Both the position numbers and the translations under genes were made by a program. The notes beneath the pieces were generated by a model that was not told the origin of the DNA, did not search any database, and saw nothing but the letters and a program-made list of their open reading frames with translations. Positions 1 to 64,000 of a stretch of DNA of 64,000 bases are shown here, in pieces. Origin of the DNA: Thermodesulfobacteriota bacterium (lineage in GTDB: Bacteria > Desulfobacterota_D > UBA1144 > Nemesobacterales > Nemesobacteraceae). Position 1 is the stretch's first letter. Every line of letters starts with the position of its first letter. The DNA is taken from NCBI GenBank assembly GCA_965116725.1, contig OZ220700.1, forward strand, positions 628,923-692,922. Reading direction: 5' to 3'.

Positions 1-696
1 ATGATGTCCATCATCAGCAGGAACTGCAGCCTCGAAGAAAATTACGAAACCCTTGTAAGGGGGCTCGCGCACGAAATAAGAAATCCCCTGAGCGGCATAA
101 AGGGGGCTGCACAACTTCTAAGCGGCACGCTGTCAAAAACGGAGAAAAACCGGTGTTCGAAGATAATAATAAAGGAAACGGAAAGACTGAGAGACTTGGT
201 TGACAGACTGGTGAAACCGTCATCGGTATCAACGCAGCATCTGATGTCGGTAGATATAAACGAAATTCTGATTGACATAATATTTCTCGAATCGAATCTT
301 CATAAAAACATAGAATTCAAGCACAAGCTCGACATTACCATTCCTCCCGTACCAGGAGACTACAACTCCCTGAAACAGGTGTTCATAAACATTATCCAAA
401 ACGCTGTGAGTTCGATGAAGAACAAAGGGCAGATAACGGTCAGCACCAAGTGGGTCACGGATTACAAGATACGCAATAAACACACGGTCCTGATATCGGT
501 AAAAGACAACGGAACGGGAATACAGAAAAAAGACCTGAAAAAAATATTCACCCCGTTTTTCTCGAGCAAAAGGAAAGGAACAGGGCTTGGTCTTTTCATA
601 TCAAGCCAAGTAATAGCCAAATACGGAGGAATAATTACCGCGGAGAGTGAAGAAGGAACGGGCTCCGAATTCAAGATACAGCTCCCGGCAAGCTAG
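1..696 (+). CDS. glnL: Nitrogen-regulation sensor histidine kinase NtrB (GlnL), 5'-truncated by the window edge; the H-box/HATPase portion is present
   Basis: The H-box [25 protein letters not shown] is near-identical to the E. coli NtrB H-box ([23 protein letters not shown]). The HATPase G1/G2 boxes are present (DNGTGI, GTGLGL). An NtrC-family regulator follows immediately. Confidence 0.8.
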   Translation: [231 protein letters not shown]

Positions 697-759
697 AAAT
701 TATCAGCTTTTTGGGAACAGACAACGCAATTGCGACTTGGCGGCTGGAGAAACCAGATC

Positions 760-2175
760 ATGAAAAATCGCATCCTAATAGCCGACGACGAAGAGGACAT
801 CAGGTGGATACTCGAGACATCCCTTAAAAAATCGGGCTTTGAAGTCGAGTGTGCCGAAAACGGAGAAGACGCCCTCCGAAAAGCGTGCGAGGATGCATAC
901 TCCCTGATTCTTCTTGACATAAACATGCCGGATATGAACGGGTTTGAAGTTCTCACCCAGCTTAGAAACAGAGAAATCGACTCGCCCATAATATTCATTA
1001 CCGCACAGAATACCGTCAGCAACGCTATAGATTCAATACAGCTCGGGGCCTATGATTATCTGACCAAGCCGTTTGACCTCGAAGAGGTAAAACTCTTTGC
1101 CGAGCGGGCCATAAAAAACTACGAAGCCGAGAGAGAAATAAGGCTGTCTCAGGATTCCGAGGAGAACATTTCGTTCGAAGAAATAGTCGGCAGTTCACCC
1201 GACATGCTGAACGTATACAAGCTTATCGGTCGCACCGCCTCCAAGAACATCACCGTGCTGATAACAGGAGAAAGCGGTACCGGGAAAGAGCTCATCGCAA
1301 GAGCCATCCATTATAACAGTCCGAGAAGAAAGAAAAGGCTGGTATCCGTAAATATATCCGCGATCCCCAAGGAACTTATCGAAAGTGAACTGTTCGGATA
1401 CGAAAAAGGGGCATTCACCGGCGCCACCACCTTGAAGAAGGGAAGATTTGAAGAAGCCGACGGCGGAACCCTTCACATAGACGAAATAGGGGAACTTTCA
1501 ACCGACCTGCAGTCAAAGCTCCTAAGGGCCATCGAGGAAAAACAGATCTACAGGCTCGGCAGTGAAAAACCGGTCTCCGTTGACCCCAGAATAATCGCAA
1601 GCACAAATAAAAACCTAAGGGATGCTGTCACGGAAGGTTCTTTCAGAGAGGACCTGTTTTACAGGCTAAACGTCATAAGCATAAACCTACCTCCTCTCAG
1701 GAAAAGAAAAGAGGATATAAAGGAGCTGATTCGACACTTTTTGAATAAATACTCCGCTGAATTCGGCACCGAGAAAAAAGTGCTCTCCCTCGAAGCGGAG
1801 CAGTTGCTAATCAGCCACAGTTGGCCCGGAAACGTAAGAGAACTTGAAAACACTATAAAACGTCTTCTGGTTTTAACTCCCGACAGCATAGTAAGCGGTG
1901 AGGAGACAAAAGAAGCCATCGATTCGCAAACCGGCTACGGAGAAACGGAAACGACGGAGAGGAAAACCGAAGAGCTTGTTCGCATTATGGTAGAAAATTC
2001 GGACTTGTCCCTGCAGAACATCCACGAGCAAGTAATCGGGAAAGTTGAAAAACAGTTAATCGAAACCATCCTTGCAAAAACTGACGGAAACATGAAACAG
2101 GCGGCAGCAATACTGGGGATAAACAGAAACACCCTGTCAAAAAAGATAAATGACCTGGAAATAGAAAGGAGTTAA
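760..2175 (+). CDS. glnG: Sigma-54-dependent response regulator NtrC (receiver + AAA+ sigma54-interaction + Fis-type HTH)
   Basis: Receiver domain ([10 protein letters not shown]...[11 protein letters not shown]). Walker A GESGTGKE. The GAFTGA motif is read as [15 protein letters not shown]. The C-terminal HTH is [16 protein letters not shown]. The start was chosen at the internal Met ([10 protein letters not shown]), which has a GGAG RBS. It lies downstream of the NtrB-like kinase. Confidence 0.85.
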
Positions 2176-2178
2176 GAC

Positions 2179-2835
2179 CTAATATCCAAGCTTCCTGAGT
2201 GCATCGCGCGCCGCGGACTGCTCGGACTGTCTCTTGCTTCTGCCCTTGCCCGTACCCGTCAGGTCGGAAGAAATTCTGACCTCCACTGTGAAAGTCCTTT
2301 CATGCGGGCGACCTTCTTCACTCAGAACCCTGTACTCGGGCGTCTTTCCGAAAACGCTCTGGGAAATTTCCTGAAGCTGCGTCTTGCTGTCATGGGGAAA
2401 ATCGTCTTCCTCAACAGCGTCTTGAAACAGTCGAGACACAACCTCGAAAGTTTTCTCGTAGCCCGCATCAAGATACAGCGCGCCGATAAGTGCCTCAAAA
2501 GCATTTGCGTTGTTTGACTCCCTTTCCCTCCCCCCGGTGCTTTCTTCTCCCTTTCCAAGCCTTATCCGCTCTCCCAGTCCTAGCATCTCGGCGTATTTCG
2601 CAAAATTCGCACCGCTTACCACCCGACTTCTGATCTTTGAGAGATCTCCCTCGGTGTATGAAGGGTATTTTTCGTAAAGCAGTACACTAACCATACATCC
2701 AAGTAGCGCGTCTCCAAGAAACTCAAGTCTTTCGTTGCTGGGACATGAAAACTCGTTTGCATATGAACTGTGGGTAAGCGCCGTTTCAAGCAGAGAGGGG
2801 TCTTTGAATTCATAGCCAAGTTTTCGGTGAGTCAT
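2179..2835 (-). CDS. rnc: Ribonuclease III
   Basis: RNase III signature ERLEFLGDALLG. C-terminal dsRBD with a basic tail (GKGRSKRQSEQSAARDALRKL). 218 aa. Confidence 0.85.
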   Translation of the reverse strand: MTHRKLGYEFKDPSLLETALTHSSYANEFSCPSNERLEFLGDALLGCMVSVLLYEKYPSYTEGDLSKIRSRVVSGANFAKYAEMLGLGERIRLGKGEESTGGRERESNNANAFEALIGALYLDAGYEKTFEVVSRLFQDAVEEDDFPHDSKTQLQEISQSVFGKTPEYRVLSEEGRPHERTFTVEVRISSDLTGTGKGRSKRQSEQSAARDALRKLGY

Positions 2836-2904
2836 TGGGAGAAAATATCATTAACCACATTCAAAATCAACATCGCCGCAGGAGTGATTAAATTTTAAGA
2901 TGTT

Positions 2905-2921
2905 ATGCACAATAAACGTGC
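2905..2921. promoter_or_regulatory. Candidate NtrC binding site (TGCAC-N7-GTGCA dyad) upstream of glnB
   Basis: Sequence aTGCACaataaacGTGCAt. Its outer half-sites match the 17-bp NtrC consensus TGCACCAnnnTGGTGCA. It lies about 200 bp upstream of the candidate -24/-12 element and about 260 bp upstream of the glnB ATG. Confidence 0.45.
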
Positions 2922-3120
2922 ATCGTCGGAAAAATCTGAAATATCGCTCGGAGGAAAAAGAGATTTTTTTACGAACAGAAATATAAATCGAGTCGCCTTC
3001 GGATTCTGAAAATATTTAATTATAAGAATTAGTTATAAAACAAAAAACTTCCCCTTCGCAAAAGAAACAGTTATTCTATGCCTCTATTTTAAGAACCAGT
3101 TCACTTAGAAACAAAAGAAA

Positions 3121-3137
3121 TGGTATATTTTTTGATA
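3121..3137 (+). promoter_or_regulatory. Weak sigma-54-like -24/-12 element (TGGTAT-N7-TTGAT) upstream of glnB. An overlapping sigma70-like TTGATA-N16-TAATAC is also possible.
   Basis: The GG to G spacing matches the sigma54 consensus TGGCAC-N5-TTGC, but -12 is GA rather than GC. It lies 45-60 nt upstream of the glnB ATG, with an AGGAGGA RBS at about 3163. Confidence 0.3.
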
Positions 3138-3165
3138 CTTTATTGTAATTGAATAATACGCTTAG

Positions 3166-3519
<354 letters not shown>

Positions 3520-3581
3520 TTAGCGCTCGCACCAAAGAAACTTTTCTCTGGAAACAATTGCATTAAGGAGGATTATTAATC

Positions 3582-5027
3582 ATGGCTACTAAGTCGGGTC
3601 AGCCCGCTTCTCCGAAGAAGCCGGCTGAAGTAATAAAATTCATAAAAGATTACGAGATCGAGTTTGTCGATCTCAGGTTTCTTGATTTTATAGGAATGTG
3701 GCAGCACTTCACCATACCGGCGGAGGAAGTTGACAAGTCGTTTTTTGAAAACGGCCTTGGTTTTGACGGTTCAAGCATCAGGGGATGGCAGGCGATTAAC
3801 ACAAGCGATATGCTCATTATGCCGGATCCCACCACCTGCAAGGTCGATCCTTTCATGCAGGCCCAGACTCTCGTCATAATATGTAATATTGAGGACCCCA
3901 TAACAAGGGAACCTTATACCAGAGACCCGAGAAACATAGCGAGAAAAGCTGTTTCTTTCATGCAAGGCTCGAAGATTGCAGACACTGCCTACTTTGGTCC
4001 CGAGTTGGAATTCTTCATTCTTGACGATGTAAGATACGATCAGAGTCCACGTGGCGGTTATTACTTCATAGATTCAGAGGAAGGCATCTGGAATTCCGGG
4101 GCCGATGAGCAGCCGAACCTCGGTCACAAGCTCAGGCACAAGGAAGGCTACTTTCCAACACCTCCCTCAGACAGCATGCATGACATACGTTCCGAAATGG
4201 TGAGCACGCTTCTAAGCCTTGGTATTTCCGTCGAAGCCCATCACCACGAGGTTGCGACATCGGGGCAGGCTGAAATCGATATGCGTTTCGCTCCGCTGGT
4301 CGACATGGGAGACAACATGAAATGGTACAAGTACGTGGTAAAGAACGTTGCCCGGGAACACGGGAAAACGGTCACTTTCATGCCGAAACCCGTCTTCGAC
4401 GACAATGGCTCCGGAATGCATGTTCACCAGTCCCTGTGGAAAAACGGAAAGCCTCTTTTCGCAGGAAAAGGGTACGCGGGACTGAGCGATCTTGCGATGC
4501 ATTATGTAGGCGGAATATTGAAGCATGCGAGGGCCATATGCGCATTCAGCAACCCGATAACGAATTCATACAGAAGGCTCGTTCCTGGGTTTGAAGCTCC
4601 TGTTAACCTCGCCTATTCGGCGAGAAACAGAAGTGCGGCGGTAAGGATCCCTATGTATTCTCCCAGCCCCAAGGCAAAGAGAATAGAGACCAGGTTCCCG
4701 GATCCTTCATGCAACGGTTACCTGACGTTTTCCGCTATGTTGATGGCTGGACTTGACGGAATCGAAAACAAGATCAAGCCGGGGGATCCGCTGGATAAGG
4801 ATATCTATGCCCTGGGGCCCGAGGAGCTAGCAAACGTTCCCTCCGTACCAGGTTCGCTTGAAGAGGCCATCAAAGCCCTTGAAGATGACCACGAGTTTCT
4901 GCTCAAAGGAGGAGTCTTCACAGAGGACGTAATTGAGACATGGATTGACTACAAAACGGAAAACGAAATCAATCCGATCAGGTTGAGACCCGTACCGTAT
5001 GAGTTCATGCTTTATTACGACGTATAA
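3582..5027 (+). CDS. glnA: Glutamine synthetase type I
   Basis: 481 aa. Conserved GSI motifs ([44 protein letters not shown]). AAGGAGG RBS. Follows glnB. Confidence 0.93.
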
Positions 5028-5043
5028 GCAAGAAAAAACTGAT

Positions 5044-5081
5044 AAAAAAGGGGTGTCCTTCGAAAAGGCACCCCTTTTTTT
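5044..5081. terminator. Bidirectional rho-independent terminator between glnA and tRNA-Leu
   Basis: A6-GGGGTGTCCTT-cgaa-AAGGCACCCC-T7. The 10-bp GC-rich stem is flanked by an A-run and a T-run. Confidence 0.8.
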
Positions 5082-5087
5082 ATGCTC

Positions 5088-5172
5088 TGCCGAAGGGGGG
5101 AGTCGAACCCCCACGGGCGCAATGCCCACAGGATCCTGAATCCTGCGCGTCTGCCTATTCCGCCACTTCGGC
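5088..5172 (-). tRNA. tRNA-Leu (anticodon CAG), type II with long variable arm
   Basis: The reverse complement folds as GCCGAAG acceptor / CAGGA-TTCAGGA-TCCTG anticodon arm / GGGGG-TTCGACT-CCCCC T-arm. Discriminator A. No encoded CCA. Confidence 0.85.
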
Positions 5173-5174
5173 TT

Positions 5175-6266
5175 TTATCTTTCTCTCCAAGACGCCACGG
5201 TCGGATACGAATTTTTCTTTTTCAAGTTTTTACGGATAACGGCCTGAACCTGTCTTGTGACGGGAATTTGCTCTCCCACTATACCCGTGGAAATAGCGGT
5301 GTAGACATCGCTTTTTCCACCCTTAAGAACCACTCCCGAAATGCCGGAGCTTATCTTTAGACTGGAATCTATTCCCTTTAAGATTTTCGTGGTCTCGCTG
5401 GCAGATATGACTCTCTTGGTGCTCCTGCGAAGAATTATCTCGTCGGCCATTCTCCCGACTAAGCTGTCTTTTATCTCCCGGGGATCGTTCTGCCTCTCGT
5501 TGACCGAGACCCCCGCAGCCTTAATGGTAGCCATTATCACTGTTTTTGAAGCGGTGCTGAAATTCACCTTCTTGTCCTCAGGATATACGGTGAGATAGTC
5601 TTTGACTTGGAGAAAGAAATCCTTATCCATCCCCTCAATCATCCTAATTTCCTCAACGCTGTCAAGCGGTCCGTCCTTGATATAATAAGGATTATCGAGT
5701 TTTGCGTAATAGTTCCCACCAGCTCCATCGGGGTCCTGATCGTTTCCGCTACCCGGCGCCGCCCCGTCAAGCCAGTTCACTAGACTTGCCACGAAGAGAT
5801 CGGCCTTCTCCGTCTCCACCCCGAGAAAGCGGAAAAGTTCATTTAGCTGCGTTCGGACCTGAAAATCCACCCGGCCCGATCTCTGGTCCACAAGAGCATT
5901 GAGATTGACCTTCGATCTCTCGTCTACAACTTGAAGAGATATGTTTCCTTCTCCGATGGGAAAAGAAATAATGGAAAGCTTCCAGCCGTTGGAACCGTTT
6001 TCTGAGCTTATTGCCTGCCCAAGGATTCCCTGCAGCAAGGGCAGATCCTCTGGCGTTTTCTTTCTCAGCACCCCTCGCACGACTCTCACTCCTGATTTCG
6101 CAATATGTCTTGCCTGGACATCGCTTGAGCTGTTCGCGGAAATTTCGTAACTCACGCGGGTCGAGTATATGAAATCAATCACGATTGTGGAAAGTATTGC
6201 AATCGTTATGACAACGATAACAAGTACTATTCCCTTCTGCGTTGTTTTCGGATCTGCTCTGCACAT
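5175..6266 (-). CDS. gspK: T2SS minor pseudopilin GspK-like
   Basis: 363 aa. N-terminal hydrophobic segment KGIVLVIVVITIAIL lacks the conserved Glu5, which is typical of GspK. It is the last gene after gspG-H-I-J, and its size matches GspK. Confidence 0.55.
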   Translation of the reverse strand: MCRADPKTTQKGIVLVIVVITIAILSTIVIDFIYSTRVSYEISANSSSDVQARHIAKSGVRVVRGVLRKKTPEDLPLLQGILGQAISSENGSNGWKLSIISFPIGEGNISLQVVDERSKVNLNALVDQRSGRVDFQVRTQLNELFRFLGVETEKADLFVASLVNWLDGAAPGSGNDQDPDGAGGNYYAKLDNPYYIKDGPLDSVEEIRMIEGMDKDFFLQVKDYLTVYPEDKKVNFSTASKTVIMATIKAAGVSVNERQNDPREIKDSLVGRMADEIILRRSTKRVISASETTKILKGIDSSLKISSGISGVVLKGGKSDVYTAISTGIVGEQIPVTRQVQAVIRKNLKKKNSYPTVASWRER

Positions 6267-6941
6267 TCAGTCAGCCACCGGTATAGCAACAATCATGGAA
6301 TAAGCCTCCTCCTGATCCCCTGCTCCCAAAAGAATGATATGGACTTGAACCGCCTTTGGAAATCCTCGCATTACTGACGAATTCCACTCCCACACCTCTT
6401 GCTCGTTAGCCGATGCCGGGGATCGTTCGGAAAGGAAATTCACCCTGAAACTCAGCACCCTTTCCGAAATCGGATATGCGGCTCCAGCCTCATCGTTTCC
6501 GATCCAGTAATTATCCTTTCTCATAAGGGCAAACATATCTTCGCGCTCGCCGCGGAGCGGAACCAGATAGTAGGAGATCTCGCTCTGGCCGGATTGGGTG
6601 GAATAATGGGTGGGGTCCTTCGCAAAAGAGGTGAACACTATTCTGCTGTTATCCCCTTCGAGCCTCCCGGTAAAGTAGCTATATGCGGAAGGAGAAGAAA
6701 CCCCGGAATTGATGTTCCCTCTGGGAAAAGCATTCACTAGGTCATGGCGCATCTTAAGCAGGATAGTATTCGCTTCCTGGATCAATTCGTTTTCCGTCTC
6801 CACCCTGCGTTTGACTGTTATGAGCTGGGAAAAGGAACTGTAGAGCATCGTGAGCACGATGACCGTTATGGCAACGACGATAAGAACCTCTATAAGGGTG
6901 AAACCGCTTTTATCATCCCGAATCGACGAAGCTGATTTCAT
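6267..6941 (-). CDS. gspJ: T2SS minor pseudopilin GspJ-like
   Basis: 224 aa. Prepilin leader + GFTLIEVLIVVAI class III signal. Position and size fit GspJ. Confidence 0.55.
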   Translation of the reverse strand: MKSASSIRDDKSGFTLIEVLIVVAITVIVLTMLYSSFSQLITVKRRVETENELIQEANTILLKMRHDLVNAFPRGNINSGVSSPSAYSYFTGRLEGDNSRIVFTSFAKDPTHYSTQSGQSEISYYLVPLRGEREDMFALMRKDNYWIGNDEAGAAYPISERVLSFRVNFLSERSPASANEQEVWEWNSSVMRGFPKAVQVHIILLGAGDQEEAYSMIVAIPVAD

Positions 6942-7287
6942 AGCTTTCCTCCCCGTCGTCCCAGGTTATAAGAACACTGATAATGGTCATCTTCGCTTCG
7001 AATTGGGTTAAGTTGTAGGGGGAAACTGTGAGATACCACTCAAAACCGGGATAATTTTCAAATTTCCCGCTTCTCTTCGAGTCCGACGTGAGCCCTTCAG
7101 CGTCGATCCGTGAAGCCATGTCGTCGGCCAGACTTGTGGCTATCAGGTAATTGGTAGACCTTGTAGCAAGATTTACATTGTGACCTACAATGCCGAGGAT
7201 TGACACCATCGCGAAGGCAAGTAACCCCACGGCAACCATGACTTCGAGCAACGTAAATCCGCAAATGCTGTTTTTCGAGGCTCTCAT
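6913..7287 (-). CDS. gspI: T2SS minor pseudopilin GspI-like
   Basis: 124 aa. GFTLLEVMVAV prepilin N-terminus. Size and position fit GspI. Confidence 0.55.
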   Translation of the reverse strand: MRASKNSICGFTLLEVMVAVGLLAFAMVSILGIVGHNVNLATRSTNYLIATSLADDMASRIDAEGLTSDSKRSGKFENYPGFEWYLTVSPYNLTQFEAKMTIISVLITWDDGEESYEISFVDSG

Positions 7288-7299
7288 ACAGTTCTTTCC

Positions 7300-7833
7300 C
7301 TACCGTTCCGCCAGATTCTGAAACCGGCTGTTAAATTCGACGTACTCGTCAAAAATCTTAGTGGCCCCAGTGTAGGGGTTTGTGGAGAGCGTGAAAAAAT
7401 TGTCCTCACCAGTTCGCAGGTGAATAACCGCCGAGTCAACAATCCCCGTCGGCAGAAAAAGTATAAATGCGTCTCTTCCGGAACCAATCTTCCCTTGGGT
7501 TCTCTCCGTCTGTATATCGCTGAAAAAAACCCCGCTGGGGAGCTTTCTGAATCCAGACGCGGAATCCTCTTCCAAGCGGAACTGGTTTTCCTCAAGAAAT
7601 TCTGCCCAGTATTCTCCGGTATCGATATCGAAAGAAAGCTTGTATATCCGTTTTTCAAAAATGGCTTTGCTGTAAATATGCCTTATCGTAGTGACAAGCC
7701 CTCTTGAAGCACTGCGAAGGTTCATGTCACCCGTTTTGAGGACTCTGGGCATGGCTACGGAGAAAAAAGCTCCGAGCAGAAAAACGACCACAATGAGTTC
7801 AATTAAGGTAAAACCAGCGGATTTTTTTCTCAT
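7300..7833 (-). CDS. gspH: T2SS minor pseudopilin GspH-like
   Basis: 177 aa. GFTLIELIVVV prepilin N-terminus. Position after gspG. Confidence 0.5.
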   Translation of the reverse strand: MRKKSAGFTLIELIVVVFLLGAFFSVAMPRVLKTGDMNLRSASRGLVTTIRHIYSKAIFEKRIYKLSFDIDTGEYWAEFLEENQFRLEEDSASGFRKLPSGVFFSDIQTERTQGKIGSGRDAFILFLPTGIVDSAVIHLRTGEDNFFTLSTNPYTGATKIFDEYVEFNSRFQNLAER

Positions 7834-8249
7834 CTGTCTCTGTTGGACAGATCATCGTCTGAATTCCCTATCCCATCCGGACCGTTAGACCTTATATAGT
7901 ACAATCCGTCCTCGGTCTGGTCGACCCCGAAGTACACAAACTCGTTCCCCCAAGGATCAAGTGGAACGCTTGCGGATTCAAGATAACGTCTCCACCTCTT
8001 GGCCTCCCTGCCCACCGTTACCGGTTCGACCAGAACACGTAGCCCCTGCTGGGTTTCAGGATAAAAACCGTTATCAAACTTAAACAGCTGGAGCGCCTGC
8101 TCAAACTGTTTGATCTGAATCATGGCCTGTTTTTCCTTTGCCCTCTCCCCCTGACCTATCACGTTCGTTCCCACTATGTAGGCGAGTCCCGCTATGATAA
8201 GCACGACCACCATAATTTCAATCAGAGTAAACCCCATCTGGGATCTCAT
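7830..8249 (-). CDS. gspG: T2SS major pseudopilin GspG
   Basis: 139 aa. MGFTLIEIMVVVLIIAGLA plus the conserved GspG core (VPLDPWGNEFVY...YIRSNGPDG). Confidence 0.85.
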   Translation of the reverse strand: MRSQMGFTLIEIMVVVLIIAGLAYIVGTNVIGQGERAKEKQAMIQIKQFEQALQLFKFDNGFYPETQQGLRVLVEPVTVGREAKRWRRYLESASVPLDPWGNEFVYFGVDQTEDGLYYIRSNGPDGIGNSDDDLSNRDR

Positions 8250-8267
8250 TTTTCTCTACCTCCCTGT

Positions 8268-9476
8268 TCAGCTTATTACAGAAGTTAGATTCAACACAGG
8301 TAAAAGTATAGCAAAAACTATAAAACCCATCACGACGCCCATAATCAGTATCATTACCGGCTCAAGAAGGGAAGTCAGCGTGGCAAGCATGCCGTCGACC
8401 TCGGTATCATACATATCGGCCACTTTCGACAGCATGACTTCCATTTTACCCGCCTCTTCCCCTACAGACACCATTCTCACCATTAGGGGAGGGAAAATCC
8501 CGGTCTGCCCAAGGCAACCTCCGAACGCCGCTCCCTCTGCAACCTTGACCCGGACATCCCTTATATTGTCAACATAAAGACTGTTTCCCATAACCGATTC
8601 GCTCACCCTGATGGATTCAAGAAGAGGAATGCCACTTGAAAGTAGCGTGGCAAGCGTTCTTGTGAAACGGGAAATCATCACTTTTGAAGACATTTTCCCG
8701 AACACTGGGATCCTCAGGGAAAACCTGTCGTAGACCTTCCTTCCGGAAGGAGTTTTTACGTACCTGTGTCCAAAAAATAATACGACGGCCAAGAAAACCA
8801 GCAGAAAGACAAAATTCTCCCTGAGAAAATCACTTGCACCTATAAGCATTACGGTAACAAACGGCAAAGCCTTGTTGCTGGCCTCGAATATATCGGCGAC
8901 TTTGGGAATTACGAAAGTCATCATGAAAACCAGTACCCCGAGTCCGACGATAAACATTATCGCCGGATATATCATGGCACCTCTGATCTTCGAAGTCAGC
9001 TCGAGCTGTTTTTCAAGGAAATCTGCAAGACGGTCGAGCACGACATCAAGAGTGCCGCTAGCCTCGCCGGCACGAACCATGCTCACGTAAAGATCAGAGA
9101 AAGCTCCTTCGTGCTCCTCAAGTGCGGCGTGAAGAGAGCTGCCTTCACTCACTCGGCTTCGCACCTGAGAGAGAATTCCCTTGAGCTTCTGGTCATCAGT
9201 CTGCTCGTAGAGGGCCACAAGTGAGGTCTCAAGAGGAAGGCCTGATGAGATCAGGGTTGAGAACTGTCTTGTCATAACGGCAAGTTCCGAGATGCTCACC
9301 CTGTTCCACGGAAGGCTCACCGACGAGCGGCGAGATCCACTGGCCTCTTTTATAGAGGAAAGATAGATGCCGCCTTTTCTGAGCCTGTCGCTTGCGATCT
9401 TGACCGATTCCGCGCTGATAACTCCCTTTACCGATTCGCCCTTGTCGTTGATGGCTTTATAGTTATAAACAGGCAT
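8268..9476 (-). CDS. gspF: T2SS inner-membrane platform protein GspF
   Basis: GspF/PilC family. Two repeated cytoplasmic domains and three TM segments. The start was taken at the internal Met MPVYNYKAI, which is the typical GspF N-terminus; this avoids overlap with gspE. Confidence 0.85.
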   Translation of the reverse strand: MPVYNYKAINDKGESVKGVISAESVKIASDRLRKGGIYLSSIKEASGSRRSSVSLPWNRVSISELAVMTRQFSTLISSGLPLETSLVALYEQTDDQKLKGILSQVRSRVSEGSSLHAALEEHEGAFSDLYVSMVRAGEASGTLDVVLDRLADFLEKQLELTSKIRGAMIYPAIMFIVGLGVLVFMMTFVIPKVADIFEASNKALPFVTVMLIGASDFLRENFVFLLVFLAVVLFFGHRYVKTPSGRKVYDRFSLRIPVFGKMSSKVMISRFTRTLATLLSSGIPLLESIRVSESVMGNSLYVDNIRDVRVKVAEGAAFGGCLGQTGIFPPLMVRMVSVGEEAGKMEVMLSKVADMYDTEVDGMLATLTSLLEPVMILIMGVVMGFIVFAILLPVLNLTSVIS

Positions 9477-9507
9477 TTGAAATACCGATGTTAAAGATAG
9501 CTGCGGT

Positions 9508-11190
9508 CTAGCTCTCCGCCAGTTCCTCTTCCGTAACCCTGAGCACTTCGTCAATTGACGTTATGCCTTTTGCAACTTTGTCGGCACCGTCCATTCTAAG
9601 GGTAATGAGTCCGTTTCTCAGGGCATTTTCCTTAAGCGTTGAAGAATCTGGGTGTGTAAGAATAGTGTTTTTGAGTTCATCATCGATAAGCAGTATCTCA
9701 AAAATCGCTATTCTTCCCGAAAATCCCGTCTCCATGCACTCTTGGCATCCCTTGGCTCTGTATATCTTTCCTTCTGGACAGGCCTCGCGAGCAAGTCCTA
9801 TACGACCGATCTCCTCATCAATCGGCACGTACTGTTCTCTGCACTGCGTGCAAAGAATCCTGACAAGCCTCTGAGCTATGACCGCAGAGAGGGTAGAAGC
9901 TATAAGAAAGGACTCTACCCCCATATCGGCAAGCCTGGTCACGGCGCTTACCGAGTCATTGGTATGCAGCGTGGAAAACACGAGATGCCCAGTGAGTGAA
10001 GCGTTCATGGAAATATCGGCAGTTTCCCTGTCCCTTATTTCCCCGACTAGTATAACGTCGGGATCCTGCCTGAGTATTGAGCGAAGTCCGTTTGCGAACG
10101 TAAGATCGACCTTGGTGTTGACTTGGATCTGGTTAATTCCCTGTATCTGGTATTCAACCGGGTCTTCTATAGTGATTATTTTCTTGTCGGGAAGATTGAT
10201 TCTCTGCAGGGCAGCATAGAGGCTTGTTGTCTTTCCGCTTCCCGTGGGTCCCGTAACGAGAATGATCCCGTGAGGACGTTTGATAAGGGATTCCACCGTC
10301 TCGAGTTTTTTTCCTTCAAGACCCAGCTGCTCGAAGCTCATCAGCACCGAAGACCTGTAAAGCAGCCTCATTACCACGCTCTCTCCCCATGAGGTCGGAA
10401 CCGTCGAAACCCTTACATCGATATCCCTTCCTCCGATCTTCAGCCTTATGCTTCCGTCCTGAGGCTTTCTTCTCTCGGCTATATCAAGTTCAGACATGAT
10501 CTTCACACGTGAGATCACCGAAGACTGCACTGTTTTCGGAACTTTCGTCACGTCGTGAAGAATGCCGTCCTTTCTGAACCGTACCAGCACTTCTTTTTCG
10601 AAACACTCTATGTGAATATCGCTTGCGTGCTCCCTTACCGCCTGAAAAAGAAGCGTGTTTATGAATTTTATGATCGGAGCTTCATCTTCAGCCTCAATCA
10701 GATCCTGGGGCTCGGTAAACTCCATGTCGGAGAGTCCCGAACCTTCGTTTATATCCTCTGACACAACATCTTTGCCCTGCTCGTAGACCCTGTTAATGCT
10801 GTCGGTCAGCACGCGTTCAAGGGTAATGTAAGTTTCTAGCGAGCAGTTAAAGCGGGAGCGAACCTCGTCAAGAGCATAGAGCTCCTGAGGCGGGGCGAAT
10901 ACGACTTTGAGCGTTCCGTTATCCTTGCTTATTGGGAGTATTCTGAACCTCTTCGCGAAGCTGATCGGAAACTGTTTTATCAGTTCATAATCTATATCGT
11001 CTTCGGGAATCGATTCGACTTTTTCGACTCCGTAAAACTCGGAAAGAACATCTAGAGCCGGGGAGTCTTTAAGTACGTCAGTTTTGAGCAGTATGTCTTC
11101 TGTATTCCGACCGTTCTTCCCTTTAAGCTCTTCAATTCTCCCCATAACCTCGGGGTAACGCCTGCCTATTATTTCGTCAAGAGCCTTCAT
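9508..11190 (-). CDS. gspE: T2SS ATPase GspE
   Basis: 560 aa. Walker [10 protein letters not shown]. The Asp box, His box and tetracysteine motif (CTQC...CQEC) are typical of GspE/PilB secretion ATPases. Confidence 0.9.
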   Translation of the reverse strand: MKALDEIIGRRYPEVMGRIEELKGKNGRNTEDILLKTDVLKDSPALDVLSEFYGVEKVESIPEDDIDYELIKQFPISFAKRFRILPISKDNGTLKVVFAPPQELYALDEVRSRFNCSLETYITLERVLTDSINRVYEQGKDVVSEDINEGSGLSDMEFTEPQDLIEAEDEAPIIKFINTLLFQAVREHASDIHIECFEKEVLVRFRKDGILHDVTKVPKTVQSSVISRVKIMSELDIAERRKPQDGSIRLKIGGRDIDVRVSTVPTSWGESVVMRLLYRSSVLMSFEQLGLEGKKLETVESLIKRPHGIILVTGPTGSGKTTSLYAALQRINLPDKKIITIEDPVEYQIQGINQIQVNTKVDLTFANGLRSILRQDPDVILVGEIRDRETADISMNASLTGHLVFSTLHTNDSVSAVTRLADMGVESFLIASTLSAVIAQRLVRILCTQCREQYVPIDEEIGRIGLAREACPEGKIYRAKGCQECMETGFSGRIAIFEILLIDDELKNTILTHPDSSTLKENALRNGLITLRMDGADKVAKGITSIDEVLRVTEEELAES

Positions 11191-11205
11191 TTTCTAAAAA
11201 CTTCC

Positions 11206-13701
11206 CTACTCAAGCGTATTCAGGTCCCTTCTATGAAGCAAGGTCTTTCTTCTCTGGTAATCCGTAAGCAACTGCTTCATATCGCTTTCCGTCTCAACTA
11301 TCCGCGGGGTAAGAAGTATCATCAGGTTAAGCTTCCTGTTCTGATTGCGCTTGAACCTGAACAGGTTTCCAATTAGCGGAATATCTCCGAGCAGAGGTGT
11401 TTTGTTGTGAAGAACCTCTTCTCTGTCCTGAACCAACCCACCTATAACGAGGGTCTGCCCATTTTTGACTATAACCGACGAATCGGCACTTCTTGTTGTA
11501 GTCGCAATGCCGAACTGGGCGGTGTTAAGTCCCGCCGGCGCCTCTCGGGTAGAGGAAACCTCGGTCACTATGTCAAGGTTAAGGTATTCTCCTTCGCTTA
11601 TCTGAGGGGTGATGCTGAGCCTTATTCCTACCGGCAATCTCTCGATTGTCTGAACTGTCACGCCGCTTGTTCCCACAGTGCTGCCCATCGGAAACGGTAT
11701 TACGTCAGCCACCACTATCTCGGCCGGTTCGTTGTCGGTTGTAATAATGCTCGGGGTTGAAAGAACATTGACGTCGGTCACGGAACTCAGCGCCTGAAAC
11801 ACCGCGGAGAACGAAGGAAGAGACGGAAGCGGACCCGAACCGTCGGGGTCAACTTCCTCTCCCACCACTCCGAGAAAGAGCCCCGAGAGACTGCCTATGG
11901 AAGCAGTTGCAATTGTGGGATCAGCCGCAACTCCGAGAAGACTTGGGATGCCCGGCAGCTGCTGTCCGAGAAAACCTAGGTTATCGCCCTCGATTGTAAC
12001 GCCGAGACCGAAATTGGTTCCCAGCGCATTAAGGTTATCAAGACCCACCTCGAGTATGGCAGCTTCCACGAACACCTGCCTTCTCCTTACGTCAAGCTTA
12101 TCCACTATCTGCTTGACCATTCTGTATTGCGTGAGAGAACCGATCACTATGATGGAATTTGTCGCCGGATCCGAAGTTATCTTAAGCCCATCGCCCGAAG
12201 ACACTATGACGGAAGCGCCGGTCTGCTCGTTCCCTCCCCTCTGGATGTTCCCGCCCTGGGAACCTAAGCCACCAACATTTCCGCTGCCACCCCCTTTCCC
12301 CTCTCCGAGACGGCTTGAAGGCTGGCCGGTTCTGCCGGATTGCCGCGCCTGATCCCGATAGGAAACTGAAGACACTGCACCCCCTTTCCCCTCCGTGAAC
12401 AGATTTCCCAGAACTTCGATTATCTGCTCAGCGTCGGCGTTTTTAACCGGTATAACGTAAACGTCCTGTTCCGCGTGCTCGCTCTCGATATCCAAAACAG
12501 CGATCGTCTCCTTTATCAGGGGAAGATCCCTTGGGTCAGCAATCACTATTATGGAATTTGTCCTCTCGTCGTTTATCACTTTAAACCCTAATAGCTCAGA
12601 ACTTCCAGATATGAGACCGTCGTTCTTGCCTTTTGACGGCTTGGTCTTGGCGCTTTTAGGATTGAAGATCTCAAGCAGCTTAAAAATAACGTTGGCCGAG
12701 TTTGTGTTATGCACTTTGATGAACTCTATTTTCTTCTCGTAATCAATATTCGCAATCACTTCGGCTATCTTGTTCACGTTCTGTTCATTATCAACCACAA
12801 CTAGGGTATTCGACGGTTGGTGAGCCTTCATAAACCCATCCTTGCTAACCAGAGCTCGAAGGACGTTGGAAATTCCCTTGGCTTTTACGCTCTTAAGCTT
12901 TATCAGCTTCATCACGTATTTCTGGGAAGACTCCGCAGGGTCGAAATCCAGTCTTAACGGTATGCTCTCTGACTTTATCCCCTTTTTAGGGACGACCTTG
13001 TTAACTCCTTCCGCGCTTATGACCGAGTATCCGTTCATATCAAGAAGTATTTCAAAAATTCTAAACGCATTCTCTCTCTCGAAACCGCCCTCGGGAGTTA
13101 TGATCGTCACATTCTTGTCCCTGATCTTGTCACTCAGGAGATAAACCTCGGAGGTGATCTCGCTTATGGTCTTTACCATCTCATTAAGCGTCATGTTGGA
13201 GCGAAGGTTAACCATCCCCTCGTCCTCGGGAATTTCTTCACCCTCTTCACCGAGAGCTTCATCGCCTGAGACCGCAACTGTTTCCTCAGGCTTCTTCGTC
13301 TCCAGCTCAGGAGCCTTCTCAACTTCGGCCGCAACTTCTTCCTCCGCTAAATCGAGCGGTAGACCGGGGTCCTCGACCAGTCCTTCAAGAGTCTCGTCGC
13401 CAGAAACTTTCACCGCATCTTTTCCGAGAGGCCTTAAGTCTTGCTTGCCCGGATCCTTTGCGGCCTCCTCGGCCAGCAACTCCGCAGCTTCCTTGGCAAT
13501 ATCAGTGGGTTCCGCGGGTGAATCCTCGCCGTTCGCTTTTTCAAGCCTTGTGCCAGGGGCGACAACAACCTTGGCCCTTGTAAGATCCGGAAGCGGCTCG
13601 GACTTCTCTGCAGGAGCCAACTGGGGACAGAGAACGGAAGCGGAAAAAACGAGAACCGCTGACAGAACTGGGAAAAGATTTTTATTCAGAAAGTATTTCA
13701 T
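11206..13701 (-). CDS. gspD: T2SS secretin GspD, with long acidic N-terminal extension and an internal Gly-rich insert
   Basis: Secretin C-domain (VIVKNGQTLVIGGLV, IPLIGNLFRFK). N0/N1-type domains. The signal peptide is taken from the internal Met MKYFLNK..SASVLC. About 100 aa of an acidic, low-complexity segment follows the signal peptide. Confidence 0.85.
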   Translation of the reverse strand: MKYFLNKNLFPVLSAVLVFSASVLCPQLAPAEKSEPLPDLTRAKVVVAPGTRLEKANGEDSPAEPTDIAKEAAELLAEEAAKDPGKQDLRPLGKDAVKVSGDETLEGLVEDPGLPLDLAEEEVAAEVEKAPELETKKPEETVAVSGDEALGEEGEEIPEDEGMVNLRSNMTLNEMVKTISEITSEVYLLSDKIRDKNVTIITPEGGFERENAFRIFEILLDMNGYSVISAEGVNKVVPKKGIKSESIPLRLDFDPAESSQKYVMKLIKLKSVKAKGISNVLRALVSKDGFMKAHQPSNTLVVVDNEQNVNKIAEVIANIDYEKKIEFIKVHNTNSANVIFKLLEIFNPKSAKTKPSKGKNDGLISGSSELLGFKVINDERTNSIIVIADPRDLPLIKETIAVLDIESEHAEQDVYVIPVKNADAEQIIEVLGNLFTEGKGGAVSSVSYRDQARQSGRTGQPSSRLGEGKGGGSGNVGGLGSQGGNIQRGGNEQTGASVIVSSGDGLKITSDPATNSIIVIGSLTQYRMVKQIVDKLDVRRRQVFVEAAILEVGLDNLNALGTNFGLGVTIEGDNLGFLGQQLPGIPSLLGVAADPTIATASIGSLSGLFLGVVGEEVDPDGSGPLPSLPSFSAVFQALSSVTDVNVLSTPSIITTDNEPAEIVVADVIPFPMGSTVGTSGVTVQTIERLPVGIRLSITPQISEGEYLNLDIVTEVSSTREAPAGLNTAQFGIATTTRSADSSVIVKNGQTLVIGGLVQDREEVLHNKTPLLGDIPLIGNLFRFKRNQNRKLNLMILLTPRIVETESDMKQLLTDYQRRKTLLHRRDLNTLE

Positions 13702-13744
13702 AATCTGTTTTAACCTTAAGAAACTGAATTTTTTTGTATTAGGC

Positions 13745-14692
13745 CTAGTAAACCGTGTACCGGTTACTCTTTCTTTTACCTCGTCTCGTGAAATCAACGG
13801 TAAACTCACTCTGGCCCCTCAAGTCGGTAAAAAGCGAAAGAGCGCTCTGCACATCGTTTAAAGCAACTTCATTTATCTGGTGAACTATATCCCCGTTTCT
13901 AAGACCCATTTTATAAAACACGCTCCGGCTTCTCACCCCGAAGATCTTGATACCGTCATCGCGCGGCACAATCTTAGCCTCGGTTATTAAACTGCTGGGT
14001 TCAGCGAGCAGTTCTTCAAACATTACTCTTTCTATCTGGTATAAGCCCTCGCTGACCTTGCTGACCCCTGAAGCCGACGACTTTTTTGACTTGACAGACG
14101 GTCTGTTCCTTACTGAAGAACTCGCGGGGCTTTTTGCAAAAACGGATTCAAGCTCGTTTCCGCAGGTAATCAATTCGGGACCTTCCGCTCTTCGTATAGT
14201 CACTTCGCAGTCGTCTATTTTCACTACCTCTACTTTTTCGGATGTTACAAGATCAACCAACTGCCCTTCAGAATAACCCTTTATTTTGCTATTTTCCATA
14301 TTCTTTATCACGGCGATGCTCTTGTTGGCCGCAGAATTAGTGCGGCTTTTGAGTATGAAAGTTCCAAGAAGTTCAAGCTTGAGGGAAGTTTTCGGGGTAA
14401 CCTCCCCCTCGAAAACTTCCGAGAAACCACCCGTCTCTATCTGTCCAGCATAACCGCCCGTTCCAAACAGGTTTGTTCTCAGTATAGAGTCGTAGTACTC
14501 TCTTGAACGATAGGGAATCTTAACCTGTCCGTACTTCTCCTTGTAGAGATGTTCACCTGTCAGACCTCCCTTGTCGGACTCTATCTTGTCGCGCAGGCCG
14601 TTGTTGATCGTGGCCGAAACCGAGTACGCAATGGCGACTATCAACAAGACGTTTACGACCCAAACATACTTTCTTAAAACGAGCAAAACCAT
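13745..14692 (-). CDS. gspC: Putative GspC (N-terminal TM anchor + C-terminal PDZ domain)
   Basis: 315 aa. A single N-terminal TM helix. C-terminal PDZ-like segment (GLRNGDIVHQINEVALNDVQSALSLF). It is the first gene of the gsp operon, the usual GspC position. Confidence 0.5.
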   Translation of the reverse strand: MVLLVLRKYVWVVNVLLIVAIAYSVSATINNGLRDKIESDKGGLTGEHLYKEKYGQVKIPYRSREYYDSILRTNLFGTGGYAGQIETGGFSEVFEGEVTPKTSLKLELLGTFILKSRTNSAANKSIAVIKNMENSKIKGYSEGQLVDLVTSEKVEVVKIDDCEVTIRRAEGPELITCGNELESVFAKSPASSSVRNRPSVKSKKSSASGVSKVSEGLYQIERVMFEELLAEPSSLITEAKIVPRDDGIKIFGVRSRSVFYKMGLRNGDIVHQINEVALNDVQSALSLFTDLRGQSEFTVDFTRRGKRKSNRYTVY

Positions 14693-14837
14693 AGTCGATT
14701 CCTTAAATTAATCCTATATAATTTAATAGAATGCCTTATTTTTTCAACATTCCTACCGCTGCGGAGACGTAGTTTAAGAAAAGCTCGCAATTCTGAATCG
14801 ATACCCCGCAACGATTTTTTAAATATCCGTGCAATGT

Positions 14838-16004
14838 TCACTCACTTCGTTCTGTTTCCCCTGCCGGAGCAACGACAGGAAAGTTTTCAAGCACGGAACA
14901 AAAATACCGCTTTTCAAGATCATATATATCAAAAGCCAGTTCCGAGGCACGCTCGAATCCCTCTCCGCATGAAGCGCTCTCGCTTATCTCCTTGAAAAGC
15001 ATTCCCATGTCGTACCACTTCTGACCAATACTGTTCATCTCGTTGGGAAGTTTCGCCCCGTAAAAAGTGGAAAGCACCGGGGAGACTTCCTCGAGAAAAT
15101 CCCTGTAAAACCACCTGAAAGCAGCGCCGCAGACCCCTCTTCTGCATATGACCTGGTAAGTAAACCTAGAGGTCCACTTCCAGTCGGCAAGATCCCCCCA
15201 GCCAGGGAGATCCTCGGCCCATTTCCTTATAATCTCAACGCCTGAAGTCCCTCTTAGAGTGGTCTTGCCTTCAAGCATCATCTCGGCGTTTTTTCTCACG
15301 GCACCGAGAATCATCTCCTCAGCACCGAAGCCATTTTCAAGGAACCTTACTTCAACACAGTTGTTGGAAAGGGGATACGGCCTTGCTTTTGAGCTTCTCG
15401 CCTTCGCCATGTTCTCAAAAGAGACAGTCTGGAGATCTTCAAACGAATTGTCCGCCACGTAAAAAACGGATTCGGAGTCGTCGTATCCGCATACCGCTAT
15501 TATGTGCCCGGGGAAATGGGTCTTGGAGTCAAAGTATTCAAGGTAGCAGATATCGGCCTGTATCAACACCGGAACATCCATGTCAATAAACTCCCTGAGG
15601 TCATTCGAGGCCCGCTCGTTGTCGTCCTCGTACTTCCAGTCGGTGACATCGACACCGAAACTTCTCAGGAAATTAATTTCCATCAAGGGACCGCGAGGCT
15701 GTATAATCCTGCTCGGATTCATTCCCTCTTCACGGGAGTAATAAAAACCGAGACCGGCTCCCAGCCCGAAACACATCTGCTCCGAGAGATCGTGCCCGTA
15801 GTAGAGGCATATATCTCTCAGCGCCGCGGAACCGCAGTGCACCCCTTTTAAGTGTTTCCAGCCATTTATTATTCTCTTCATAAGAAGCCGCAGAACCGAG
15901 GAAATTAATATAGCCGGAAATCGATATTCCTTAAAGACCCAGGAATACTCATCACCTAGGGAAGCCTTCTTGATCATTGCGTCAGAACGGATATTAGTAA
16001 TCAT
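14838..16004 (-). CDS. C39-like papain-fold protein (BtrH N-terminal domain family) with a C-terminal domain of unknown function
   Basis: Cys motif VHCGSAALRDICLYYG, and His/Asp further along (GHIIAVCGYDDSE). This resembles peptidase C39/BtrH_N. No signal peptide. The start was moved to an internal Met to avoid overlap with the divergent gene. Confidence 0.4.
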   Translation of the reverse strand: MITNIRSDAMIKKASLGDEYSWVFKEYRFPAILISSVLRLLMKRIINGWKHLKGVHCGSAALRDICLYYGHDLSEQMCFGLGAGLGFYYSREEGMNPSRIIQPRGPLMEINFLRSFGVDVTDWKYEDDNERASNDLREFIDMDVPVLIQADICYLEYFDSKTHFPGHIIAVCGYDDSESVFYVADNSFEDLQTVSFENMAKARSSKARPYPLSNNCVEVRFLENGFGAEEMILGAVRKNAEMMLEGKTTLRGTSGVEIIRKWAEDLPGWGDLADWKWTSRFTYQVICRRGVCGAAFRWFYRDFLEEVSPVLSTFYGAKLPNEMNSIGQKWYDMGMLFKEISESASCGEGFERASELAFDIYDLEKRYFCSVLENFPVVAPAGETERSE

Positions 16005-16022
16005 CGCCACGGATAAACCAGC

Positions 16023-16964
16023 ATGCTTGAGAAAATCCTTAAAAATTCGAAAAAGGCTATTCTGCTCGGAATAGGAGGAGGAGGCGATATAGTCGGAACC
16101 CTTCCGACGGCAAACCTGCTCGAGATAAACGGAACGCAATGCGTTCTGGGTGGGCTTAGCTGGGAGCGCTTCACAATAGACCCCGATCCAGGGCCCAGAA
16201 AGCTTGAAGAATCACGCAATGTCCGCGAGATAAACGACGTGGTCTGGAAATGCAACAAAGATTCCACCACCCGAGGCGGAGCGAGGTTTGCCGAGGCAGG
16301 CATGGCCGAAGTTCTGGGAGAGGAAACTCTTCTTGTCGATATAAGTTACGGTCCGGAGAAGGTTTTTGAGGGAATAACGGACGCCGCCGAAAAACTCGGC
16401 GCAGATCTAGTGGTGGGAATAGACGTCGGCGGAGACGTGCTTGGATTCGGAGACGAAGAGGGACTCATGAGTCCGCTTGCCGACGCCATAATGACCGCGG
16501 CGCTTTACAGACAGAGTTTCCGGATGCCTACCGTAATGGGAGTATTCGGTTTCGGAAGCGACGGAGAACTCTCCAAAGAAGAACTTGAGAGGTCATTCGG
16601 CATCATAGCACGGAACAATGGAATTCTCGGGAGCTGGGGCATATCTGCAACCACACTGGAATTAATGGAAAAAGCGATAAGCATAATACCCACCGAGGCG
16701 AGCAGAGGGCCCGTTGAATACGCAAAAGGAGTTTTCAGCACCACTTCAATAAGAGACGGCAGAAGAAAAGTCGAACTCGATATAAGTTCCACAGTAACTT
16801 TCTACATAGATCCCCGGGTGGTTTACGAAAAGGTGTCAAGACCCGCGCAAGCGGTCTACGGGTGCAGAACGATAGGGGAGGCAAACTCAAAGCTTAACGA
16901 AGCGGGAATCAGAACGGAGCTTGATATTGAAATGGAGCTTTACGAAAATCTCGGGAAAAACTAA
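16023..16964 (+). CDS. DUF1152-like conserved hypothetical protein with an N-terminal Gly-rich loop
   Basis: 313 aa. N-terminal LLGIGGGGDIVG motif and a second glycine-rich loop (VGIDVGGDVLGFGD). The family is of unknown function. Confidence 0.45.
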   Translation: MLEKILKNSKKAILLGIGGGGDIVGTLPTANLLEINGTQCVLGGLSWERFTIDPDPGPRKLEESRNVREINDVVWKCNKDSTTRGGARFAEAGMAEVLGEETLLVDISYGPEKVFEGITDAAEKLGADLVVGIDVGGDVLGFGDEEGLMSPLADAIMTAALYRQSFRMPTVMGVFGFGSDGELSKEELERSFGIIARNNGILGSWGISATTLELMEKAISIIPTEASRGPVEYAKGVFSTTSIRDGRRKVELDISSTVTFYIDPRVVYEKVSRPAQAVYGCRTIGEANSKLNEAGIRTELDIEMELYENLGKN

Positions 16965-16994
16965 TGGCACTTATAGCCAACAGTTGAGACTATA

Positions 16995-17031
16995 CCGATG
17001 ACCCGATGGTTGCATTTTCACGGGTCATCGG
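16995..17031. other. Perfect 11-bp GC-rich inverted repeat (hairpin) between convergent genes
   Basis: CCGATGACCCG-15 nt-CGGGTCATCGG. No flanking U-run on either strand. Confidence 0.6.
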
Positions 17032-17043
17032 GGAAGCCGCTTC

Positions 17044-17397
17044 CTACCGGTCGCTCCAGACCGCCAGTTCATTGCGGTTGGGATCTAGAAAATGAAACCG
17101 TCGCCCGCCGGGGAAGGAAAATATCGGTTTGCAGAGTTCGCCTCCGGCGGCAGTGATGCGTTCCAGCGTGGCTTCCAGATCTTCCGCGTAAAGCACCACC
17201 AGCGCAGCGCCCTGGCTGCTGTCGGACTGCAGCGGGGAGTGGTAGAACCCGCCGTCCATGCTACCGTCATTGAAGGCACAGTAGCAGTCGCCGTAGTCTT
17301 GGAAGGTCCAGCCAAACACGTCACCGTAAAACGTCTTGGCCTTAGTAAAGTCTTCCGCGGGCAACTCGACATAATTGATCCGGGAGTCTTCTTTCAT
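17044..17397 (-). CDS. VOC (glyoxalase/bleomycin-resistance) family protein
   Basis: 117 aa. VOC-fold pattern (INYVELPAEDFTKAKTFYGDVFGW...HFLDPNRNELAV). Confidence 0.7.
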   Translation of the reverse strand: MKEDSRINYVELPAEDFTKAKTFYGDVFGWTFQDYGDCYCAFNDGSMDGGFYHSPLQSDSSQGAALVVLYAEDLEATLERITAAGGELCKPIFSFPGGRRFHFLDPNRNELAVWSDR

Positions 17398-17463
17398 GAT
17401 CGCACACTATCAGGCCGCAGACCCCTTCCCTGAGGTAGAATATCAGGGCGGTCTTTCCGTTGT

Positions 17464-17868
17464 TCAATATATTTTTTCGTGAATAAGCTTGAGTATACGC
17501 CTTGATTCTTCCTCATCTCCCCAGATGCCCACGCGGACAATCAGATCGGTTATCTCGGGCTTGTCGTACTTGACGGTTATATAGACCATTTTATCCTGGT
17601 CCCGAAGCTTGGCTTCGATAAGCGCCTTGCCCACCTTGCTTTCTTTTTTGGTTACCTCAAACTCCTGCTGTTCCACAACCTCTACAACCGCGAACCAGAC
17701 CTTGTCAAACGAAGCAGGCTCCTTGCTCTTTAAAACTCCCTTGAGATAAGCCGCGGTACTGCCGCCGACCACGCCGCCCATCACGAGCACGCAACTCGAA
17801 GAAAAAACAATTGCAAGCAAGCATAAAAGCACGGCGTGATGCTTTTTTGGTAGGAAATTCATTTTCAC
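17464..17868 (-). CDS. Putative lipoprotein
   Basis: 134 aa. Signal peptide with a lipobox-like LAIVFSSSC. Confidence 0.35.
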   Translation of the reverse strand: MKMNFLPKKHHAVLLCLLAIVFSSSCVLVMGGVVGGSTAAYLKGVLKSKEPASFDKVWFAVVEVVEQQEFEVTKKESKVGKALIEAKLRDQDKMVYITVKYDKPEITDLIVRVGIWGDEEESRRILKLIHEKIY

Positions 17869-18050
17869 TCCCGGCAGGCTTTACAAAAAAAACCTATATG
17901 GTTACTTAACCTAACTTAGGAAGAAAAAGAGTCAACATCCATGGAATCCTTCATATCAAAAAACAGACTGGTTTTTGGACAGGTTTCGCACTACCATAAA
18001 CATATGGGGAGACAGAATAGGAGCGGCAGTCATAGAGAAGCTGGAGCCCG

Positions 18051-18497
18051 ATGAAAACACCGGCTGAAAAACAAGACAGAACTTCGGGGAGGACAATCTC
18101 GCTTGACATAGGGACCAAGACGATAGGGGTTGCCGTAAGCGACGAGCTGGGGATCACGGCAAACGGCGTCTGTACCATAAGTCGGGAAAACGAGAGAAAA
18201 GACCTCGCGCAGCTTCGCGATATAATGGAGCGATACTCCCCTCGCGAAATCCTCGTTGGGATACCCTACAACCAGGACGGTTCTCTCGGAAGCAGGGCAA
18301 AAGCCATAAAGAAATTTTCCGAACGCATTCGAGATTCTCTAGGCCTTTCGGTGAAATACTGGGACGAGAGCTTTTCCACCAAGACCGCAGAGCAAACACT
18401 GATAGAAGCCGGCATGGGAAGAAAAAAGCGAAAAACGGTAATAGACAAGATGGCCGCTACAGTAATACTGGAAGAGTACCTTCTGAGCAGAAGCTAG
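18051..18497 (+). CDS. ruvX: Putative pre-16S rRNA nuclease / Holliday-junction resolvase-like YqgF (RuvX)
   Basis: [16 protein letters not shown] and [12 protein letters not shown] motifs of the YqgF/RuvX family. The true start may be downstream of the annotated Met. Confidence 0.75.
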
Positions 18498-18520
18498 GTA
18501 AACCTCGGGGCAGACCTGAT

Positions 18521-19312
18521 ATGCCATACGCAAAGACAAACGGAATAAATCTTTACTATAAAGAGTACGGAAAGGGATATCCGCTCGTGCTCATCCACGG
18601 TCTTGGAAGCAGTCTTGAAAGCTGGGATGTGCAGGTTCCCATCTACTCGGAACATTTCCGCGTGATAGTGCTTGACAACAGGGGTTCGGGCCGCTCCGAG
18701 AAGCCCGATTATCCCTATACGATGGAGCAGATGGCGGATGACGCCGCAGGGCTCTTGGACTTTCTCGGGATAGAAAAAGCCCACTTCGTTGGAAAATCAA
18801 TGGGTGGAATGATCTGCCAGTGGCTGGGTATAAAATACCCCGAGAGGGTCAACAAGCTCGTTATGGGATGCTCCTCCGCACATAGGGACGAGGTCGGAAA
18901 TCTGCTTATCAAAACCGCGAGGGACATAGTGGATAAAGCGGGACCCGGGGCGGGGTGGGTTTTTGCGCTTTTTCTCGGATACCGAAGGAAATATATCGAA
19001 GAGAATTACGACTCCTTAATAAGCAGAATCGAGGAAGTTCCCGTTGACCCCGATGCGGCCGCCGGATACAGAAACCAAAGCTACGCGTGCGAGAACCACG
19101 ACGTGTTAGCCCAACTCGGGAAGATCTCCGCAAAAACCCTGATCATGTACGGAGAGCGGGATATAGTTACACCTCCCGAGAGATCGAAAAAGCTTGTGGA
19201 ACTTATACCGGATGCGGTTGAAAAGGCCTTTGCGGACGTCGGCCACGGATTCTGGAGAGAGTGCCAAGCCGAGGTGGATAGAGCCGTGCTCGATTTCCTC
19301 GCAAAAGACTAG
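18521..19312 (+). CDS. Alpha/beta hydrolase fold protein
   Basis: HGLGSS oxyanion region. GKSMGG nucleophile elbow. C-terminal His. Confidence 0.75.
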   Translation: MPYAKTNGINLYYKEYGKGYPLVLIHGLGSSLESWDVQVPIYSEHFRVIVLDNRGSGRSEKPDYPYTMEQMADDAAGLLDFLGIEKAHFVGKSMGGMICQWLGIKYPERVNKLVMGCSSAHRDEVGNLLIKTARDIVDKAGPGAGWVFALFLGYRRKYIEENYDSLISRIEEVPVDPDAAAGYRNQSYACENHDVLAQLGKISAKTLIMYGERDIVTPPERSKKLVELIPDAVEKAFADVGHGFWRECQAEVDRAVLDFLAKD

Positions 19313-19437
19313 CTACACGGGACTCCGCCCAAAGAACGACTGCAACTTCCGCTCCGTAATCGATTCAGGTCCTGCGAGTCTCTCTACGTCTGCTTTAAAA
19401 AACTCAGCCACTTTAGAGATGTATGCAGCTCTTTCTT

Positions 19438-21732
19438 CTATGACCTGTTCCGGTAGGTCAGCTGCACACCGAAGGTTCTGCCTTTGGAGAGCGGCGCGAA
19501 CGAACCTCCCCCGAGGGAGGGGTGGAGATCAACATAGCTTCCGTGTTTAACTTGGTCAAGAAGGTTCTTTCCGTAAAATCCGATTGAGAACCTACCGTTC
19601 ATTGGAGTGATATCAATTCCAGCGTCAACAACTTTCTGCTCTGGAGTATATCCTTTGTTGTCATCTGTAAGGTATAACTTGCTGCGATACGAGTAGCTTA
19701 CCCTTGAAGTCAATTTCGCCCAGTTCGCAAGTCCGGCATCATGGGTCGCGCCGAAGCTCCAAGTCCACTTTGCGGCCCGGGGAAGCTGTAAAGCTAGGTC
19801 TTTTACGTCAAGAGTGCCGTCTCGATTAAGATCATGTTTTACTTTAGTGTACTCGGGATCTACGTATCCGACGAAACCCAGAAGAAAAAGTTTCTCGGTA
19901 ACGGCGATCAGGCCGTCAAATTCAAAGCCGAAGGCTTCTACATCCGCAGTGTTGCGAATCTCCTCGGCTATGCCGCCCAAGGCCACGGATTCTGGAAGAG
20001 TTATCACCCTCTGCACATCATCGATCAGGTTATAGAAAACCGCACCGTTCAGGATGCCTATGTTTGTTGATAACTTGAATCCTGCCTCGAAGGTATCGAT
20101 CTTTTCTTCATCGTACGGTCCCGGGCGTTCCACCTCTGGGGCATAGGTATTGCGCAGATTATAGCCTCCAGAGCGGTATCCTCTGGTCCAGTGTCCGTAA
20201 ACGTTCGCTTCAAAGTTCGCTCCGCCGTCTAGATAGTAGGCAACGCCGAGCTTGGGCGACCAACTGTTCCAGGTCTCTTCGTCGGTGAAATCAAGCGGGC
20301 ATGCGGGTCCGGTCGCGAAGTTGCATGGCATTCCCCCGCTGGCTGTAGCGGGGGCGGAGGATGTCTCAGCCTCTCTCTTTTCATAGCCGTAACGGGTGCC
20401 CGCGGTAAGCATTATCTGATCCGTAAGATCGTAATCAAAAGAGAGAAATACACCTAGCGTATCAACGTAATAATTCCCTCCCAAGTCTTGGATAATAGCT
20501 CCTCCTAACAGATAACGGCGGTCATGATAATTTATCTCGTTTGTAAAGTAATAAAAACCGGTCGTCGCGTGGAGACTTTCGAAGAATCTGCCCGCGTAGC
20601 GCAGTTCGTTGCTCCACTGACGGTAGGGGGTCCATCCACGTATATTCAAAAGGTTTTGCGACGAAGAATCGATATCAAGCAAAGCGGACCCGTCCGCGTC
20701 GTAAAGGCCAAATATGTTCGTTATGGTGCCATCTCCGAAACCCACATCCCAATTCACCTGAGCGGAGAAAAAGTGATTTCTATGCTCCCTGAAGCCTTCC
20801 TCGTCGATGCTGAAATCATGACTATTAATATTGAAGTCGCGCTGGTTCTGTCCCGGGGAGCCATCGCTTTCCGAATTCTCGTACCGGTAGCGCAGAACAA
20901 GGCTTACGTCATCCGTTGGATTCCACGTAATAACCGATCGTACCATTCGTGTGTCGTTCTCTCCGTAAGCCTCGCCCGTGTGGAGATTCTTAAACCAGCC
21001 GTTATCCTGATTTGTGTACGCACTTATCTTTACGCCGATGGTCTCGCTAATAGGGCCTCCGATTGTGCCCATATAATAGCTGTTAAGACTCTCGCCTCCT
21101 CCTTCAAACGTAGTGCGGGCCGATATCTCAAGAGCATCTCCCGGTTTTTTCGTGTTAACCAGTATGGCGCCCCCCGTGACATTACGGCCGAAAAGTGTTC
21201 CCTGCGGCCCCCTCAGCACCTCCATGCTTTCAATATCGAAGGTATCAAACAAAACGATGGTTGTCTGCCCTAGGTACACGCCGTCGACAAACACTCCCAC
21301 GGTTGGATCAACAGACGCTATGGAGCTGTTTATTCCGACACCGCGGATGGAAAAGTTGGCTATTGCCATTCCCGAGATGGAATCGTCAAGTGCCACATTG
21401 GGCATGCTCGCTGATAGACTTTCAAGATCGTTTACCTTCAAAGCCTCAATCTTTTCGGAACTGAAATGGGTGATCGCCAGGGGAACGTTCTGAATCAGCT
21501 CTTCTCGTTTTCGGGCGGTGACCGTGATTTTTTTGAGAAGTACGCCGCTTACCCCAAACAAACTCTGTGCAGCTGCCTCATCGTCTTGTGCAGCTGCGTC
21601 ACCGCTGCCGAGCGACGCCAGGAGTACACCTGCGAGAAACAGGCTCAAAAACCCCTTCACTGCAGACTGAAATTTTCCTCTAATTATTTTGATACCCTCC
21701 TTTCTCCGGGAGATTATAACATAATCCTGCAC
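19438..21732 (-). CDS. TonB-dependent outer-membrane receptor
   Basis: 764 aa. Signal peptide. Plug-domain motif (MEVLRGPQGTLFGRNVTGGAILVNTK). Long beta-barrel. Confidence 0.85.
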   Translation of the reverse strand: MQDYVIISRRKEGIKIIRGKFQSAVKGFLSLFLAGVLLASLGSGDAAAQDDEAAAQSLFGVSGVLLKKITVTARKREELIQNVPLAITHFSSEKIEALKVNDLESLSASMPNVALDDSISGMAIANFSIRGVGINSSIASVDPTVGVFVDGVYLGQTTIVLFDTFDIESMEVLRGPQGTLFGRNVTGGAILVNTKKPGDALEISARTTFEGGGESLNSYYMGTIGGPISETIGVKISAYTNQDNGWFKNLHTGEAYGENDTRMVRSVITWNPTDDVSLVLRYRYENSESDGSPGQNQRDFNINSHDFSIDEEGFREHRNHFFSAQVNWDVGFGDGTITNIFGLYDADGSALLDIDSSSQNLLNIRGWTPYRQWSNELRYAGRFFESLHATTGFYYFTNEINYHDRRYLLGGAIIQDLGGNYYVDTLGVFLSFDYDLTDQIMLTAGTRYGYEKREAETSSAPATASGGMPCNFATGPACPLDFTDEETWNSWSPKLGVAYYLDGGANFEANVYGHWTRGYRSGGYNLRNTYAPEVERPGPYDEEKIDTFEAGFKLSTNIGILNGAVFYNLIDDVQRVITLPESVALGGIAEEIRNTADVEAFGFEFDGLIAVTEKLFLLGFVGYVDPEYTKVKHDLNRDGTLDVKDLALQLPRAAKWTWSFGATHDAGLANWAKLTSRVSYSYRSKLYLTDDNKGYTPEQKVVDAGIDITPMNGRFSIGFYGKNLLDQVKHGSYVDLHPSLGGGSFAPLSKGRTFGVQLTYRNRS

Positions 21733-21836
21733 AAAAAATCCAAGTTGTCAGGTTATTAGGTAACGTAACCTACGGCGCGACATGAAATGCCCGGCCGCGG
21801 CGGACACACAGGCATCTCCGCCGCACAGGGGATAAA

Positions 21837-22085
21837 TCAAGCAACGGGAATGGAGTTTTCGATCAGAAGAATCGGTATGTTCTCCCTTACGGGATAGAGA
21901 TATTCCCCGCCGCGGCAAATAAGACCCCCCTCGATCTTCTCGGAAACCCGCTCTCCCGACCTGTCAACGAGAGTTCCGAACTCAACAAGTTCGTTAAGCC
22001 GCTCAATGATTTCCCGACCGGCCTCTTCAAGAGGTTCTCCAGTCTCAGGACACACGAGAATTTCAAGCAGTTCCTTGTCAATCAT
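21837..22085 (-). CDS. Trm112/YcaR (UPF0434) family small zinc-ribbon-like protein
   Basis: LLEILVCPETGEPL ... YPVRENIPILL pattern. The start was taken at the internal Met MIDKELL. Confidence 0.55.
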   Translation of the reverse strand: MIDKELLEILVCPETGEPLEEAGREIIERLNELVEFGTLVDRSGERVSEKIEGGLICRGGEYLYPVRENIPILLIENSIPVA

Positions 22086-22162
22086 CGGTTTCGGGATTAA
22101 CGGTTTGCGGGGGGAGACCTTGGGACGCGGGTGCAGTGGAACTTCCGCCCGCAAGAAACCTT

Positions 22163-23455
22163 CTATGTTCCCAGCAGCTTCTGGGCCTCCTCATCCGATT
22201 TCTCAAAATAAAACTTGGGATCATTGCGCCCGGCTATAACGCTCTCGTCAATGACACAGCGTGTTACTCCCTCAAGCGAAGGCACTTCATAGAAAACCTC
22301 AAGCATAATCGCTTCTATGATGGCCCGAAGCCCCCTGGCCCCGGTATTTCTCAAGACGGCTTCCCTGGCGATGGCTTTTCTCGCATCTTCCGTTATCTCC
22401 AGCTGCACCTTCTCGATTTCCATCATCCTCTCAAACTGCTTTACGATGGCGTTTTTGGGTTCGGTCAAAATCTCGACCAACTGCTCTTCGGTAAGTTCGC
22501 TCAGACTGGCAATGATCGGGACTCTACCGACGAATTCGGGAATCAGTCCGAACTGAACAAGATCCTCAGGCTGGACCTTGTTGAGAAAGTTGCTTTCGTC
22601 CTCCGCAGTCCTGTCTGACAACTTAGCTCCGAAGCCGATGGATTTCTCCCCGATTCTCGCGCGGATAATATCCTCAAGGCCGCAGAAAGCACCACCGCAT
22701 ATGAAAAGAATGTTCGTGGTGTCCACCTGGGTAAATTCCTGCTGCGGATGCTTCCTTCCCCCCTTGGGAGGAACATTTGCCAGGGTCCCTTCCATTATCT
22801 TGAGCAACGCCTGCTGCACACCCTCTCCCGAGACATCTCTCGTGATGGAGGGACTGTCGCTTGATTTGCGCGTGAGCTTGTCTATCTCGTCTATATAGAT
22901 AATGCCCCCGCGGGAAGCTTTTTCGACATCGTAGTTTGCCGCCTGAAGGAGGCTCACTATCATGTTTTCCACGTCCTCGCCCACATAGCCAGCTTCCGTA
23001 TAGCAGGTAGCGTCCACTATGGTGAAGGGAACGTCGAGAATCTTGGCCAGCGTCTGCGCAAGCAGGGTTTTTCCTGAACCCGTGGGGCCTATGAGAAGTA
23101 TGTTGCTTTTCTCCACTTCCACCTTGTCGCTTCTTCTCCTGCCGGATTCGTTAAACTGCATCCGCTTGTAGTGATTGTAGACGGCGACGGAAAGTACCTT
23201 CTTGGCGTTTTCCTGACCTATTATGTATCCGTCAAGGAAGGATTTCATCTGCTGCGGGGTCGGAAAGGATTTCTTCGGTTTCGGAAAAGCGCTGTCCTTG
23301 GTCCTCTCTTCCGCTATGATCTGGTTACAGAGGTCTATGCACTCATCACAGATATAGACGCCGTGGCCCGCTATGAGCTTGTTGATCTCTTCCTGATTCT
23401 TCCCGCAGAAAGAACAGTAGTGCTTCGTTTCTTCTTTGCTTTTCCTGGGACTCAT
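22163..23455 (-). CDS. clpX: ATP-dependent Clp protease ATP-binding subunit ClpX
   Basis: N-terminal C4 zinc finger (CSFCGK..CDEC). Walker [16 protein letters not shown]. Located clpP-adjacent. Confidence 0.95.
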
Positions 23456-24054
23456 CCGGTTGCCTCCTCCCTTTCGGTAATTATGGCATCCACTATACCG
23501 TAATCAATAGAATCCTGAGCGGTCATGAAAAAGTCTCTGTCCGTATCGTTCGCTATCCTCTCAAGAGTCTGCCCGGTGTGCTTCTCAAGTATGGAGTTGA
23601 GCTGCTCTTTCACCCTGACGATCTCCTTTGCGTGTATCTCTATGTCGCTTGCCTGCCCGGAAACACCTCCGAGCACCTGGTGAATCATCACCCTCGAGTG
23701 AGGCAGCGCGTACCTTTTGCCCGACGCGCCGCTTGCCAGAAGAACCGCAGCCATGCTGACCGCCTGCCCGATGCATATGGTGGAGACTTCGGGTTTCACG
23801 TACTGTATCGTGTCGTAGATGGCAAGACCGGAAGTAACATGCCCTCCGGGAGAATTTATGTAGAGGTAAATAGGCGTCTCGGGGTTCTCGGATTCAAGAA
23901 AAAGGAGCTGGGCGATTACGACGTTGGCTACCGCATCGTTTATGTCGGAACCTATAAAGACGATCCTGTCCTTAAGGAGCCTTGAGAAAATATCGTAGCC
24001 CTGATCGCCCCTGCTCGTACGCTCAATAACGTAGGGTATGAAATCGGTTATCAT
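23452..24054 (-). CDS. clpP: ATP-dependent Clp protease proteolytic subunit ClpP
   Basis: 200 aa. Ser-His-Asp context ([22 protein letters not shown]). Lies between tig and clpX. Confidence 0.95.
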
Positions 24055-24077
24055 TGAACCGATTATAACTAAGCGTG

Positions 24078-25385
24078 TTATTCCTTGTCAATCTGCGCGG
24101 GTTCGCCCTCTACTTCCTCAATCTGGGCCCGCTCTAGGAGAAGATCCAAAACCCCTCGGGTTTTGATCTGGGATTCAAGATGCTCCATAGTCCCCGGCTG
24201 TTCATAAGCCTTGTGCACCTGGTCGGGAGGAAGATTATATGAAGCGGCCAGGCGGTCTATGTGCTCGTTTAGCTGCTTACGGGTAACTCTCACGTTCTCC
24301 TTCTGAGCGATGCGGCCGAGAATTATGGATGTCCTGACGCTCTCGGCGGCCTTCTCGGTGAATTTCGGCGCCACGTCCTCCCCGATCTCGGGTTCCGTGA
24401 CTCCGCCTCTCTGCATGTCGGAGAGAAATCTCGCTTTAAGGCTCTCCTCTTCCTTTTCAAGCAGCGACGGAGGAACGTCGAACTGGTTTTTCGAGAGAAG
24501 GTCGTCGACTATCTGATCCCTCATGGATGAGAGCTGTTCGTCTTCATGGAGGTGCTCAAGCTGCTCCTTTATGGCCTTTTGCAGCTCAGAGATACCCTCG
24601 ACGTCAAAATCCTTAGCGAAATCATCGTCCGCCTCGGGCAGAACCCTGTCGTGAATCTCATTTATCTTGACGGTGAAACTGACGGTTTTCCCGGCGGCCT
24701 CGGATATCAGGAAGTCTTCCGGATAGGAAACCGAGAATTGAGCTTCCTCGCCCGCTTTCTTCCCAAGCAGGTTCTCTTCGAACTCGGGGGCAAACTGCTC
24801 TTCGCCCAGCAGGAACCTTACGTTCTGCCTGTTAAGATCGTCTATGGTCTCCCCGTCTTCAAACTTGCCGCTGTAGTCTACAAAAACGTAATCGCCCTCC
24901 TTGGCAGGACGATCTTCCTCGATAAGCCTTGACTGCGCGGACCTTTCCCTGAGTTTCTGCACCTCGGCGTCTATATCCTCCTCTGTCACCTGGCGGACGG
25001 TTTTCTTAACTGGAATTGAGCTGTAGTCAGAAAGCTCAAAATCGGGAACAACCTCGAATTCAGCCGAATAGGCGAAATCCTCTCCGGTCTTTACCTCATC
25101 CATCTCCGTAATGTCGGGGCGTGTCACTGGCAAAAGCGAGCGCTGCGCAAGGGCTTCGGACAAGGTTTCCGAAACAAGGTTAGATGCGGTTTCCTGATCG
25201 ACCTCCTTTCCGTACATTGACTCGACCACGTGACGGGGGACCTTTCCCTTTCTAAATCCCTTGACGCTCACTCCTCCCATAACATCGCGGAACACGGAAT
25301 TTCTTTTTTCCGCAACCTGATCCGAGGAAAGAGAAACCCTTATCTTTTTTCTGGTGCTGTCAATATCCTCAACATCTATCTTCAT
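24078..25385 (-). CDS. tig: Trigger factor
   Basis: 435 aa. N-terminal ribosome-binding domain, FKBP-type PPIase region (GFRKGKVP), and the tig-clpP-clpX gene order. Confidence 0.9.
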
Positions 25386-25541
25386 TTTGTCTAAAACCCC
25401 TCGGTAAAGAATTCAGGTAACAATATATCATTATTCGAAAAATTCTAGTATGCTCCGTAACTCAAAGTGAATTTTCAAATCCGAAGTTAAAAACCGAACG
25501 TCACACCTTTTGCACGTCACCTCTTGAACGTCGCTCGCAGC

Positions 25542-27476
25542 TTACGAATGTTTTTCCCGGTATACGTAATTTCGTGCAAACAAAGAAAAGGCAAGGACAA
25601 GAAGGACAGCTTGGGGGATCGCGGTCTCATAAGAGGGATATATCCCGAGGGTATCCATGTAAGGAATGAAATCCGCCGTAGTTGAAGAAATAATTCCCGC
25701 CTCCTGGAGTTCAAGTATTCCCTTGCCAAGAAGTATGAAACAAAGCAAATAGAGGAAAACGCTCGTGAAGGAAAAGAAGTATTTAAGAGGAATCCTGAGG
25801 GTAAACCTGTACATAAGAAAGGCTATTACGAACACGACCGCCACTCCCGCAACAAGTCCATAGATCACGTGCGGCGTGGATGAACCGGTCTGGAAGAAAA
25901 GTGCCTGGTAAAAAAGCATCGTCTCGAAAGCCTCCCTGTAGACGGCAAGAAACGAAACGAAAGCAAGGGTAAGACCGCTTCTGCGTGTAAGCGCGCCCTG
26001 GGTCTTCGAGCGGACGTATTCCTTCCATTTTTTTACGTCCGCTTTTGAGACAAGCCAGTAACTTACGTAAAAAAGAATCGCTGCTGCCAGAAGAGAAGTC
26101 ACTCCTTCCACAATCTCCCTTCTAGCCCCCGAGATATCTATTATGGTTCTTGCCGCAACCCACGTCGCCAGTCCCGCAAAGATGGCGAGCACCCACCCGT
26201 AGTGAACGTACCTGATCATCCCGCGGTTACCTGAATGCGCCAAAGCGGCGATAATGGCCGCGATTATAAGCAGAGCCTCAAGCGCTTCTCTGAGTATTAT
26301 GGCAAAGGAATTAACAAAACTGAGGTATTTGCCGAGCGATGAGCCGCCTTGTAGGATGCGTTCCGACTCGCGAAGATCCTCCTCTATGCTAGCTTTCAGA
26401 TCATGAAGCTCGGAGGAATCCCGGTCGGACATCACTAATGACCTGAAAAATCCTATTTTTTTCTCAACCTCAAGAACAAGCGGTCTTTTTTTCGATACCA
26501 AGGCAGGTTCGATTCTCTGAAACCCTCCCAAGTACCCGTCGAGAGCCTCCTTGAAAGCCTCATCCTTTCTACCGGCCTCGTAAAGATCGATGGCCTCTTC
26601 AAGCTTCCTCAGGGTATGGGCTATAGCTTCGGATGCACCTCCAGCAATTCCATCCCGAAGATAAGCGGTTCTCAGGTAAAAAAGAACTTCCTCGTCACTG
26701 CCCCCGGCTCCGGCATTAAGAAGAATCTCCGCATTGCTAGCTAGGGCAAGGTTTTCAAGCTTTCTTACATCATGGGAAATATTCTCCGTGGAGAGCCCAG
26801 AAGTACCTCCGCCTGAGGGAATATCCGGATACCCAAGCGAGAGAACGTAAAACGCCACATCCCATTTCTGTTTTTCGTCAAGCACTTTTTCGAACGAGGT
26901 CATGGCGGTACCTTCGATCCCGAAAGTGGTGGTGTTGTAAACTTTAAAGGGTGAGAGCCCGAGATTTATATCAGGATCTGTGAAATCCGTGGGAGGAGGA
27001 TTGAGGGTCTTAGAGAAAGCATCGTCCGGCCTTCCTGAGAGCCCATGACAGGAGGAACAGTTCCTTACGTAAAGCTCTTTTCCGCTTTCGTAATCGGGTA
27101 TATTCGCCGGATAGGGTTTGATGGCATAGGCTGAAATGATCCGCCCCTTCAGTTCACCTGCAAGGCTTTCCACTTCGGAGACGGGTCCCTTGGATACTAC
27201 AATTGAGTGCAGACGTGCGAATTTTTCGGAAAAATCAGTTGTTCCTTCTCTCTTTTCACCCGTTTTTTCCCACAGGTCAACCGCTATGGAAGAAAAATCC
27301 AGCATTTCCTGATACTCAAATTCGTTTATGATCTCCCCTTCTTTTACGGCATTTGCGTAATCTCCTCCTATGTAATCGACAAGAGAGAGGATCCTGTCTA
27401 TCTCTGCGGCATAAGAGAATGCGGGAAAAAGAAAAAATATGAGAACTGACAAACAGAAGAAACTTTTTTTAAGCAT
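25542..27476 (-). CDS. Cytochrome c / FTR1-family high-affinity iron permease fusion
   Basis: Signal peptide. Periplasmic domain with a single CSSCHG haem-binding motif. The C-terminal polytopic domain has two RExxE motifs (REALEAL, REAFETM) diagnostic of FTR1/EfeU. Confidence 0.8.
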   Translation of the reverse strand: MLKKSFFCLSVLIFFLFPAFSYAAEIDRILSLVDYIGGDYANAVKEGEIINEFEYQEMLDFSSIAVDLWEKTGEKREGTTDFSEKFARLHSIVVSKGPVSEVESLAGELKGRIISAYAIKPYPANIPDYESGKELYVRNCSSCHGLSGRPDDAFSKTLNPPPTDFTDPDINLGLSPFKVYNTTTFGIEGTAMTSFEKVLDEKQKWDVAFYVLSLGYPDIPSGGGTSGLSTENISHDVRKLENLALASNAEILLNAGAGGSDEEVLFYLRTAYLRDGIAGGASEAIAHTLRKLEEAIDLYEAGRKDEAFKEALDGYLGGFQRIEPALVSKKRPLVLEVEKKIGFFRSLVMSDRDSSELHDLKASIEEDLRESERILQGGSSLGKYLSFVNSFAIILREALEALLIIAAIIAALAHSGNRGMIRYVHYGWVLAIFAGLATWVAARTIIDISGARREIVEGVTSLLAAAILFYVSYWLVSKADVKKWKEYVRSKTQGALTRRSGLTLAFVSFLAVYREAFETMLFYQALFFQTGSSTPHVIYGLVAGVAVVFVIAFLMYRFTLRIPLKYFFSFTSVFLYLLCFILLGKGILELQEAGIISSTTADFIPYMDTLGIYPSYETAIPQAVLLVLAFSLFARNYVYREKHS

Positions 27477-27691
27477 AGTCCGCGGACATCTCCCCATCTT
27501 GGGGGTCAGGGAAGGTACTTTTTACCATTCTAGACCTTTATTGTCAATAATTCTCATTGTCGTTATTTTCACCTTTCTAAATGGTTCCGGGAAGAAAATC
27601 AGACGGGTAATTTCGCTGATTTTCTTGTCTGTAAATATTTTTTAAAAAATTCTTGACATCCTAACTCCAGAATGTTATTAATCTGCGTCAT

Positions 27692-27706
27692 GGATATCAA
27701 ATATCC
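27692..27706. promoter_or_regulatory. Perfect inverted repeat GGATAT-CAA-ATATCC in the divergent FTR1/porin intergenic region (candidate operator)
   Basis: The AT-rich dyad lies about 55 nt upstream of the porin ATG. A second Fur-box-like AT-rich stretch (TTGTCAATAATTCTCATTGTCGTTATTTT) is at about 27541-27570. Confidence 0.35.
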
Positions 27707-27761
27707 ATAATATCTATTAATTGCGCAACCCTAAAAGGTAGTAAAAGGAGGATGTCAACAG

Positions 27762-29075
27762 ATGTTTAACTATACAAGACGGTGGAAAATTCTTTCTGTC
27801 TTTTTCCTGATTTTTTCACTCGCAGGAACTCAGGTTTCTCTAGCGGCCACAGCTTCGGAGGAAAAGATAAAAAAGCTTGAGGAGCAGATAAAGGTTCTAG
27901 CGGATGAGATAGAAGCCATAAAGTCCGCTTCGGTAATGGAGCCTCCAGTCTATGAGACAGAATTCGGTGTGGCCCCGGCGGCCTCGAAGGTCTACAGGGT
28001 TGACCAGGGAGTATCGTTCGGGGGATACGGTGAACTGCTTATAGCCAACGTAAAAGAGGATTCGCACGACATAGTGGATAACCTGAGACTTGTTCTCTAT
28101 AACGGCTACAAGTACAACGACCATATAGTTTTCAACTCGGAAATAGAATTCGAGCACGGTACAACGGGAAGCAACAAGGATGGAAAAGCGGGGTCGGCAT
28201 CGGTTGAGTTTGCGCTGATTGATTTTCTTATAAGCGATGAATTCAACCTGAGGGCCGGACTTCTCCTGACTCCTTTCGGAATCGTGAACGAGATTCACGA
28301 GCCAACGACGTTCTACGGAGTGGGTCGACCCGAGGTGGAGAGGCGGATAATTCCGAGTACATGGAGAGAGTCCGGGGCCGGGGCGCACGGAACGTTTGAT
28401 CTGGGCACCGGCGGGGAGCTTTCTTACAGGGCCTATGCAATGTCGAGCGCCGATGCCCGGGGATTTAAGGCATCGGATAACAGGAGTCTTAGGATCAAGG
28501 GAAACAGGGCTAGATTTGACGATATAGCTTTTGTCGGAAGGCTTGAGTACGACCCTATTCCGGGACTGAAAATCGGCGGGTCCATGTTCTACGGCAACAC
28601 GGGACAGGACGAAGAAGTTAATGGCCAGACGATAGACGGCCTTTTCCAGATGTACGAAGTTGACGCGCAGTTTCAGTATGCCGGGTTAGACCTGAGGGCT
28701 CTATCAGTCTGGACCATGCTGGATGACGCCGCACTTATAAACCAACTTAATGAGTATGAAGGCAACAAATCCGTCGGGGAAGAACAGTCCGGCTGGTATG
28801 TTCTAGGAGCATACAACATTTTCTCTGCGCTCAATTCCGGAAGCAAGTACCTAGAGTATCTGGCGCCTTTTTTCCGGTATGAAAAATTTGATACTCAGGA
28901 GAAAGTTCCCGTCGGATATGAAAGAGACCCGGCAAACGAAAGAACCCAATATACTTTCGGTATAAATTACAAACCGATCCCAAATGTAGTCATAAAAGCC
29001 GAGTATCAGAATCTTGATAACGCCGCGGATGAGGCGACGGATCAGTTCAACTTCGGGCTTGGGTACGTGTTTTAG
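27762..29075 (+). CDS. Putative outer-membrane porin (N-terminal coiled coil + beta-barrel, phosphate-selective porin O/P-like)
   Basis: Signal peptide. A coiled-coil stretch (EEKIKKLEEQIKVLADEIEAIK). Alternating amphipathic beta-strands. C-terminal aromatic (GLGYVF). Confidence 0.5.
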   Translation: MFNYTRRWKILSVFFLIFSLAGTQVSLAATASEEKIKKLEEQIKVLADEIEAIKSASVMEPPVYETEFGVAPAASKVYRVDQGVSFGGYGELLIANVKEDSHDIVDNLRLVLYNGYKYNDHIVFNSEIEFEHGTTGSNKDGKAGSASVEFALIDFLISDEFNLRAGLLLTPFGIVNEIHEPTTFYGVGRPEVERRIIPSTWRESGAGAHGTFDLGTGGELSYRAYAMSSADARGFKASDNRSLRIKGNRARFDDIAFVGRLEYDPIPGLKIGGSMFYGNTGQDEEVNGQTIDGLFQMYEVDAQFQYAGLDLRALSVWTMLDDAALINQLNEYEGNKSVGEEQSGWYVLGAYNIFSALNSGSKYLEYLAPFFRYEKFDTQEKVPVGYERDPANERTQYTFGINYKPIPNVVIKAEYQNLDNAADEATDQFNFGLGYVF

Positions 29076-29187
29076 GATACAGAACTTAAATCCGCGATAA
29101 ACGGGCGCGGGTTTATGCTTCTTTTTTTCTCTCTTTTTCTCTCTTCAAAAGGGCAATATTCAGATAGAATGTTGCCCTTCTTTAATC

Positions 29188-29739
29188 ATGAGTATGAGAA
29201 TCCTTATCTTAATAACGCTTTTGTTTTTTCTGCATGGTGCGGGAGATGCATCCGCCAAGGTCTTTCTTACCAAAGGCAGGGCGCTTGAGCTCCTTTTCCC
29301 TGAAGCAGAAGAAATAGAAAAAAGACACGTTTTTCTCACTAAACCCCAAGCCGAAAGCGTACGCGAAATGGCCAAGGTAGAAGTAGATTCAAGACTCTAC
29401 ACTTTCTACATAGCGAAATCCGGCGGGGAAGAGACAGGCTACGCGGTTATCGATACCCACACTCTTCGTACCTTGACCGAAACCGTAATGTTCGTAATAA
29501 ATCCCGATGGGACGCTTCGCCACGCCGAAACTCTCGCATTTTTCGAACCCACGGATTACATGCCAAGCGGAAAATGGATAAACTTGTTCCTGGAAAAAAC
29601 CAAGATGGACAGAATGAAGGTAGGAAAGGGAGTTCCCAACATTACTGGAGCCACTATAAGTGCCGTATCTTTTTCGCAAGCCACGAGAAGGGTTCTCGCA
29701 GTCTACAGGGTTATGCTCGGCACTCCGACTGATCAATAA
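29188..29739 (+). CDS. Secreted FMN-binding domain protein (ApbE substrate-type flavinylation motif)
   Basis: Signal peptide. C-terminal FMN_bind-like motif PNITGATISAVS ([ST]GAT[IV][ST]) as in NqrC/RnfG/PplA. An ApbE gene is 0.5 kb away. Confidence 0.65.
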   Translation: MSMRILILITLLFFLHGAGDASAKVFLTKGRALELLFPEAEEIEKRHVFLTKPQAESVREMAKVEVDSRLYTFYIAKSGGEETGYAVIDTHTLRTLTETVMFVINPDGTLRHAETLAFFEPTDYMPSGKWINLFLEKTKMDRMKVGKGVPNITGATISAVSFSQATRRVLAVYRVMLGTPTDQ

Positions 29740-29759
29740 CTTCTATCCAGGAGAGAAAA

Positions 29760-30257
29760 ATGAAATTCTTCATTTCATCGGACATAAGAAAAAACGATCT
29801 GTTAAAACTTGTCGTTCTGCTCACGACTATTTTCTTCCTCTTTTTGTGGTTAACCAACCTTCTGCTTTTCCTTAAGGTGGGGTTCAGCTATGAAAGCGTT
29901 GTTGAGTACTACAGGGGATCCGAAGAGAGTTTCAGGCCTCCGAGAAGCTACCTTGGGCTGCTCGAGGAAGCTCATTTCCACTTTTTCTCAATGGCCGTTT
30001 TACTGGTAACGCTAAATCATCTCTTTCTTTTCACTAACAGAAGCTCCGCCGAAAAGCTCCTCGTCATAATAGCGTCTTACGGCTCAGCCTTCCTCGATAT
30101 AGCCGGGGGCTGGCTAGTAAGGTACATAAGCGCCGAGTTTGCCTATGTTAAAATCGGCTCTTTTGTCGTCCTTCAGATATCTCTTCTTTACCTGATCATT
30201 TTCGTGACGTTTTATCTTTACAGAAAAAAACCGGAGTACCCGAAGCCGCAACAGTGA
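29760..30257 (+). CDS. 4-TM membrane protein with conserved intramembrane His residues (possible DUF4405-like haem b / quinol-interacting subunit)
   Basis: 165 aa. Four hydrophobic helices. A His cluster in TM2 (EEAHFHFFSMAVLLVTLNHLF). Located between the FMN-binding protein and ApbE. Confidence 0.4.
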   Translation: MKFFISSDIRKNDLLKLVVLLTTIFFLFLWLTNLLLFLKVGFSYESVVEYYRGSEESFRPPRSYLGLLEEAHFHFFSMAVLLVTLNHLFLFTNRSSAEKLLVIIASYGSAFLDIAGGWLVRYISAEFAYVKIGSFVVLQISLLYLIIFVTFYLYRKKPEYPKPQQ

Positions 30258-30269
30258 CTCCCCTGTACC

Positions 30270-31247
30270 CTACGGGCACGCATAAGACCCGAAGCAGGAC
30301 TTTTTCTTTCCGCTTTTCCCAACGACGAGAAAACCCTGAGATTTATACTTCCGGGCAAACTCCTGTGCTCCACGTAGGCCCAGAACCGAAACGGCAGTCG
30401 AGAAGACATCGGCTTCCGTAGCGGTTTTGGAAACGGCTACAACCGAAGTCACATCCTCAGCCGGCCAACCCGTCCTGGGATCAATTATATGGGAGTATCT
30501 TTTCCCATCGTGCTCAAAGTAGCGCTCATAATCTCCTGAAGTCGCGACACCCTTGTTCACAAGGTCAAGTTTCGAGATGATTTCGCTTCCGCTCCCGGGT
30601 TTCCTCACTCCCACATCCCAGAACTTTTTGCCCGCGGGGGGGTCCATTGCGTATATGTTTCCCCCGAAATTCACAAGCCCCCTCTTGATCCCGTTTTGCC
30701 TAGCGATATTTACGATCTCGTCAACCGCATAGCCTTTTCCTATAGCTCCGAAGTCGAGTCTAACGCAGTCGCCGTCAAGGAAAACCTGGGATTTAACTTC
30801 GTCTATTTTTATTTTCCGAAAACCCGTACACCCAAGTGCGTCGCGGATCCGTGACCGGCCGGGTAACCGCCCCGCCTTGGTCTCAGCCCCCCAGAGTTCG
30901 AAAAGACTGCCGATAGTTATGTCAAAAGCCCCTTCGGTAAGCTCCGAGTACTTAACCGAGGCCCGCACGAGACGTAGAAACTCTGTGGGAACGGAAACGG
31001 GAGCAACTCCCGCATTTCTGTTCACCTCAGCAAGAACACTGTCATCCCTGTAGTTACTGAAAAGCCGGTCTATTTCCTTGGTTCTCTTCACGCAGGCATC
31101 AACAACCCGGTGAAAAAGTTCCTCGCTCGGGGAATAAAACTTAAGTTCCACCGTTGAACCCATCGAGTAAAAAGATCTCTCGTAAAGATTCTCCGTACCG
31201 TGGGAGCAGGAACAAAGAAGCAAAGCTAAAAGCACAAGAAGGCGCAT
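30270..31247 (-). CDS. apbE: FAD:protein FMN transferase ApbE (lipoprotein)
   Basis: 325 aa. Lipobox LLCSCS. ApbE core motifs (GAIGKGYAVDEIV, VNFGGNIYAMD, ATSGDYERYFEHDGKRYSHIIDPRTG). Confidence 0.85.
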   Translation of the reverse strand: MRLLVLLALLLCSCSHGTENLYERSFYSMGSTVELKFYSPSEELFHRVVDACVKRTKEIDRLFSNYRDDSVLAEVNRNAGVAPVSVPTEFLRLVRASVKYSELTEGAFDITIGSLFELWGAETKAGRLPGRSRIRDALGCTGFRKIKIDEVKSQVFLDGDCVRLDFGAIGKGYAVDEIVNIARQNGIKRGLVNFGGNIYAMDPPAGKKFWDVGVRKPGSGSEIISKLDLVNKGVATSGDYERYFEHDGKRYSHIIDPRTGWPAEDVTSVVAVSKTATEADVFSTAVSVLGLRGAQEFARKYKSQGFLVVGKSGKKKSCFGSYACP

Positions 31248-31274
31248 ATCTTGAGAATCACGTAAAGCGTTTTT

Positions 31275-31357
31275 CTGCGAGAGGAGGGAGTCGAACCCTC
31301 ACACCCTAAGGTACTAGATCCTAAATCTAGCGCGTCTGCCTGTTCCGCCACTCTCGC
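31275..31357 (-). tRNA. tRNA-Leu (anticodon TAG), type II
   Basis: Reverse complement: GCGAGAG acceptor, CTAGA-TTTAGGA-TCTAG anticodon arm, long variable arm, GAGGG-TTCGACT-CCCTC T-arm. Confidence 0.85.
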
Positions 31358-31429
31358 CCTTTACAGTCAAAAATCGCCAAGCACCCGGAATCATGGTTCC
31401 GGACAGCACCGTAAGATGCAAAATGAATT

Positions 31430-31502
31430 GGGCTGCGAGGGATTCGAACCCACGACCGACTGATTAAGAGTCAGCTGCTCTACCAGGCTGAGCTAGCAGC
31501 CC
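31430..31502 (-). tRNA. tRNA-Lys (anticodon CTT)
   Basis: Reverse complement: GGGCTGCTAGCTCAGCCTGGTAGAGCAGCTGACTCTTAATCAGTCGGTCGTGGGTTCGAATCCCTCGCAGCCCA. Anticodon loop CTCTTAA. Confidence 0.88.
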
Positions 31503-31580
31503 GCAAACAGAATAACAGAAAAGAAAATAAATGAAAACTGGGACGTCGGGCTGCCAAAGCAGCTAAAACTCCCTGCCTTT

Positions 31581-32513
31581 TTGAACTCTTCCCTAAGATC
31601 GTTTATTTTTGAAGTTGTGGAAAATGTGATCAATTATTTCAAGGGATATCATAACGCATATCAGGCGCATGTAGAAAACCTGCTACTGTCGATTCTTATA
31701 GTCGCTATCCTGTTCCTCCTGAGAAAGATTCTCATCTCTCTCATAAGCAACAACACAAAAGATCCCAAGACAGTCTATTACTCGAAACGCATTATCGGAT
31801 ACGTATATGTTTTTCTCGCCATAGTGCTGGTCGGGAGCGTTTGGATAAGCGGCCTGGGTCATATAGGGGCCTATCTGGGTATAGCAAGCGCCGGTCTGGC
31901 CATAGCGCTTCATGAAACCTTAGCCAACATTGCGGGCTGGTTCTTCATACTCTGGAGAAAGCCCTTCGTGATAGGTGACCGCATACAGATAGGTGAAACC
32001 AAGGGCGACGTAGTAGACATGAGGTTGTTTCAGTTCAGTCTGATCGAGATCGGGAACTGGGTTGAAGCGGAGCAGAGTACGGGCAGAATCATACACGTTC
32101 CCAACAGCCACGTGCTCAGGGAAAAAACCGCGAATTATCACGGCGGGTTCAACTACATATGGAACGAGATACAGGTTCTCATAACGTTTGAGAGCAACTG
32201 GAGAAAAACCCGCGAGATTCTGGAAAAAATAGTGAGGGAAAAAATCAAATTCTCTCCGGAACGGGCTGAGGAACAACTTCGCGCGGTTGCCAAAAAGTAC
32301 ATGATACATTTACCGAAACTCACCCCTGCTGTTTACATGTCGACAAGGGACAACGGAGTGCTTTTCTCTATCAGGTACACAACAAACCCGAGAAGAAGAA
32401 GAGGTTCGGAGCAGACCATCTGGGAAGCTGTGCTTGCCGAGTTTGAAAAGCATCCCGACATTGATCTCGCCTACCCGACGACGCGTTTTTATACCCCGCC
32501 TGAAAATCCCTAA
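31581..32513 (+). CDS. MscS-family small-conductance mechanosensitive channel
   Basis: TM helices followed by the MscS beta-domain signature (GDRIQIGETKGDVVDMRLFQFSLIEIGN). Confidence 0.75.
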   Translation: MNSSLRSFIFEVVENVINYFKGYHNAYQAHVENLLLSILIVAILFLLRKILISLISNNTKDPKTVYYSKRIIGYVYVFLAIVLVGSVWISGLGHIGAYLGIASAGLAIALHETLANIAGWFFILWRKPFVIGDRIQIGETKGDVVDMRLFQFSLIEIGNWVEAEQSTGRIIHVPNSHVLREKTANYHGGFNYIWNEIQVLITFESNWRKTREILEKIVREKIKFSPERAEEQLRAVAKKYMIHLPKLTPAVYMSTRDNGVLFSIRYTTNPRRRRGSEQTIWEAVLAEFEKHPDIDLAYPTTRFYTPPENP

Positions 32514-32556
32514 AAAGCAGAACTCTCTTCCTGAACTGGGAAAAACGGGCTCCCTA

Positions 32557-35223
32557 CTACCTGTTCTCAGCGGAATCTTCCTCGGGTCTCAGTATGGAGA
32601 TCGCGGCCGCTTCGGGGTTTATGTACTTCCTGGCCACCCTAGTTACATCATCGGCCGTAACCGAAAGGATCTTCTCCGGGAACTTTCTGTATTCGTAAGT
32701 GCCTATTCCGTAAAGTTCGTCAAATCCGACCGTGGACGCCTGGGCGGAGTTTCTCTGAAGCCCTATCTCGAAGCTGCCGACTACGTAGTTCTTCGCCCTC
32801 TCAAGCTCATGTTCCCCGACACCCTCCAAGGCAAGCTGGAGCTGTTCCTTTATTGCTCCGAGTGCCTCTTTTTCCTTCTGCGGAGCAGTTCCTATATAGA
32901 CGCCGAAATAGCCGCCTTCCATCCCGGGAACGTAGAACGAGGTAACGGCATAGGCGAGGCTTTTCTTGTCCCGAAGCTCAATGAAGAGTCTTCCTCCCTG
33001 ACCTGAGAGCACCGAATCCAGCACCTCGAACGCATAACGGTCGCGGCTTTTAAAACCCGGGGCGTGAAAACCCGCGATAATGTGGGTCTGGGCTTTGTCT
33101 CTCTCAAACTCGATGGTTTCCCTCGCGGCAGAAAGCGCAGACTCACGCGGCGGCCGGGTCTTTTCGAAGCCTCCCCGCTTCATGCTACCGAACAGCTTTT
33201 CAAGAACGCCGAGGGTTTTCTCCGCATCAATGTCGCCCGCAACGGAGATAACCATATTCTCAGGCCTTATGACTTTTTTGTAAAACCCCAGGACATCGGC
33301 CGAGGTAAACCCGTCTACGTTTTCCTCGGTTCCCAAAACGTTGAACCTGTAGGGGTGCTTAAGGAAAAGGGTCCTCAGAAAATTCCTGACCGTCTTTCCC
33401 GTGAGGTTATCCTTCTGCTTTTCCAAAGCGGCCAGAACTTCCCTTCTCTCCCTCTCCATTTCCTCATCGGAAAAAGAAGGATCAAGTATCACGTCTGAGA
33501 AAATATCCATTGCCCCTTCAAAGTTCTCACTTAAGGCTGAGAGAGTCACCCCAACGCTGTTTTTCCCAGAAAAGCCGTCAACCGTTCCCCCCAGCCCTTC
33601 TATCTGGGTGGCTATATCTTCTGCGGAGCGGCTCGAGGTCCCGCGGGTGAACATCCCGGACATGAAGTTCGAAATTCCGTTTGTGTTTTCGTCCTCATAC
33701 CTGAGACCGCCCAGGAAAGCCGCGTGAACTGAGAAAAGCGGAACGGCCGGATTACGCTTCAAAAGAACCCGGATTCCGTTTGAAAGCTCGTATTTCTTAA
33801 ATTCCGCCTGGGTTGAAGAAGCCTTTTTCTTTTCTTTTTTCTGGGTTGCTCCAGGAGAAACAAGGGCTTTTCTGAAGCCCTTCTCAACCCCCTTGGTTTT
33901 GTCTTTAGGAAGCAGCACTCCCGCAGTGAGATTTTTCTGCGTCAGGTATTTTCTGGCCACCCGCAATATGTCCTCTGGGGTAACATTCCTCACCCTTTCA
34001 AGGTAGAAGCGTTCGTAGCCGTAATCTCCCGTTTCAAGCTCGAAGTAACCAAGCTTTCTCGCCTGTCCCTGCATGGTCTCCTTGGCGCGGATGAAGTCCC
34101 TTTCTATGTTAGTTTTGGCGCGGGCAAGTTCTTCGGCCCCGACGGGTTCGTTTTTTATAAGCTCTATCTCCGCCACTATCTCCTTTGAGGCTTTTTCCAC
34201 TTTACCGGGATCAAAAACTCCACCCACGAGGAAAAGACCGTTTTCCTTGAGGCTGTAAGCGTAGGCATATATATCGTTTACGGTGGCATTTTGCTCCTTT
34301 AGTTTTCTGTAGAGCCTAGAGCTTTCCCCGGTGCCAAGTATGCCACTTATAACGTCAAGAACGGGAGTGTCAGCGTGGCTCGCCGAGGGGGTATGAAAGG
34401 CAAAGCTGAAGTAGCCCGTGTTTACGTCGCGGCCGATAATGAAGGTTCTCGTGCGTTTCTGCTCGGGCTCCGGGGGAAGTTCACACTCGGGAGTTTTTCT
34501 TTTCTTTATTTTTCCGAAAGTCTGGGCCACCGCGTCCTTTATTCCCTCAGGATCAAAATCCCCGACCACAACGAGAATCATGTTGTCCGGGGAATACCAC
34601 TTTCTGTAGAAATCCAGTATTCCGTCTCTGGTGAAGCTCCCCACGCTCTGCTTGGTTCCTATTATGGGCCTTCCGTAGGGATGAACGCTGTAAGCCGTGG
34701 AGAAAAGCTTCTGGCTGATTACCCTTGAGGGAGAGTCCTCTCCCCTTCTTATCTCTTCCTGGACAACCTCAAGCTCCTTCTCAAGCTCCGCGGGGTCAAA
34801 AGTCGAGTTCTCCATGACGTCTGAGAGCACATCAAGAGCCATAGGCAGAAAGCGTCGTGCGCTTACGATGTAGTAAACCGTCTCGTCAAAGGAAGTAAAC
34901 GCATTTATGTCTCCGCCTCCCGCCTCGACCATCCCGGCTATCTCGCCGACCCGTCTTCTTTCCGTCCCCTTGAAAAGCATGTGTTCGTGCACGTGCGCGA
35001 GGCCGTACTCGCCCTCCACCTCGCACGCGCTTCCGGTCTTCACCCACACGTTAACCGCAACAACAGGAGAAGAGTCGTTTCTCTCAAGAAGCACGGTCAT
35101 GCCGTTAGAAAGACTATATTTCGTTACTCCTTCGACACCCGCAAAGGTCTGCGCATTTAAGCTCATAAAACTTGCTCCCGTAATCAGAATGAACAAAAAA
35201 AGTAATCTAAAAAACCCTTTCAT
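32557..35223 (-). CDS. Secreted tandem M16 (pitrilysin/insulinase) family zinc metallopeptidase
   Basis: 888 aa. Signal peptide. Inverted zinc motif HVHEHMLFKGT in the first half. Second M16/M16_C repeat in the C-terminal half. Confidence 0.85.
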   Translation of the reverse strand: MKGFFRLLFLFILITGASFMSLNAQTFAGVEGVTKYSLSNGMTVLLERNDSSPVVAVNVWVKTGSACEVEGEYGLAHVHEHMLFKGTERRRVGEIAGMVEAGGGDINAFTSFDETVYYIVSARRFLPMALDVLSDVMENSTFDPAELEKELEVVQEEIRRGEDSPSRVISQKLFSTAYSVHPYGRPIIGTKQSVGSFTRDGILDFYRKWYSPDNMILVVVGDFDPEGIKDAVAQTFGKIKKRKTPECELPPEPEQKRTRTFIIGRDVNTGYFSFAFHTPSASHADTPVLDVISGILGTGESSRLYRKLKEQNATVNDIYAYAYSLKENGLFLVGGVFDPGKVEKASKEIVAEIELIKNEPVGAEELARAKTNIERDFIRAKETMQGQARKLGYFELETGDYGYERFYLERVRNVTPEDILRVARKYLTQKNLTAGVLLPKDKTKGVEKGFRKALVSPGATQKKEKKKASSTQAEFKKYELSNGIRVLLKRNPAVPLFSVHAAFLGGLRYEDENTNGISNFMSGMFTRGTSSRSAEDIATQIEGLGGTVDGFSGKNSVGVTLSALSENFEGAMDIFSDVILDPSFSDEEMERERREVLAALEKQKDNLTGKTVRNFLRTLFLKHPYRFNVLGTEENVDGFTSADVLGFYKKVIRPENMVISVAGDIDAEKTLGVLEKLFGSMKRGGFEKTRPPRESALSAARETIEFERDKAQTHIIAGFHAPGFKSRDRYAFEVLDSVLSGQGGRLFIELRDKKSLAYAVTSFYVPGMEGGYFGVYIGTAPQKEKEALGAIKEQLQLALEGVGEHELERAKNYVVGSFEIGLQRNSAQASTVGFDELYGIGTYEYRKFPEKILSVTADDVTRVARKYINPEAAAISILRPEEDSAENR

Positions 35224-35250
35224 CGACTCCAGCCTCCAGAGGGAAAACCC

Positions 35251-36084
35251 CTAGGACTCGTCGCCGGCCAGGGCTTCTGACTCTTTGTCCCGCGATGTAG
35301 CCTTCGCGACCAGCTTCCAAGCACAACGTCCGAGTTCGAGGATAAAATAGCAGTAAGTTATGGCGACCGCGACCACTCCGGGATTGGTAATAAGCGCCGC
35401 AATTATGATGGAGCCCGCGACAAGAGTGCTGAAAGGTCCGAATCTGGCGATTCGCGGGAATTTCCTGTATGGAACCTCGCTAACCATAACAAGTCCCACA
35501 ACAGGAACGAAGAAAAGATAAAAAGATTTCATAAGCGGCGTAGCAATTACCTGAAACTCAGAGAGAAGGAGTATTGGAGAGAGAATAAGTCCCGCGGCCA
35601 TAGGACTCGGAAGCCCCGTGAACATGCGCTTTTCTTTGGTCGTAAACTGCACGTTAAAACGCGCGAGCCTGAGCGCTGCGCAGACCACGTAGAAAAGCAT
35701 AGCCATCAGTCCAGGGTTTCCGTATTCCGAAAGCCCCCATACATAAAGAAGCACTGCCGGGGCGACCCCGAACGATACAAGATCGCAGAGCGAATCATAG
35801 GAGGCGCCGAAGCGGCTCTCCGAGTTAAGAGCTCTTGCTATCCTGCCGTCAAGCATGTCGACAAGTACCGCCAGGCCGATAAATCCAGCTGCCCACCAGA
35901 AGCGATTAAAAAGCCATTCTTCAGAGACTATGGCTGAGGCACGGTCCCCGTGAATGGAAATCGAAGTCACTATGGACGCAAGCCCGAACGCAAGGCCCAC
36001 GGTCGTGAGCATGCTCGGCAGCAGAGGGATAACCCTCCCCGGGCGGGGAGATCTTCTCCTTCTTTTTTTTCTCAAGTTAGCCAC
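35251..36084 (-). CDS. pssA: CDP-diacylglycerol--serine O-phosphatidyltransferase (CDP-alcohol phosphatidyltransferase family)
   Basis: D-G-x2-AR-x8-G-x3-D-x3-D motif (VDMLDGRIARALNSESRFGASYDSLCD). Multiple TM helices. Located immediately upstream of psd. Confidence 0.65.
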   Translation of the reverse strand: MANLRKKRRRRSPRPGRVIPLLPSMLTTVGLAFGLASIVTSISIHGDRASAIVSEEWLFNRFWWAAGFIGLAVLVDMLDGRIARALNSESRFGASYDSLCDLVSFGVAPAVLLYVWGLSEYGNPGLMAMLFYVVCAALRLARFNVQFTTKEKRMFTGLPSPMAAGLILSPILLLSEFQVIATPLMKSFYLFFVPVVGLVMVSEVPYRKFPRIARFGPFSTLVAGSIIIAALITNPGVVAVAITYCYFILELGRCAWKLVAKATSRDKESEALAGDES

Positions 36085-36722
36085 GCTATAACCGTCCTGC
36101 CGGCCACGACTTTCTGCCCCATCTCAACACCCACATTCACATCCTCGGGCAGGTAAACATCCACTCTTGAACCAAACTTTATAATCCCGAATTTTTCCCC
36201 GATTTCCAATACGTCGCCGAATTTCGCACGTGATACGATTCTTCTCGCGAGAAAACCAGCCACCTGGACTATAACCACCCGGACTCCGCCCTCGCACTCA
36301 ATCAGGGTGACAAGCCGCTCGTTGGCCTCGGATGAATCACCCTTAAAAGCCATTTTGAATTCCCCAGGGTAATAAGTGGTTCCGACTACCTTGCCCGAAA
36401 CGGGAAATCTGTTTATATGGCAGTCGAAGATAGAGAGAAAAATGCTTATTCTTCGGGTGTTCCGCTTAAGATAATCGTCTTCAAACGTCTCCGAGATATC
36501 TATTATTTTCCCGTCTGCGGGACAGATCACGGAACCGGGTTCAAGCGGAGGAAGTTCCCTTCCAGGATCCCTGAAGAAAAAGATGGAAAAAGCGGTGAGC
36601 AGAAGAAATACTAAAAATAAAGAGAGAGAACCCAGAAGCGCGAAGAGAATACAAAGGGCGGCTGAGACGTAGATTATACCGAGCCCTTCGCTTGCGACCC
36701 TCACAAATCGGAAATCCATCAA
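36072..36722 (-). CDS. psd: Phosphatidylserine decarboxylase proenzyme (short archaeal/Firmicute-type)
   Basis: 216 aa. The C-terminal GS self-cleavage site is embedded in [11 protein letters not shown]. Paired with pssA. Confidence 0.7.
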
Positions 36723-37735
36723 TTCTTGTCTTTATCGACCAGTTTCTTCTGGAAAAGCGAACTCATCATCCCCCTAAGCTCGGCGCCGACTTTTTCGATC
36801 GGATGCTCTTCACCCTGTCTGAGAAGTGCGTTATAGGAAGGCCTTCCAGCCTGATTCTCAAGTATCCATTCCGAGGCAAACTGTCCGGACTGAATCTCCC
36901 CGATTATCTTTTTCATCTCCTGTTTTACGGAGTCGTTTATAAGCCTCGGGCCCCTGGTTATGTCTCCGTACTTGGCCGTATCGCTCACCGAGTAACGCAT
37001 GTTGGCTATCCCGCCCTCGTATATGAGGTCAACTATAAGCTTGACTTCGTGGCAACACTCGAAATAAGCCATCTCGGGCGGATAACCGGCTTCAACAAGC
37101 GTCTCGTATCCTGCCAGGATAAGGGCCGTGAGCCCTCCGCAGAGAACTGACTGCTCCCCGAAAAGATCGGTTTCCGTCTCGTCCTTGAAAGTCGTCTCTA
37201 TAACTCCCGCCCTTGAACATCCGATGGCTCTGGCGTAAGCAAGAGCAAGATCCTTAGCGTCGCCCGTCGAGTTCTGGTGAACGGCTACGAGTCCCGGCAC
37301 ACCGGCACCCCCGACATACTGGTCCCTTACCGTGTGCCCCGGAGCCTTGGGAGCGACCATGAACACGTCCACGCCCGCGGGCGGTCTGATCTGTCCGTAG
37401 TGAATGTTAAAACCGTGGCTGAACATAAGCGCGTTTCCGGCAACCAGGTTCTTTTCGACATGCTCATGGTATATCGCCGGCTGGTAAGTGTCCGGAGCCA
37501 GCATAACCACTATGTCCGCGGATTTGGAAGCGGCGGAAACCGACTTCACGTTAAAACCAGCCTCCTTGGCCTTTTTCCAGTTGGGACTGTCCTTAATATC
37601 CGCGACCGTGACCGAGACTCCGCTCTCTCTTAGATTCTGGGCATGGGCGTGACCCTGGCTTCCGTAGCCTATGATCGCAATCTTCTTTTTCTTAAGCTTA
37701 GACGGATCAATATCCTCATCGTAATAAACTTTCAC
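36719..37735 (-). CDS. ilvC: Ketol-acid reductoisomerase
   Basis: 338 aa. N-terminal Rossmann [25 protein letters not shown] class I. Confidence 0.95.
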
Positions 37736-37750
37736 CGGTTATATCCTCCT

Positions 37751-38245
37751 TTACTTGCTCTTCTTGTTCGCCCGGGACATGGCGACAGTTCCAGTTCTCG
37801 CGATTTCCTTTATCCCGAAGGGTCGTTGAAGTTCAACAAACGCCTGAATTTTCTGTTCATCCCCGGTAACCTCGAACGTGTAGGACCTTGGAGACACGTC
37901 GACGACCTTGGCCCGGAATATGTCGGCAATCCGCAGAATTTCCGGCTTGGAATCGGCCTTCGCATCGACCTTGATGAGAATCATCTCTCTTTCCACGCGG
38001 TCAAGTTCGGTCATGTCAACAACCTTGATCACGTTGACCATGTTGTTGAACCTTTTTATTATCTGCTGGATTATGGCTTCGTCGCCGGTTGTGACCAGAG
38101 TTATTCTGGACGTCCCCGGTTCCTGGGTTTCCGCGACATTAAGACTCTCGATGTTGAAATCCCTCGCGCTGAAAAGCCCCGCGATTCTTGAGAGTACCCC
38201 GGCTTCATTGTCTACCGTTATTGATATCGTGTGTCTCGATTTCAT
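37751..38245 (-). CDS. ilvN: Acetolactate synthase small (regulatory) subunit
   Basis: 164 aa. N-terminal ACT domain (ISITVDNEAGVLSRIAGLFSARDFNIESL). Upstream of ilvC. Confidence 0.9.
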   Translation of the reverse strand: MKSRHTISITVDNEAGVLSRIAGLFSARDFNIESLNVAETQEPGTSRITLVTTGDEAIIQQIIKRFNNMVNVIKVVDMTELDRVEREMILIKVDAKADSKPEILRIADIFRAKVVDVSPRSYTFEVTGDEQKIQAFVELQRPFGIKEIARTGTVAMSRANKKSK

Positions 38246-38340
38246 GGAACCTCCAAAGTGGTGAAAAAATTATCAGGAAAACGCAATTATACCGAATACC
38301 CGAGAAATGTTAATACCCACCAGCCAACCGCCAAAGCTCC

Positions 38341-38661
38341 TCAGCCCCCGGCGTCTTCCTTAAGAATTTCCCCCAGCTCCCCGTTCACATGCATGTCGGT
38401 ACATATATCGCATCCGCCTATGAAATTGCCGTTAACGTAGAGTTGCGGAAGGGTTGGCCACTGCGAGTAGTCCTTTATCCCCTGGCGGATCTCCGGATCC
38501 AAAAGAACATCGACGGTTTTGTAATCCACCCCGTAGTAGTTAAGAATGTTCACCACCTGCGCCGAAAAACCACACTGCGGCATCTTTTTTGACCCCTTCA
38601 TGTAAAGGATAATAGAGTTCTCTTCGATCTGACGCCCTATTTTTTTCTGTATATCCGACAT
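38341..38661 (-). CDS. grxD: Monothiol glutaredoxin (Grx4/GrxD family)
   Basis: CGFS active site (PQCGFSAQVV). 106 aa. Paired with bolA. Confidence 0.85.
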   Translation of the reverse strand: MSDIQKKIGRQIEENSIILYMKGSKKMPQCGFSAQVVNILNYYGVDYKTVDVLLDPEIRQGIKDYSQWPTLPQLYVNGNFIGGCDICTDMHVNGELGEILKEDAGG

Positions 38662-38672
38662 TGCCCCCCTCC

Positions 38673-38915
38673 TTACTTTTTAAGTCTCTCCCACTGATCG
38701 TCCGTGTAGGTTTTTATAGAGATGGCATGAATTTCGGATTCCATAGCGTCTCCAAGCGCCGCGTAAACAAGCTTGTGACGTTCAATAGGCGGCTTGCCCC
38801 TGAACTGTTCGGATACGACGACTGCCTGAAAATGCGTTCCGTCCCCCTCAACCTCGACAAACGACGCCTGAATGCCCTGCTCTATCATCTCACGGATCCT
38901 CTGCGTTTCCATCAC
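38673..38915 (-). CDS. bolA: BolA family protein
   Basis: 80 aa BolA fold motif (GDGTHFQAVVVSEQFRGK). Immediately upstream of grxD. Confidence 0.8.
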   Translation of the reverse strand: MMETQRIREMIEQGIQASFVEVEGDGTHFQAVVVSEQFRGKPPIERHKLVYAALGDAMESEIHAISIKTYTDDQWERLKK

Positions 38916-39040
38916 AGCGGGAAATTATATACGCATATCAGTGTGTTTCCAAGAAATGGAACGCGGCACAAACCATCTTGCAAAAATCCCCGGCTGTCTT
39001 ATCCTTAATCTGTTAGGAAAAAGAGGTTCTAATACACAAG

Positions 39041-39484
39041 ATGAAAGTAAAAGAAATAATGAACAGCCCCGTGGTTACCGCCAACGAGAACGACTCGCTT
39101 GAGCAGTGCGCGCGCAAGATGCTCGAACTCAGAATTGCCCAGCTTCCGGTGGTTAACAACGACGGAGCACTCACAGGATTCATAGCCGCAAGCGACTTTA
39201 TCGCCAAGAAAACCACCGTCTCCTTCTCGAGAACCGAAATCCTCGAACTCTTCGGACAGTGGTTTGACCAGGGGCAAATTGAGAAGATATATGAGGATGC
39301 CGGGCGTATCATGGTGAAGGAAGTAATGAGCAGCCCAGCCATATCCATCGGCCCGGACGCATCGGTAAAAGATGTGTTCGAAGAGCTAGCCGGAACCGGC
39401 TTCCACAGCGTTGTCGTGGTCGAGGAGGAAAAACCCGTGGGGCTAGTTTCTGTATCCGATTTTCTGAAACTGATCGTAAGATAA
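39041..39484 (+). CDS. CBS domain pair protein
   Basis: Two CBS motifs (IMNSPVVTANEND...LPVV ; VMSSPAISIGPDA...VVVV). Confidence 0.75.
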   Translation: MKVKEIMNSPVVTANENDSLEQCARKMLELRIAQLPVVNNDGALTGFIAASDFIAKKTTVSFSRTEILELFGQWFDQGQIEKIYEDAGRIMVKEVMSSPAISIGPDASVKDVFEELAGTGFHSVVVVEEEKPVGLVSVSDFLKLIVR

Positions 39485-39509
39485 TCCGTCTTCGGCCCGC
39501 CGTGCCATC

Positions 39510-39878
39510 ATGAAAAACTTCGGAGTTTCAAAGGAAAAACAGACGGCACTCGAGCGGGAAATGAAGCGTCTCGGCATAAGGGAAGAAGATATCGAGGAAA
39601 CTTTCACGAGATCTTCGGGACCCGGCGGACAGAACGTAAATAAGTTGGCCACCTGCGTTCACCTGCGACACCGTCCAAGCGGCATTGCCGTGAAGGTTAT
39701 GAGGGAGCGCTCCCAGGCGCTTAACAGATTCCTTGCAAGAAGAAGACTCACCGAGAAAATCGCGACGCAGGTCCACGGAGAAGACTCCGCTGGAAGAAAA
39801 AAAGCGCAGAAAATAATAAAACAGAAAAAAAGAAGAAAAAGAAGGACGGCGAAAAAGCTCGCCGGGGATACCCAGTGA
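39510..39878 (+). CDS. arfB: GGQ-motif peptidyl-tRNA hydrolase domain protein (ArfB/YaeJ-like ribosome rescue factor)
   Basis: SGPGGQNVNKLATCVHLRH matches the RF-1 domain GGQ region of ArfB. Lys/Arg-rich C-terminal tail. Confidence 0.65.
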   Translation: MKNFGVSKEKQTALEREMKRLGIREEDIEETFTRSSGPGGQNVNKLATCVHLRHRPSGIAVKVMRERSQALNRFLARRRLTEKIATQVHGEDSAGRKKAQKIIKQKKRRKRRTAKKLAGDTQ

Positions 39879-39903
39879 TAAACCACCAACTGTCGAGTGG
39901 GCA

Positions 39904-40446
39904 ATGAAAAATACCCCTGATTCAAAGCGCAATGCCGGATTGCTCTGTCAATCATTATGCTTGACGCTTCTTCTGCTGTTTTGCCCGACGTCAGCAGAAG
40001 CCGAGACCCTGACCGGCAAACCTTATGTAACAGACGGCGATACGGTCAAAGTTTCGGGGGAACGGATCAGGCTTGAAGGAATTGACGCACCGGAAAGAAA
40101 CCAGCGCTGCAAAAATGCCTCCGGAAAAGGCTATGACTGCGGTATTGTTTCAACCGCAGCCCTTAGAAACAAAATAGGGCGCAATTCCATTACGTGCGAG
40201 GGAACAAAGCGCGACCGCTACGGACGCTTTCTCGGGATCTGCTACATAAACGAGATTGACTTAAACGGCTGGATGGTCCAAAACGGCTACGCCCTCGCTT
40301 ACAGGCGCTACTCGCGCCGTTACGTCTCCGCAGAGCAGGAGGCCCGCGAAAACAACCGCGGTTTGTGGGCCGGGGAATTCGTCGTGCCTTGGAGCTGGCG
40401 AAAAGGGGAACGGCTTACGAACAGTTCTCCACATCCCGGCAAGTAA
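39904..40446 (+). CDS. Secreted thermonuclease (staphylococcal nuclease, SNase) family protein
   Basis: Signal peptide. SNase motifs (VTDGDTVKV, RLEGIDAPE, RDRYGRFLG). Confidence 0.75.
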   Translation: MKNTPDSKRNAGLLCQSLCLTLLLLFCPTSAEAETLTGKPYVTDGDTVKVSGERIRLEGIDAPERNQRCKNASGKGYDCGIVSTAALRNKIGRNSITCEGTKRDRYGRFLGICYINEIDLNGWMVQNGYALAYRRYSRRYVSAEQEARENNRGLWAGEFVVPWSWRKGERLTNSSPHPGK

Positions 40447-40496
40447 GTCGGCAGCAAAATGTTGAAAAATCAGGAGTTCATGTCAATCTTACCTGC

Positions 40497-41777
40497 ATGG
40501 AAAACGAAACAGCTGACTCCCCCGAGGAAAACCACGGACTCTCCGAAGACTGGGTGGTTTTCGGACCGGCTTTCATCCTTATAGCCCTCGGGCTTCTTTT
40601 TCCCTATCTTTCTCTTCCCAAGTTTTCGTGGACCCCAGATTCTCTGGGCGAGGTCTTAAGCGCAAAGAACATCTCTCTTTCCCTTTCGCTGGGAGTAGTC
40701 TTCTTGTTTTTTTCAAGCTTCGGAATCCGCATGATGGGCGGATCGGTTACCCGCTACGTCGTGGGCTTTCCCTTAGTTTTCGCACTTGCGTGGGCGTCCA
40801 AGTTTCTCGCCGGAAACGCAATGGCCAAGGAATGGGGCGTAAGCTATGTCATCTTTGCTCTTTTAATCGGAATGTTCGTTGGCAATGTTTTCCCCGATCG
40901 CTTCCGGGAAGCAGTCCGCACCGAGTACTACATCAAGATTGGGCTTATAATTCTGGGTTCCGGCATCCTGTTCGGCAAGATACTCTCCGCGGGGTCGGCG
41001 GGGATTCTGCAAGCCCTGTTCGTTGTGCTCGTCATCTGGTACGCATGCTACTGGATCTGTAAGAGGCTTGCCGTGGATTCCGAGTTTGCCGCCATGCTCT
41101 CCACAGCCGTTTCCATCTGCGGGGTCTCTGCCGCCATTGCGGCCTGCGGAGCCATAGGCGGAGACAGAAAGAAGCTCTCCTACGTAACTTCTCTCGTTCT
41201 CATAGTGGCCGTCCCCATGATGCTGATCATGCCCTGGGCTGTAGAGCATTTCCAAATTCCTGCGGTGATCGGAGGAGCGTGGATCGGAGGAACCATTGAC
41301 ACCACGGGAGCCGTGGTAGCCGCGGGGGAACTGGTGGGGGAATCGGCGATGAACGCTGCCGTGGTGGTGAAGTTTTCGCAGAACGCCATGCTGGGTCTAG
41401 CTGCGTTTGCCCTTTCTCTTTGGTGGACGTTCCGCCAGGGAGCGGATGAAGGGGTAAAGCCGTCGGTCGGGGTCATCTGGGAGCGTTTCCCAAAATTCAT
41501 ATTAGGTTTCATGGCAGCGTCGCTTCTTTTCTCCTTCGCAGTTGGAGACGATCTTGTTTCGCAGACCAAGGGGCTCATGAAAGGGCTTCGCGGCTGGTGG
41601 TTCGCCCTTGCGTTTGTGTGTATAGGTCTTGAAACCCGTTTTTCCACCCTAGTAAATATGGAAGAAGGACGACCCGCCTATGCGTTTCTCATAGCGCAGG
41701 GAATGAACATCATCTGGACACTGATTATAGCCTGGATTCTTTTCGGCGGCTTGTTATTCCCCGCCCCTGTTCTATAA
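40497..41777 (+). CDS. Polytopic membrane protein, YeiH/UPF0324-like (putative sulfate exporter family)
   Basis: About 10 TM helices. The start was taken at the internal Met MENETAD to avoid overlap with the nuclease gene. The family assignment is tentative. Confidence 0.4.
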   Translation: MENETADSPEENHGLSEDWVVFGPAFILIALGLLFPYLSLPKFSWTPDSLGEVLSAKNISLSLSLGVVFLFFSSFGIRMMGGSVTRYVVGFPLVFALAWASKFLAGNAMAKEWGVSYVIFALLIGMFVGNVFPDRFREAVRTEYYIKIGLIILGSGILFGKILSAGSAGILQALFVVLVIWYACYWICKRLAVDSEFAAMLSTAVSICGVSAAIAACGAIGGDRKKLSYVTSLVLIVAVPMMLIMPWAVEHFQIPAVIGGAWIGGTIDTTGAVVAAGELVGESAMNAAVVVKFSQNAMLGLAAFALSLWWTFRQGADEGVKPSVGVIWERFPKFILGFMAASLLFSFAVGDDLVSQTKGLMKGLRGWWFALAFVCIGLETRFSTLVNMEEGRPAYAFLIAQGMNIIWTLIIAWILFGGLLFPAPVL

Positions 41778-41921
41778 AAGCCTTTGATCGTGTCACAGGT
41801 CCCTAGAAGGCCCGCAACTTATTAGGTTCTCGGCGCTATCGACAGTATAGCTCCCGTTATTGCCAAACCCGCAAAGCCAAGTACCTTAATTGCAGCAAAT
41901 ATTCCAAAGGAGTTCGTAACA

Positions 41922-42917
41922 ATGAAAGCGATTATCTATCACGAATTCGGAGAAACCGACGTTCTTAAATACGAAGAGGTAAGCAAGCCGGAGCTTGGAC
42001 CGGGAGAAATCCTTATAGAGGTAAAATCCTCCTCCATAAACTTCGTCGACCTCAGGCTCAGAAGCGGGAAATCACCCCGTCCAGTGCCCCTGCCGCACGT
42101 GGGGGGAGTAGACGTGGCGGGCATTGTATGCGAGAAAAGCGAGGACGTGTCCGACGTGGAAACGGGCGATCGGGTCATGATCATGCCGGCCGTGCGCTCG
42201 GAAAGGGGCCTTGAGATAGTCGGGGTCAATCTCCACGGAGGATTCGCCGAATATGTAAAGATACCTTCATCTAACGTGGTATCGATTCCCGAAGGGCTCT
42301 CCTTTGACGACGCGGCGACCCTTCCAACCTGCTACGTCACCGCCTGGTACGGCTTCTGCGAAAGAGGGAGTATCACCAAGGGAGAAACAGTGCTTGTGCA
42401 CGCGGCGGGAAGCGGAACGGGAAGCGCGGCGATCCAGGTAGCCAAGCTCTTCGATTCCTTCGTTATAGCTACCGCGGGAAGCGACGAAAAACTTGAGAAG
42501 GCAAAAGAAATCGGAGCCGACGTCACCATAAACTATAACTCCTCGGACCTCGGAGAGGAGCTAAAGAAAATTACAAAAACGCATAAGATAAACATGATCT
42601 TCGATCCCGTGGGAGCTTCGGTGTGGAAAGAGAACACGCAGTATCTGGCCCCCGGGGGGAAACTTCTGCTGATCGGAGTTGCTGGCGGCGGCGCCACGGA
42701 AGCAGCCCTCGGCCCGCTTATTATGAAAGATATCTCCGTACTGGGAGTAACGGTGTTTAACGCCCGGGCGGAACACTTCGAGAAAGTCGCGCAGCTTGCC
42801 GAAGAAGGTGCCCTAAAACCTTCGATACACAGCAGGTTTCACCTGAGTGAAGCGGCGGCGGCGCAGAAAATTCTCGAAGACCGCCAGCAGTTCGGAAAAG
42901 TCATCCTGAACCCATAA
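41922..42917 (+). CDS. Zinc-type alcohol dehydrogenase-like / NADPH:quinone oxidoreductase (MDR superfamily)
   Basis: 331 aa. N-terminal GroES-like domain. NAD(P)-binding AAGSGTGSAAIQVAK. Confidence 0.8.
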   Translation: MKAIIYHEFGETDVLKYEEVSKPELGPGEILIEVKSSSINFVDLRLRSGKSPRPVPLPHVGGVDVAGIVCEKSEDVSDVETGDRVMIMPAVRSERGLEIVGVNLHGGFAEYVKIPSSNVVSIPEGLSFDDAATLPTCYVTAWYGFCERGSITKGETVLVHAAGSGTGSAAIQVAKLFDSFVIATAGSDEKLEKAKEIGADVTINYNSSDLGEELKKITKTHKINMIFDPVGASVWKENTQYLAPGGKLLLIGVAGGGATEAALGPLIMKDISVLGVTVFNARAEHFEKVAQLAEEGALKPSIHSRFHLSEAAAAQKILEDRQQFGKVILNP

Positions 42918-42937
42918 GGAAAAGCCTGATTTTCAAG

Positions 42938-43792
42938 GTGAGTATCAAAAACCTGTTCGCGGCGTTCCTGTTCGCCCTCGTCGCCGCGCCAGTTGTATGC
43001 CTGGCAGAACCGCCCTGCCCAAAAAGCATAATATCGCTTACCTTAGCCTCAGACGAGATACTGGTCGACATAGTCCGTGACAGAAAAAAAATAGCTGCGC
43101 TCACCTATTTCTCGACCGACCCGCTGATCTCAAATGTCGTGGAAAAAGCGCGGGCAATTCCCAAGGTCCAAGCAAACCTCGAGCAGGTAATCGCAAAATC
43201 TCCGGATCTCGTGATAGTCGCGGGCCACACCAATCCGAACATACGCGCGCATCTTGAGGCAGCGGGGATAAAGGTACTGGTGCTCCACGAAATCGTCTCT
43301 CTTGAGAGCATAAAAAAGAATATAGAACTGATTGGAAAAGCAGTCTGCGAGGAAGCCGCGGCGAAAAACCTCGTAAAAAAAATGGAAACCCAGATCGCGG
43401 ATGCCAAGGCAAAGATTCCGCCTCACGTAAAAGCCCCGACGGTTCTTTTCTACGGAGCTCCAGGGTTCACGGTCGGCAAACGCTCAACCATAAACGACAT
43501 AATAGAAAGTTCCGGAGCCATAAACCTCCCGGCACGCCTCGGGCTAAGCGGATACAGCAACATATCTACCGAATACGTAATCCAGAACAACCCTGACCTG
43601 GTGCTTACAAGTAGTTATAATCCATCTCACCCGGATTTTGTGGGCCAGATGTTCAAAAATTCCGCCTTCAGAGACAAAAAGATCATAGTCGTCGCGGGAA
43701 AACATCTAGACGCCGCGTCTCATTATGCGGCACGGGCCGTAATTGATCTGGTGAACCTGATATTCAGAGCAGAGAACAATGCCGACCGGTAA
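42938..43792 (+). CDS. ABC transporter periplasmic substrate-binding protein (iron-siderophore/cobalamin/haem class III, BtuF/FecB-like)
   Basis: Signal peptide. Class III SBP pattern. Followed by a FecCD permease and an ATPase. Confidence 0.75.
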   Translation: MSIKNLFAAFLFALVAAPVVCLAEPPCPKSIISLTLASDEILVDIVRDRKKIAALTYFSTDPLISNVVEKARAIPKVQANLEQVIAKSPDLVIVAGHTNPNIRAHLEAAGIKVLVLHEIVSLESIKKNIELIGKAVCEEAAAKNLVKKMETQIADAKAKIPPHVKAPTVLFYGAPGFTVGKRSTINDIIESSGAINLPARLGLSGYSNISTEYVIQNNPDLVLTSSYNPSHPDFVGQMFKNSAFRDKKIIVVAGKHLDAASHYAARAVIDLVNLIFRAENNADR

Positions 43793-44816
43793 GAAAACGC
43801 TTTCCGTATACGTAGTACTCGCCTCCCTGCTTCTGTTGACCGTCATTGTGTGCGTATCGCTCGGGGCGGTGAACGTTCCGTTTGACAAGGTAATCGGCGT
43901 GATAGCCGGCAAGCTGCTCTGGCTTGATACCGGAGCTGGAATCGAAAAATCACAGGAACTTATCGTTTGGAACGTGAGGCTCCCCAGGGTTCTTCTCGCC
44001 GCCACAATAGGAGGAGGACTCTCAATTGTGGGAGCGGTAATGCAGGCGATGTTCAGAAACCCCCTGGCTGAACCTGGAATACTGGGCTGGTCAAGCGGAG
44101 GGGCTTTTTTCGCCGTTCTGGCGATCTACACCGGCGCTCATCAGCAGTGGTTTCTTCTGCTTCCTCTCGCAGCGTTTGCAGGCACGCTTCTCACGGCATA
44201 CGCAGTCTACGGAATATCACGCTACAGGGGGGTTGTCGAGAATACGACGCTTCTTCTCTGCGGGGTAGCGCTAGGAACACTTTTTGTCTCTCTCACGACT
44301 TTCGTGCTTTCAGTGTCAAACGCATGGTCAATGAAGGAAATGCTTTTCTGGATAATGGGCGGAGTCGACTCGCGCACCTGGACGCATTTCGCAATGGCCG
44401 CGGTTCCCGTGCTTGCCGCCTCGGTCATGCTGCTTTTTTATGCTAAGAACCTAAACGCAAGACTCCTGGGCTACGAGACAGCGAAGACCGTAGGTATCGA
44501 CATAGAGAAAACGACCAAGCATCTCATAGTCCTGAGTTCCCTAATAGTTGGAGCAAGCGTGGCGGTAAGCGGCATCGTGGGGTTCGTCGGACTTATAATT
44601 CCGCACTCAGTAAGACTGCTGATCGGAGTGGATCATCGCCGGCTCCTGCCCGCAAGTTTTATCGCCGGGGCTATATTTCTGCCCGCAGCGGATCTTATAG
44701 CAAGAACCGTCATGAGTCCTCAGGAACTTCGCCTCGGGGTAATCACTTCCTTCATCGGAGTTCCTTTCTTCGTGTTTCTGCTGAGGCGGAATTTCAGCGG
44801 GAGAGGAATCGCTTAG
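43779..44816 (+). CDS. ABC transporter permease, FecCD/BtuC family
   Basis: 345 aa. About 9-10 TM helices. FecCD signature region. Confidence 0.85.
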   Translation: MPTGKKTLSVYVVLASLLLLTVIVCVSLGAVNVPFDKVIGVIAGKLLWLDTGAGIEKSQELIVWNVRLPRVLLAATIGGGLSIVGAVMQAMFRNPLAEPGILGWSSGGAFFAVLAIYTGAHQQWFLLLPLAAFAGTLLTAYAVYGISRYRGVVENTTLLLCGVALGTLFVSLTTFVLSVSNAWSMKEMLFWIMGGVDSRTWTHFAMAAVPVLAASVMLLFYAKNLNARLLGYETAKTVGIDIEKTTKHLIVLSSLIVGASVAVSGIVGFVGLIIPHSVRLLIGVDHRRLLPASFIAGAIFLPAADLIARTVMSPQELRLGVITSFIGVPFFVFLLRRNFSGRGIA

Positions 44817-44817
44817 A

Positions 44818-45585
44818 ATGCAAAAAGAATCCATAAAAACATCAGGGCTCAGTTACGGCGTAAACGGAAAAACCATAGTCGACGACGTAACCTTCGAGAT
44901 CAAAAGAAACGAGTTCCTAGGAATAGTCGGCCCCAACGGCGCGGGGAAATCCACGCTTCTCAGGCTTCTTGCCCGTATAATCAATCCCGCCGCAGGCCGC
45001 ATCCTGCTTGACGGAGAGGATATCTCGGGATGCGGGGCAAAAGAGCTTTACAAGAAAATATCGTTTCTCCCGCAGACCTCGTATTTCGATTTTCCGCTTA
45101 GCGTGCTTGAAGTAGTACTTACGGGAAGGTATCCGTACCTGGGAATTTTCGAAAGCGAAAGCAAAGAAGACATGAAACGCGCCGAGGATTGCCTTTCGCT
45201 TGTGGACCTGGAAGGGTTTTCTCGAAGAAAAGTAACGACACTCTCGGGAGGAGAGCAGCAGAGAGTGTCGATCGCAAGGGTTCTTGCGCAGGAAACCGAT
45301 TTTATTTTCCTTGACGAGCCATCCTCCCACCTTGACATACACCACAAGTTCGCCCTCATGGAACTGCTCGGGTCGCTGGCCCAGGAGGGAAAAGGGGTTG
45401 TGGCCGTTCTCCACGACCTTGATCTTGCGAGCAAGTTCTGCGAAAGGATCCTCGTGCTTGAGAATGGACGAGTCGCAGCCTTGGGAGAACCATCGCACGT
45501 GCTTTCCGAAAAGCTTCTCTCGTCGGTATTTAAAGTAAGGGGTTCATGGGATCCCAGAAACGAAAATCTTCTTGTTTTCCGGTAA
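44818..45585 (+). CDS. ABC transporter ATP-binding protein (BtuD/FecE-like)
   Basis: Walker A GPNGAGKST. ABC signature LSGGEQQRV. Walker B IFLDEPSSHLD. Confidence 0.9.
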   Translation: MQKESIKTSGLSYGVNGKTIVDDVTFEIKRNEFLGIVGPNGAGKSTLLRLLARIINPAAGRILLDGEDISGCGAKELYKKISFLPQTSYFDFPLSVLEVVLTGRYPYLGIFESESKEDMKRAEDCLSLVDLEGFSRRKVTTLSGGEQQRVSIARVLAQETDFIFLDEPSSHLDIHHKFALMELLGSLAQEGKGVVAVLHDLDLASKFCERILVLENGRVAALGEPSHVLSEKLLSSVFKVRGSWDPRNENLLVFR

Positions 45586-45632
45586 GCACAGCAGGCTTAA
45601 ATAGCGGTTTTTACACTTTTTGAAACGATAAT

Positions 45633-45660
45633 TTGACAAAAAGATTCGATCAACTATATT
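45633..45660 (+). promoter_or_regulatory. Consensus sigma70 promoter for tRNA-Met (TTGACA-N16-TATATT)
   Basis: Perfect -35 hexamer (45633-45638) and a near-consensus -10 (45655-45660), about 20 nt upstream of the tRNA 5' end. Confidence 0.7.
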
Positions 45661-45679
45661 GTGTTTCCTAGTTTTATTA

Positions 45680-45753
<74 letters not shown>

Positions 45754-45880
45754 GAATTGAGAAACAGAGACCATGAAGGTCAATAAAGAGAAAGCCGAAG
45801 CAACCCCATCCAAAAGCCCCCGAGACATCATTTTTTCCCTAAAAAGCACATCGGGATTGCTTCGCCTGAAGTAAAAAATT

Positions 45881-46582
45881 ATGCAACAGCATATTGAAAG
45901 CCTGCAGAAACTTCAGACAGTTGACTTAAGAATCAGAGAGTTGACTGAAGGGCTCGAAAGATACCCAAACGAAATCGACAACCTTAAAAAAGACCTCTTT
46001 GAAAAAGAAGAATCGATAAATCTCAAGGAAACCTCTCTCTCGGAACTCAAGACGCAAAGAGACGGTCTTGAATCCTCTCTTCGCTCCAATCAGGAATCCA
46101 TAAAAAAATCCGAGGAAAGGCTTTTTGCCATAAAGACCCACAAGGAATATGAGGCGCTTCAGAAGGAAATAACCGATACCAGAAAAGAAAACCTCGAGAT
46201 AGAAGACCGCACGATCTCGGTAATGGCGGAAATCGAAGAGACCGAGGCAACACTCGCCGAAGAAAAGGAAAACTACGCGACTCTAAAAGAGCAATACGCT
46301 GGGCAGATCGCGGAAAAAGAAAAAAAGATCGAAGAACTCGAGATTTCCCGCAAACCGGCGGAGAGGGAAAAAAGCGAAATCCTATCCACCATAGACCCCA
46401 AAATACTTCCGCTTTACGAAAGAATCTTCAAAAGAAACGGCAGGGCGCTTGCGCTTGCTGAAAACGAGCAATGCACGAGTTGCAACATAAACATTCCGCC
46501 TCAGCTCTACAACGAAATACTGAAACAGACAAAACTGGTTCAGTGCCCGAACTGCAAGAAGATTCTTTACACAAACCCGTAA
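45881..46582 (+). CDS. Coiled-coil + C4 zinc-ribbon protein (COG1579/DUF164 family)
   Basis: Long heptad-repeat N-terminus and a C-terminal CTSC...CPNC zinc ribbon. This family is typically linked to RNase H and Nif3 genes. Confidence 0.7.
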   Translation: MQQHIESLQKLQTVDLRIRELTEGLERYPNEIDNLKKDLFEKEESINLKETSLSELKTQRDGLESSLRSNQESIKKSEERLFAIKTHKEYEALQKEITDTRKENLEIEDRTISVMAEIEETEATLAEEKENYATLKEQYAGQIAEKEKKIEELEISRKPAEREKSEILSTIDPKILPLYERIFKRNGRALALAENEQCTSCNINIPPQLYNEILKQTKLVQCPNCKKILYTNP

Positions 46583-46610
46583 CCGCCCAAGCGGTTATGC
46601 AATTAAAAAC

Positions 46611-47027
46611 ATGTCCCCAGAAAAAACAACCGAAGTCTATATAGACGGAGCGTCAAGGGGAAACCCGGGAGAATCCGGCATCGGGGTTCTTGTGATCCGC
46701 CCGGACGAAACAAGAGAGGAGATAAGGGAGTATATCGGCAGGGGAACGAACAACGAGGCAGAATATAAGGCGCTCATAAGAGCCCTTGGTTATCTCGTAG
46801 CTGAAGGCAGCTCAAAAGTGAAAATTCACACCGATTCCCAACTCGTCGCAAGCCAGATGAACGGGCTCTGGAAAGTAAAGGATTCAAAGCTTAGAATACT
46901 TCACTCGGAAGCGAAAAAACTCGCTTCATCTCTTCCGGCACTCGAAATAGAATATATCCCTAGGGAGAATAACGCAGAAGCTGACAGTCTTGCGAACGAG
47001 GCGATAGATAGATATTTTAATGATTAG
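46611..47027 (+). CDS. rnhA: Ribonuclease HI-like protein
   Basis: 138 aa. DEDD catalytic pattern (VYIDGASRGNPGESG ... NNEAEYKAL ... HTDSQL ... ENNAEAD). Confidence 0.8.
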   Translation: MSPEKTTEVYIDGASRGNPGESGIGVLVIRPDETREEIREYIGRGTNNEAEYKALIRALGYLVAEGSSKVKIHTDSQLVASQMNGLWKVKDSKLRILHSEAKKLASSLPALEIEYIPRENNAEADSLANEAIDRYFND

Positions 47028-47392
47028 CGAGTCGGTCATGCGGTCGCCCGCGGCTTGTACGCGGGAGGAAAGTCCGAGCTTCGCAGGGCAGGGCGCTGGT
47101 TAACGACCAGGTGTCGCGAGACAACGGAAAGTGCAGCAGAAAGCATACCGCCTGGGCGCCGTAGGCGCCTCGGTAAGGGTGAAAAGGTGGTGTAAGAGAC
47201 CACCGCTCCGAAAGTGATGGAGGAGGCAAGGCAAACCCCGCCTGAAGAAAGACAAATAGGAAAACATCCGGACAACTGTCCGGTCAGGGCGGCCCGTCCT
47301 GGTTTTCGGGTAGTCGCTTAAGGTATCCTGGCAACAGGTATCTCAGATGGATGACCGTACTTGACAGAACTCGGCTTACAGGCTGACTCGCT
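47028..47392 (+). ncRNA. rnpB: RNase P RNA (bacterial type A)
   Basis: P1 helix (GCGAGUCGG / CUGACUCGC). Conserved GGGAGGAAAGUCCGAGCUUCGCAGGGCA (P4/CR-I). GGUAAGGGUGAAAAGGUGGUGUAAGAGACCACC (P10-12 region). ACAGAACUCGGCUUACAGG 3' P4 strand. Confidence 0.85.
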
Positions 47393-47460
47393 TCCTTCCC
47401 CTATTTCTTGCGTAAACAAGTTCGTTATGGTCAGAATCATCCGGAAAAAACTGGGCTTGA

Positions 47461-48660
47461 TTACTTGATAACGACTTTCAGGAACTCTTTTTTCCCGATT
47501 TTAACCTCGAAAGCGACTTTATCGGGAAATTCCGAATTCGGATCGGTGTACTTCTCTCCGTCTATGACAAGTCCTCCCTGGGATATGAGCCTTTTAGCCT
47601 CCCCTTTAGTGCTGACGGAATCGGACACTCCTATAACAAGATCAACTACCTTTCGGGAGTCGGCAACGTAGTCTTTTTCCTTTGCGTCTTCTGGAAAAGA
47701 TCTCTTCGAAAACTTGGTTTCAAAATCCTGTTCGGCTTCAAGGGCACTCTGGGTGTCGTGTAGCCAGGAAACGATTTCCCTGGCAAGCCCTTTTTTTGCA
47801 TCCATGGGATGGCCGGTTCTTAATTCTCGTATCTTTTTTTCATTGCAGGTGCTTAAAAGAAGATAGTATCTCCACATAAGGTCGTCAGAAATCGACATCA
47901 TTTTCCCGTATATATCCTGCGGAGATTCGTCAAGGCCTATATAGTTTCCAAGCGACTTTGACATCTTCTTTACCCCATCTGTTCCCTCAAGTATCGGAAG
48001 AAAAACTCCTACCTGCGGAGATTGTCCGTAATGTCTTTGGAAATCGCGGCCGAGCAGTATGTTGAAGGTCTGATCCGTACCGCCGAGTTCAACGTCGCAG
48101 CGCATCTGCACCGAGTCGTACGCCTGCACCAGGGGGTATATGAACTCCCTGAGGGAAATGGACACTCCCTCCCTGTACCTCTTTGAGAAATCATCCCGGT
48201 CAAGTATCCGCGATACGTTAACCAGAGAGGTAAGCCCGAGGAACTCTTCTGGATCGAGGTTGCTGAGCCAGCGAGAGTTTGAAAGAACCTGGGTCTTTTT
48301 TCTGTCAAGAACCTTGAAAACCTGACGTTCGTAGGTCCTTGAGTTCTTGATTATCTCCTCTTTTGAAATCGAAGGGCGGGTTTCGCTCCTGCCGGAGGGG
48401 TCTCCTATGTAGGCGGTGAAATCCCCTATCAGGAAAAGAACCTCGTGGCCAAGAGTCTGAAAATCGCGGAGTTTCTTGAGGATTATCCCGTGACCCAGAT
48501 GCAGATCGGGGGAGGTGGGGTCAAACCCTGCCTTTACCTTTAGGGGACGGTCGTTCTTCCTTGAAGCTTCGAGCTTCAAAAGAAGTTCCTCTTCGGGAAT
48601 TATCGCCTCGGTTCCCCGTCTTATTACCTTTAATTGTTCTTTCGGATCAGCGAAGGCCAT
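47461..48660 (-). CDS. tyrS: Tyrosine--tRNA ligase (with C-terminal S4 domain)
   Basis: HIGH motif (DLHLGHG). KMSKS motif present as KMSKSLGN. C-terminal S4-like RLISQGGLVIDGEK. Confidence 0.9.
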   Translation of the reverse strand: MAFADPKEQLKVIRRGTEAIIPEEELLLKLEASRKNDRPLKVKAGFDPTSPDLHLGHGIILKKLRDFQTLGHEVLFLIGDFTAYIGDPSGRSETRPSISKEEIIKNSRTYERQVFKVLDRKKTQVLSNSRWLSNLDPEEFLGLTSLVNVSRILDRDDFSKRYREGVSISLREFIYPLVQAYDSVQMRCDVELGGTDQTFNILLGRDFQRHYGQSPQVGVFLPILEGTDGVKKMSKSLGNYIGLDESPQDIYGKMMSISDDLMWRYYLLLSTCNEKKIRELRTGHPMDAKKGLAREIVSWLHDTQSALEAEQDFETKFSKRSFPEDAKEKDYVADSRKVVDLVIGVSDSVSTKGEAKRLISQGGLVIDGEKYTDPNSEFPDKVAFEVKIGKKEFLKVVIK

Positions 48661-48694
48661 CTGGAAATTCCTCCTCGCAGCGGGTTTAGCCTAT

Positions 48695-50179
48695 TTATGG
48701 AAGATCGGTTGATCCCATAAGATACCTGTCGCACTCTCTTGCGGCTTCTCTTCCCTCGTTTATAGCCCACACCACAAGGCTTTGCCCCCTGCGCGAGTCC
48801 CCCGCAGCGAAAACTCCCTCGACGTTCGTCATGTACTTTCCATACTCCGCCATGGCGTTTGAGCGCTCGTCGGTACGGACATTCATCTGCTGGAGGAGTT
48901 CCTGTTCGGGTCCCAGGAATCCGAGGGCCAAAAGCACTAGCCCACATGGCCATTTCTGCTCGGAACCCTCAACTTCTCGAAAAGTCATCCTTCCGTCATC
49001 CCCCATGTACCACTCAATGCGTACGGTCTCAAGTTCCGCCACCCTGCCCTCTGCATCTCCTACGAATCTTTTGGTAAGAACCTGATACCTTCTCGGATCT
49101 TCTCCGAAAACCGCCATGGCCTCCTGTTGGCCGTAATCAAGGCTGTACACCCTAGGCCATTGCGGCCACGGGTTATCCGCAGCCCTTTCGAGCGGAGGCT
49201 TGGGAAGTATTTCGAACTGAAGAAGGCTCCTGCATCCGTGTCTCATGGATGTCGCGACGCAGTCGGTTCCGGTATCGCCGCCCCCGAGGATGATAACGTC
49301 CTTGTCCGCGGCGGAGATGTAGCGGCCGTCGGCGAGCCCACTGTCAAGAAGGCTCTTCGTGTTAGCCCTCAGGAACTCCATAGCAAAGTGGATTCCATCA
49401 AGGTCCCTTCCCTCAATCGGAAGATCCCTAGGCTTCGTAGCTCCCGTGCATATCACGACCGCGTCAAAGTTCTCTATGAGTTCGTTTCCGTCGATATCCT
49501 TTCCCACTTCCGTGTTGGTGACGAACTCGATTCCCTCCTCCGCAAGTATATCGACGCGGCGGTCGACTATCTTCTTGTCGAGATGGGGGTTGGGAATTCC
49601 ATACATGAGCAGTCCGCCGATGCGGTCGTCCCTCTCAAACACGGTGACCAGGTGTCCCGCCTTGTTAAGCTGTGCTGCGCAGGAAAGTCCCGCGGGCCCG
49701 GAACCTATGACGGCGACTTTCTTCCCGGTTCTGATCTCGGGAGGCTCGGGGGTTATCCATCCTTCCTCAAAACCCCTGTCGACTATGGCGCACTCTATGC
49801 TTTTTATGGTGACCGCGGGCTCGTTAATGCCCAGAACGCACGACCCCTCGCAGGGAGCGGGGCATATCCGGCCCGTGAACTCGGGGAAATTGTTCGTCTT
49901 GTGAAGTCTCTCGAGAGCCTCTCTCCAGAGTCCCGAATAAATCAGGTCGTTCCACTCGGGTATAAGGTTGTTTATGGGGCATCCCGCGGTCATGCCGCCG
50001 ATTATCTGGCCCGTCTGGCAGAAGGGAACCCCGCAGTCCATGCACCTTGCACCCTGAGTGGCAAGCTCTTTTTCGGGGAGATGACCGTGAAACTCGTCCC
50101 AATCGGCGATTCTGCGGGCAGGATCTCTGTCAGGCCCGAGCTTCCTTTTGTAATTCATAAAACCTGTGGGATCACCCAT
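48695..50179 (-). CDS. gltD: Glutamate synthase (NADPH) small subunit
   Basis: 494 aa. N-terminal Cys cluster (CMDCGVPFC ... CPAPCEGSC). FAD/NAD(P) Rossmann folds ([11 protein letters not shown]). Confidence 0.9.
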
Positions 50180-50211
50180 TGAAAAACTTCTCCTCCGTCA
50201 GAGCTTCCGTG

Positions 50212-53200
50212 TCAGTTTCCGCTTACGCGTGCGAGATCTCGCTTGTTCTCTTCAAAAGCCGCCATAAGAGCTTCGTCACCCGAAAGACCGCTCTGTTGTG
50301 CGCGGTTTATGTGCTCGAGCATTCTCTTGTAGTCTTTCGGTATCACCTTAACGAATCTGGGAAGACTCCCGGACCAGTTCTCCAATATCCGCTGCGCTAC
50401 TTCACTTCCAGTGTACTCAAGGTGTTTCCTTATCATCCCAAGAAGTTCCGCTTCGTCATTCTCCTCCACGAATTCAAGGAACACGGATTCGGTATTGCAC
50501 CTTCCGTGGAAATCCCCCTCGGGATCGTAAACATACGCCATGCCGCCCGACATCCCGGCCGCAAAATTCCTCCCGGTCGAACCCAGCACCACGACGCGGC
50601 CCCCGGTCATGTACTCGCAGCAGTGATCCCCGACAGCCTCCACCACGGCGCGGACTCCGCTGTTTCTCACGCAGAACCTCTCCCCGGCAACACCTCTCAC
50701 GTAGGCTTCCCCTCCGGTGGCGCCGTAGAACGCTACGTTCCCGATTATTATATTCTCCTCCGCAACGAAGGTGGACTCTTTCGGCGGATAAATGATCATT
50801 TTCCCTCCAGAAAGCCCCTTTCCCGTATAGTCGTTCGAGTCACCCTCGAGAATAAGTGTCATGCTCTTGGGAACGAAGGCTCCGAAGCTTTGGCCCGCCG
50901 AACCAGAGAAATGAAGTCTTATCGTATCCTCCTCAAGCCCATCAAGGCCGTATCTTCTCGTAAGCTCGCTTCCGACTATGGTCCCCACAGTTCTGTTAAC
51001 GTTCTTTATGGGGACATCGGCACGGACCCGCTCTCCCTTTTCAATCGTCGGGCGGCATATATCCATCAGGACGGTTTCGTCAAGAGAGTTCTGTATGCCG
51101 TGGTCCTGTTCGATCTGGCAGTAGGTTCCCCAGTCCTCGGGAACTTCGGGACGGAAAAGAATGCTGTTTATATCTATGCCTTTGGCCTTCCAGTGATCAA
51201 GCGATTTTCTCATCTCGAGGCGGTCCGTTCTGCCTATCATCTCGTTTACGGTCCTAAAGCCCATCTTCGCCATTATTTCACGGAACTCTGCGGCGACAAA
51301 ATGCATGAAATCGACCACGTGCGCCGGATCTCCGGTGTATTTCTTTCGAAGCTCGGGGTTTTGCGTGGCAACTCCCACGGGACAGGTGTCAAGATGGCAG
51401 ACCCTCATCATTATGCATCCGAGAACTATGAGCGGGGCCGTGGAAAAACCGTACTCCTCTGCGCCCAGAAGGGCCGCGATGGCCACATCCCTTCCGGTTT
51501 TCATCTGACCGTCCGTCTCAAGAACCACCCTGCTTCTAAGGTTGTTAAGAACAAGCGTCTGATGCGTCTCGGCTATGCCCAGCTCCCAAGGAAGTCCCGC
51601 GTGGTGTATGCTGCTTTGCGGAGATGCTCCCGTTCCCCCAGAGGTTCCGCTTATGAGTATCACGTCCGCATGACCCTTCGCCACGCCGGCGGCTATGGTG
51701 CCGACGCCGACCTCGGAAACCAGCTTGACATTTATCCTCGCGTGCTTGTTCGCGTTTTTAAGATCGTAGATAAGCTGCGCCAGATCCTCGATCGAGTAGA
51801 TGTCGTGGTGCGGGGGCGGCGATATGAGGCCCACTCCCGGAGTCGAAAGCCTCACCTTGGCTATCCACGGGTAGACCTTTCTCCCGGGAAGCTGTCCCCC
51901 TTCACCCGGCTTCGCTCCTTGGGCTATCTTTATCTGTATCTCATCTGAGTTCACCAGGTATTCGCTCGTGACACCGAAACGGCCGGAAGCAACCTGCTTT
52001 ATGGCGCTTCTCCTGAGATCCCCGTTCGGATCGGGGGTATATCTGTCGGAATCTTCTCCCCCCTCGCCCGTGTTGCTCTTGGCTCCTATCCGGTTCATTG
52101 CGATCGCAAGGCTTTCGTGGGCCTCCTTGCTTATCGCCCCGTAGGACATAGCCCCCGTCTTGAACCTTCTGCATATGCTCTCGACCGACTCCACCTCGTC
52201 AAGCGGCACGGGATTGTCCGAGTACTTAAGCTCCATCAGGCCGCGGAGCGTAAAATGTTCCTTTTCCTCATCGTTTGCAAGCTTCGTGTATTCCTTGAAT
52301 TTCTCGTAGCTTCTCGCCTGGCAGGCTTCCTGAAGCTTGTGCACGGTGCGCGGGTGGTACATGTGACGTTCCCCGTCGGGCCTCCACCTGTAAACCCCTC
52401 CAGTCTCAAGCGTCGCAGTCTCGACATCCCTTTCTGCATAAGCCTTAGAGTGACGTTTTATCGATTCCTCCGCTATGACGTCAATTCCCACTCCCTGTAT
52501 ACGGGAAGCCGTCCATGTGAAGTATTTCCCGACAAACTCGGTATTTAGTCCGAGGGCCTCGAATATCTGGGCCCCGTGGTAGCTTTGCACCGTGGAGATA
52601 CCTATTTTGGACATTATTTTCACTATGCCCTTCACGAGACTCTTCACGTACCCGGAGACCGCTTCCTCGTAAGATATGCCCACAAGCATGTTCTGGTGGA
52701 TCATGCCGTTTAGGGTCTCGTAAGCCATGTAGGGGGCGACGGCGCTTGCGCCATAACCTATAAGAAGCGCCATGTGGTGAGTCTCCCTCGGTTCGCCCGA
52801 TTCAACGACGAGCGCCGTGCGCATTCTGTTTCCGTTTTTTATCAGATGGTGGTGAAGCCCCGAGACCGCCAGCAAGGCGGGAATGGGGGCGTTTTCCGCA
52901 TCAAAGCCCCTGTCCGAGAGAACCAGGATGTTGGCACCCTTTTCTATGAGTTCATCGGCGCGGACAAATATCCCGGAGAGCGCCTCCTCTAGCCCCTCGA
53001 CTCCCTTTTTGGGATCAAAAAGAGTGGGGATTACTTCGCAGCGGAACTTCTCCCCGTGAATGGTTTTCAGCTTTTCGATTTCCGGGTTCGTAAGAAACGG
53101 GGTCTCAAGTTCTAATTTCTCGGAGCTTTTCGCCTCGGGACGGAGTATGTTGGCCGTCTTGCCCAGCGTGACCATGGTCCCGGTTATAAGTTCCTCGCGT

Positions 53201-54810
53201 ATGGCATCAATAGCGGGATTTGTGACCTGAGCGAACATCTGCTTGAAATAGTTGTAAAGAAGCTTCGATTCGTCAGAGAGCGCCGCAAGCGGGGTATCGA
53301 CTCCCATGGCACCCACAGGTTCGACCGCGTTTTTCGACATCGGACCCAGGAGAATGCGCAGATCCTCGAAAGTGTAGCCGAAGACTCTCTGCCTCGTAAG
53401 AAGCGCTTCGGAGTCATACTCGGGCGGAGTCTCCGCCGGCTCTCCTTCCATAATCCCGGAGAAGCTCTCCATGTTCTCCCTGAGCCACTTTCCGTAGGGT
53501 TTTTCCGTTGAAAGTCTCTTCTTGAGTTCCGTGTCGCCAACGATGCGGCCTTCACGCGTGTCTATAAGAAGCATCCTTCCCGGGAGCAGGCGACCCTTGT
53601 AGCTCACCCTCTCGGGCGGTATGTCGAGGACCCCCACTTCTGAACCCAGCACCACGGTGTCATCCTTGGTAACGTAATATCTCGTGGGACGAAGCCCGTT
53701 TCTGTCAAGCACCGCTCCCACTTTCTCACCGTCTGTAAAAGCTATGGAAGCAGGACCGTCCCAGGGTTCCATAAGGCAACTGTGAAACCTGTAGAAATCC
53801 TTTTTCTCCTCGGACATGCTCTCGTGCTTTGACCACGGCTCGGGAATCATCATCATCACGGCGTGCTCTATCGAGTAGCCCGACAGGCAAAGAAATTCCA
53901 TCGCGTTATCAAAAGAGGCGGAATCGCTTCCCTCGGGAGCTATCACTGGGAAAATCTTTTCTATATCGTCGCCGTAGAACTCGGATTCCAAAACGGCCTG
54001 CCTTGAGTGCATCCAGTTTATGTTCCCACGAAGCGTGTTTATCTCGCCGTTATGTATCACGTATCTGTAAGGGTGAGCCCTGTCCCAGCTCGGAAACGTG
54101 TTCGTGCTGAAACGCGAGTGCACAAGCGCTATTGCGCTTTCCATGAGATCAGACATGAGGTCCGGGAAATAGGGCACAAGCTGCCAGGTAACAAGCATTC
54201 CCTTGTAAACTATTGTCCTCGACGAAAGGCTAGGCACATAGAAAGACTCGTCGCGTCCCGCAGTCTTTATTTCGTTCTCCGCGCGTTTTCTTATTATGTA
54301 GAGTCTTCTTTCGAAATCGTCCCCGGCGGGAGTGCCGTCTCCCCGGCCGATAAATATCTGCCTTATCCCGGGCTCACACCCAAGAGCGGTTGCGCCCAGA
54401 GAAGAGTTGTCGGTCGGAACGGCCCGCCAGCCCAAAACGCTCTGGCCTTCCTCGGTGACTATATCCTCAAGCCTCTTTTTCGTTTTCTTCTCAACAGATG
54501 GATCCGGAGAGAGAAATATCATTCCGACTCCGTAATCCTCTTCTGAAGGGAGGGTGACTCCCTCAGACTTCAAGGCATCGACGAAAAACGCGTGGGGTTT
54601 CTGGAACAGTATTCCGGCGCCGTCTCCCGTGTTCGGCTCGCATCCGCAGGCCCCGCGGTGCTCCAAGTTTTTTAGGACGGTTATAGCATCGCGGATTATG
54701 GAATTTGACCTCGCACCCTTAACGTTAACAACGAATCCTATTCCGCAGGAATCGTGCTCAAACGCAGGATCGTAAAGTCCTCTTTTTTCAGGAAGTTTCT
54801 TAAAATTCAT
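50212..54810 (-). CDS. gltB: Glutamate synthase large subunit
   Basis: 1532 aa. N-terminal amidotransferase Cys (HDSCGIGFV). FMN and GXGXG C-terminal domains. Confidence 0.95.
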
Positions 54811-54958
54811 ATAACTGTCCGCCTGTTGTGTTGTTATGAAAAAACAACGCGAGAACTAATGCCGGCGTAAGCAACCTCTTCAGACGCCATCGTGTAATTA
54901 TAACATAAATCCGAAACTCCGCACACGCACCTCCCGCGGTTATAATAAACGAGGAAAG

Positions 54959-55300
54959 ATGACAATTAATCCCCGGGAAATCAAAGAGAAAAAAGAACCT
55001 GAAAGCATAATCCTCTCTTTCCACATGGAGTCAAGCGCGACTTTGTGGAACAGGATATTCGAGGGTTTTTCCTCCGAGATGGTCCTCGTGAGCAGATTCG
55101 AGGGAAAGGACAAAAAGGCTCTCGATATACTCTACAGATTCGGCTCCATCGTCGCGGAAAAATACGGGAAATGCGCCATAGAACCCAAGGTCTACGGAAT
55201 AGTCATAAAAAAAGACGTAAGCGACGAACCCGAGGAGACGATAAACGAATGGATGGACCTGATGCGCAGGCTTCGCCATGAAATAATCGAGGTTCTCTAA
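54959..55300 (+). CDS. Hypothetical protein (113 aa)
   Basis: ORF with a plausible RBS (GAGGAAAGATG). No recognisable motif. Overlaps the 3' end of convergent birA by 4 nt. Confidence 0.3.
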   Translation: MTINPREIKEKKEPESIILSFHMESSATLWNRIFEGFSSEMVLVSRFEGKDKKALDILYRFGSIVAEKYGKCAIEPKVYGIVIKKDVSDEPEETINEWMDLMRRLRHEIIEVL

Positions 55301-56115
55301 AAAACAGTATCTCCCGTAATCACCTTGCGAAGATCGCCTTCATCCGTTCTCAGATAAAGAAATCCATTTGCATCGACGCGTTCCACGACTCCGCTTACAA
55401 CCTCTCCCGAGACGTCTACGGATATCTCCTTTCCAATAAATCCCCACATCCCGATCCACGTATCCACAATCGCCCCTGTCCCGCGGCGGAGGAACTCCCC
55501 GTAGAACCGGTCAAGGGCGTTAATAAGCTCCGCGCAGAACTTCTCCCTGTTAACTTCCTCTCCGAGGAGTATAGAAAGAGAAGTGGTTTTCTCTGAAATA
55601 TCCTCCATTTCGCGGCGGATGAATTCCTCAGGCAAATTGAGATTAACCCCGATGCCGATCACGAGATAGTCGATAGCGCCGCCGGAGGTTCCAAGTTCCG
55701 TGAGCACCCCCGAAATTTTCTTTCCGCCGACAAGAATATCGTTCGGCCACTTTATCTCGGCGTCCACGCCGTAAGCTGAGAAAACTTCGACAAGGGCGCA
55801 GGACGCAAGGAAGGTAAAGACGGAAGATCTCTGCGGGGAGACCTCCGGGCGAAACAAGGCGGAGAGATAAAGATTCATGCCCCCAGGAGATACCCATTTC
55901 CGCCCAAGCCGTCCCCTGCCCCCGGTCTGCGAATCGGAAACCACTACCGTTCCGTCCGCGTCAGAGCCTTCCGCTACGAGTTCACGCAGGACGTCATTTG
56001 TGGAACCTATCTCATTGAAAACAAAAAGCTGCCCGCCAACTTTTTCCGCCTGAAGATGTTTTTTTATTCTCGAAATTTCCATGCAGATAAAGCACCACTT
56101 TTGCGCGATATTCAA
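55297..56115 (-). CDS. birA: Biotin--[acetyl-CoA-carboxylase] ligase (group I BirA, no DNA-binding domain)
   Basis: BPL catalytic core (GRGRLGRKWVSPGG). C-terminal SH3-like domain. Confidence 0.8.
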   Translation of the reverse strand: MNIAQKWCFICMEISRIKKHLQAEKVGGQLFVFNEIGSTNDVLRELVAEGSDADGTVVVSDSQTGGRGRLGRKWVSPGGMNLYLSALFRPEVSPQRSSVFTFLASCALVEVFSAYGVDAEIKWPNDILVGGKKISGVLTELGTSGGAIDYLVIGIGVNLNLPEEFIRREMEDISEKTTSLSILLGEEVNREKFCAELINALDRFYGEFLRRGTGAIVDTWIGMWGFIGKEISVDVSGEVVSGVVERVDANGFLYLRTDEGDLRKVITGDTVF

Positions 56116-56159
56116 GTATTATAGTCGGAACTCCGGCTCAAGAAAAAAACCCCGGTTCC

Positions 56160-56765
56160 GTGAAACAACTTCTTTCGAAAAACCTTGCGATACCGTTTGC
56201 CGCCTACGGGGTGGTGATAGCAGCGATCATAGTCTCAAGAGCCGCGATTGGCCGTGAGTACGCCCTTTTGCTCTCGGCGGGGTTCATGCTCTGGGTTCCG
56301 TTTCTGCTTGACCGCGGCGCGATGGATGTTTTGAGATTCGATCTGCGGGGGCTGGTTCGGGGAGCGGGAATTTCTATTGCGGTGCTTTTTTCCTACCTGG
56401 TATGCCTATATCTTTTTTCAGCCTACTTGGGAAAAACAGTCAAATTCGTTGAACCGACGGCGCTTTTCATGCTCACGCACCTTGTAGTTATCGCGTTTCC
56501 CGAGGAGTTTTTCTTCAGGGGATACCTTCAGAGAACTCTCGGAGGCGGATGGGGCGCGATTATTGCGGCAAGCGTGCTTTTCGCCTTGGCGCATCTTCTC
56601 GTGATCTGCGTATTCTCCGGTGGGGGCTACTGCGCGCAGAACATCCTCACCTTTTTCCCTTCGCTTGTCATGGGGTATCTATACATGAGAACCGGAAACA
56701 TCTGGTCAAGCGTTTTCTTTCACTTCGCCGCAAATATCGTTTACCTGTCTTTTAGACTTGCTTAG
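56160..56765 (+). CDS. CPBP (CAAX protease / Abi) family intramembrane metalloprotease
   Basis: Motif 1 EEFFFRGYLQ. Motif 2 FALAHL. Motif 3 HFAANI. Confidence 0.7.
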   Translation: MKQLLSKNLAIPFAAYGVVIAAIIVSRAAIGREYALLLSAGFMLWVPFLLDRGAMDVLRFDLRGLVRGAGISIAVLFSYLVCLYLFSAYLGKTVKFVEPTALFMLTHLVVIAFPEEFFFRGYLQRTLGGGWGAIIAASVLFALAHLLVICVFSGGGYCAQNILTFFPSLVMGYLYMRTGNIWSSVFFHFAANIVYLSFRLA

Positions 56766-56836
56766 TCGGAGTCTCCCTTAAACCCGCAAGCCGTAGAATT
56801 CTCGAAATATCCTGCGGTTACAAGTATAATTTTCAG

Positions 56837-58576
56837 ATGAAACAGTTGCGGACCGGGCTCTCCCAGATCAACCCAAGCGTGGGGGACATAACCGGAAACA
56901 CGAAGAAAATAACCAAAGTGATCGAGACGGCGCGAGGTCTCGACATAGACATTTTGTGTTTCCCCGAGCTTTCCGTGACCGGCTATCCCCCCGAGGATCT
57001 TCTTCTTAAACCCGAGTTCATCGACGACAACATCCGGGCGCTTGACGAAATAAAGAAGCACTGTCCGGACAACATGGTCGTCATAGTGGGCTTTGTCGAT
57101 AAAAAGGACGACATATTCAACTCGGCAGCCGTAATCCAGAGAGGAGAACTAATCGACGTATACCACAAACTCCGCCTTCCCAACTACGGAGTGTTCGACG
57201 AGAACCGCTATTTCCAGTCAGAAAGACGGTTTCCCGTTTACTCCATGGGAAAGATGACTTTCGGGGTCACGATCTGCGAGGACATATGGTATCCCGGAGA
57301 ACCTATAAGAAGCCAGGTTCTGCTAGGAAACGCCCAGATCATATTCAACCTCTCTGCTTCACCCTACTACATGGGGAAACCTCTTGCGAGGGAAAGGATG
57401 CTCGCCACAAGGGCGGTTGATTACAACACAATAATAGCCTACTGCAACATGGTCGGCGGGCAGGACGAGCTTGTGTTTGACGGAAACAGCATGTTCATAG
57501 ACGAAAAAGGCAATATCGTCGCCACCGCGCGACACTTCGAAGAAGACCTGCTGGTCTGCGACGTTAATACCGAGAGGGTTTACAAATCAAGGCTTAACAC
57601 TCCGACCATAAGAAAGACAAGATATGAGCTCTCCTTCGAGGAAAACCAGCTGGAAACATTCACGCTTAAGTCTACGAAAACAAAGCGGAAAGTGAAAATC
57701 CCGGGGAAACAGACTGATCCTTCAGGAAATCTTCTAAAATGCGCCTTCTCGGCACTTGTCCTCGGCACCGGGGATTACATAAGAAAAAACGGTTTTGAAA
57801 AGGTGGTGCTCGGGTTAAGCGGCGGGATAGATTCTTCGCTTACAGCCGTCATTGCCACAGAAGCCGTCGGACCCTCAAAAGTCGTCGGAGTTTCCATGCC
57901 TTCAATGTACAGTTCCAAGGGAAGCGTCACCGACGCGAAAAAGCTCGCGCGCAATCTCGGAATCGAGCTTTTAAGCATTCCCATAGAAGACGTTTTCAGG
58001 TGCTACGAGGAAATGTTCGCCGAGTTTTTCTCCGGAATGGAGTCAGACGTAACGGAAGAGAACATCCAGGCAAGGATAAGAGGAAATATCCTCATGGCGC
58101 TTTCAAACAAGTTCGGGTGGCTCGTGCTTGCCACATCGAACAAAAGTGAACTCGCGGTCGGCTATTCTACCCTCTACGGCGACATGTCAGGGGGATTTGC
58201 GGTGATAAAGGATGTGCCCAAGGCCATGGTTTACGAACTCTCTCATTATTACAACCGTCTTCGGGGAAAACAAATAATACCGAAATCGGTAATCGAAAAG
58301 CCCCCTTCAGCCGAACTTCGCCCAGACCAGAAAGACACCGACTCACTTCCCGAATACGACACGCTCGACAGGATACTGAAAGCTTACGTGGAAGACGGCC
58401 TCGGGGTCGACGACATAGTAAAGCTCGGGGAGAAAAGAAGCGTGGTGCGGAGAGTAATCAGAATGGTAAATACGAACGAGTACAAAAGAAGGCAGAGCGC
58501 GCCGGGGGTAAAAATAACGTCGCTTGCCTTCGGAAAGGACCGCCGCTTCCCGATAACCAACCTCTACAAGAAGTAA
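56837..58576 (+). CDS. nadE: Glutamine-dependent NAD+ synthetase (nitrilase domain + NAD synthase domain)
   Basis: 579 aa. N-terminal CN-hydrolase domain (catalytic Cys in FGVTICED). C-terminal PP-loop SGGIDSS. Confidence 0.9.
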   Translation: MKQLRTGLSQINPSVGDITGNTKKITKVIETARGLDIDILCFPELSVTGYPPEDLLLKPEFIDDNIRALDEIKKHCPDNMVVIVGFVDKKDDIFNSAAVIQRGELIDVYHKLRLPNYGVFDENRYFQSERRFPVYSMGKMTFGVTICEDIWYPGEPIRSQVLLGNAQIIFNLSASPYYMGKPLARERMLATRAVDYNTIIAYCNMVGGQDELVFDGNSMFIDEKGNIVATARHFEEDLLVCDVNTERVYKSRLNTPTIRKTRYELSFEENQLETFTLKSTKTKRKVKIPGKQTDPSGNLLKCAFSALVLGTGDYIRKNGFEKVVLGLSGGIDSSLTAVIATEAVGPSKVVGVSMPSMYSSKGSVTDAKKLARNLGIELLSIPIEDVFRCYEEMFAEFFSGMESDVTEENIQARIRGNILMALSNKFGWLVLATSNKSELAVGYSTLYGDMSGGFAVIKDVPKAMVYELSHYYNRLRGKQIIPKSVIEKPPSAELRPDQKDTDSLPEYDTLDRILKAYVEDGLGVDDIVKLGEKRSVVRRVIRMVNTNEYKRRQSAPGVKITSLAFGKDRRFPITNLYKK

Positions 58577-58585
58577 AAGGACAAA

Positions 58586-58846
58586 TCACTTAAGCGAGAG
58601 AATAAACTCAGATAGGCTCTCAATGGTCTCAAGGATCCCGGGGGAAACCTCGGACTCGTCAATTGAGACCCCAAACTCCTCTTCAAGCTCCATAATGAAT
58701 TCAAGCGTCGAAACGGAATCGACACCAACTCCAAGCTCAATCAGCGACTGCTCAGCCAATATATCCTGAGGACTGATGTCGAGATTGAACTTGCCGACAA
58801 CAAGCCGCCTTATTTTCTCCCCAAGAACTTCTTTTCGCTCGGTCAC
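58586..58846 (-). CDS. Acyl carrier protein-like (stand-alone carrier protein)
   Basis: 86 aa. Phosphopantetheine attachment motif LGVGVDSVSTLEFIME. Its start overlaps the stop of the upstream ligase by 4 nt. Confidence 0.7.
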   Translation of the reverse strand: MTERKEVLGEKIRRLVVGKFNLDISPQDILAEQSLIELGVGVDSVSTLEFIMELEEEFGVSIDESEVSPGILETIESLSEFILSLK

Positions 58847-60288
58847 TTAAGTTTCTCCCTAAGCACTTTGCCTGCCGGGCTTCTCGGAAGTGCGTCTACG
58901 AATTCCATCTTCGCGGGAATCTTGTAGTCAGAAATCTTTCCTCTGCAGAAGCTGACAACTTCCCGCCTCGTGAGTCCGTCTGCGACGATAAAGGCCTTTA
59001 CCTCTTCCCTGCCCCCGGCTCCAGGGGTTCCTATCACCGCAGCTTCCGTTATTTTCCCGTGAGTCACAAGCAGGTTTTCAACTTCAAACGGGTCAACCTT
59101 GTTTCCAGAGATGTTGATGAAAAGCTTCTTTCTTCCGCGAATGAAAAGATACCCGTCGCCGTCGAACATTCCGAGATCCCCGGTGTGGTAAAAACCGTCG
59201 ACAAAAACCCTCTCGGTCTCTTCCGGAAAATCAACGTAGCCGTCTGTCATGGAAGGGCTCCTTATTATTATCTCGCCGATCTGCCCGACCGGAAGTTCGC
59301 CCCCGGTTTCCGAGACCACCCTTATAACGACGTTTTCGACCGGTACTCCGACTGAAAGACGCTTCTCCTCTATGTTCTCCGCGATATTAATTGCCATCAC
59401 CCCGGTCTCGGAGGAACCGTAGAGCTGGCGGGGATAGACACCGAAAGCCCGGTGGAAGGAAAAAAAGGTTTCCTCGGGCAGGGGAGCCCCGGCGGAAATA
59501 ACGTGCTTTAACCGCGGAAAATCATAATCCCCACGGCTCGCGCTTCGAGCGAGGGTCTCCAGCATGAACGGGACAGCGGGAAAGACCGTTATCTGTTCTT
59601 CTTCCAGCGCGCCGAGAACCTCCTTTCTGGTAAACCTCGGGAGGAAATAACAGCACGCCCCGACGCTTACTGCGCTCACGAAGTTCCCGAGACCATATGT
59701 ATGCGATATCGGAATCGAAAAAAGGACCCTGTCCCCGCTCTCCCAGTTTATTGTGGCAGTGTGATTCCGGGCAAGGGCGATCATGTTGGCGTGGCTTCTC
59801 GCAACGCACTTGGGCTTTCCGGTTGAGCCAGTGGAAAAAAGGTAGATGGCTTTCTCCGAAGGATGATTTCCGGGCGGATCCGCGGGAGCGTCGCCAAGAA
59901 AGTTGTCCCGGGTCACGCAAACGGTGGTTATGCCTCCGGAAACGGCGTTCACGGTATGCGCAAGAGATTCGTCCGTAACGATCAGGGCCGGCTTTGAGAA
60001 CTCAAGGTAGTGTCTCATCTCCTCGGTTCCGCAAGCGCTGTCAATTGGAACGCAGGCAGCTCCAAGTCTCGCTATCGAGAAAACAGATACGGCAAGGAAA
60101 AGTGAATTGGGAAGAAAAACGCACACATTATCCCCCGGCGACACCCCCCGCTCCAGGAGAAACGAGGAAAAGCCGTCAACAAAGCCGCAGAGTTGCGCGT
60201 AGCTGTAGATTTCTCCTTGATACCAGACGGCCGCTCCCTGGGGATTTCGCTCCAGGTTTGAATAAAGTATTTCGCAGTAGTTTCTCAT
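58843..60288 (-). CDS. Adenylate-forming enzyme (AMP-dependent synthetase/ligase; acyl-ACP/CoA ligase-like)
   Basis: AMP-binding motif LFSTGSTGKPKCV. A8 hinge and C-terminal subdomain. The start was taken at an internal Met to avoid overlap with argC. Confidence 0.8.
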   Translation of the reverse strand: MRNYCEILYSNLERNPQGAAVWYQGEIYSYAQLCGFVDGFSSFLLERGVSPGDNVCVFLPNSLFLAVSVFSIARLGAACVPIDSACGTEEMRHYLEFSKPALIVTDESLAHTVNAVSGGITTVCVTRDNFLGDAPADPPGNHPSEKAIYLFSTGSTGKPKCVARSHANMIALARNHTATINWESGDRVLFSIPISHTYGLGNFVSAVSVGACCYFLPRFTRKEVLGALEEEQITVFPAVPFMLETLARSASRGDYDFPRLKHVISAGAPLPEETFFSFHRAFGVYPRQLYGSSETGVMAINIAENIEEKRLSVGVPVENVVIRVVSETGGELPVGQIGEIIIRSPSMTDGYVDFPEETERVFVDGFYHTGDLGMFDGDGYLFIRGRKKLFINISGNKVDPFEVENLLVTHGKITEAAVIGTPGAGGREEVKAFIVADGLTRREVVSFCRGKISDYKIPAKMEFVDALPRSPAGKVLREKLK

Positions 60289-60295
60289 CGCCCCG

Positions 60296-61342
60296 TCACG
60301 GGAAAAGAGGAACTTGTCCGAGCCCGGTGTCCTCGGGAAATCCAAAGACTATATTCATGTTCTGAACCGCCTGGCCCGCGGCTCCCTTCATGAGATTGTC
60401 AAGAACCGAGACGATGACAAGGTGCCCTTCCCGCTCGCAGAAACCCAAAGAGATATAGTTGGAACCGGAAACAGACGCCATTCCGGGCGGCTCGTCGCAG
60501 ACCCGGACGAAAGCATCATCTCTGTAGAACCCGGCGTAAAGTTCCCTTACCTCATCGGGGGAGATCTCCGAGCGGAGCCTGAGATACGAAGTGGCCATTA
60601 TCCCCCTTTTAACCGGAATACGTGTATTGAAGAAAAGCAGTTTCTTCCTCACGCCGCAGAAATCGGAGAACACGCAAAGAATTTCATGCTTCTGGTCATC
60701 CCCTCCCGCTCCACGGGCGGATACGTCTTCCTTTACCTCGGTGTAATGACTCTCGGGTTTCGGCGCCCGTCCCGAAGTCGAAAGAGAAGACTTTATGTCC
60801 ACTATAATATCGTTTTCCGCTTCATACTCTTTAAGGAAAGGCACTACCGCGAGTGAAACGCATGTAGAGTAGCAGCCCGCGTTAGCGACTAAGGAGGCGT
60901 TTTTTATTCTCTCGCGGTTAAGCTCGCTAAGTCCGTAGACCGCCTGCGGGAGAAGTTCGGGAAAGCGCGGCGCCACGCCGTGAGCCCGGGAGTAGTCAGC
61001 AGGGTCAGAGAATCTTAAGTCGGAACTGAGATCGATCACCCTTACGCCCTTCTCAAGGAACTTCCGTACGAAAACAGAAGAAGTGCCCCCGGGAAGACAG
61101 GAGAACAGAAGATCGAGAGGTTCTGAATCAGGAATTTTCGATACGGGGCTTAGGATAAGATCCGAGTAGCCCAAAAGATGCGGAAACGCCTCATCCGCCC
61201 TCCTGCCCGAGAACTTCTCAGACGTAAGCACCCGCAGGTCAATGTTAGGGTGGCGCGCCAGAAGGGAAAGAAGCTGCTGGCCGACATAACCCGTAACTCC
61301 CAGAATTGCCGTCTTGAGTTTCATCTTCTCTTGGGAAACCAA
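60296..61342 (-). CDS. argC: N-acetyl-gamma-glutamyl-phosphate reductase
   Basis: 348 aa. ILGVTGYVGQQLL Rossmann. Catalytic Cys in ANAGCYST. Conserved C-terminal DNLMKGAAGQAVQNMN. Confidence 0.85.
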   Translation of the reverse strand: MVSQEKMKLKTAILGVTGYVGQQLLSLLARHPNIDLRVLTSEKFSGRRADEAFPHLLGYSDLILSPVSKIPDSEPLDLLFSCLPGGTSSVFVRKFLEKGVRVIDLSSDLRFSDPADYSRAHGVAPRFPELLPQAVYGLSELNRERIKNASLVANAGCYSTCVSLAVVPFLKEYEAENDIIVDIKSSLSTSGRAPKPESHYTEVKEDVSARGAGGDDQKHEILCVFSDFCGVRKKLLFFNTRIPVKRGIMATSYLRLRSEISPDEVRELYAGFYRDDAFVRVCDEPPGMASVSGSNYISLGFCEREGHLVIVSVLDNLMKGAAGQAVQNMNIVFGFPEDTGLGQVPLFP

Positions 61343-61455
61343 GCTGTTCGTCGCAAACCCACCTTGATTAATATGGGACTTGCTACCATTAATATAGCTT
61401 TAAAAGCGGAAGGGAAAAACCGGGTTCAGCGGAAAAAAGAGGCTGGCCTCCGTCC

Positions 61456-62772
61456 TCAGGTCTTCTGAGCGGTCGCGGTTCTAAATACCCTGCCGATCCA
61501 CTGCTCTATGTTCTTGCGCGAGGTCTTCCCTATAAGTTCCCTCACTTCTTGCATGGGAATCACGGCCTTGGCGTAGGATCTGTGTCCTCCGGCGCTTCCT
61601 ATTTCGTCAAAAAGCTCGAAAAGCAGCCGCCCGGCGCTCCTGACGGACCCGCTGTTTCTTACGGACATAACCACATGGGAACCGGAAACAATCCCGAAGG
61701 CAACAGACCAGTTGACCCCCTCCACCTTCATCCCCATGTCAGCCACCTGGGCAATAAGATGTTCCTTCTCTATCCTTCCCAGGTTCATGAAAATTATTCC
61801 GTCATTTATCCAGTGTCTTGAGAGCGCCTGGCCGTAATGCTTGATCTCTTCTGAATACAGGGTTTTAGACTCTATTTTCCTGAGCAAACCCAGGTCAGCC
61901 TGATTGTAGAGATATGTGAACGCTTCAAGGTCGTCAAGATCCGCACCCCTGTTGAGAATCATGGTGTCGGTTTTTATACCGTAGAGAAGCGCGGTCGAGA
62001 GTTTCGCGGAAATCTCAACCTGTGCGGCCCTGAGGAGCCGGGTCATGATCGTCGCGGTAGCTCCTTCCTCGGAACTTATCTCTGTGAATTTCGCATCGCA
62101 TTCGGGGGTTATCGGATGATGGTCGATCACCGAATCGATATCTGTAATCTCGCCTCTGAAATAAGAAGGCTGCACATCGACAAGCGCTATGGAATCGAAA
62201 TTCTTTATATCATTGGGGGAAATCACCTGCAAGCCTATGTCCATATGCTCCACCATGGCCACGTTCTCGGGTCTTGAAATTTTCTCCCCCAAGTAGCCTA
62301 TGGTCGCCGTTTTCCTGTTCCTTCTAAGAAGGGTCCGAAGGGCCATGGCGCTTGCGATCGCGTCCGGGTCGGGCTGGTTATGAACGAGTATGAGAAGCTT
62401 TTTCGCGTCGCGGTGAACCTCTCTTATCAGTCTTACGGAGATATCGGACCTCGCGAGCTTCTCCTCAAAGGATATCTGGCTGTCGGCGACTTCGTCGAAT
62501 CTCACGTATCGCGCTGTATAGCCACTCTTGCGCCGCCTACCGTCGGCGGAAACAACTATCGGGCTCGTGGGATAACTGCGAGCAAGGGATGCCAGAAACT
62601 CCTTGGTTGCAAATTTGTTGTTTACGACTATAAGCGTAAAGGCTCCCTTCCGCTTGAACACGTCATCAGGAGAATCAAGCTCTGTTACCTGACCCCTGTT
62701 CTTAAAAAGACTCATCAGGAGAATGTCAAATTCTCCGATGAACATATACCGCCTTTTCCCGTTCGTACTCAT
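61456..62772 (-). CDS. DHH/DHHA1 family phosphoesterase (NrnA-like) with an N-terminal extension of about 100 aa
   Basis: DHH motifs (HNQPDPDAIAS, VIDHHP). DHHA1 GGH motif (GSAGGHRSYAKA). Confidence 0.7.
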   Translation of the reverse strand: MSTNGKRRYMFIGEFDILLMSLFKNRGQVTELDSPDDVFKRKGAFTLIVVNNKFATKEFLASLARSYPTSPIVVSADGRRRKSGYTARYVRFDEVADSQISFEEKLARSDISVRLIREVHRDAKKLLILVHNQPDPDAIASAMALRTLLRRNRKTATIGYLGEKISRPENVAMVEHMDIGLQVISPNDIKNFDSIALVDVQPSYFRGEITDIDSVIDHHPITPECDAKFTEISSEEGATATIMTRLLRAAQVEISAKLSTALLYGIKTDTMILNRGADLDDLEAFTYLYNQADLGLLRKIESKTLYSEEIKHYGQALSRHWINDGIIFMNLGRIEKEHLIAQVADMGMKVEGVNWSVAFGIVSGSHVVMSVRNSGSVRSAGRLLFELFDEIGSAGGHRSYAKAVIPMQEVRELIGKTSRKNIEQWIGRVFRTATAQKT

Positions 62773-62793
62773 CGTATCTGGAATTCAGAACAT

Positions 62794-63595
62794 CTATCTG
62801 TAGCAGGCGGCGCTAAGTTCCTCCGTGAAGCTTGAAATCCTGCCCAGCATTTCCTGCCTTTCCTCTCCACCGCTCTCGATTATTCTCACAAGGGCGCTCC
62901 CCACGATAACAGCATCGGAAAAAGAGGCTATCGCGGCAGCCTGACGCGCGGAGGACACCCCGAAACCTACCCCGACGGGAAGCTCCGAGCGGCGCTTTAT
63001 TCTTTCCACCAGATCCTCAAGATCGTAGTCCATGTCAGGACGCGCTCCCGTAACCCCTGTGACCGAAACCACGTAGATAAAACCCGAGGCGTTTTGCGAT
63101 ACCATCTCTATCCTTTCTTCGGTACTCGTAGGGGCAAGCAAAAAGATGCGGTCAAGCCCCTCCTTGCTCGACATGGACGCTCAGTTCCCCGGCTTCCTCG
63201 GGCGGAAGATCAACGACCAGAACTCCGTCCGCTCCCGCCTCGCGGGCGTCGCGCGCGAATCGCTCGGTACCATAGGAGAAAAAAGGGTTGTAGTAGCCGA
63301 AAAGTATCACGGGAATATCCGAGCGGGACCTTATCCTTTTAACAAGCGAAAGCACGTCGGAGAGGGATGTCGAGTTAGCAAGAGCCCGTTCCGAAGCAGC
63401 CTGAATCACCGGCCCGTCCGCCATGGGGTCCGAGAAGGGTATGCCGATTTCCACAATGTCGACACCGCTTGCCTCCATGTGATCAATGATCTGCTCGGTC
63501 AAATCGATATCGGGATCCCCGGCGGTAACATAGCAGATTAAAGCCGCTTTGTTTTTCTCCCGAAGTTCGCGGAATTTTTCCTTTATCCTTCCCAT
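62794..63595 (-). pseudogene. trpA: Tryptophan synthase alpha chain, interrupted by a 1-nt frameshift in a G4/C4 homopolymer (63157-63160)
   Basis: The N-terminal ORF (63152-63595) and C-terminal ORF (62794-63174) both match TrpA and lie in adjacent frames. Removing one G from the GGGG run gives a continuous ...PPEEAGELSVHVEQGGLDRIFLLAPTSTEE... TrpA. Confidence 0.8.
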
Positions 63596-63744
63596 GTGCT
63601 TTTATAAGAAACCGGCAGTCTGGAAACGCAGAAATCGCAAGCAAACAGAATAAAAAAAGAACCTCCAACCTTCGGAAGCTTTATATACGCGCGTATGGTT
63701 ATTGTCAAGCGGGTGGCGGGGAAGAAAAACCGGTCCGCGCCGCT

Positions 63745-64000
63745 TCATATAAGAGAGGAAGCGGTATGTATGTCTTTATCCCCCCTGCCGGAGAGACAGA
63801 CAACTATAATTTGCTCGGGGGACATGGACGGAGCGATTTTACGCACGTGGGCTATCGCGTGTGCGGTTTCAAGCGCGGGTATTATTCCCTCTACTTCCGA
63901 GAGATAGGAAAACGCCGAGAGCGCTTCTTCGTCCGTTACGGAAACGTAATCGACCTCACCCGCGTCCTGGAAATACGAATGCTCGGGACCCACGCCCGGG
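63745..64000 (-). CDS. trpB: Tryptophan synthase beta chain, C-terminal part; the gene continues beyond the window
   Basis: [11 protein letters not shown] ... [11 protein letters not shown] is the TrpB C-terminal signature. The reading frame is open to the window edge. Confidence 0.8.

Follow-up and report, generated by a model that had tools for sequence, protein, structure and literature searches.

The locus analyzed here raises two linked questions: whether an operon for a type II secretion system (T2SS) that stops at gspK encodes a functional machine and, if so, where the partners GspL and GspM are encoded. The platform on which a T2SS is assembled is generally taken to include GspL and GspM at its core: GspL serves as anchor and regulator of the ATPase, and both proteins make contact with pseudopilins and substrates. 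We analyzed a 64,000-nucleotide stretch of DNA (GCA_965116725.1, OZ220700.1:628923-692922; hereafter, the window) along with the corresponding loci of 82 related genomes. The source organism is a sponge-associated member of Candidatus Dadabacteria, an identification that is new here.

Gene content and identity of the operon

Nine consecutive open reading frames (ORFs), all intact, occupy positions 14692 to 5175 on the minus strand in the order gspC-D-E-F-G-H-I-J-K:

13745..14692, minus strand: gspC, 315 aa; N-terminal transmembrane (TM) helix, HR-like beta-sandwich, C-terminal PDZ domain
11206..13701, minus strand: gspD, secretin, 831 aa with the ATG at 13701 as start; longest ORF up to 13809
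9508..11190, minus strand: gspE, assembly ATPase, 560 aa; full MshEN-type N-terminal domain
8268..9476, minus strand: gspF, inner-membrane platform, 402 aa; longest ORF up to 9554
7830..8249, minus strand: gspG, major pseudopilin, 139 aa; MRSQMG-FTLIE
7300..7833, minus strand: gspH, minor pseudopilin, 177 aa; G-FTLIE, N_methyl motif, position as in canonical operons
6913..7287, minus strand: gspI, minor pseudopilin, 124 aa; G-FTLLE
6267..6941, minus strand: gspJ, minor pseudopilin, 224 aa; G-FTLIE, N_methyl motif
5175..6266, minus strand: gspK, tip pseudopilin, 363 aa; KG-IVLVI, lacking Glu5

Five components passed the NCBIfam equivalog cut-offs for T2SS, namely, GspC (GspC_delta, NF041515, 155 bits vs. 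a cut-off of 150), GspD (TIGR02517, 452 vs. 351), GspE (TIGR02533, 682 vs. 630), GspF (TIGR02120, 442 vs. 424) and GspG (TIGR01710, 118 vs. 89). In Pfam, GspC matched PDZ_2 and, weakly, T2SSC; GspD contained type_II_gspD_N0, three Secretin_N domains and the Secretin domain; GspF contained two T2SSF domains, and GspG matched T2SSG. The most likely start of gspD, judging from the gene calls of relatives (831 and 841 aa), is 13701, which gives a protein with a signal peptide (MKYFLNK...), and that of gspF, again from relatives' gene calls, is most likely 9476; with these later starts, the apparent C/D and E/F overlaps vanish. The AlphaFold2 (AF2) model of GspC comprises a helix (residues 2-41), strands (106-177) and a PDZ domain (210-314), the last of which was matched by Foldseek to the PDZ domains of EpsC (2i4s) and PulC (5hj1).

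The minor pseudopilins scored lower. The best NCBIfam match of GspH was gspH (26.6 bits), GspI matched XpsI (40 bits) and gspI (37 bits), with PilV ranking behind, and GspJ matched gspJ (TIGR01711) across residues 13-205 (25.5 bits), all below cut-off; orthologues of GspJ match Pfam T2SSJ. GspK fell below the cut-off of NF037980 (123 vs. 130 bits) and passed that of Pfam T2SSK_1st. Its AF2 model (pLDDT 82, pTM 0.80) had as top PDB matches XcpX (6utu_C, 5vtm_X) and GspK of enterotoxigenic Escherichia coli (ETEC; 3ci0_K), at probability 1.0 and target TM-scores of 0.76-0.83, and the fold was matched over its whole length, including the large alpha-domain specific to T2SS tip pseudopilins. The G-FTL(I/L)E motif that had been ascribed to all of G to K is found in GspG, H, I and J but not in GspK, where the corresponding sequence is ...QKG-IVLVIVV, without F1 or E5; the lack of Glu5 is normal for GspK.

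Thus, the locus is an intact nine-gene T2SS operon, and the gene identities proposed in the initial annotation are borne out by the ORFs, the NCBIfam and Pfam matches, and the models of GspK and GspC. Models for the type IVa pilus (T4aP) remained below cut-off, with 585 bits vs. 675 for PilB, 166 vs. 284 for PilQ, and at most 370 vs. 700 for the PilC models. The Pfam scan of window ORFs identified no PilT retraction ATPase and no PilMNOP. The similarity to PilB is limited to the N-terminal domain of GspE: residues 1-188 best match PilB N-termini (3jc8, 4.9e-17; also 5tsg), and EpsE (4pht) and XpsE (2d28) were matched too. The combination of a GspD-type secretin, GspE and GspF without a retraction ATPase, GspG with H, I, J and K, and GspC is that of a T2SS; GspL, GspM and the prepilin peptidase (GspO/PilD) are missing from the locus. 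In the comparison with type IVa minor pilins that had been suggested for the G to K proteins, the NCBIfam models and the structure of GspK favour T2SS. As things stand, the annotation is solid, well conserved and not surprising.

Operon boundaries and conservation across Dadabacteria

Three further features flank the operon:

14720..14747, minus strand: sigma-70-like promoter candidate, TTGAAA-N16-TAAATT, from a consensus scan only
5088..5172, minus strand: tRNA-Leu(CAG), identified by ARAGORN, on the same strand as the operon
5044..5081, either strand: bidirectional intrinsic terminator between tRNA-Leu and the convergent glnA (stop at 5027)

The promoter candidate lies 28 nt 5' of the gspC start codon (ATG), for which a ribosome-binding site, AAGGAA, can be seen. 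At the other end, gspK is directly followed by tRNA-Leu(CAG), as originally reported, although the spacer is 2 nt rather than 3 nt (the gspK stop ends at 5175); no hairpin is present between gspK and the tRNA, and the junction is kept at every locus of the clade to which the window belongs. The terminator reads A7-GGGGTGCCTT-TTCG-AAGGACACCCC-T6. A pattern scan missed it, probably due to a one-base bulge in the stem. We infer that tRNA-Leu(CAG) is probably co-transcribed with the gsp operon.

Comparison of the layout across the clade, as the initial annotation had advised, showed that the C to K order is invariant. The operon is complete in 64 of the 82 related genomes, the remaining 18 loci being cut by contig ends or, in one case, affected by a labelling artefact. 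Marine clades of Dadabacteria, by contrast with the operon-bearing ones, are free of the operon. Closed chromosomes with the operon include OZ241855.1, OZ219878.1, OY763921.1, OX638332.1, OZ220467.1 and OZ244991.1, and a GspC 100% identical to that of the window is encoded on a 1,544,120-bp contig. Identity of GspK drops to 40% across loci; conservation remains high in the secretin domain and in the core of the ATPase. The MshEN/N1E-type N-terminal domain of GspE is complete in 67 of 67 orthologues, without gaps or deletions, and its entropy is 1.08, compared to 1.3-1.5 in the minor pseudopilins.

None of the 82 genomes, which span the phylum, has gspL, gspM or gspN beside the operon (flanks of up to 10 kb per side where the contig allows), and neither the window nor any of the 82 loci yielded an A24 prepilin peptidase. 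The genes in the flanks are all unrelated, namely, glnA, restriction-modification islands, a RavA-like ATPase, TolQRA, HflKC, SufBCD and RND pumps. Several flanking genes were considered as candidates for L or M and rejected: those in two loci are TolQ/TolR/TolA, those in another are HflK/HflC-like, a 383-aa protein is a RavA/MoxR-like AAA+ protein, and the others are Sel/RND pumps, SufBCD and restriction-modification genes. In deep-branching clades, the gene for the RavA/MoxR-like ATPase overlaps the gspK stop. If these genomes do encode L and M, their separation from the operon dates back to the base of the phylum.

The search for GspL, GspM, GspN and GspO

The reported lack of gspL, gspM, gspN and gspO in the 64 kb held up in the Pfam scan, hmmsearch and phmmer. 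No match to T2SSL, GspL_C, T2SSM, PilM, PilN, PilO, T2SSN or Peptidase_A24 was obtained with Pfam for 38 further window ORFs of at least 130 aa, hand-picked as likely genes; the ORFs at 1-696 and 730-2175 were covered solely by the precomputed annotation of a relative. Home-made HMMs (hmmsearch) and phmmer searches with L/M/N/O seeds yielded no match among six-frame ORFs of at least 50 aa in the window and the 82 loci, although this test is weak because, in the positive control, the seeds barely detect each other across lineages (8-25 bits). The call of absence leans mainly on the Pfam and NCBIfam results and on neighbours with other known functions. Four window ORFs were considered as hidden L or M and rejected: 29188-29739 encodes a signal-peptide protein beside ApbE with a faint RnfG-like tail, 29760-30257 is polytopic, 39528-39932 is probably not a gene, and 27762-29075 looks like an outer-membrane barrel. 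The PDZ protein, for which a GspC/PilP-like role in a reduced T2SS had been raised as one of two options, is GspC, as judged from the NCBIfam equivalog and from a model with TM helix, beta-sandwich and PDZ domain. Neither a ferredoxin-like nor an actin-like domain is present in the model, and there is accordingly no sign of GspC standing in for L or M. As to cargo, the M16 peptidase and SNase named as candidates both have signal peptides, the single feature in favour of that suggestion, and no linkage evidence connects them with the operon.

In operon-bearing Dadabacteria metagenome-assembled genomes (MAGs), the KEGG-Decoder score for T2SS is just 7-8 of 13 KOs (PMC8115339, supplementary file 3; the supplementary tables of Graham & Tully give pathway fractions and no KO lists), which is compatible with L and M going unrecognized anywhere in those MAGs. 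Two hot-spring MAGs (GCA_003696525.1 and GCA_003695505.1) score 10 of 13.

The T2SS cluster of Trichlorobacter ammonificans (OW150024.1), the one Geobacteraceae genome in the comparison, resembles that of Dadabacteria in its C-D-E-F-G-H-I-J-K order, in the T2SSC and PDZ domains of its GspC and in the MshEN N-terminal domain of its GspE. It differs in that gspK is followed by GspL (438 aa; TIGR01709, 120 bits) and then by M and N, for a 12-gene cluster; the 184-aa gene in the gspM position is matched by no model, and GspN is of the Leptospira type (TIGR04411, 91 bits). The GspC_delta model passed by the window GspC is the one NCBI uses for Geobacteraceae-type GspC. Identity to Trichlorobacter is low, with only the GspC PDZ region matched (tblastn, plasmid-borne Trichlorobacter GspC, 32%). 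The single plasmid match, pIAE1 of Trichlorobacter lovleyi, was rejected as a source of L and M, being a gspC-plus-gspD fragment disrupted by transposases. Among the sampled lineages, the nearest GspK outside the Dadabacteria clade is found in Nitrospirota. Three Nitrospiraceae clusters share the set E, F, G, H, I, J, K with Dadabacteria but are arranged as E-F-G-H-I-J-N-L-M-K, with L, M and N within the cluster. With L-M-N following K in the Geobacteraceae genome and N-L-M preceding K in Nitrospiraceae, the Dadabacteria operon is that system cut after K. In the Nitrospiraceae GspL, GspL_C is fused to an N-terminal half of the PilM type (PilM_2, 97 bits; TIGR01175, 123 bits), which shows that L is still near PilM in these lineages.

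The gammaproteobacterial Xcp (Pseudomonas aeruginosa) and Etp/Gsp (Escherichia coli) clusters have the same pseudopilin gene order, and over residues 74-559 the window GspE shares 47% identity with its E. coli counterpart. However, both clusters run on into L and M, and Etp also into an A24 peptidase and a pilotin, whereas the Dadabacteria operon stops at K; no pilotin and no S-domain are evident in the latter.

Explanations for the missing platform genes

The initial annotation had posed an either/or, with L and M encoded elsewhere or the system reduced; this is the right framing, the underlying observation is confirmed, and the interpretation is partly supported. The best explanation is probably that the locus is a functional T2SS core operon of the Geobacteraceae kind that ends after K, with partners in trans; on balance, we favour GspL/M-like partners and the prepilin peptidase being encoded elsewhere in the genome. 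GspG, H, I and J carry the prepilin cleavage motif and no A24 peptidase is present at the loci, so that one required gene or more must lie outside them; prepilin peptidase is often encoded apart and shared by several systems (PMC6617341; PMC6668835). GspE, moreover, retains its docking domain, the counterpart of which in EpsE docks onto GspL (PMC10128026), although, being nearer to PilB than to the short N1 of EpsE, it does not necessarily have GspL as its docking partner. The best precedent is the Lsp system of Legionella pneumophila, in which lspFGHIJK, lspLM and pilD (lspO) lie at separate loci (PMC6617341), the first of these ending at K as in Dadabacteria; Legionella, however, is a gammaproteobacterium, its C and DE are also separate, and its L and M are known, unlike at the Dadabacteria locus. 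That none of the 82 loci and their flanks contains an L/M-like gene counts against partners in trans.

The same lack of linked L, M and N, set beside their presence in the clusters of the nearest sampled outside lineages, argues for a truly reduced T2SS, in which gspL, gspM and gspN have been lost and GspE, GspF and GspC suffice at the inner membrane for building the pseudopilus, in line with what is assumed of the T2SS-derived machines of chlamydiae and mitochondria. The KEGG-Decoder scores, which do not exceed 8 of 13, point the same way, and two precedents are reported, a chlamydial T2SS without GspL and GspM (PMC6668835) and a mitochondrial one without GspC, L and M (PMC10128026). We consider such a reduction doubtful. 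The chlamydial T2SS also lacks minor pseudopilins and is apparently chimeric, whereas Dadabacteria retain GspC and the complete H-I-J-K set and thus do not conform to the Chlamydia-type or 'generic' reduced T2SS (Denise et al. 2019; PMC6668835). The retained docking domain of GspE also speaks against a reduction, and the case of the prepilin peptidase makes plain that some required components sit elsewhere anyway. Given that GspM-type proteins evade current models even in Geobacteraceae, non-detection means little. To our knowledge, homologues of PilM/N/O or GspL/M are otherwise universal in the branch that comprises T4aP, MSH and T2SS. A phylum-wide T2SS with G, H-I-J-K, GspC and secretin and with no GspL, M or N genome-wide is, then, rather unlikely; in such an L/M-free system, the RavA/MoxR-like ATPase of the deep-branching clades might have an accessory function.

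It is improbable that the role of L and M is filled by PilM, PilN and PilO of a T4aP shared between the two machines, with no dedicated gspL or gspM. The closeness of the GspE N-terminal domain to T4aP PilB and the PilM-type half of the Nitrospiraceae GspL are consistent with sharing, and PilD common to T2SS and type IV pili is documented (PMC6617341), but neither the window nor the ~1.7 Mb of related loci contains a T4aP gene. We know of no demonstration that PilMNO are shared between T2SS and T4aP. Least probable is a cluster in decay, or one that builds a surface pilus instead of secreting, a reading for which the missing L, M and N speak. The nine ORFs are intact, the order is invariant in the 64 complete loci, catalytic and pore domains are strongly conserved, and frameshifts were not seen in most relatives; GspC, the T2SS-specific tip fold of GspK and the equivalog scores of GspD, E, F and G, against those of PilB, PilC and PilQ, all argue for secretion.

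With partners in trans as the preferred reading, the operon would be transcribed from the promoter 5' of gspC to the terminator just past tRNA-Leu(CAG). By analogy with the canonical T2SS, GspD would form the outer-membrane pore, and GspC, through its TM, HR and PDZ parts, would connect the pore with the inner membrane. GspE, acting on the GspF platform, would polymerize GspG into a short pseudopilus primed by the H-I-J-K tip complex. Other loci would supply the prepilin peptidase and, most likely, platform proteins that resemble GspL and GspM or possibly PilM. The pseudopilus would drive folded periplasmic proteins outward via GspD, so that this Dadabacteria system is predicted to secrete folded periplasmic proteins across the outer membrane.

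What is new here is the assignment to Dadabacteria, the C to K order across 82 genomes, and the comparison with the Geobacteraceae and Nitrospiraceae clusters. A gsp operon that ends cleanly at gspK across a phylum, with L-M-N clustered in related lineages, may mean either of two things. One is an ancient split of the T2SS into separate loci, which matters for automated detection, since tools such as TXSScan or KEGG modules will rate the system in these genomes as incomplete. The other, if L and M are truly missing genome-wide, is a natural test of platform dispensability: a bacterium that is free-living or symbiotic could then do without the platform, and nature would offer a bacterial parallel to the minimal mitochondrial T2SS. 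Since abundant sponge symbionts are found among the Dadabacteria, a functional T2SS would also be relevant to their interaction with the host.

Organization of the gsp operon and identity of its products

Nine adjoining, close-packed ORFs run from 14692 to 5175 on the minus strand. The nine gsp genes followed by tRNA-Leu that the initial annotation described were confirmed, with two small corrections needed. When the starts of gspD (13701) and gspF (9476) were corrected from gene calls in relatives, the spacers from gspC through gspK were 43, 15, 31, 18, −4, 12, −29 and 0 nt; the gspK stop is separated from the tRNA by 2 nt, an interval with no hairpin. The boundaries are:

28 nt upstream of gspC: sigma-70-like promoter candidate
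5172–5088, minus strand: tRNA-Leu(CAG), directly after gspK
5081–5044: strong bidirectional terminator directly 3' of tRNA-Leu, A7-GGGGTGCCTT-TTCG-AAGGACACCCC-T6, common to the convergent glnA (end at 5027)

The gene immediately upstream of gspC, in the same orientation, encodes a BtrH_N/DUF4872 protein (14838–16139, minus; best NCBIfam match, below cut-off, to the DarH acyltransferase); beside it is a divergent DUF1152 gene (16023–16964, plus), and conservation of the pair at this site is confined to the window's clade. Because the longest ORFs of the pair overlap, the BtrH_N/DUF4872 gene probably starts later; its counterparts in relatives encode 347–388 aa.

With NCBIfam equivalog cut-offs as the yardstick for protein identity, five proteins scored above theirs: GspC (GspC_delta model, 155 bits vs. 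150), GspD (452 vs. 351), GspE (682 vs. 630), GspF (442 vs. 424) and GspG (118 vs. 89); the NCBIfam type IV pilus models PilB, PilC and PilQ gave lower scores, all below their own cut-offs. GspH, GspI and GspJ are divergent, the best match of each being the corresponding pseudopilin model, and have the N-terminus G-FTL(I/L)E. This motif had also been ascribed to GspK, which instead begins with KG-IVLVI, without Phe1 or Glu5, as is the rule for GspK. The AlphaFold model of GspK (pLDDT 82, pTM 0.80) aligns along its full length with XcpX and ETEC GspK (probability 1.0, target TM-scores 0.76–0.83). In the GspC model, a TM helix and a beta-sandwich are followed by a PDZ domain with matches in those of EpsC and PulC; GspC was rejected as a stand-in for GspL or GspM, given that the model has no extra domain. 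GspE has a complete MshEN-type domain at residues 1–188, closest to type IVa PilB N-termini (3jc8, 4.9e-17), with EpsE and XpsE also matching. Neither a pilotin gene nor an S-domain is apparent. Between its signal peptide and N0, the window GspD (11206–13701) has an acidic, Glu/Ala/Pro-rich low-complexity stretch, in the place of the N-terminal LysM (peptidoglycan-binding) domain of deep-clade GspD (L003 2182–5025; L004 1767–4511, both loci from related genomes).

Distribution in Dadabacteria and the tRNA junction

The proteins closest to those of the window come from Candidatus Dadabacteria (labelled Thermodesulfobacteriota in NCBI as well); among named matches, a MAG of the sponge Rhopaloeides ranks first (97% identity), and a GspC identical to the window's is present on a 1.54-Mb contig. 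A GspK profile scan of one-genome-per-species contigs yielded 77 further Dadabacteria-type loci, and exact-protein look-ups added five, for a total of 82, in which gene order was derived from six-frame ORFs re-labelled by BLASTP. CDEFGHIJK lie on one strand in 64 loci; in the other 18, contig ends cut the operon or, in one case, there is a frameshift artefact. Downstream neighbours vary by clade and are all of unrelated identity. Among 1.84 billion cluster representatives, Dadabacteria GspK forms a discrete group of about six full-length 50% clusters scoring above 390 bits; the next matches, Nitrospirota GspK among them, reach at most 180 bits.

All loci of the window's clade (at least 67% GspK identity) share the 2-nt gspK/tRNA-Leu(CAG) junction; the next clade has a spacer of 5–10 nt. 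Several deeper clades have the same tRNA downstream of a highly conserved gene for a 383-aa RavA/MoxR-like AAA+ protein (L003 11101–12255; also L036, L040, L075 and about 40 other loci), which is about 70% identical across clades where GspK is only about 45% identical. In deep-branching Dadabacteria, there is a 16-nt overlap between the start of this gene and the gspK stop, suggestive of translational coupling to gspK; the protein is possibly a T2SS accessory. There is no homologue in the window, so that the window's junction looks like the result of losing this gene. Several relatives carry islands of differing content between tRNA-Leu(CAG) and glnA, such that the tRNA looks like an integration hotspot:

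L002 11092–19300 (also L031): Mrr, SLFN/AlbA_2, HsdM, nucleotidyltransferase, HsdS
L034 11086–15700: HsdM/HsdS
L027 11095–14025: 759-aa surface protein

L021 is also listed among the loci with an island past this tRNA.

Candidate cargo and other window genes

The M16 peptidase and SNase proposed as cargo in the initial annotation have no link to the T2SS beyond signal peptides. In relatives, three large proteins (737–958 aa) encoded close to the operon have as their C-terminus GGC(A/S)L followed by a TM segment and a tail of basic residues; they are given here with a protease of the window:

L027 11746–14025, plus strand: protein with this C-terminal motif
L030 18701–20914, minus strand: protein with this C-terminal motif
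L035 14145–17021, plus strand: protein with this C-terminal motif
Window 56160–56765, plus strand: Rce1-like (CPBP) intramembrane protease, 201 aa

The tails resemble the MYXO-CTERM sorting signal and are recognised by no NCBIfam sorting-signal model. Seven of the eight best NCBIfam matches of the protease are myxosortase-type models, all below cut-offs (MrtP, 78 bits; Mrt_core, 73 bits vs. 100; also MrtS and MrtC). In Myxococcus, surface localization of proteins with Cys-containing C-terminal signals depends on the T2SS (bioRxiv 10.1101/2023.06.07.544157). The window protease may process such signals of T2SS-dependent surface proteins; by analogy, the GGC(A/S)L-tailed proteins are a weak lead for T2SS cargo in Dadabacteria.

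Elsewhere, the window encodes a TonB-dependent receptor (19438–21732) and a possible iron or flavin module (25542–31247):

25542–27497: FTR1 permease fused to a cytochrome c domain
27762–29075: porin-like outer-membrane protein
29188–29739: signal-peptide protein with a faint RnfG/FMN-binding tail
29760–30257: small polytopic membrane protein
30270–31247: ApbE flavin transferase

Genes for the remaining T2SS components

Among another 38 window ORFs (at least 130 aa, hand-picked as likely genes), scanning with Pfam detected no GspL, GspM, GspN, PilM/N/O or A24 (prepilin) peptidase; two ORFs at the window start were covered by the annotation of the relative L001 instead, and the few family-less ORFs bear no resemblance to any of these proteins. 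The initial observation that the 64 kb lack GspL and GspM was therefore correct, and L/M/N-like genes are beside the operon in none of the 82 loci. Negative results for M are weak because the 184-aa protein in the M position between gspL and gspN of Trichlorobacter ammonificans (Geobacteraceae; OW150024.1, L090 19823–20377) has zero Pfam or NCBIfam matches: current models miss the GspM of this T2SS type, so an automated call that GspM is absent carries limited weight. Our own seeds from three lineages match one another at only 8–25 bits.

In T. ammonificans, the cluster order is C-D-E-F-G-H-I-J-K-L-M-N (GspL, 120 bits, TIGR01709; GspN, 91 bits, TIGR04411); the Dadabacteria operon thus corresponds to the C-to-K part of this series, nine of its 12 genes, with the L-M-N block removed or moved. 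The Nitrospiraceae order (L083–L085) is E-F-G-H-I-J-N-L-M-K; here L joins a PilM-like domain to GspL_C, M matches Pfam T2SSM, and N belongs to the Leptospira type.

Because GspG, H, I and J require prepilin peptidase cleavage and the window has no A24 peptidase, the genome must carry one or more needed genes at another place. The most probable reading is that the operon is the core of a functional T2SS with the remaining parts encoded in trans, and we consider it fairly probable that these include dedicated L/M-like genes. Besides the unlinked peptidase, this reading draws on the N-terminal docking domain of GspE, kept without deletions in 67 of 67 orthologues and less conserved than the catalytic core but more so than the pseudopilins; its Vibrio counterpart docks onto the cytoplasmic portion of GspL (PMC10128026). 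It draws also on Legionella, where lspFGHIJK, lspLM and pilD occupy separate loci (PMC6617341). Against it count the lack of L/M at the locus in the window and the 82 loci, and KEGG-Decoder results of only 7–8 of 13 T2SS KOs in operon-bearing Dadabacteria MAGs, compatible with L/M being unrecognised in most of them; two hot-spring MAGs have 10 of 13 (PMC8115339, supplementary file 3).

True absence of L/M from the genome, which we hold to be unlikely, has precedents in the chlamydial T2SS, which has no minor pseudopilins either (PMC6668835), and in the mitochondrial system, where GspC is missing too (PMC10128026); neither carries the full pseudopilus tip seen in Dadabacteria. Borrowing of PilM/N/O from a type IVa pilus seems less likely still. 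That the cluster is a remnant or a pilus is highly improbable: across the phylum, GspK identity drops to 40% while conservation of the GspE core and secretin domain remains high, a pattern that argues for a working machine. The Dadabacteria T2SS is of a known kind; its single unusual feature, the absence of linked L/M/N throughout the phylum, is real.

Follow-up and report, generated by a model that had tools for sequence, protein, structure and literature searches.

The window, a stretch of 64,000 nucleotides, carries on its minus strand a gene for a seven-transmembrane (7-TM) FTR1 permease of the inner membrane with a periplasmic N-terminal extension, in which a c-type cytochrome is found. 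The fusion of cytochrome c and FTR1 is already known as a widespread, named bacterial family, and by itself it changes nothing, since it occurs at hundreds of sites in species-representative genomes. What deserves attention is that it is repeatedly linked to a small flavin-protein gene module, as yet uncharacterised, which lies beside the permease gene in the window and, in another arrangement, in distant lineages. The two may work together in a reductive and oxidative route of iron uptake.

The open reading frame covers 651 amino acids (aa; 25542..27497, minus strand; stop codon 25542-25544) and has two possible start codons. Because most homologues begin at its second in-frame ATG (27476, M8, MLKKSFF...; product 644 aa) and GGAG lies about 13 nt upstream of this codon, 25542..27476 is the likelier coding sequence, with the upstream ATG at 27497 as the alternative. 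The parts of the product follow each other in the order signal peptide, helical domain, class I cytochrome c, second helical domain and 7-TM FTR1 domain. The N-terminal hydrophobic leader MLKKSFFCLSVLIFFLFPAFSYA (27408..27476, minus strand) was detected as residues 7-34 in a hydropathy scan. Sec cleavage of the leader after SYA is likely, and it could instead be retained as a membrane anchor. A sequence-only reading of this DNA had assigned a signal peptide, a haem c domain and FTR1 to a single polypeptide, and this was correct according to Pfam, NCBIfam, motifs and the structural model, with both Cytochrom_C and FTR1 above the Pfam curated cut-offs. Its description of the N-terminal domain was right about the cytochrome but overlooked approximately 270 residues of conserved helical periplasmic domain on either side: a single His/Met-ligated haem c domain sits inserted within this family-specific helical domain. 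The full-length AlphaFold model referred to below is of medium confidence (pLDDT 68.9, pTM 0.37).

The permease domain (residues 393-651; 25545..26321, minus strand) matches Pfam FTR1 with an E-value of 1.7e-29 (103.4 bits, cut-off 25.3), and residues 393-604 match the NCBIfam EfeU/Ftr1 subfamily model (E 3.9e-42). As the scores of 144.8 bits for this subfamily and 118.6 bits for the EfeU equivalog are both below the strict whole-protein cut-offs (303.8 and 255), we assign the protein to the FTR1 family and not to the EfeU equivalog. Over 211 aa the domain is 30% identical to Escherichia coli EfeU, for which we used a sequence reconstructed from the K-12 pseudogene, and the motifs align column for column: REALE (residues 403-407, TM1; 26277-26291) with REGLE 10-14, and REAFE (residues 521-525, TM4; 25923-25937) with REGLE 129-133. 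The positional equivalence of these two motifs to the RExxE motifs of FTR1, as proposed earlier, is thereby borne out, and both are conserved in 95-98% of 110 relatives. A motif scan found a third motif, REIVE (residue 460; 26106-26120), at the periplasmic end of TM3. Helices in the model span residues 387-421, 425-456, 460-484, 506-536, 538-566, 571-599 and 623-650. Six of these seven are supported by the hydropathy scan at a threshold of 1.5, TM4 with its REAFE motif being below the threshold. Since the periplasmic haem domain precedes the transmembrane region, we infer that the N-terminus of the permease lies outside.

The domain between the two helical segments (residues 135-222; 26832..27095, minus strand) is, as judged from its motif, its distal methionine and its predicted fold, a mono-haem class I c-type cytochrome. 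Cytochrom_C matches residues 137-221 (E 3.6e-9, 38.3 bits, Pfam cut-off 21.3), and Cytochrome_CBB3 scores 36.7 bits (cut-off 27). The protein has a single CxxCH motif, CSSCH at residues 147-151 (codons 27045-27059), and the segment around the distal ligand, G-T-A-M199-T-S-F (Met199 codon 26901-26903), pairs in the alignment with G-T-P-M-P-S-F of the solved di-haem cytochrome 6h5l_B. C147, C150, H151 and M199 show no substitution in 110 diverse full-length relatives (100% conservation). A profile compared with the PDB retrieved 6h5l_B at 6.8e-35, and CcoP and c552 at 1e-9 to 1e-12. In Foldseek, the cytochrome part of the AlphaFold model matched cytochrome c6 with target-normalised TM-scores of 0.64-0.70 and a probability of 1.00; for c6 and the ACIII monohaem subunit taken together the TM-scores were 0.47-0.70, again with a probability of 1.00, and the E-values were only 0.07-0.8 with the whole chain as query. 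The CxxCH region thus does align with cytochrome c folds, both with 6h5l_B and with cytochrome c6. Our search of the searchable literature found no experiment on the haem domain of any member of the family.

The flanking segments are helical domain 1 (residues 31-134; 27096..27407, minus strand), recognised by its conservation and by helices in the model, and a linker with helical domain 2 (residues 223-392; 26322..26831, minus strand), carrying Y322, E330, E345 and R352. Domain 1 contains the motif VDYIGGDYxNAV...EYxEM with the family-invariant residues Y42, D46, Y47, E61 and E64. Among diverse relatives of 29-46% identity these five, as well as Y322, E345 and R352, are invariant, and E330 is conserved in 97%. 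We considered whether the helical domains could be an EfeO/M75-imelysin domain, P19 or another known metal-binding domain, and ruled this out because no homology was found: Pfam searches at E<=1 with both segments gave only noise, a 69-sequence profile matched only cytochromes in the PDB, and Foldseek with the full model returned only cytochrome c matches and spurious helical repeats. The invariant Tyr/Asp/Glu set suggests a candidate metal site; since these domains match nothing in Pfam or the PDB, it is conservation that points to this site.

The sequence-only reading had presented the fusion as unusual, which it is not. Full-length relatives occur at 557 sites in many phyla in a collection of species-representative genomes, and the N-terminal 392 aa alone retrieve 286 representative clusters at E<=1e-30, mostly of 620-690 aa. 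It is close to certain that the window protein belongs to the PbrT-type cytochrome c/FTR1 branch of the iron/lead transporter (ILT) superfamily. A Cupriavidus gilardii plasmid protein is 35% identical to it over 609 residues, and close homologues from Dadabacteria carry the same NCBI name as the Cupriavidus protein. We also considered the cyanobacterial ‘cFTR1’ as a precedent and rejected it, as the preprint describing it does not mention a cytochrome domain; the ‘c’ may stand for cyanobacterial.

Family membership raises the question of whether the substrate is iron. PbrT has been described as a putative Pb(II) uptake protein of the ILT family (PMC3431237), so the permease might carry Pb(II), or Mn(II), with a regulatory or structural role for the haem. 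Among the nearest cultured relatives with an annotation are plasmid copies that neighbour pbr/czc-type heavy-metal resistance genes, including the Cupriavidus copy, which adjoins genes of the lead-resistance type (a heavy-metal P-type ATPase, lspA and a Cd/Pb-responsive MerR-type regulator). Moreover, the DtxR-family repressors, which are found at some of the loci described below, include Mn sensors. On the other hand, the neighbours in related operons are of iron type (ferritin, an Fe-type solute-binding protein, and TonB, ExbBD and a TonB-dependent receptor), Ftr1p and EfeU use the RExxE motifs for iron permeation, and it is not evident why a Dadabacteria genome would need to take up lead. 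We therefore regard a substrate other than iron as very improbable.

Gene contexts differ across the family. Proteobacterial loci have ExbB/ExbD and TonB-dependent receptor genes alongside, in place of the flavin module, and in a clade whose permease is 47-49% identical to that of the window the conserved neighbours are only housekeeping genes (methylmalonyl-CoA mutase, QueC, QueE and others). Domain searches found no EfeO, P19, cupredoxin or multicopper oxidase in the window protein or in the nearby genes, in agreement with the earlier statement that the permease has no such separate partner; replacement of a ferroxidase by the haem domain, which the same reading had stated, is a putative role.

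The module in the window consists of three genes on the plus strand and one on the minus strand. The first (27762..29075) encodes a porin-like outer-membrane beta-barrel protein (437 aa) that has a signal peptide and a coiled coil at its N-terminus and ...GYVF at its C-terminus; it has a weak BBP2 match, and its orthologue at locus L038 matches Porin_O_P above the cut-off. The second (29188..29739) encodes a secreted FMN-binding-domain protein of 183 aa. Its FMN_bind match is below the threshold (18 vs 22 bits) and it also has a weak match to RnfG; among orthologues, FMN_bind is clear in L137 and marked as weak in a JGI locus. The protein contains the flavinylation motif N-I-T-G-A-T156-I-S (T156 codon 29653-29655), of which N151, G154, A155 and T156 do not vary among five diverse orthologues. 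By its [S/T]-G-A-[S/T] motif and the adjacent gene for ApbE, it is predicted to be of the ApbE-flavinylated type. The third gene (29760..30257) encodes a membrane protein of 165 aa with four transmembrane helices (4-TM), belonging to Pfam family PF27139 (Aq_1264_TM). Residues E55, E70, H72, H74, H87, K99, W118 and R121 of this protein are invariant, and D113 is nearly so. A structure search gave no relatives at E<1, the best match being haem A synthase (E 1.7). A di-haem transmembrane cytochrome b would have four His ligands, in pairs 13-14 residues apart on a helix. H74 and H87 are spaced by 13, but only three His are invariant and all are on TM2, so the protein would need to dimerise to bind two haems. 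Finally, the ApbE FAD:protein FMN transferase (325 aa; 30270..31247, minus strand; Pfam ApbE E 1.9e-81, with an NCBIfam match) is encoded 13 bp past the trio. The porin gene invariably adjoins the FMN protein gene, and the porin, FMN protein and Aq_1264_TM genes form a fixed, contiguous trio in essentially every locus where the contig permits viewing.

The association of this trio with the permease is recurrent and incomplete. The trio is next to, and divergent from, the cytochrome c-FTR1 gene in 13 of 15 Dadabacteria-type loci and also in L084, L118 and L133, whereas Verrucomicrobia-type loci (L038, L091-L093, L096, L100 and L137) have the trio and the permease gene in a same-strand operon. 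However, only 16-18 of 81 loci centred on cytochrome c-FTR1 have the module within 10 kb, and conversely the permease is absent near 10 of the 15 trio-centred loci with enough flank. The claim that permease and flavin module form a ‘self-contained’ machine was thus too strong: most of the permease genes lack the module, the module also occurs without the permease, two related genomes have lost the module and kept the permease, and the window encodes no electron acceptor for the permease haem.

One explanation of this pattern is that the permease and the flavin module are neighbours without a functional relation: the module would sit at a tRNA-adjacent insertion hotspot and serve another periplasmic redox task. 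In favour of this, the space between tRNA-Leu and the permease gene holds either the whole module or none of it. The block is bordered by minus-strand tRNA genes (31276..31502), tRNA-Leu(tag) at 31276-31357 and tRNA-Lys(ctt) at 31429-31502, and in the two related genomes (L011 and L013) all four genes are absent as a unit. An apparent ‘ApbE fragment’ in L011 proved to be an artefact of stop-to-stop reading frames through the tRNA region, and both genomes are cleanly without the module. Furthermore, one whole syntenic clade has the trio with neither permease nor ApbE nearby, and the genes downstream of the permease (trigger factor, ClpP, ClpX) are in housekeeping synteny.

The intergenic region adds a further point in favour, with different conserved palindromes at the two divergent promoters. 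On the permease side, the element TTGACAATAAAGGTCTAGAATGG (27525..27547, minus strand), which combines a TTGACA -35-like hexamer with the palindrome TTATTGACAATAA, does not vary among relatives, whether or not they have the module. On the other side, the perfect palindrome TGGATATCAAATATCCA (27691..27707, plus strand) lies just downstream of a promoter-like TTGACA-17-TATTAA site of the porin operon and is conserved down to a lineage whose permease is approximately 50% identical to that of the window; it is a candidate operator. By eye, we saw no convincing match to a Fur or DtxR box in the intergenic region (27498-27761). The window contains the 23-nt sequence TTGACNNTAAAGGNCNAGANTGG in exactly two places, one upstream of the permease gene and one, seemingly, ‘upstream of ApbE’. 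We rejected it as a sign of co-regulation of permease and ApbE, because the second copy is the tRNA-Leu leader with the first 10 nt of the tRNA, and because genomes without the module also retain the permease-side copy. The latter copy may be the decayed remnant of a tRNA-like sequence, or no more than the promoter of the permease gene.

Several observations nevertheless speak against unrelated neighbours. The same genes occur elsewhere together with cytochrome c-FTR1 in another order, on the same strand and with overlapping start and stop codons, at loci with the labels Verrucomicrobiia, Acidobacteriota (Candidatus Acidiferrales) and Chloroflexota and on related metagenome contigs. Some of these co-directional loci adjoin genes of iron metabolism: a DtxR-family iron-dependent repressor flanks the operon in L038 and L137, in L137 together with a ferritin, and one locus with the trio and the permease adjoins an Fe-type ABC transporter. 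In addition, among well-flanked trio loci, ApbE is adjacent in 5 of 5 with an adjacent permease as compared with 2 of 10 without. The link to the flavin module thus goes beyond local chance, recurring in a distant lineage as a co-directional operon near an iron-dependent repressor and, in L137, ferritin. We consider it unlikely that the two are functionally unrelated.

The analysis shows the architecture of the protein, the equivalence of its motifs, the conserved residues, a flavinylation motif, the repeated linkage of the genes and their iron-regulatory setting. The reading that we prefer, and to which we give about an even chance, is periplasmic iron uptake by reduction and subsequent re-oxidation, by analogy with yeast Fre/Fet3/Ftr1 and with EfeUOB. 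Here we infer every redox step, which way the electrons flow, which metal is carried and what the 4-TM protein does, as follows. Ferric species would reach the periplasm, perhaps via the co-encoded porin, and Fe(III) would be reduced to Fe(II), with the secreted FMN protein as the likely reductant in this lineage. This protein would be flavinylated at T156 by ApbE and re-reduced through the His-rich 4-TM Aq_1264_TM protein. Fe(II) would then be bound by Y42, D46, Y47, E61, E64, Y322, E330 and E345 of the helical domain and oxidised by the adjacent haem c, and the resulting Fe(III) would be passed to the RExxE motifs in TM1, TM3 and TM4 and from there across the membrane. The reduced haem would donate its electron to an external acceptor, which might be a CCP_MauG-type di-haem peroxidase, as is encoded in soil-lineage operons with cytochrome c-FTR1, or the respiratory chain.

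The same components could also be connected in another way, with haem c as a reductase relay: membrane electrons would reach the FMN protein by way of the 4-TM protein, go on to haem c and end on Fe(III), and the permease would carry the Fe(II) so formed. A His/Met haem could equally well serve as an electron donor, electrons run thermodynamically downhill from a flavin to haem c, and the genetically linked flavin module is an obvious source of electrons, without an obvious sink. The NCBIfam name for the EfeU/Ftr1 subfamily is moreover ‘ferrous iron transporter subunit’. However, His/Met class I cytochromes c usually have a high potential and are thus poor reductants of ferric chelates at neutral pH, and since most family members have no flavin module nearby, their haem would have no donor. 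The CCP_MauG-type peroxidase of the soil-lineage operons is an electron acceptor for cytochromes c, and in Fet3p-Ftr1p, among the best-studied FTR1 systems, oxidation precedes permeation. These points leave a reductase relay a low probability in our view.

An extension of the preferred reading, re-oxidation at the permease, would be that the trio and ApbE constitute an undescribed extracytosolic, flavin-based ferric reductase of diderms with the 4-TM protein as a new conduit, which together with haem c as ferroxidase would form a full counterpart of Fre-Fet3-Ftr1; we put this forward tentatively, as possible rather than probable. The conduit would then be a minimal transmembrane one, for electrons or for metal, with H72, H74 and H87 as its invariant histidines.

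This large family's cytochrome and the helical domains on both sides of it have apparently never been characterised. A role as ferroxidase, if true, would give a defined job to the long-unexplained cytochrome domain of PbrT-type permeases, and the invariant Tyr/Asp/Glu set provides targets for mutagenesis with which to ask whether bacteria have an oxidase-permease mechanism in which haem takes the place of copper. That a flavinylated protein and a 4-TM family are recurrently linked to it in operons suggests a compact form of reductive-oxidative iron uptake in abundant uncultured soil and marine lineages.

Known systems share single components with the locus. Like FMN_bind proteins of the RnfG/NqrC type, the FMN protein has an [S/T]-G-A-T motif, weak FMN_bind/RnfG matches and an adjacent ApbE gene; unlike them, it is free-standing and secreted, always accompanied by the porin and the small His-rich 4-TM protein, and other Rnf or Nqr subunits are absent. 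FtrABCD of Bordetella and Brucella can be grouped with the P19/FTR1 systems for the purpose of comparison. FTR1/P19 clusters with FMN-binding proteins have been reported, with the idea of an assimilatory iron redox chemistry (Meheust et al. 2021, PMC8238504), and there too the genes for an FTR1 permease and for an extracytosolic protein of the ApbE-flavinylated type are linked. Those clusters are mostly from Gram-positive bacteria, whereas here the host is a diderm with its own porin and PF27139 4-TM protein, and with neither P19 nor a cupredoxin. PF03239, FTR1 and PF10634 do not occur in the text portion of the supplementary tables of that paper (PMC8238504), which is uninformative.

The PbrT-type Cupriavidus protein has the same parts as the window protein, namely leader, helical domain with DY..DY...EY.EM, CxxCH cytochrome, second helical domain and 7-TM FTR1 with RExxE motifs. 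The window gene, however, belongs to an uncultured Dadabacteria/Thermodesulfobacteriota lineage, is chromosomal and lies beside a flavinylation module instead of metal-resistance genes; the metal specificity of both proteins is putative. EfeUOB of E. coli and B. subtilis has a homologous permease domain in EfeU, and the CCP_MauG protein of related operons would, by analogy, act as an EfeB-like electron sink. It differs in that the locus has no EfeO cupredoxin/M75 domain and no DyP peroxidase, that the redox centre is fused to the permease and that the helical domains have no detectable similarity to EfeO. Finally, yeast Fre1/Fre2 and Fet3p-Ftr1p use a homologous permease with two RExxE motifs, in TM1 and TM4. 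In place of a separate multicopper oxidase the putative oxidase here is a fused haem c, and in place of a NOX-type flavocytochrome b the putative reductase is a periplasmic protein with covalently bound flavin and a 4-TM partner. The proposed logic would nonetheless be alike in both: reduction of ferric iron outside, re-oxidation at the permease and channelling of Fe(III).

The permease gene occupies a minus-strand open reading frame of 651 codons at 25542-27497, from whose start residues are numbered here. The sequence-only reading had placed the gene at 25542-27476 and described it as a fusion of an FTR1 permease with haem c. Position 27476 is the second in-frame ATG, and 25542-27476 is probably the true coding sequence because most homologues, at 644 aa, start (MLKK...) at this ATG, which is preceded by a GGAG. 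The fusion itself proved to be real. Pfam matches to Cytochrom_C (residues 137-221, 38.3 bits), Cytochrome_CBB3 (36.7 bits) and FTR1 (103.4 bits) all exceed the curated cut-offs, and the NCBIfam EfeU/Ftr1 subfamily model covers residues 393-604. The protein has a single CxxCH, namely CSSCH at residues 147-151; solved c-type cytochromes align with this segment, their distal-Met motif falling on G-T-A-M199, and cytochromes c6 superpose on it in the AlphaFold model. RE..E motifs start at residues 403, 460 and 521. In a pairwise alignment with E. coli EfeU, rebuilt from the frameshifted K-12 pseudogene, REALE 403-407 corresponds to REGLE 10-14 and REAFE 521-525 to REGLE 129-133. The sequence-only reading would have been refuted by a CxxCH region that does not align with cytochrome c folds, or by REALE and REAFE lying out of register with the FTR1 motifs; the alignments show neither.

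A structural model of medium confidence (pLDDT 68.9), combined with a hydropathy scan, divides the protein into a hydrophobic leader (residues 8-30, ...SYA followed by AE), helical domain 1 (31-134), the cytochrome (135-222), a linker with helical domain 2 (223-392) and seven TM helices (393-650). The RExxE motifs lie in TM1 and TM4, and the third RE..E is at the periplasmic end of TM3. Sequence, profile and fold comparisons with Pfam and the PDB gave no match for either helical domain. An alignment with 110 full-length relatives, drawn from 50%-identity representative clusters, shows 100% conservation of C147, C150, H151, M199, G193, R352 and L475 and 97-99% conservation of Y42, D46, Y47, E61, E64, Y322, E330 and E345; a 69-sequence alignment confirmed the latter group. 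Tyr, Asp and Glu are the kind of ligands by which Fe(III) is bound, and the conserved Tyr, Asp and Glu residues of both helical domains are a candidate set of this kind. Separately, permeases of a Thermodesulfobacteriota clade (e.g. P0082, P0091 and P0120), which share about 48% identity with the window permease, end in an additional cytoplasmic stretch of about 90 aa in which HIKGHIIEW..C.DIDLEAE..D is strongly conserved; the window permease lacks this C-terminal tail.

The best 120 homologues all (120/120) have the same three Pfam domains as the window permease, and a search of genomes sampled at one per species confirmed at least 557 relatives, the best 80 of which match over practically the full length. 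These 80 represent Dadabacteria/Thermodesulfobacteriota, Binatia, Acidobacteriota, Methylomirabilota, Verrucomicrobiota, Chloroflexota, Spirochaetia, Ignavibacteriales, Gemmatimonadales, and Beta- and Gammaproteobacteria, including the cultured genera Limnohabitans and Rheinheimera. With the N-terminal 392 residues alone as query, 286 representative clusters, mostly of 620-690 aa, were found at E<=1e-30. The family, already known and widespread, is the PbrT type of the iron/lead transporter superfamily, and the window protein is an ordinary representative of it. Identically annotated genes occur on plasmids, among them those of Cupriavidus, Sphingobium and Afipia; the copy on a Cupriavidus gilardii plasmid, 35% identical to the window protein over 609 residues, adjoins lspA and the genes for a heavy-metal P-type ATPase and a Cd/Pb-responsive MerR regulator. 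PbrT has been described as a putative importer of Pb(II) with an unclear part in resistance (PMC3431237), and Pseudomonas members of the type have been listed (PMC2573884). As the family is named and the literature searched yielded no study characterising the haem domain of PbrT-type permeases, the fusion is already known, yet mechanistically unstudied.

The most interesting remainder is an uncharacterised trio of genes that is recurrently paired with cyt c-FTR1. In the window, the trio is divergent from the permease gene and encodes a porin-like outer-membrane protein (27762-29075), a secreted FMN_bind-like protein (29188-29739) and a 165-aa membrane protein with four TM helices (4-TM protein; 29760-30257, recorded Pfam PF27139, Aq_1264_TM); apbE (30270-31247) is convergent on these genes and completes the module. 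The FMN protein contains N-I-T-G-A-T156-I-S, of which N-x-x-G-A-T is invariant among diverse orthologues, and with ApbE it constitutes a predicted flavinylation substrate and its transferase. In the 4-TM protein, E55, E70, H72, H74, H87, K99, W118 and R121 are invariant and D113 nearly so. Its confident four-helix model (pLDDT 85.7) has no significant structural relatives, the best non-significant match being haem A synthase. The three invariant histidines share one helix (E70-x-H72-F-H74 ... H87), with a spacing of 13 between H74 and H87; this spacing recalls that of haem ligands in transmembrane cytochromes b, and such an arrangement would need a dimer.

We examined linkage between permease and module from both sides, in 81 permease-centred loci and in 53 4-TM-centred loci obtained by scanning metagenomes and by look-ups. 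In the close clade (64-100% identity), the module is at most 10 kb from the permease in 13 of 15 loci. It is also present, whole or in part, in permease-centred loci L036, L038, L046 and L063, labelled as Acidobacteriota (Candidatus Acidiferrales), Verrucomicrobiia, Chloroflexota and unclassified bacterium. The trio is contiguous and co-directional wherever the contig permits (53 4-TM-centred loci). Where such loci have at least 3 kb on each side, permease and ApbE are both adjacent in 5/15 and the permease is absent in 10/15, eight of these ten forming one syntenic clade that also has no ApbE nearby. The Verrucomicrobia-type arrangement is a single operon whose genes all run in the same direction and overlap at their stop and start codons, in an order unlike that of the window: permease, an optional CCP_MauG-like di-haem protein, porin, FMN protein, ApbE and 4-TM protein. 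The genes around this operon are related to iron: a DtxR-family iron-dependent repressor gene lies by it in L038 and L137, soil-lineage loci, and L137 also has ferritin. In L137 the operon is followed by the ferritin gene and one for a catalase-related protein. In JGI sample 3300043331, a 1221-aa product contains an ABC permease domain (BPD_transp_1) together with Cytochrom_C and FTR1, and is a genuine triple fusion or else the result of merged gene calls. Its gene adjoins those for an ABC ATPase and an Fe-type solute-binding protein, and the genes for porin, FMN protein, ApbE and 4-TM protein lie downstream.

In the 47-49%-identity clade the permease has only housekeeping neighbours, and at many proteobacterial and Methylomirabilota loci ExbB, ExbD and TonB-dependent receptor genes stand in place of the module. 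The occurrence of two different gene arrangements in distant phyla argues for a functional link, and the many exceptions show that this link is facultative. Comparative genomics lends partial support to the redox-and-import machine proposed in the sequence-only reading, although 'self-contained' was an overstatement.

Minus-strand tRNA-Leu(tag) and tRNA-Lys(ctt) genes (31276-31502) lie just upstream of apbE, and in the window lineage the four-gene block sits between them and the permease gene. In two related genomes (L011, 84% identity; L013, 69%), tRNA-Leu is followed by about 270-320 nt and then directly by the permease gene: compared with window 27477-31357, L011 9650-10000 and L013 9602-10000 lack the entire block and retain the conserved element ahead of the permease gene. 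The module was thus gained or lost as a unit, as a clean presence/absence polymorphism beside a tRNA gene, and the permease at this site persists without it. The tRNA-Leu leader and first 10 nt (TTGACTGTAAAGGGCGAGAGTGG), and later AGTACCTT (31276-31502, minus strand), resemble the permease upstream element (TTGACAATAAAGGTCTAGAATGG...AGTACCTT; 27477-27580, minus strand), which could be a decayed tRNA-like relic at the permease promoter. A perfect palindrome, TGGATATCAAATATCCA (27691-27707), distinct from that element, comes directly after the promoter-like site TTGACA-17-TATTAA that serves the porin operon. This palindrome is kept even in the L084 lineage, whose permease is about 50% identical, and is likely an operator for some regulator. 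On the other side, 4 kb past the permease and beyond tig-clpP-clpX, lies a TonB-dependent receptor gene (Plug and barrel; 19438-21732, minus strand), possibly iron-related, whose position is kept in close relatives. Housekeeping features elsewhere are a type II secretion secretin and ATPase (9511-13818), tRNA-Met (45680-45753), class A RNase P RNA (47028-47394) and glutamate synthase large and GltD-like small subunits (48698-54855).

In the mechanism that we propose, an incoming ferric species would be reduced by the flavoprotein, itself re-reduced via the 4-TM protein. A helical domain would capture the Fe(II), the haem would oxidise it, and the Fe(III) would go to the RExxE motifs and then across the membrane. 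The haem would be re-oxidised by the respiratory chain or by a peroxidase, which in some operons could be CCP_MauG. The main rival gives the haem the opposite role: it would pass electrons received from the flavin on to Fe(III), and the permease would transport ferrous iron. Sequence does not by itself settle the direction, but the potentials usual for His/Met haems, and the presence of the peroxidase gene, favour oxidation. Further rivals are that the module is a neighbour with no functional relation to the permease and, less probably, that the transported metal is not iron. Genes for CCP_MauG-type di-haem cytochrome c peroxidase-like proteins lie inside or beside the soil-lineage operon (L038 7712-9466; L137 4983-6830 and 12866-14158) and suggest a peroxide-linked electron sink that recalls EfeB of EfeUOB. 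By analogy, the whole scheme would be a periplasmic version of the yeast one. FMN-binding proteins have been associated with P19/FTR1 clusters (PMC8238504), and the pairing of the trio with cyt c-FTR1 extends this association to a haem-fused permease in diderm bacteria.

Follow-up and report, generated by a model that had tools for sequence, protein, structure and literature searches.

We describe here a four-gene envelope module, consisting of an outer-membrane channel, a secreted FMN-binding protein, a small four-helix inner-membrane protein (hereafter TM4) and an ApbE-type flavin transferase, which probably reduces ferric iron for uptake; that it does so as an iron-linked periplasmic flavin reductase fed via TM4 is a reading to which we give about an even chance. 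Since it combines a channel, a periplasmic flavoprotein and an inner-membrane protein, the module spans all three layers of the envelope. It lies in a stretch of 64,000 nucleotides from a member of the Thermodesulfobacteriota, the whole of which we call the window, and the features discussed below are collected in Table 1. An ORF check of the segment 29188-31247 confirmed all three open reading frames of the preliminary description, so that its trio of an ApbE, a secreted FMN protein and a His-bearing 4-TM protein is real and was placed exactly. The apbE gene is convergent with that of TM4, their stop codons lying 12 bp apart, and the porin gene is transcribed divergently from a gene for a cytochrome c-FTR1 fusion. 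Further neighbours in the window are tig, clpP, clpX and the genes for an MscS-like protein and an M16 peptidase. No NQR or RNF subunit (NqrB/RnfD, NqrD/E etc.) was found among the window neighbours, nor was ndh2, dmk or fmnA found near the module there; PepSY, MsrQ, NapH-like and DsbD genes are likewise absent from the window locus, and the six genes from 25542 to 32513 gave no Pfam match to P19 (PF10634).

Table 1. Coordinates of genes, motifs and regulatory elements in the window
Feature	Position	Strand	Basis
Cytochrome c-FTR1 fusion iron permease, 651 aa	25542..27497	-	Pfam, NCBIfam
REAFE, residue 521, FTR1 fusion	25923-25937	-	motif mapping
REALE, residue 403, FTR1 fusion	26277-26291	-	motif mapping
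CSSCH haem c motif, FTR1 fusion	27045-27059	-	motif mapping
Conserved block ACCATTCTAGACCTTTATTGTCAATAAT with palindrome TTATTG-T-CAATAA	27523..27563		21 related intergenic regions aligned
Weak Fur-box-like site GACAATGAGAATTATTGAC, 14/19, overlapping the conserved block	27543-27561	-	Fur scoring
Putative porin-operon promoter: TTGACA, 17 nt, TGn-TATTAA, then palindrome	27654..27709	+	sequence, conservation
Conserved operator-like palindrome ATGGATAT-CAA-ATATCCAT	27691-27709	+	alignment
Outer-membrane beta-barrel channel (porin), 437 aa	27762..29075	+	weak Pfam barrel matches
Secreted RnfG/NqrC-like FMN-binding protein, 183 aa	29188..29739	+	Pfam, family profile, motif
Signal peptide, FMN-binding protein	29188-29256	+	by inspection
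Flavinylation motif P150-N-I-T-G-A-T156	29635-29655	+	motif mapping, homologue alignment
T153-G-A-T156-I-S158, FMN-binding protein	29644-29661	+	motif mapping
Predicted FMN-bearing Thr156 codon	29653-29655	+	motif position
4-TM inner-membrane protein (TM4), 165 aa, PF27139	29760..30257	+	homologue annotation, AF2
H72, TM4	29973-29975	+	periplasmic end of TM2, invariant
H74, TM4	29979-29981	+	periplasmic end of TM2, invariant
H87, TM4	30018-30020	+	near cytoplasmic end of TM2, invariant
ApbE FAD:protein FMN transferase, 325 aa, probable lipoprotein	30270..31247	-	Pfam ApbE

Judged by its sequence, the secreted protein is a divergent FMN-binding protein of the RnfG/NqrC type. Its N-terminus looks on inspection like a signal peptide (MSMRILILITLLFFLHGAGDASA followed by K), with a basic residue, a hydrophobic stretch and A-S-A ahead of K24, all judged by eye. 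The membership of FMN_bind that had been expected of it holds for its relatives, in that PF04205 is annotated in homologues at 45-60% identity and a 65-sequence family profile matches RnfG (9eri_G; E 3.2e-6, residues 52-174) with its TGAT opposite the TGST of RnfG, but the window protein itself stays below threshold, at 18.0 bits (E 0.0047) against a gathering score of 22. In addition, when its AF2 model was compared with the PDB by Foldseek, RnfG and NqrC chains filled all of the top 18 places, with E of at least 1.3e-3 and TM-scores of 0.26-0.43, from a model whose pLDDT is 76.5 overall and only 50-60 in the flavin-site region (120-160). The TGATIS-type motif noticed earlier maps to T153-S158, where G154, A155, T156 and I157 are invariant across the 65 homologues and at least 90% of these also keep T153, so that the acceptor Thr does not vary in the family and the [S/T]-G-A-[S/T] core of ApbE substrates is in place. 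The full substrate motif is D-x-x-[S/T]-G-A-[S/T], with its Asp at position -6 (PMC12052999). In our family this position is P150, itself invariant, and of the canonical motif claimed at the outset the TGAT core thus stands whereas the Asp is replaced; given that an Asp to Ala change at -6 has only a minor effect on flavinylation (PMC12052999), the missing Asp does not exclude it.

The candidate transferase appears, on its family matches, to be a clear ApbE. Its Pfam match (PF02424) reaches 273.9 bits (E 1.9e-81, cutoff 25.6) over profile positions 1-259 of 266, and all four core motifs (GAIGKGY, TSGDYER, SHIIDPRTG and DVFSTA) are present, as the preliminary description had it, behind a lipobox-like N-terminus (LLLCSC). 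The NCBIfam ApbE score of 171.5 (E 2.3e-50) falls short of the equivalog cutoff of 498, and we therefore regard the protein as a member of the ApbE family and not as an E. coli-type equivalog.

TM4 belongs to PF27139 (Aq_1264_TM), a family for which no function is described and which a literature search found mentioned in no paper. Membership follows from its homologues, since precomputed PF27139.1 annotation is carried by 120/120 TM4 homologues among the matches listed, at 61-94% identity; against a Pfam set that lacks this model, the window protein itself gives no match at E up to 0.1. The AF2 model (pLDDT 81) has four long helices, and H72, H74 and H87, all within helix 64-90 (TM2), are invariant in 62 homologues, which bears out the earlier picture of a 165-aa four-TM protein with three His in one helix; the same alignment adds E69, E70, D113, N33 and Q139 as conserved polar residues. 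The match to DUF4405 or DUF2271 for which the preliminary description proposed a check did not turn up, and TM4 as an MsrQ or PepSY protein was rejected as well, no matching model having emerged from the Pfam scans; indeed, a scan of the 62 homologues with E up to 10 brought up none of DUF4405 (PF14358), PF01794, PF03929 and PF16357. Sequence and structure searches likewise found no similarity of sequence or fold to a known cytochrome b or quinol-binding protein.

Two kinds of natural variant are particularly informative about how TM4 might be built. In the first, TM4 is fused to ApbE (L090 and, with confirmation by Pfam, P0251, P0252, P0254 and P0260), and because these proteins read TM4, basic linker, fifth TM helix and periplasmic ApbE domain, both termini of TM4 are predicted to be cytoplasmic. 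In the second, two TM4 repeats stand in tandem, and in 22/22 such proteins H72 alone survives in repeat 1, and H74 and H87 in repeat 2; of the single-domain representatives, 77/89 have all three (H-H-H). This division of the His residues implies that TM4 would be a dimer with a composite site, joining H72 of one protomer to H74 and H87 of the other. The three His left per tandem pseudo-dimer allow for no more than one conserved bis-His haem; a conserved core of two bis-His haems is ruled out, as is a classical di-haem transmembrane wire. The three invariant His, all on TM2, do not supply the four central His of two bis-His sites.

The first gene of the conserved module encodes the 437-aa channel, whose N-terminal part comprises a signal peptide and a coiled coil and which, together with 14/20 of its homologues, gives weak Pfam matches to BBP2, IAT_beta, OMP_b-brl and Porin_O_P. 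Its acidic and His-containing motifs are unusually conserved (SEIEFEH at 126-132 and NEIHEP...RPEVERRIIPSTWRE at 176-203), with E127, E129, E131, H132, E149, N176, H179, E180, R189 and E193 invariant. On the other side of the divergent promoter region, the 651-aa fusion consists of a signal peptide, a periplasmic domain of ~370 aa with one CSSCH, and an FTR1 permease. Both marks of an FTR1/EfeU permease are present, namely the family match (PF03239, 103.4 bits, E 1.7e-29, cutoff 25.3; NCBIfam EfeU/Ftr1, E 3.9e-42) and two RExxE motifs, and the periplasmic part matches Cytochrom_C in Pfam (38.3 bits, E 3.6e-9).

How much of this belongs together was judged from 80 species-level loci in several phyla, spanning Dadabacteria/Thermodesulfobacteriota, Entotheonella, Methylococcales, Rokubacteria, Binatia, Acidobacteriota and Methyloversatilis. 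The FMN gene lies directly upstream of TM4 in 79 of them, the lone exception being at a contig edge, with a median gap of 25 nt; the porin gene lies directly upstream of the FMN gene in 77/80, and apbE adjoins the module in 42/80. Even in remote relatives the gene order is unchanged, and in L090 the porin and FMN genes are followed by a TM4::ApbE fusion. Conserved as it is in 80 loci of different species, this arrangement goes far beyond chance. The conserved unit is porin, FMN protein and TM4, often with apbE alongside, and no recurrent neighbour beyond these four proteins is shared across clades, the remaining neighbours in distant loci being unrelated housekeeping genes. Nor were nqr or rnf genes seen among the recurrent or Pfam-scanned neighbours of the module loci, and where apbE is linked in relatives it is linked to this module. 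Two loci carry extras of their own: in L040 the gene for a small cupredoxin immediately precedes that of the porin, and in L076 a di-haem peroxidase gene lies within the operon. An FTR1 gene adjoins the module in 27/80 loci, all of them from the window's clade, and independently in a Rokubacteria operon (L074), in which FTR1, apbE, porin, FMN protein and TM4 form one tightly packed same-strand cluster. The FTR1 fusion is thus a clade-specific neighbour outside the conserved core, and the original image of an ApbE module bolted to an FTR1 permease and a porin needs redrawing: the FTR1 adjacency is real, but the porin is core, and of the five-gene neighbourhood only porin, FMN protein and TM4, with the less constant apbE, are widespread. 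What does hold, on component identities and conservation over the 80 loci, is the likely existence of an extracytosolic flavoprotein module that depends on ApbE and has a membrane partner of its own. The TM4 family comprises about 600 representative clusters at 50% identity in a metagenome-scale search.

The invariant gene order pairs the FMN protein with TM4, which, as far as genomes can tell, is its obligate partner, and this bears directly on what TM4 might do. It might stand outside the redox chain altogether and serve flavinylation, either as an exporter of FAD for periplasmic ApbE or as a membrane platform for hand-off or maturation. The several independent clusters of TM4::ApbE fusions, one of which has two TM4 repeats joined to ApbE, would be explained by such a role, and a dimeric flavin exporter or platform would fill a real gap, since how FAD reaches ApbE is 'still obscure' (PMC12052999). 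The idea nevertheless seems quite unlikely to us: coupling is tight to the FMN gene (79/80) and looser to apbE (42/80), whereas an exporter that supplies FAD in general should follow apbE and not one substrate subfamily. Moreover, we know of no precedent for an 8-TM dimer with an invariant His triad acting as a dinucleotide exporter.

The conserved polar residues could also be those of a transporter. E69, E70, H72, H74, H87, D113, N33 and Q139 are typical metal ligands, and TM4 could be an Fe2+ permease in which iron, let in by the channel and reduced by the flavoprotein, crosses the inner membrane via a ladder of E69, E70, H72, H74 and H87 at the dimer interface, the electron donor being encoded elsewhere. 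That tandem proteins keep three His unevenly between their repeats suits a single interface path better than symmetric haem sites, the triad would then form a complete uptake route requiring no other transporter, and in P0320 TM4 is fused to Fe_dep_repr_C and FeoA, a cytoplasmic DtxR-type metal-binding arrangement that resembles the regulatory domain of a transporter. We consider such a permease unlikely, however, as a periplasmic flavoprotein needs an electron source and the module conserves no other, FTR1 would be redundant in the window's clade and in L074, the ApbE fusions tie TM4 to flavin chemistry and not to transport, and sequence and structure searches found no similarity to known metal transporters.

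The link to iron is drawn from several directions. FTR1 and an FMN_bind gene share one cluster in the window, in the 27/80 loci and in L074, and ApbE-flavinylated systems have repeatedly been tied to iron assimilation, FTR1/P19 clusters included (PMC8238504). Upstream of the porin (<=150 bp), a site with at least 14/19 matches to the Fur consensus occurs in 66% of 38 distant loci against 3.9% among 306 intergenic regions taken as controls and 1.7% among shuffled sequences, and one with at least 15/19 in 45% against 1.6% and 0.13%, the distant loci being partly related to each other. By inspection these distant-locus sites have the G and C positions of Fur and not of PerR type, and in remote lineages no E. 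coli-type Fur boxes were found. In the window's clade Fur control is only weakly indicated, because the right half of the site at 27543-27561 is unconserved in close relatives; a second weak Fur-like site (15/19) lies at 29190-29208. Here the putative porin promoter carries a palindromic, operator-like element that differs from the Fur site, and promoter and palindrome are conserved in 21 relatives, distant L036 included; a simple promoter scan missed this promoter because its -10 hexamer ends in A. The iron connection of the preliminary description is upheld by FTR1 beside the module in two unrelated lineages, by the Fur-like sites of distant loci and by the fusion in P0320.

Fur regulons commonly hold substitutions of flavin for iron, flavodoxin being an example, and FTR1 is absent from most loci. 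It is conceivable, then, that the module takes no direct part in iron uptake and is a Fur-induced, iron-sparing flavin substitute for some periplasmic cytochrome task in repair or detoxification, its adjacency to FTR1 being coincidental. We give this a slim chance: a dedicated, conserved channel with acidic and His motifs points to solute uptake, the FTR1 association arose twice independently, and TM4 has been fused to an iron/manganese-sensing domain.

In the flavin reductase that we favour, ApbE, with FAD as its substrate, would link FMN covalently to Thr156 in the secreted protein, as homology and motif suggest, and the flavoprotein and TM4 would act together. The TM4 dimer, with its composite H72 / H74+H87 site predicted from the complementary His loss in tandem relatives, would most likely relay electrons from quinol to the flavin in the periplasm, perhaps by way of one bis-His haem b on the periplasmic side or of a quinol site that needs no cofactor. 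The reduced flavin would then reduce Fe(III) species entering by the dedicated channel, a role in iron being proposed because of the upstream Fur-like sites in many lineages, the FTR1 neighbours in two unrelated lineages and the fusion of TM4 to a DtxR-type domain. In the window's clade the resulting Fe(II) may, by analogy with FTR1 systems that depend on a ferroxidase, be handed to the cytochrome c-FTR1 permease, re-oxidised at the haem c domain and imported, and the whole could be seen as a bacterial counterpart of the logic of the yeast Fre reductase and Fet3-Ftr1.

FTR1-type permeases characteristically need Fe(II) to be oxidised before transport (as in Fet3-Ftr1, EfeUOB and FtrABCD), which raises the thought that electrons run the other way, the module being an electron sink for ferroxidation from the haem c of the FTR1 fusion to the flavoprotein, TM4 and the quinone pool. 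Such a flow would agree with what has been suggested for FtrB and FtrD within FtrABCD, the window FTR1 does carry its own haem c, and the cupredoxin gene of L040 and the di-haem peroxidase gene of L076 would fit it. Yet we find it very unlikely. Most lineages keep the module without FTR1, so that its function cannot depend on FTR1, and electron transfer from haem c to FMN would be strongly uphill, a c-type haem typically lying above +200 mV and protein-bound FMN near -200 mV.

ApbE-flavinylated proteins have come to be regarded as a third broad class of electron carriers outside the cytosol, next to cytochromes and thioredoxins, and many of them have no assigned entry point in the membrane. 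The locus defines a further widespread module of this kind, with a membrane partner from an uncharacterised Pfam family and an outer-membrane channel of its own. If the reductase reading is right, TM4 would be a membrane protein of a new type for electron input, its composite His site being shared between the two halves of a 4-TM dimer, and flavin-based reductive iron uptake would operate in Dadabacteria, Rokubacteria, Entotheonella and some methanotrophs, lineages that are poorly studied and mostly uncultured; the tandem and fusion variants of TM4 furnish ready-made test constructs.

Among known systems, RnfG and NqrC share with the 183-aa protein the domain family (PF04205), a polytopic membrane partner and an [ST]-G-A-T acceptor aligned with the flavinylated Thr, and the 183-aa protein is predicted to resemble them also in its extracytosolic location and its dependence on ApbE. 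The likeness to NQR and RNF that had been suggested extends to this FMN-binding subunit but no further, as no other subunit lies nearby and the membrane partner is an unrelated 4-TM protein; in addition, the N-terminus resembles a cleavable signal peptide and not an anchor, the ETPGLG region is replaced by an invariant FFEP and the motif Asp by an invariant Pro. In Listeria, extracellular electron transfer (FmnB/ApbE, PplA, EetA, EetB, Ndh2) brings a transferase of the ApbE type into ferric reduction together with an FMN_bind protein outside the cytosol and with small membrane proteins, much as is proposed for the window module, but PplA is a lipoprotein with two FMN_bind domains, where our protein has one domain and no lipobox, and only the window module has an outer-membrane channel. 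Like the window, other FTR1 systems (yeast Fre1 with Fet3-Ftr1, EfeUOB and FtrABCD) combine a permease bearing two RExxE motifs with extracytosolic redox partners, and reduction of Fe(III) outside followed by oxidation at the permease would be common to them and to our proposal. The partners in the window are, however, non-homologous: a haem c domain fused to FTR1 replaces the multicopper oxidase, cupredoxin or DyP peroxidase, and a covalent flavoprotein with a 4-TM protein replaces the NADPH-dependent flavocytochrome b or polyferredoxin.

Membrane partners that bind haem b are on record in the cytochromes b DUF4405 and FezC, which are associated with flavinylation and with ferrosomes (Huang et al. 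2024, PMC10979944), and FezC has been proposed to build its haem sites by homodimerisation (PMC10979944). TM4 resembles both in being small, in lying beside apbE and in having transmembrane His as its most conserved residues, and, like FezC, it appears to build its His site across a dimer; unlike DUF4405, to which it has no sequence match, it has four TM helices and not six, and three conserved His on one helix and not four. Comparable in setting are the PepSY-like/FoxB, MsrQ-like and P19-FTR1 clusters with an FMN_bind gene described by Meheust et al. (2021, PMC8238504), in which ApbE and an extracytosolic flavinylated protein are likewise found near iron genes. Their neighbours include FTR1, VIT1, TonB receptors and Fur, and assimilatory ferric reduction was proposed for them (PMC8238504). 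Neither a PF27139 partner nor a dedicated porin occurs in the systems of that catalogue (PMC8238504), and P19-type clusters are mostly Gram-positive whereas the window module is diderm and has an outer-membrane component. The gene set is thus akin to known flavinylation-linked systems of iron assimilation, and its PF27139 partner and dedicated porin set it apart from them.

The triad of porin, FMN protein and 165-aa four-helix protein (TM4 below), with or without apbE, appears from its gene neighbourhoods to be a self-contained cassette. In a locus scan that took one genome per GTDB species and scored components by tblastn, we recovered 80 loci, from Dadabacteria/Thermodesulfobacteriota, Entotheonella, Methylococcales, a Methyloversatilis, Rokubacteria, Binatia and Acidobacteriota, and in 79 of them the FMN gene lies directly upstream of the TM4 gene (median gap 25 nt; the one exception is at a contig edge). 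It is strongly supported, then, that the flavoprotein and TM4 form an obligate pair. A porin homologue stands upstream of the FMN gene in 77 loci, apbE lies within the flank in 42 (30 convergent downstream, as in the window, 10 upstream and 2 downstream on the same strand), and a cytochrome c-FTR1 gene occurs in 27, all belonging to the window's own clade, down to a locus at 49% identity (L036). The preliminary description had attached an ApbE–flavoprotein–TM4 module to an FTR1 permease and a porin and had proposed looking for the five-gene neighbourhood in relatives; on these counts the porin is core and FTR1 accessory, and what relatives keep almost throughout is FMN gene, TM4 and porin, with apbE and FTR1 present in part of them. 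The cassette reading itself follows from the neighbours in other loci, which are unrelated housekeeping genes (metF-like, ubiE-like, pdxH-like, rpoA, lytB, ddl, lpxK and rhamnose synthesis genes); among the distant-locus neighbours checked, there was no shared iron transporter or reductase.

In the window, the three open reading frames of the preliminary description were found exactly where it had placed them, and its ApbE is an ApbE by Pfam (table). The permease gene, whose product carries one CSSCH together with REALE and REAFE motifs, is divergent from the porin gene, both lying upstream of these three frames, and the surroundings are housekeeping, with tig, clpP and clpX at one flank and genes for an MscS-like protein and an M16 peptidase at the other. 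NCBIfam scanning was consistent with the Pfam assignments of the locus proteins. The nearest relatives in the databases are MAGs that bear the label Candidatus Dadabacteria or Thermodesulfobacteriota, and the identity shared with the closest record (L001, OZ219811.1) forms a mosaic: 100% for Tig, FTR1 and TM4, 93% for ApbE, 89% for the porin and 81% for MscS, with single genes closer in other MAGs (MscS, for example, is 98% identical to that of L003). Since identity differs gene by gene between the window and loci L001-L022, this suggests either that co-occurring strains have recombined or that MAGs were assembled as chimeras. Two tRNA genes lie directly upstream of apbE on its strand, tRNA-Leu being only 28 bp from the start codon, so that apbE may owe its transcription to read-through from the tRNA promoter and be expressed apart from the porin-FMN-TM4 operon. 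The window also holds an RNase P RNA gene, which is unrelated to the module, a tRNA-Met gene and a very long open reading frame.

Features of the window, in order of position
Feature	Position	Strand	Match or remark
FTR1 permease with cytochrome c domain, 651 aa	25542-27497	-	Pfam FTR1, E 1.7e-29; cytochrome c, E 3.6e-9
Fur-like site	27543-27561		14/19
Palindrome, perfect, ATGGATAT-CAA-ATATCCAT	27691-27709		TGGATAT-N3-ATATCCA
Porin, 437 aa	27762-29075	+	only sub-threshold beta-barrel Pfam matches (BBP2)
FMN-binding protein, 183 aa	29188-29739	+	Pfam FMN_bind below threshold, 18.0 bits against 22
Fur-like site GAGTATGAGAATCCTTATC	29190-29208		15/19
Putative flavinylation motif, P150-N-I-T-G-A-T156	29635-29655
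TM4, 165 aa	29760-30257	+	no Pfam match
ApbE, 325 aa	30270-31247	-	Pfam ApbE, E 1.9e-81
tRNA-Leu(tag)	31276-31357	-
tRNA-Lys(ctt)	31429-31502	-
tRNA-Met	45680-45753
RNase P RNA, class A (bacterial)	47028-47394	+	292 bits
Very long ORF, 1532 aa	50212-54810	-

The flavoprotein is best regarded as a divergent member of the FMN_bind family with a variant motif, because its homology to RnfG and FMN_bind holds and the canonical Asp is replaced by Pro. The family identity claimed for it fell short in the single-sequence Pfam search but stood at the level of the family, a profile of 65 homologues matching RnfG of the Acetobacterium woodii Rnf complex (9eri_G, E 3.2e-6) with I-T-G-A-T-I-S aligned to I-T-G-S-T-I-T. 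In addition, homologues at 45-60% identity carry PF04205, and the 18 best Foldseek matches of the AF2 model (pLDDT 76.5, weak at about residues 120-160) are all RnfG or NqrC chains, at low TM-scores of 0.26-0.43. The Thr of TGATIS, put forward earlier as the flavinylation site, is T156, which is invariant in the family together with G154, A155 and I157. The canonical ApbE motif is D-x-x-[S/T]-G-A-[S/T], in which changing Asp to Ala is reported to have only minor effects (PMC12052999); here an invariant Pro occupies the Asp position. By inspection only, the N-terminus looks like a cleavable signal peptide.

For TM4, precomputed annotation gives PF27139 (Aq_1264_TM) for all of the 120 homologues listed, and our own Pfam and NCBIfam scans of the protein and 62 homologues, in which the Pfam copy was one without PF27139, returned no known family; the earlier guesses of DUF4405 and DUF2271 failed in these scans, as did MsrQ and PepSY. 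A TM4-family profile search of PDB sequences gave chance matches and no relative, and nothing on aq_1264 or PF27139, nor on Dadabacteria with iron and FMN-binding, came up in the searchable literature. The AF2 model (pLDDT 81) has four long helices and a short periplasmic helix. Three invariant histidines, H72, H74 and H87, all lie on TM2 as an H-x-H motif followed by a His twelve residues on; T32, N33, Y50, Y51, G53, R59, Y64, W118 and K131 are likewise invariant and E69, E70 and D113 nearly so, and most of the non-His invariant residues lie in the predicted periplasm-facing half.

Searching 1.84 billion representatives exhaustively by profile yielded 607 family members, and the architectures of the best 150 of these are informative. 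Three (P0251, P0252, P0260) are TM4::ApbE fusions, the two parts being connected by a basic linker plus a fifth TM helix, one has two TM4 repeats and ApbE (P0254), and many are tandem duplications of about 310 aa. Because such fusions occur, ApbE is strongly supported as a member of the module. The existence of the four-component module as a whole is strongly supported too. The ApbE fusions also fix the predicted topology, with both TM4 termini cytoplasmic and with TM2 carrying H72 and H74 at its periplasmic end and H87 near its cytoplasmic one. Among the same 150, TM4 is fused at its cytoplasmic C-terminus to Fe_dep_repr_C (a DtxR-type metal-binding domain) plus FeoA in P0320 and to PilZ in P0273, and these fused domains suggest that TM4 activity may be gated by cytoplasmic metal or by c-di-GMP.

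The tandem proteins carry the argument further. In 22 of 22 (P0248, P0256 and P0266 among them), H72 is the only one of the three left in repeat 1, and H74 and H87 are the two left in repeat 2; all three histidines are retained by 77 of the 89 single-domain representatives. Since His loss between repeats is complementary, this strongly argues that TM4 acts as a parallel dimer, with a predicted functional site to which one protomer contributes H72 and its partner H74 and H87. Since the tandem proteins keep three His, a classical di-haem transmembrane cytochrome b, with two bis-His haems, is ruled out as the conserved core. The site could possibly hold one bis-His haem (H72' with H74) and a deeper His, or be a metal pathway or a quinone/flavin site.

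Variants of the cassette are found far from the window. Remote relatives have FMN_bind followed by a tandem TM4 (L081, L082, L085), in one case preceded by apbE (L088); two loci have apbE, porin homologue, FMN homologue and tandem TM4 with a divergent TonB-dependent receptor (L083, L084), two have porin, FMN protein and TM4 (L086, L087), and in a metagenomic locus (L090) the window order is kept, with TM4 fused to ApbE after the porin and the FMN protein. In a gammaproteobacterial MAG (L076:7982-9337), the porin and FMN genes are separated by a gene for a di-haem cytochrome c peroxidase (CCP_MauG), and a small cupredoxin-like (Cu-oxidase_3) gene lies just upstream of the porin in a Dadabacteria MAG (L040:7255-7872); their products are putative additional periplasmic redox partners.

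For a protein of the outer membrane, the porin is conserved to an unusual degree (38-73% identity across phyla). It has an N-terminal coiled coil, and its invariant acidic and His residues fall in SEIEFEH and NEIHEP...RPEVERRIIPSTWRE; the invariant Glu/His clusters (SEIEFEH, NEIHEP, RPEVER) resemble a specific site for binding or constriction. A porin-family profile search of the PDB found only coiled coils and marginal OmpX/OmpA segments. The protein is not a Cyc2-like fused porin-cytochrome, because it has no Cys.

An association of the module with iron regulation and iron permeases is strongly supported in several lineages. For 38 distant loci we scored the 150 bp that precede the porin gene for matches to the 19-nt Fur consensus GATAATGATAATCATTATC, with 306 further intergenic regions from these loci as controls. 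Matches of at least 14/19 occur in 66% of the loci against 3.9% of controls and 1.7% of shuffles, and of at least 15/19 in 45% against 1.6% and 0.13%, the loci being partly related and the counts thus not independent. Such sites, for example GATATTGATAATCATTATC (L072, 18/19) and AATAATGATAATCATTTTC (L028, 17/19), persist where the surrounding sequence has diverged; the remote lineages have no E. coli-type Fur boxes. The case for Fur control in the window itself is weak: a strict Fur-box search allowing up to 3 mismatches found nothing there, and its 14/19 site is only half conserved among close relatives. The 15/19 match, best in the 64-kb window with one other equal, overlaps the FMN-gene start codon and could be chance within coding sequence. 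Just downstream of a putative porin promoter (TTGACA-17-TATTAA), the perfect palindrome is kept in 20 relatives, one of them at just 70% identity in TM4; it looks like an operator for some repressor and is not a Fur box. A simple promoter and terminator scan stayed at background level. Permease adjacency arose at least twice, as the divergent cytochrome c-FTR1 of the window's clade and in a Rokubacteria MAG (L074:282-4994), where FTR1-apbE-porin-FMN-TM4 are tightly packed on one strand with short gaps and some overlapping ORFs, the FTR1 being plain (REAFE and REGAE, no cytochrome c domain). A further pointer to iron is the P0320 fusion of TM4 to a DtxR-type metal-binding domain, and in a second Rokubacteria locus (L069) a DtxR-family regulator is encoded close by. 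That the module is an iron-sparing redox carrier unrelated to uptake seems to us improbable.

In the scheme that we favour, ApbE would flavinylate Thr156, quinol electrons would pass through TM4 to the periplasmic flavin, the flavin would reduce Fe(III) entering through the outer-membrane channel, and Fe(II) would then be taken up, in the window by the cytochrome c-FTR1 permease with re-oxidation at haem c. Ferroxidase-dependent FTR1 systems (Fet3-Ftr1, EfeUOB, FtrABCD) re-oxidise iron at the permease. TM4 might instead be an Fe2+ permease, which is unlikely, if the least so of the rivals; the module has no other conserved electron source, which makes a role in electron input more likely than one as a pure permease. 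It could also be an FAD exporter or a flavinylation platform, but the gene to which it is tightly coupled is the FMN gene and not apbE, which favours a working partnership over maturation, and we give this little credence. Reversed electron flow has a slimmer chance still. The earlier interpretation is thus supported in part: it was right in its direction, wrong in places in its architecture and wrong in its family guesses, and the haem that it suggested stays a possibility.

The module bears on both extracytosolic electron transfer and iron uptake, and the tandem and fusion variants of TM4 lend themselves directly to experiment. Among the flavinylation-associated systems in the catalogue of Meheust et al. 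2021 (PMC8238504), several are tied to the assimilation of iron, P19/FTR1 clusters that include an FMN_bind gene being one example, and DUF4405 and FezC cytochromes were added by Huang et al. 2024 (PMC10979944); neither paper describes a porin, the PF27139 four-helix family or the triad. Like those systems, the module has ApbE, an extracytosolic flavoprotein, a membrane partner and an iron link; unlike them, it has TM4 as its membrane partner and the porin as an added outer-membrane component. The logic of the module is thus already known, and what is new is TM4 as membrane partner together with a component in the outer membrane.
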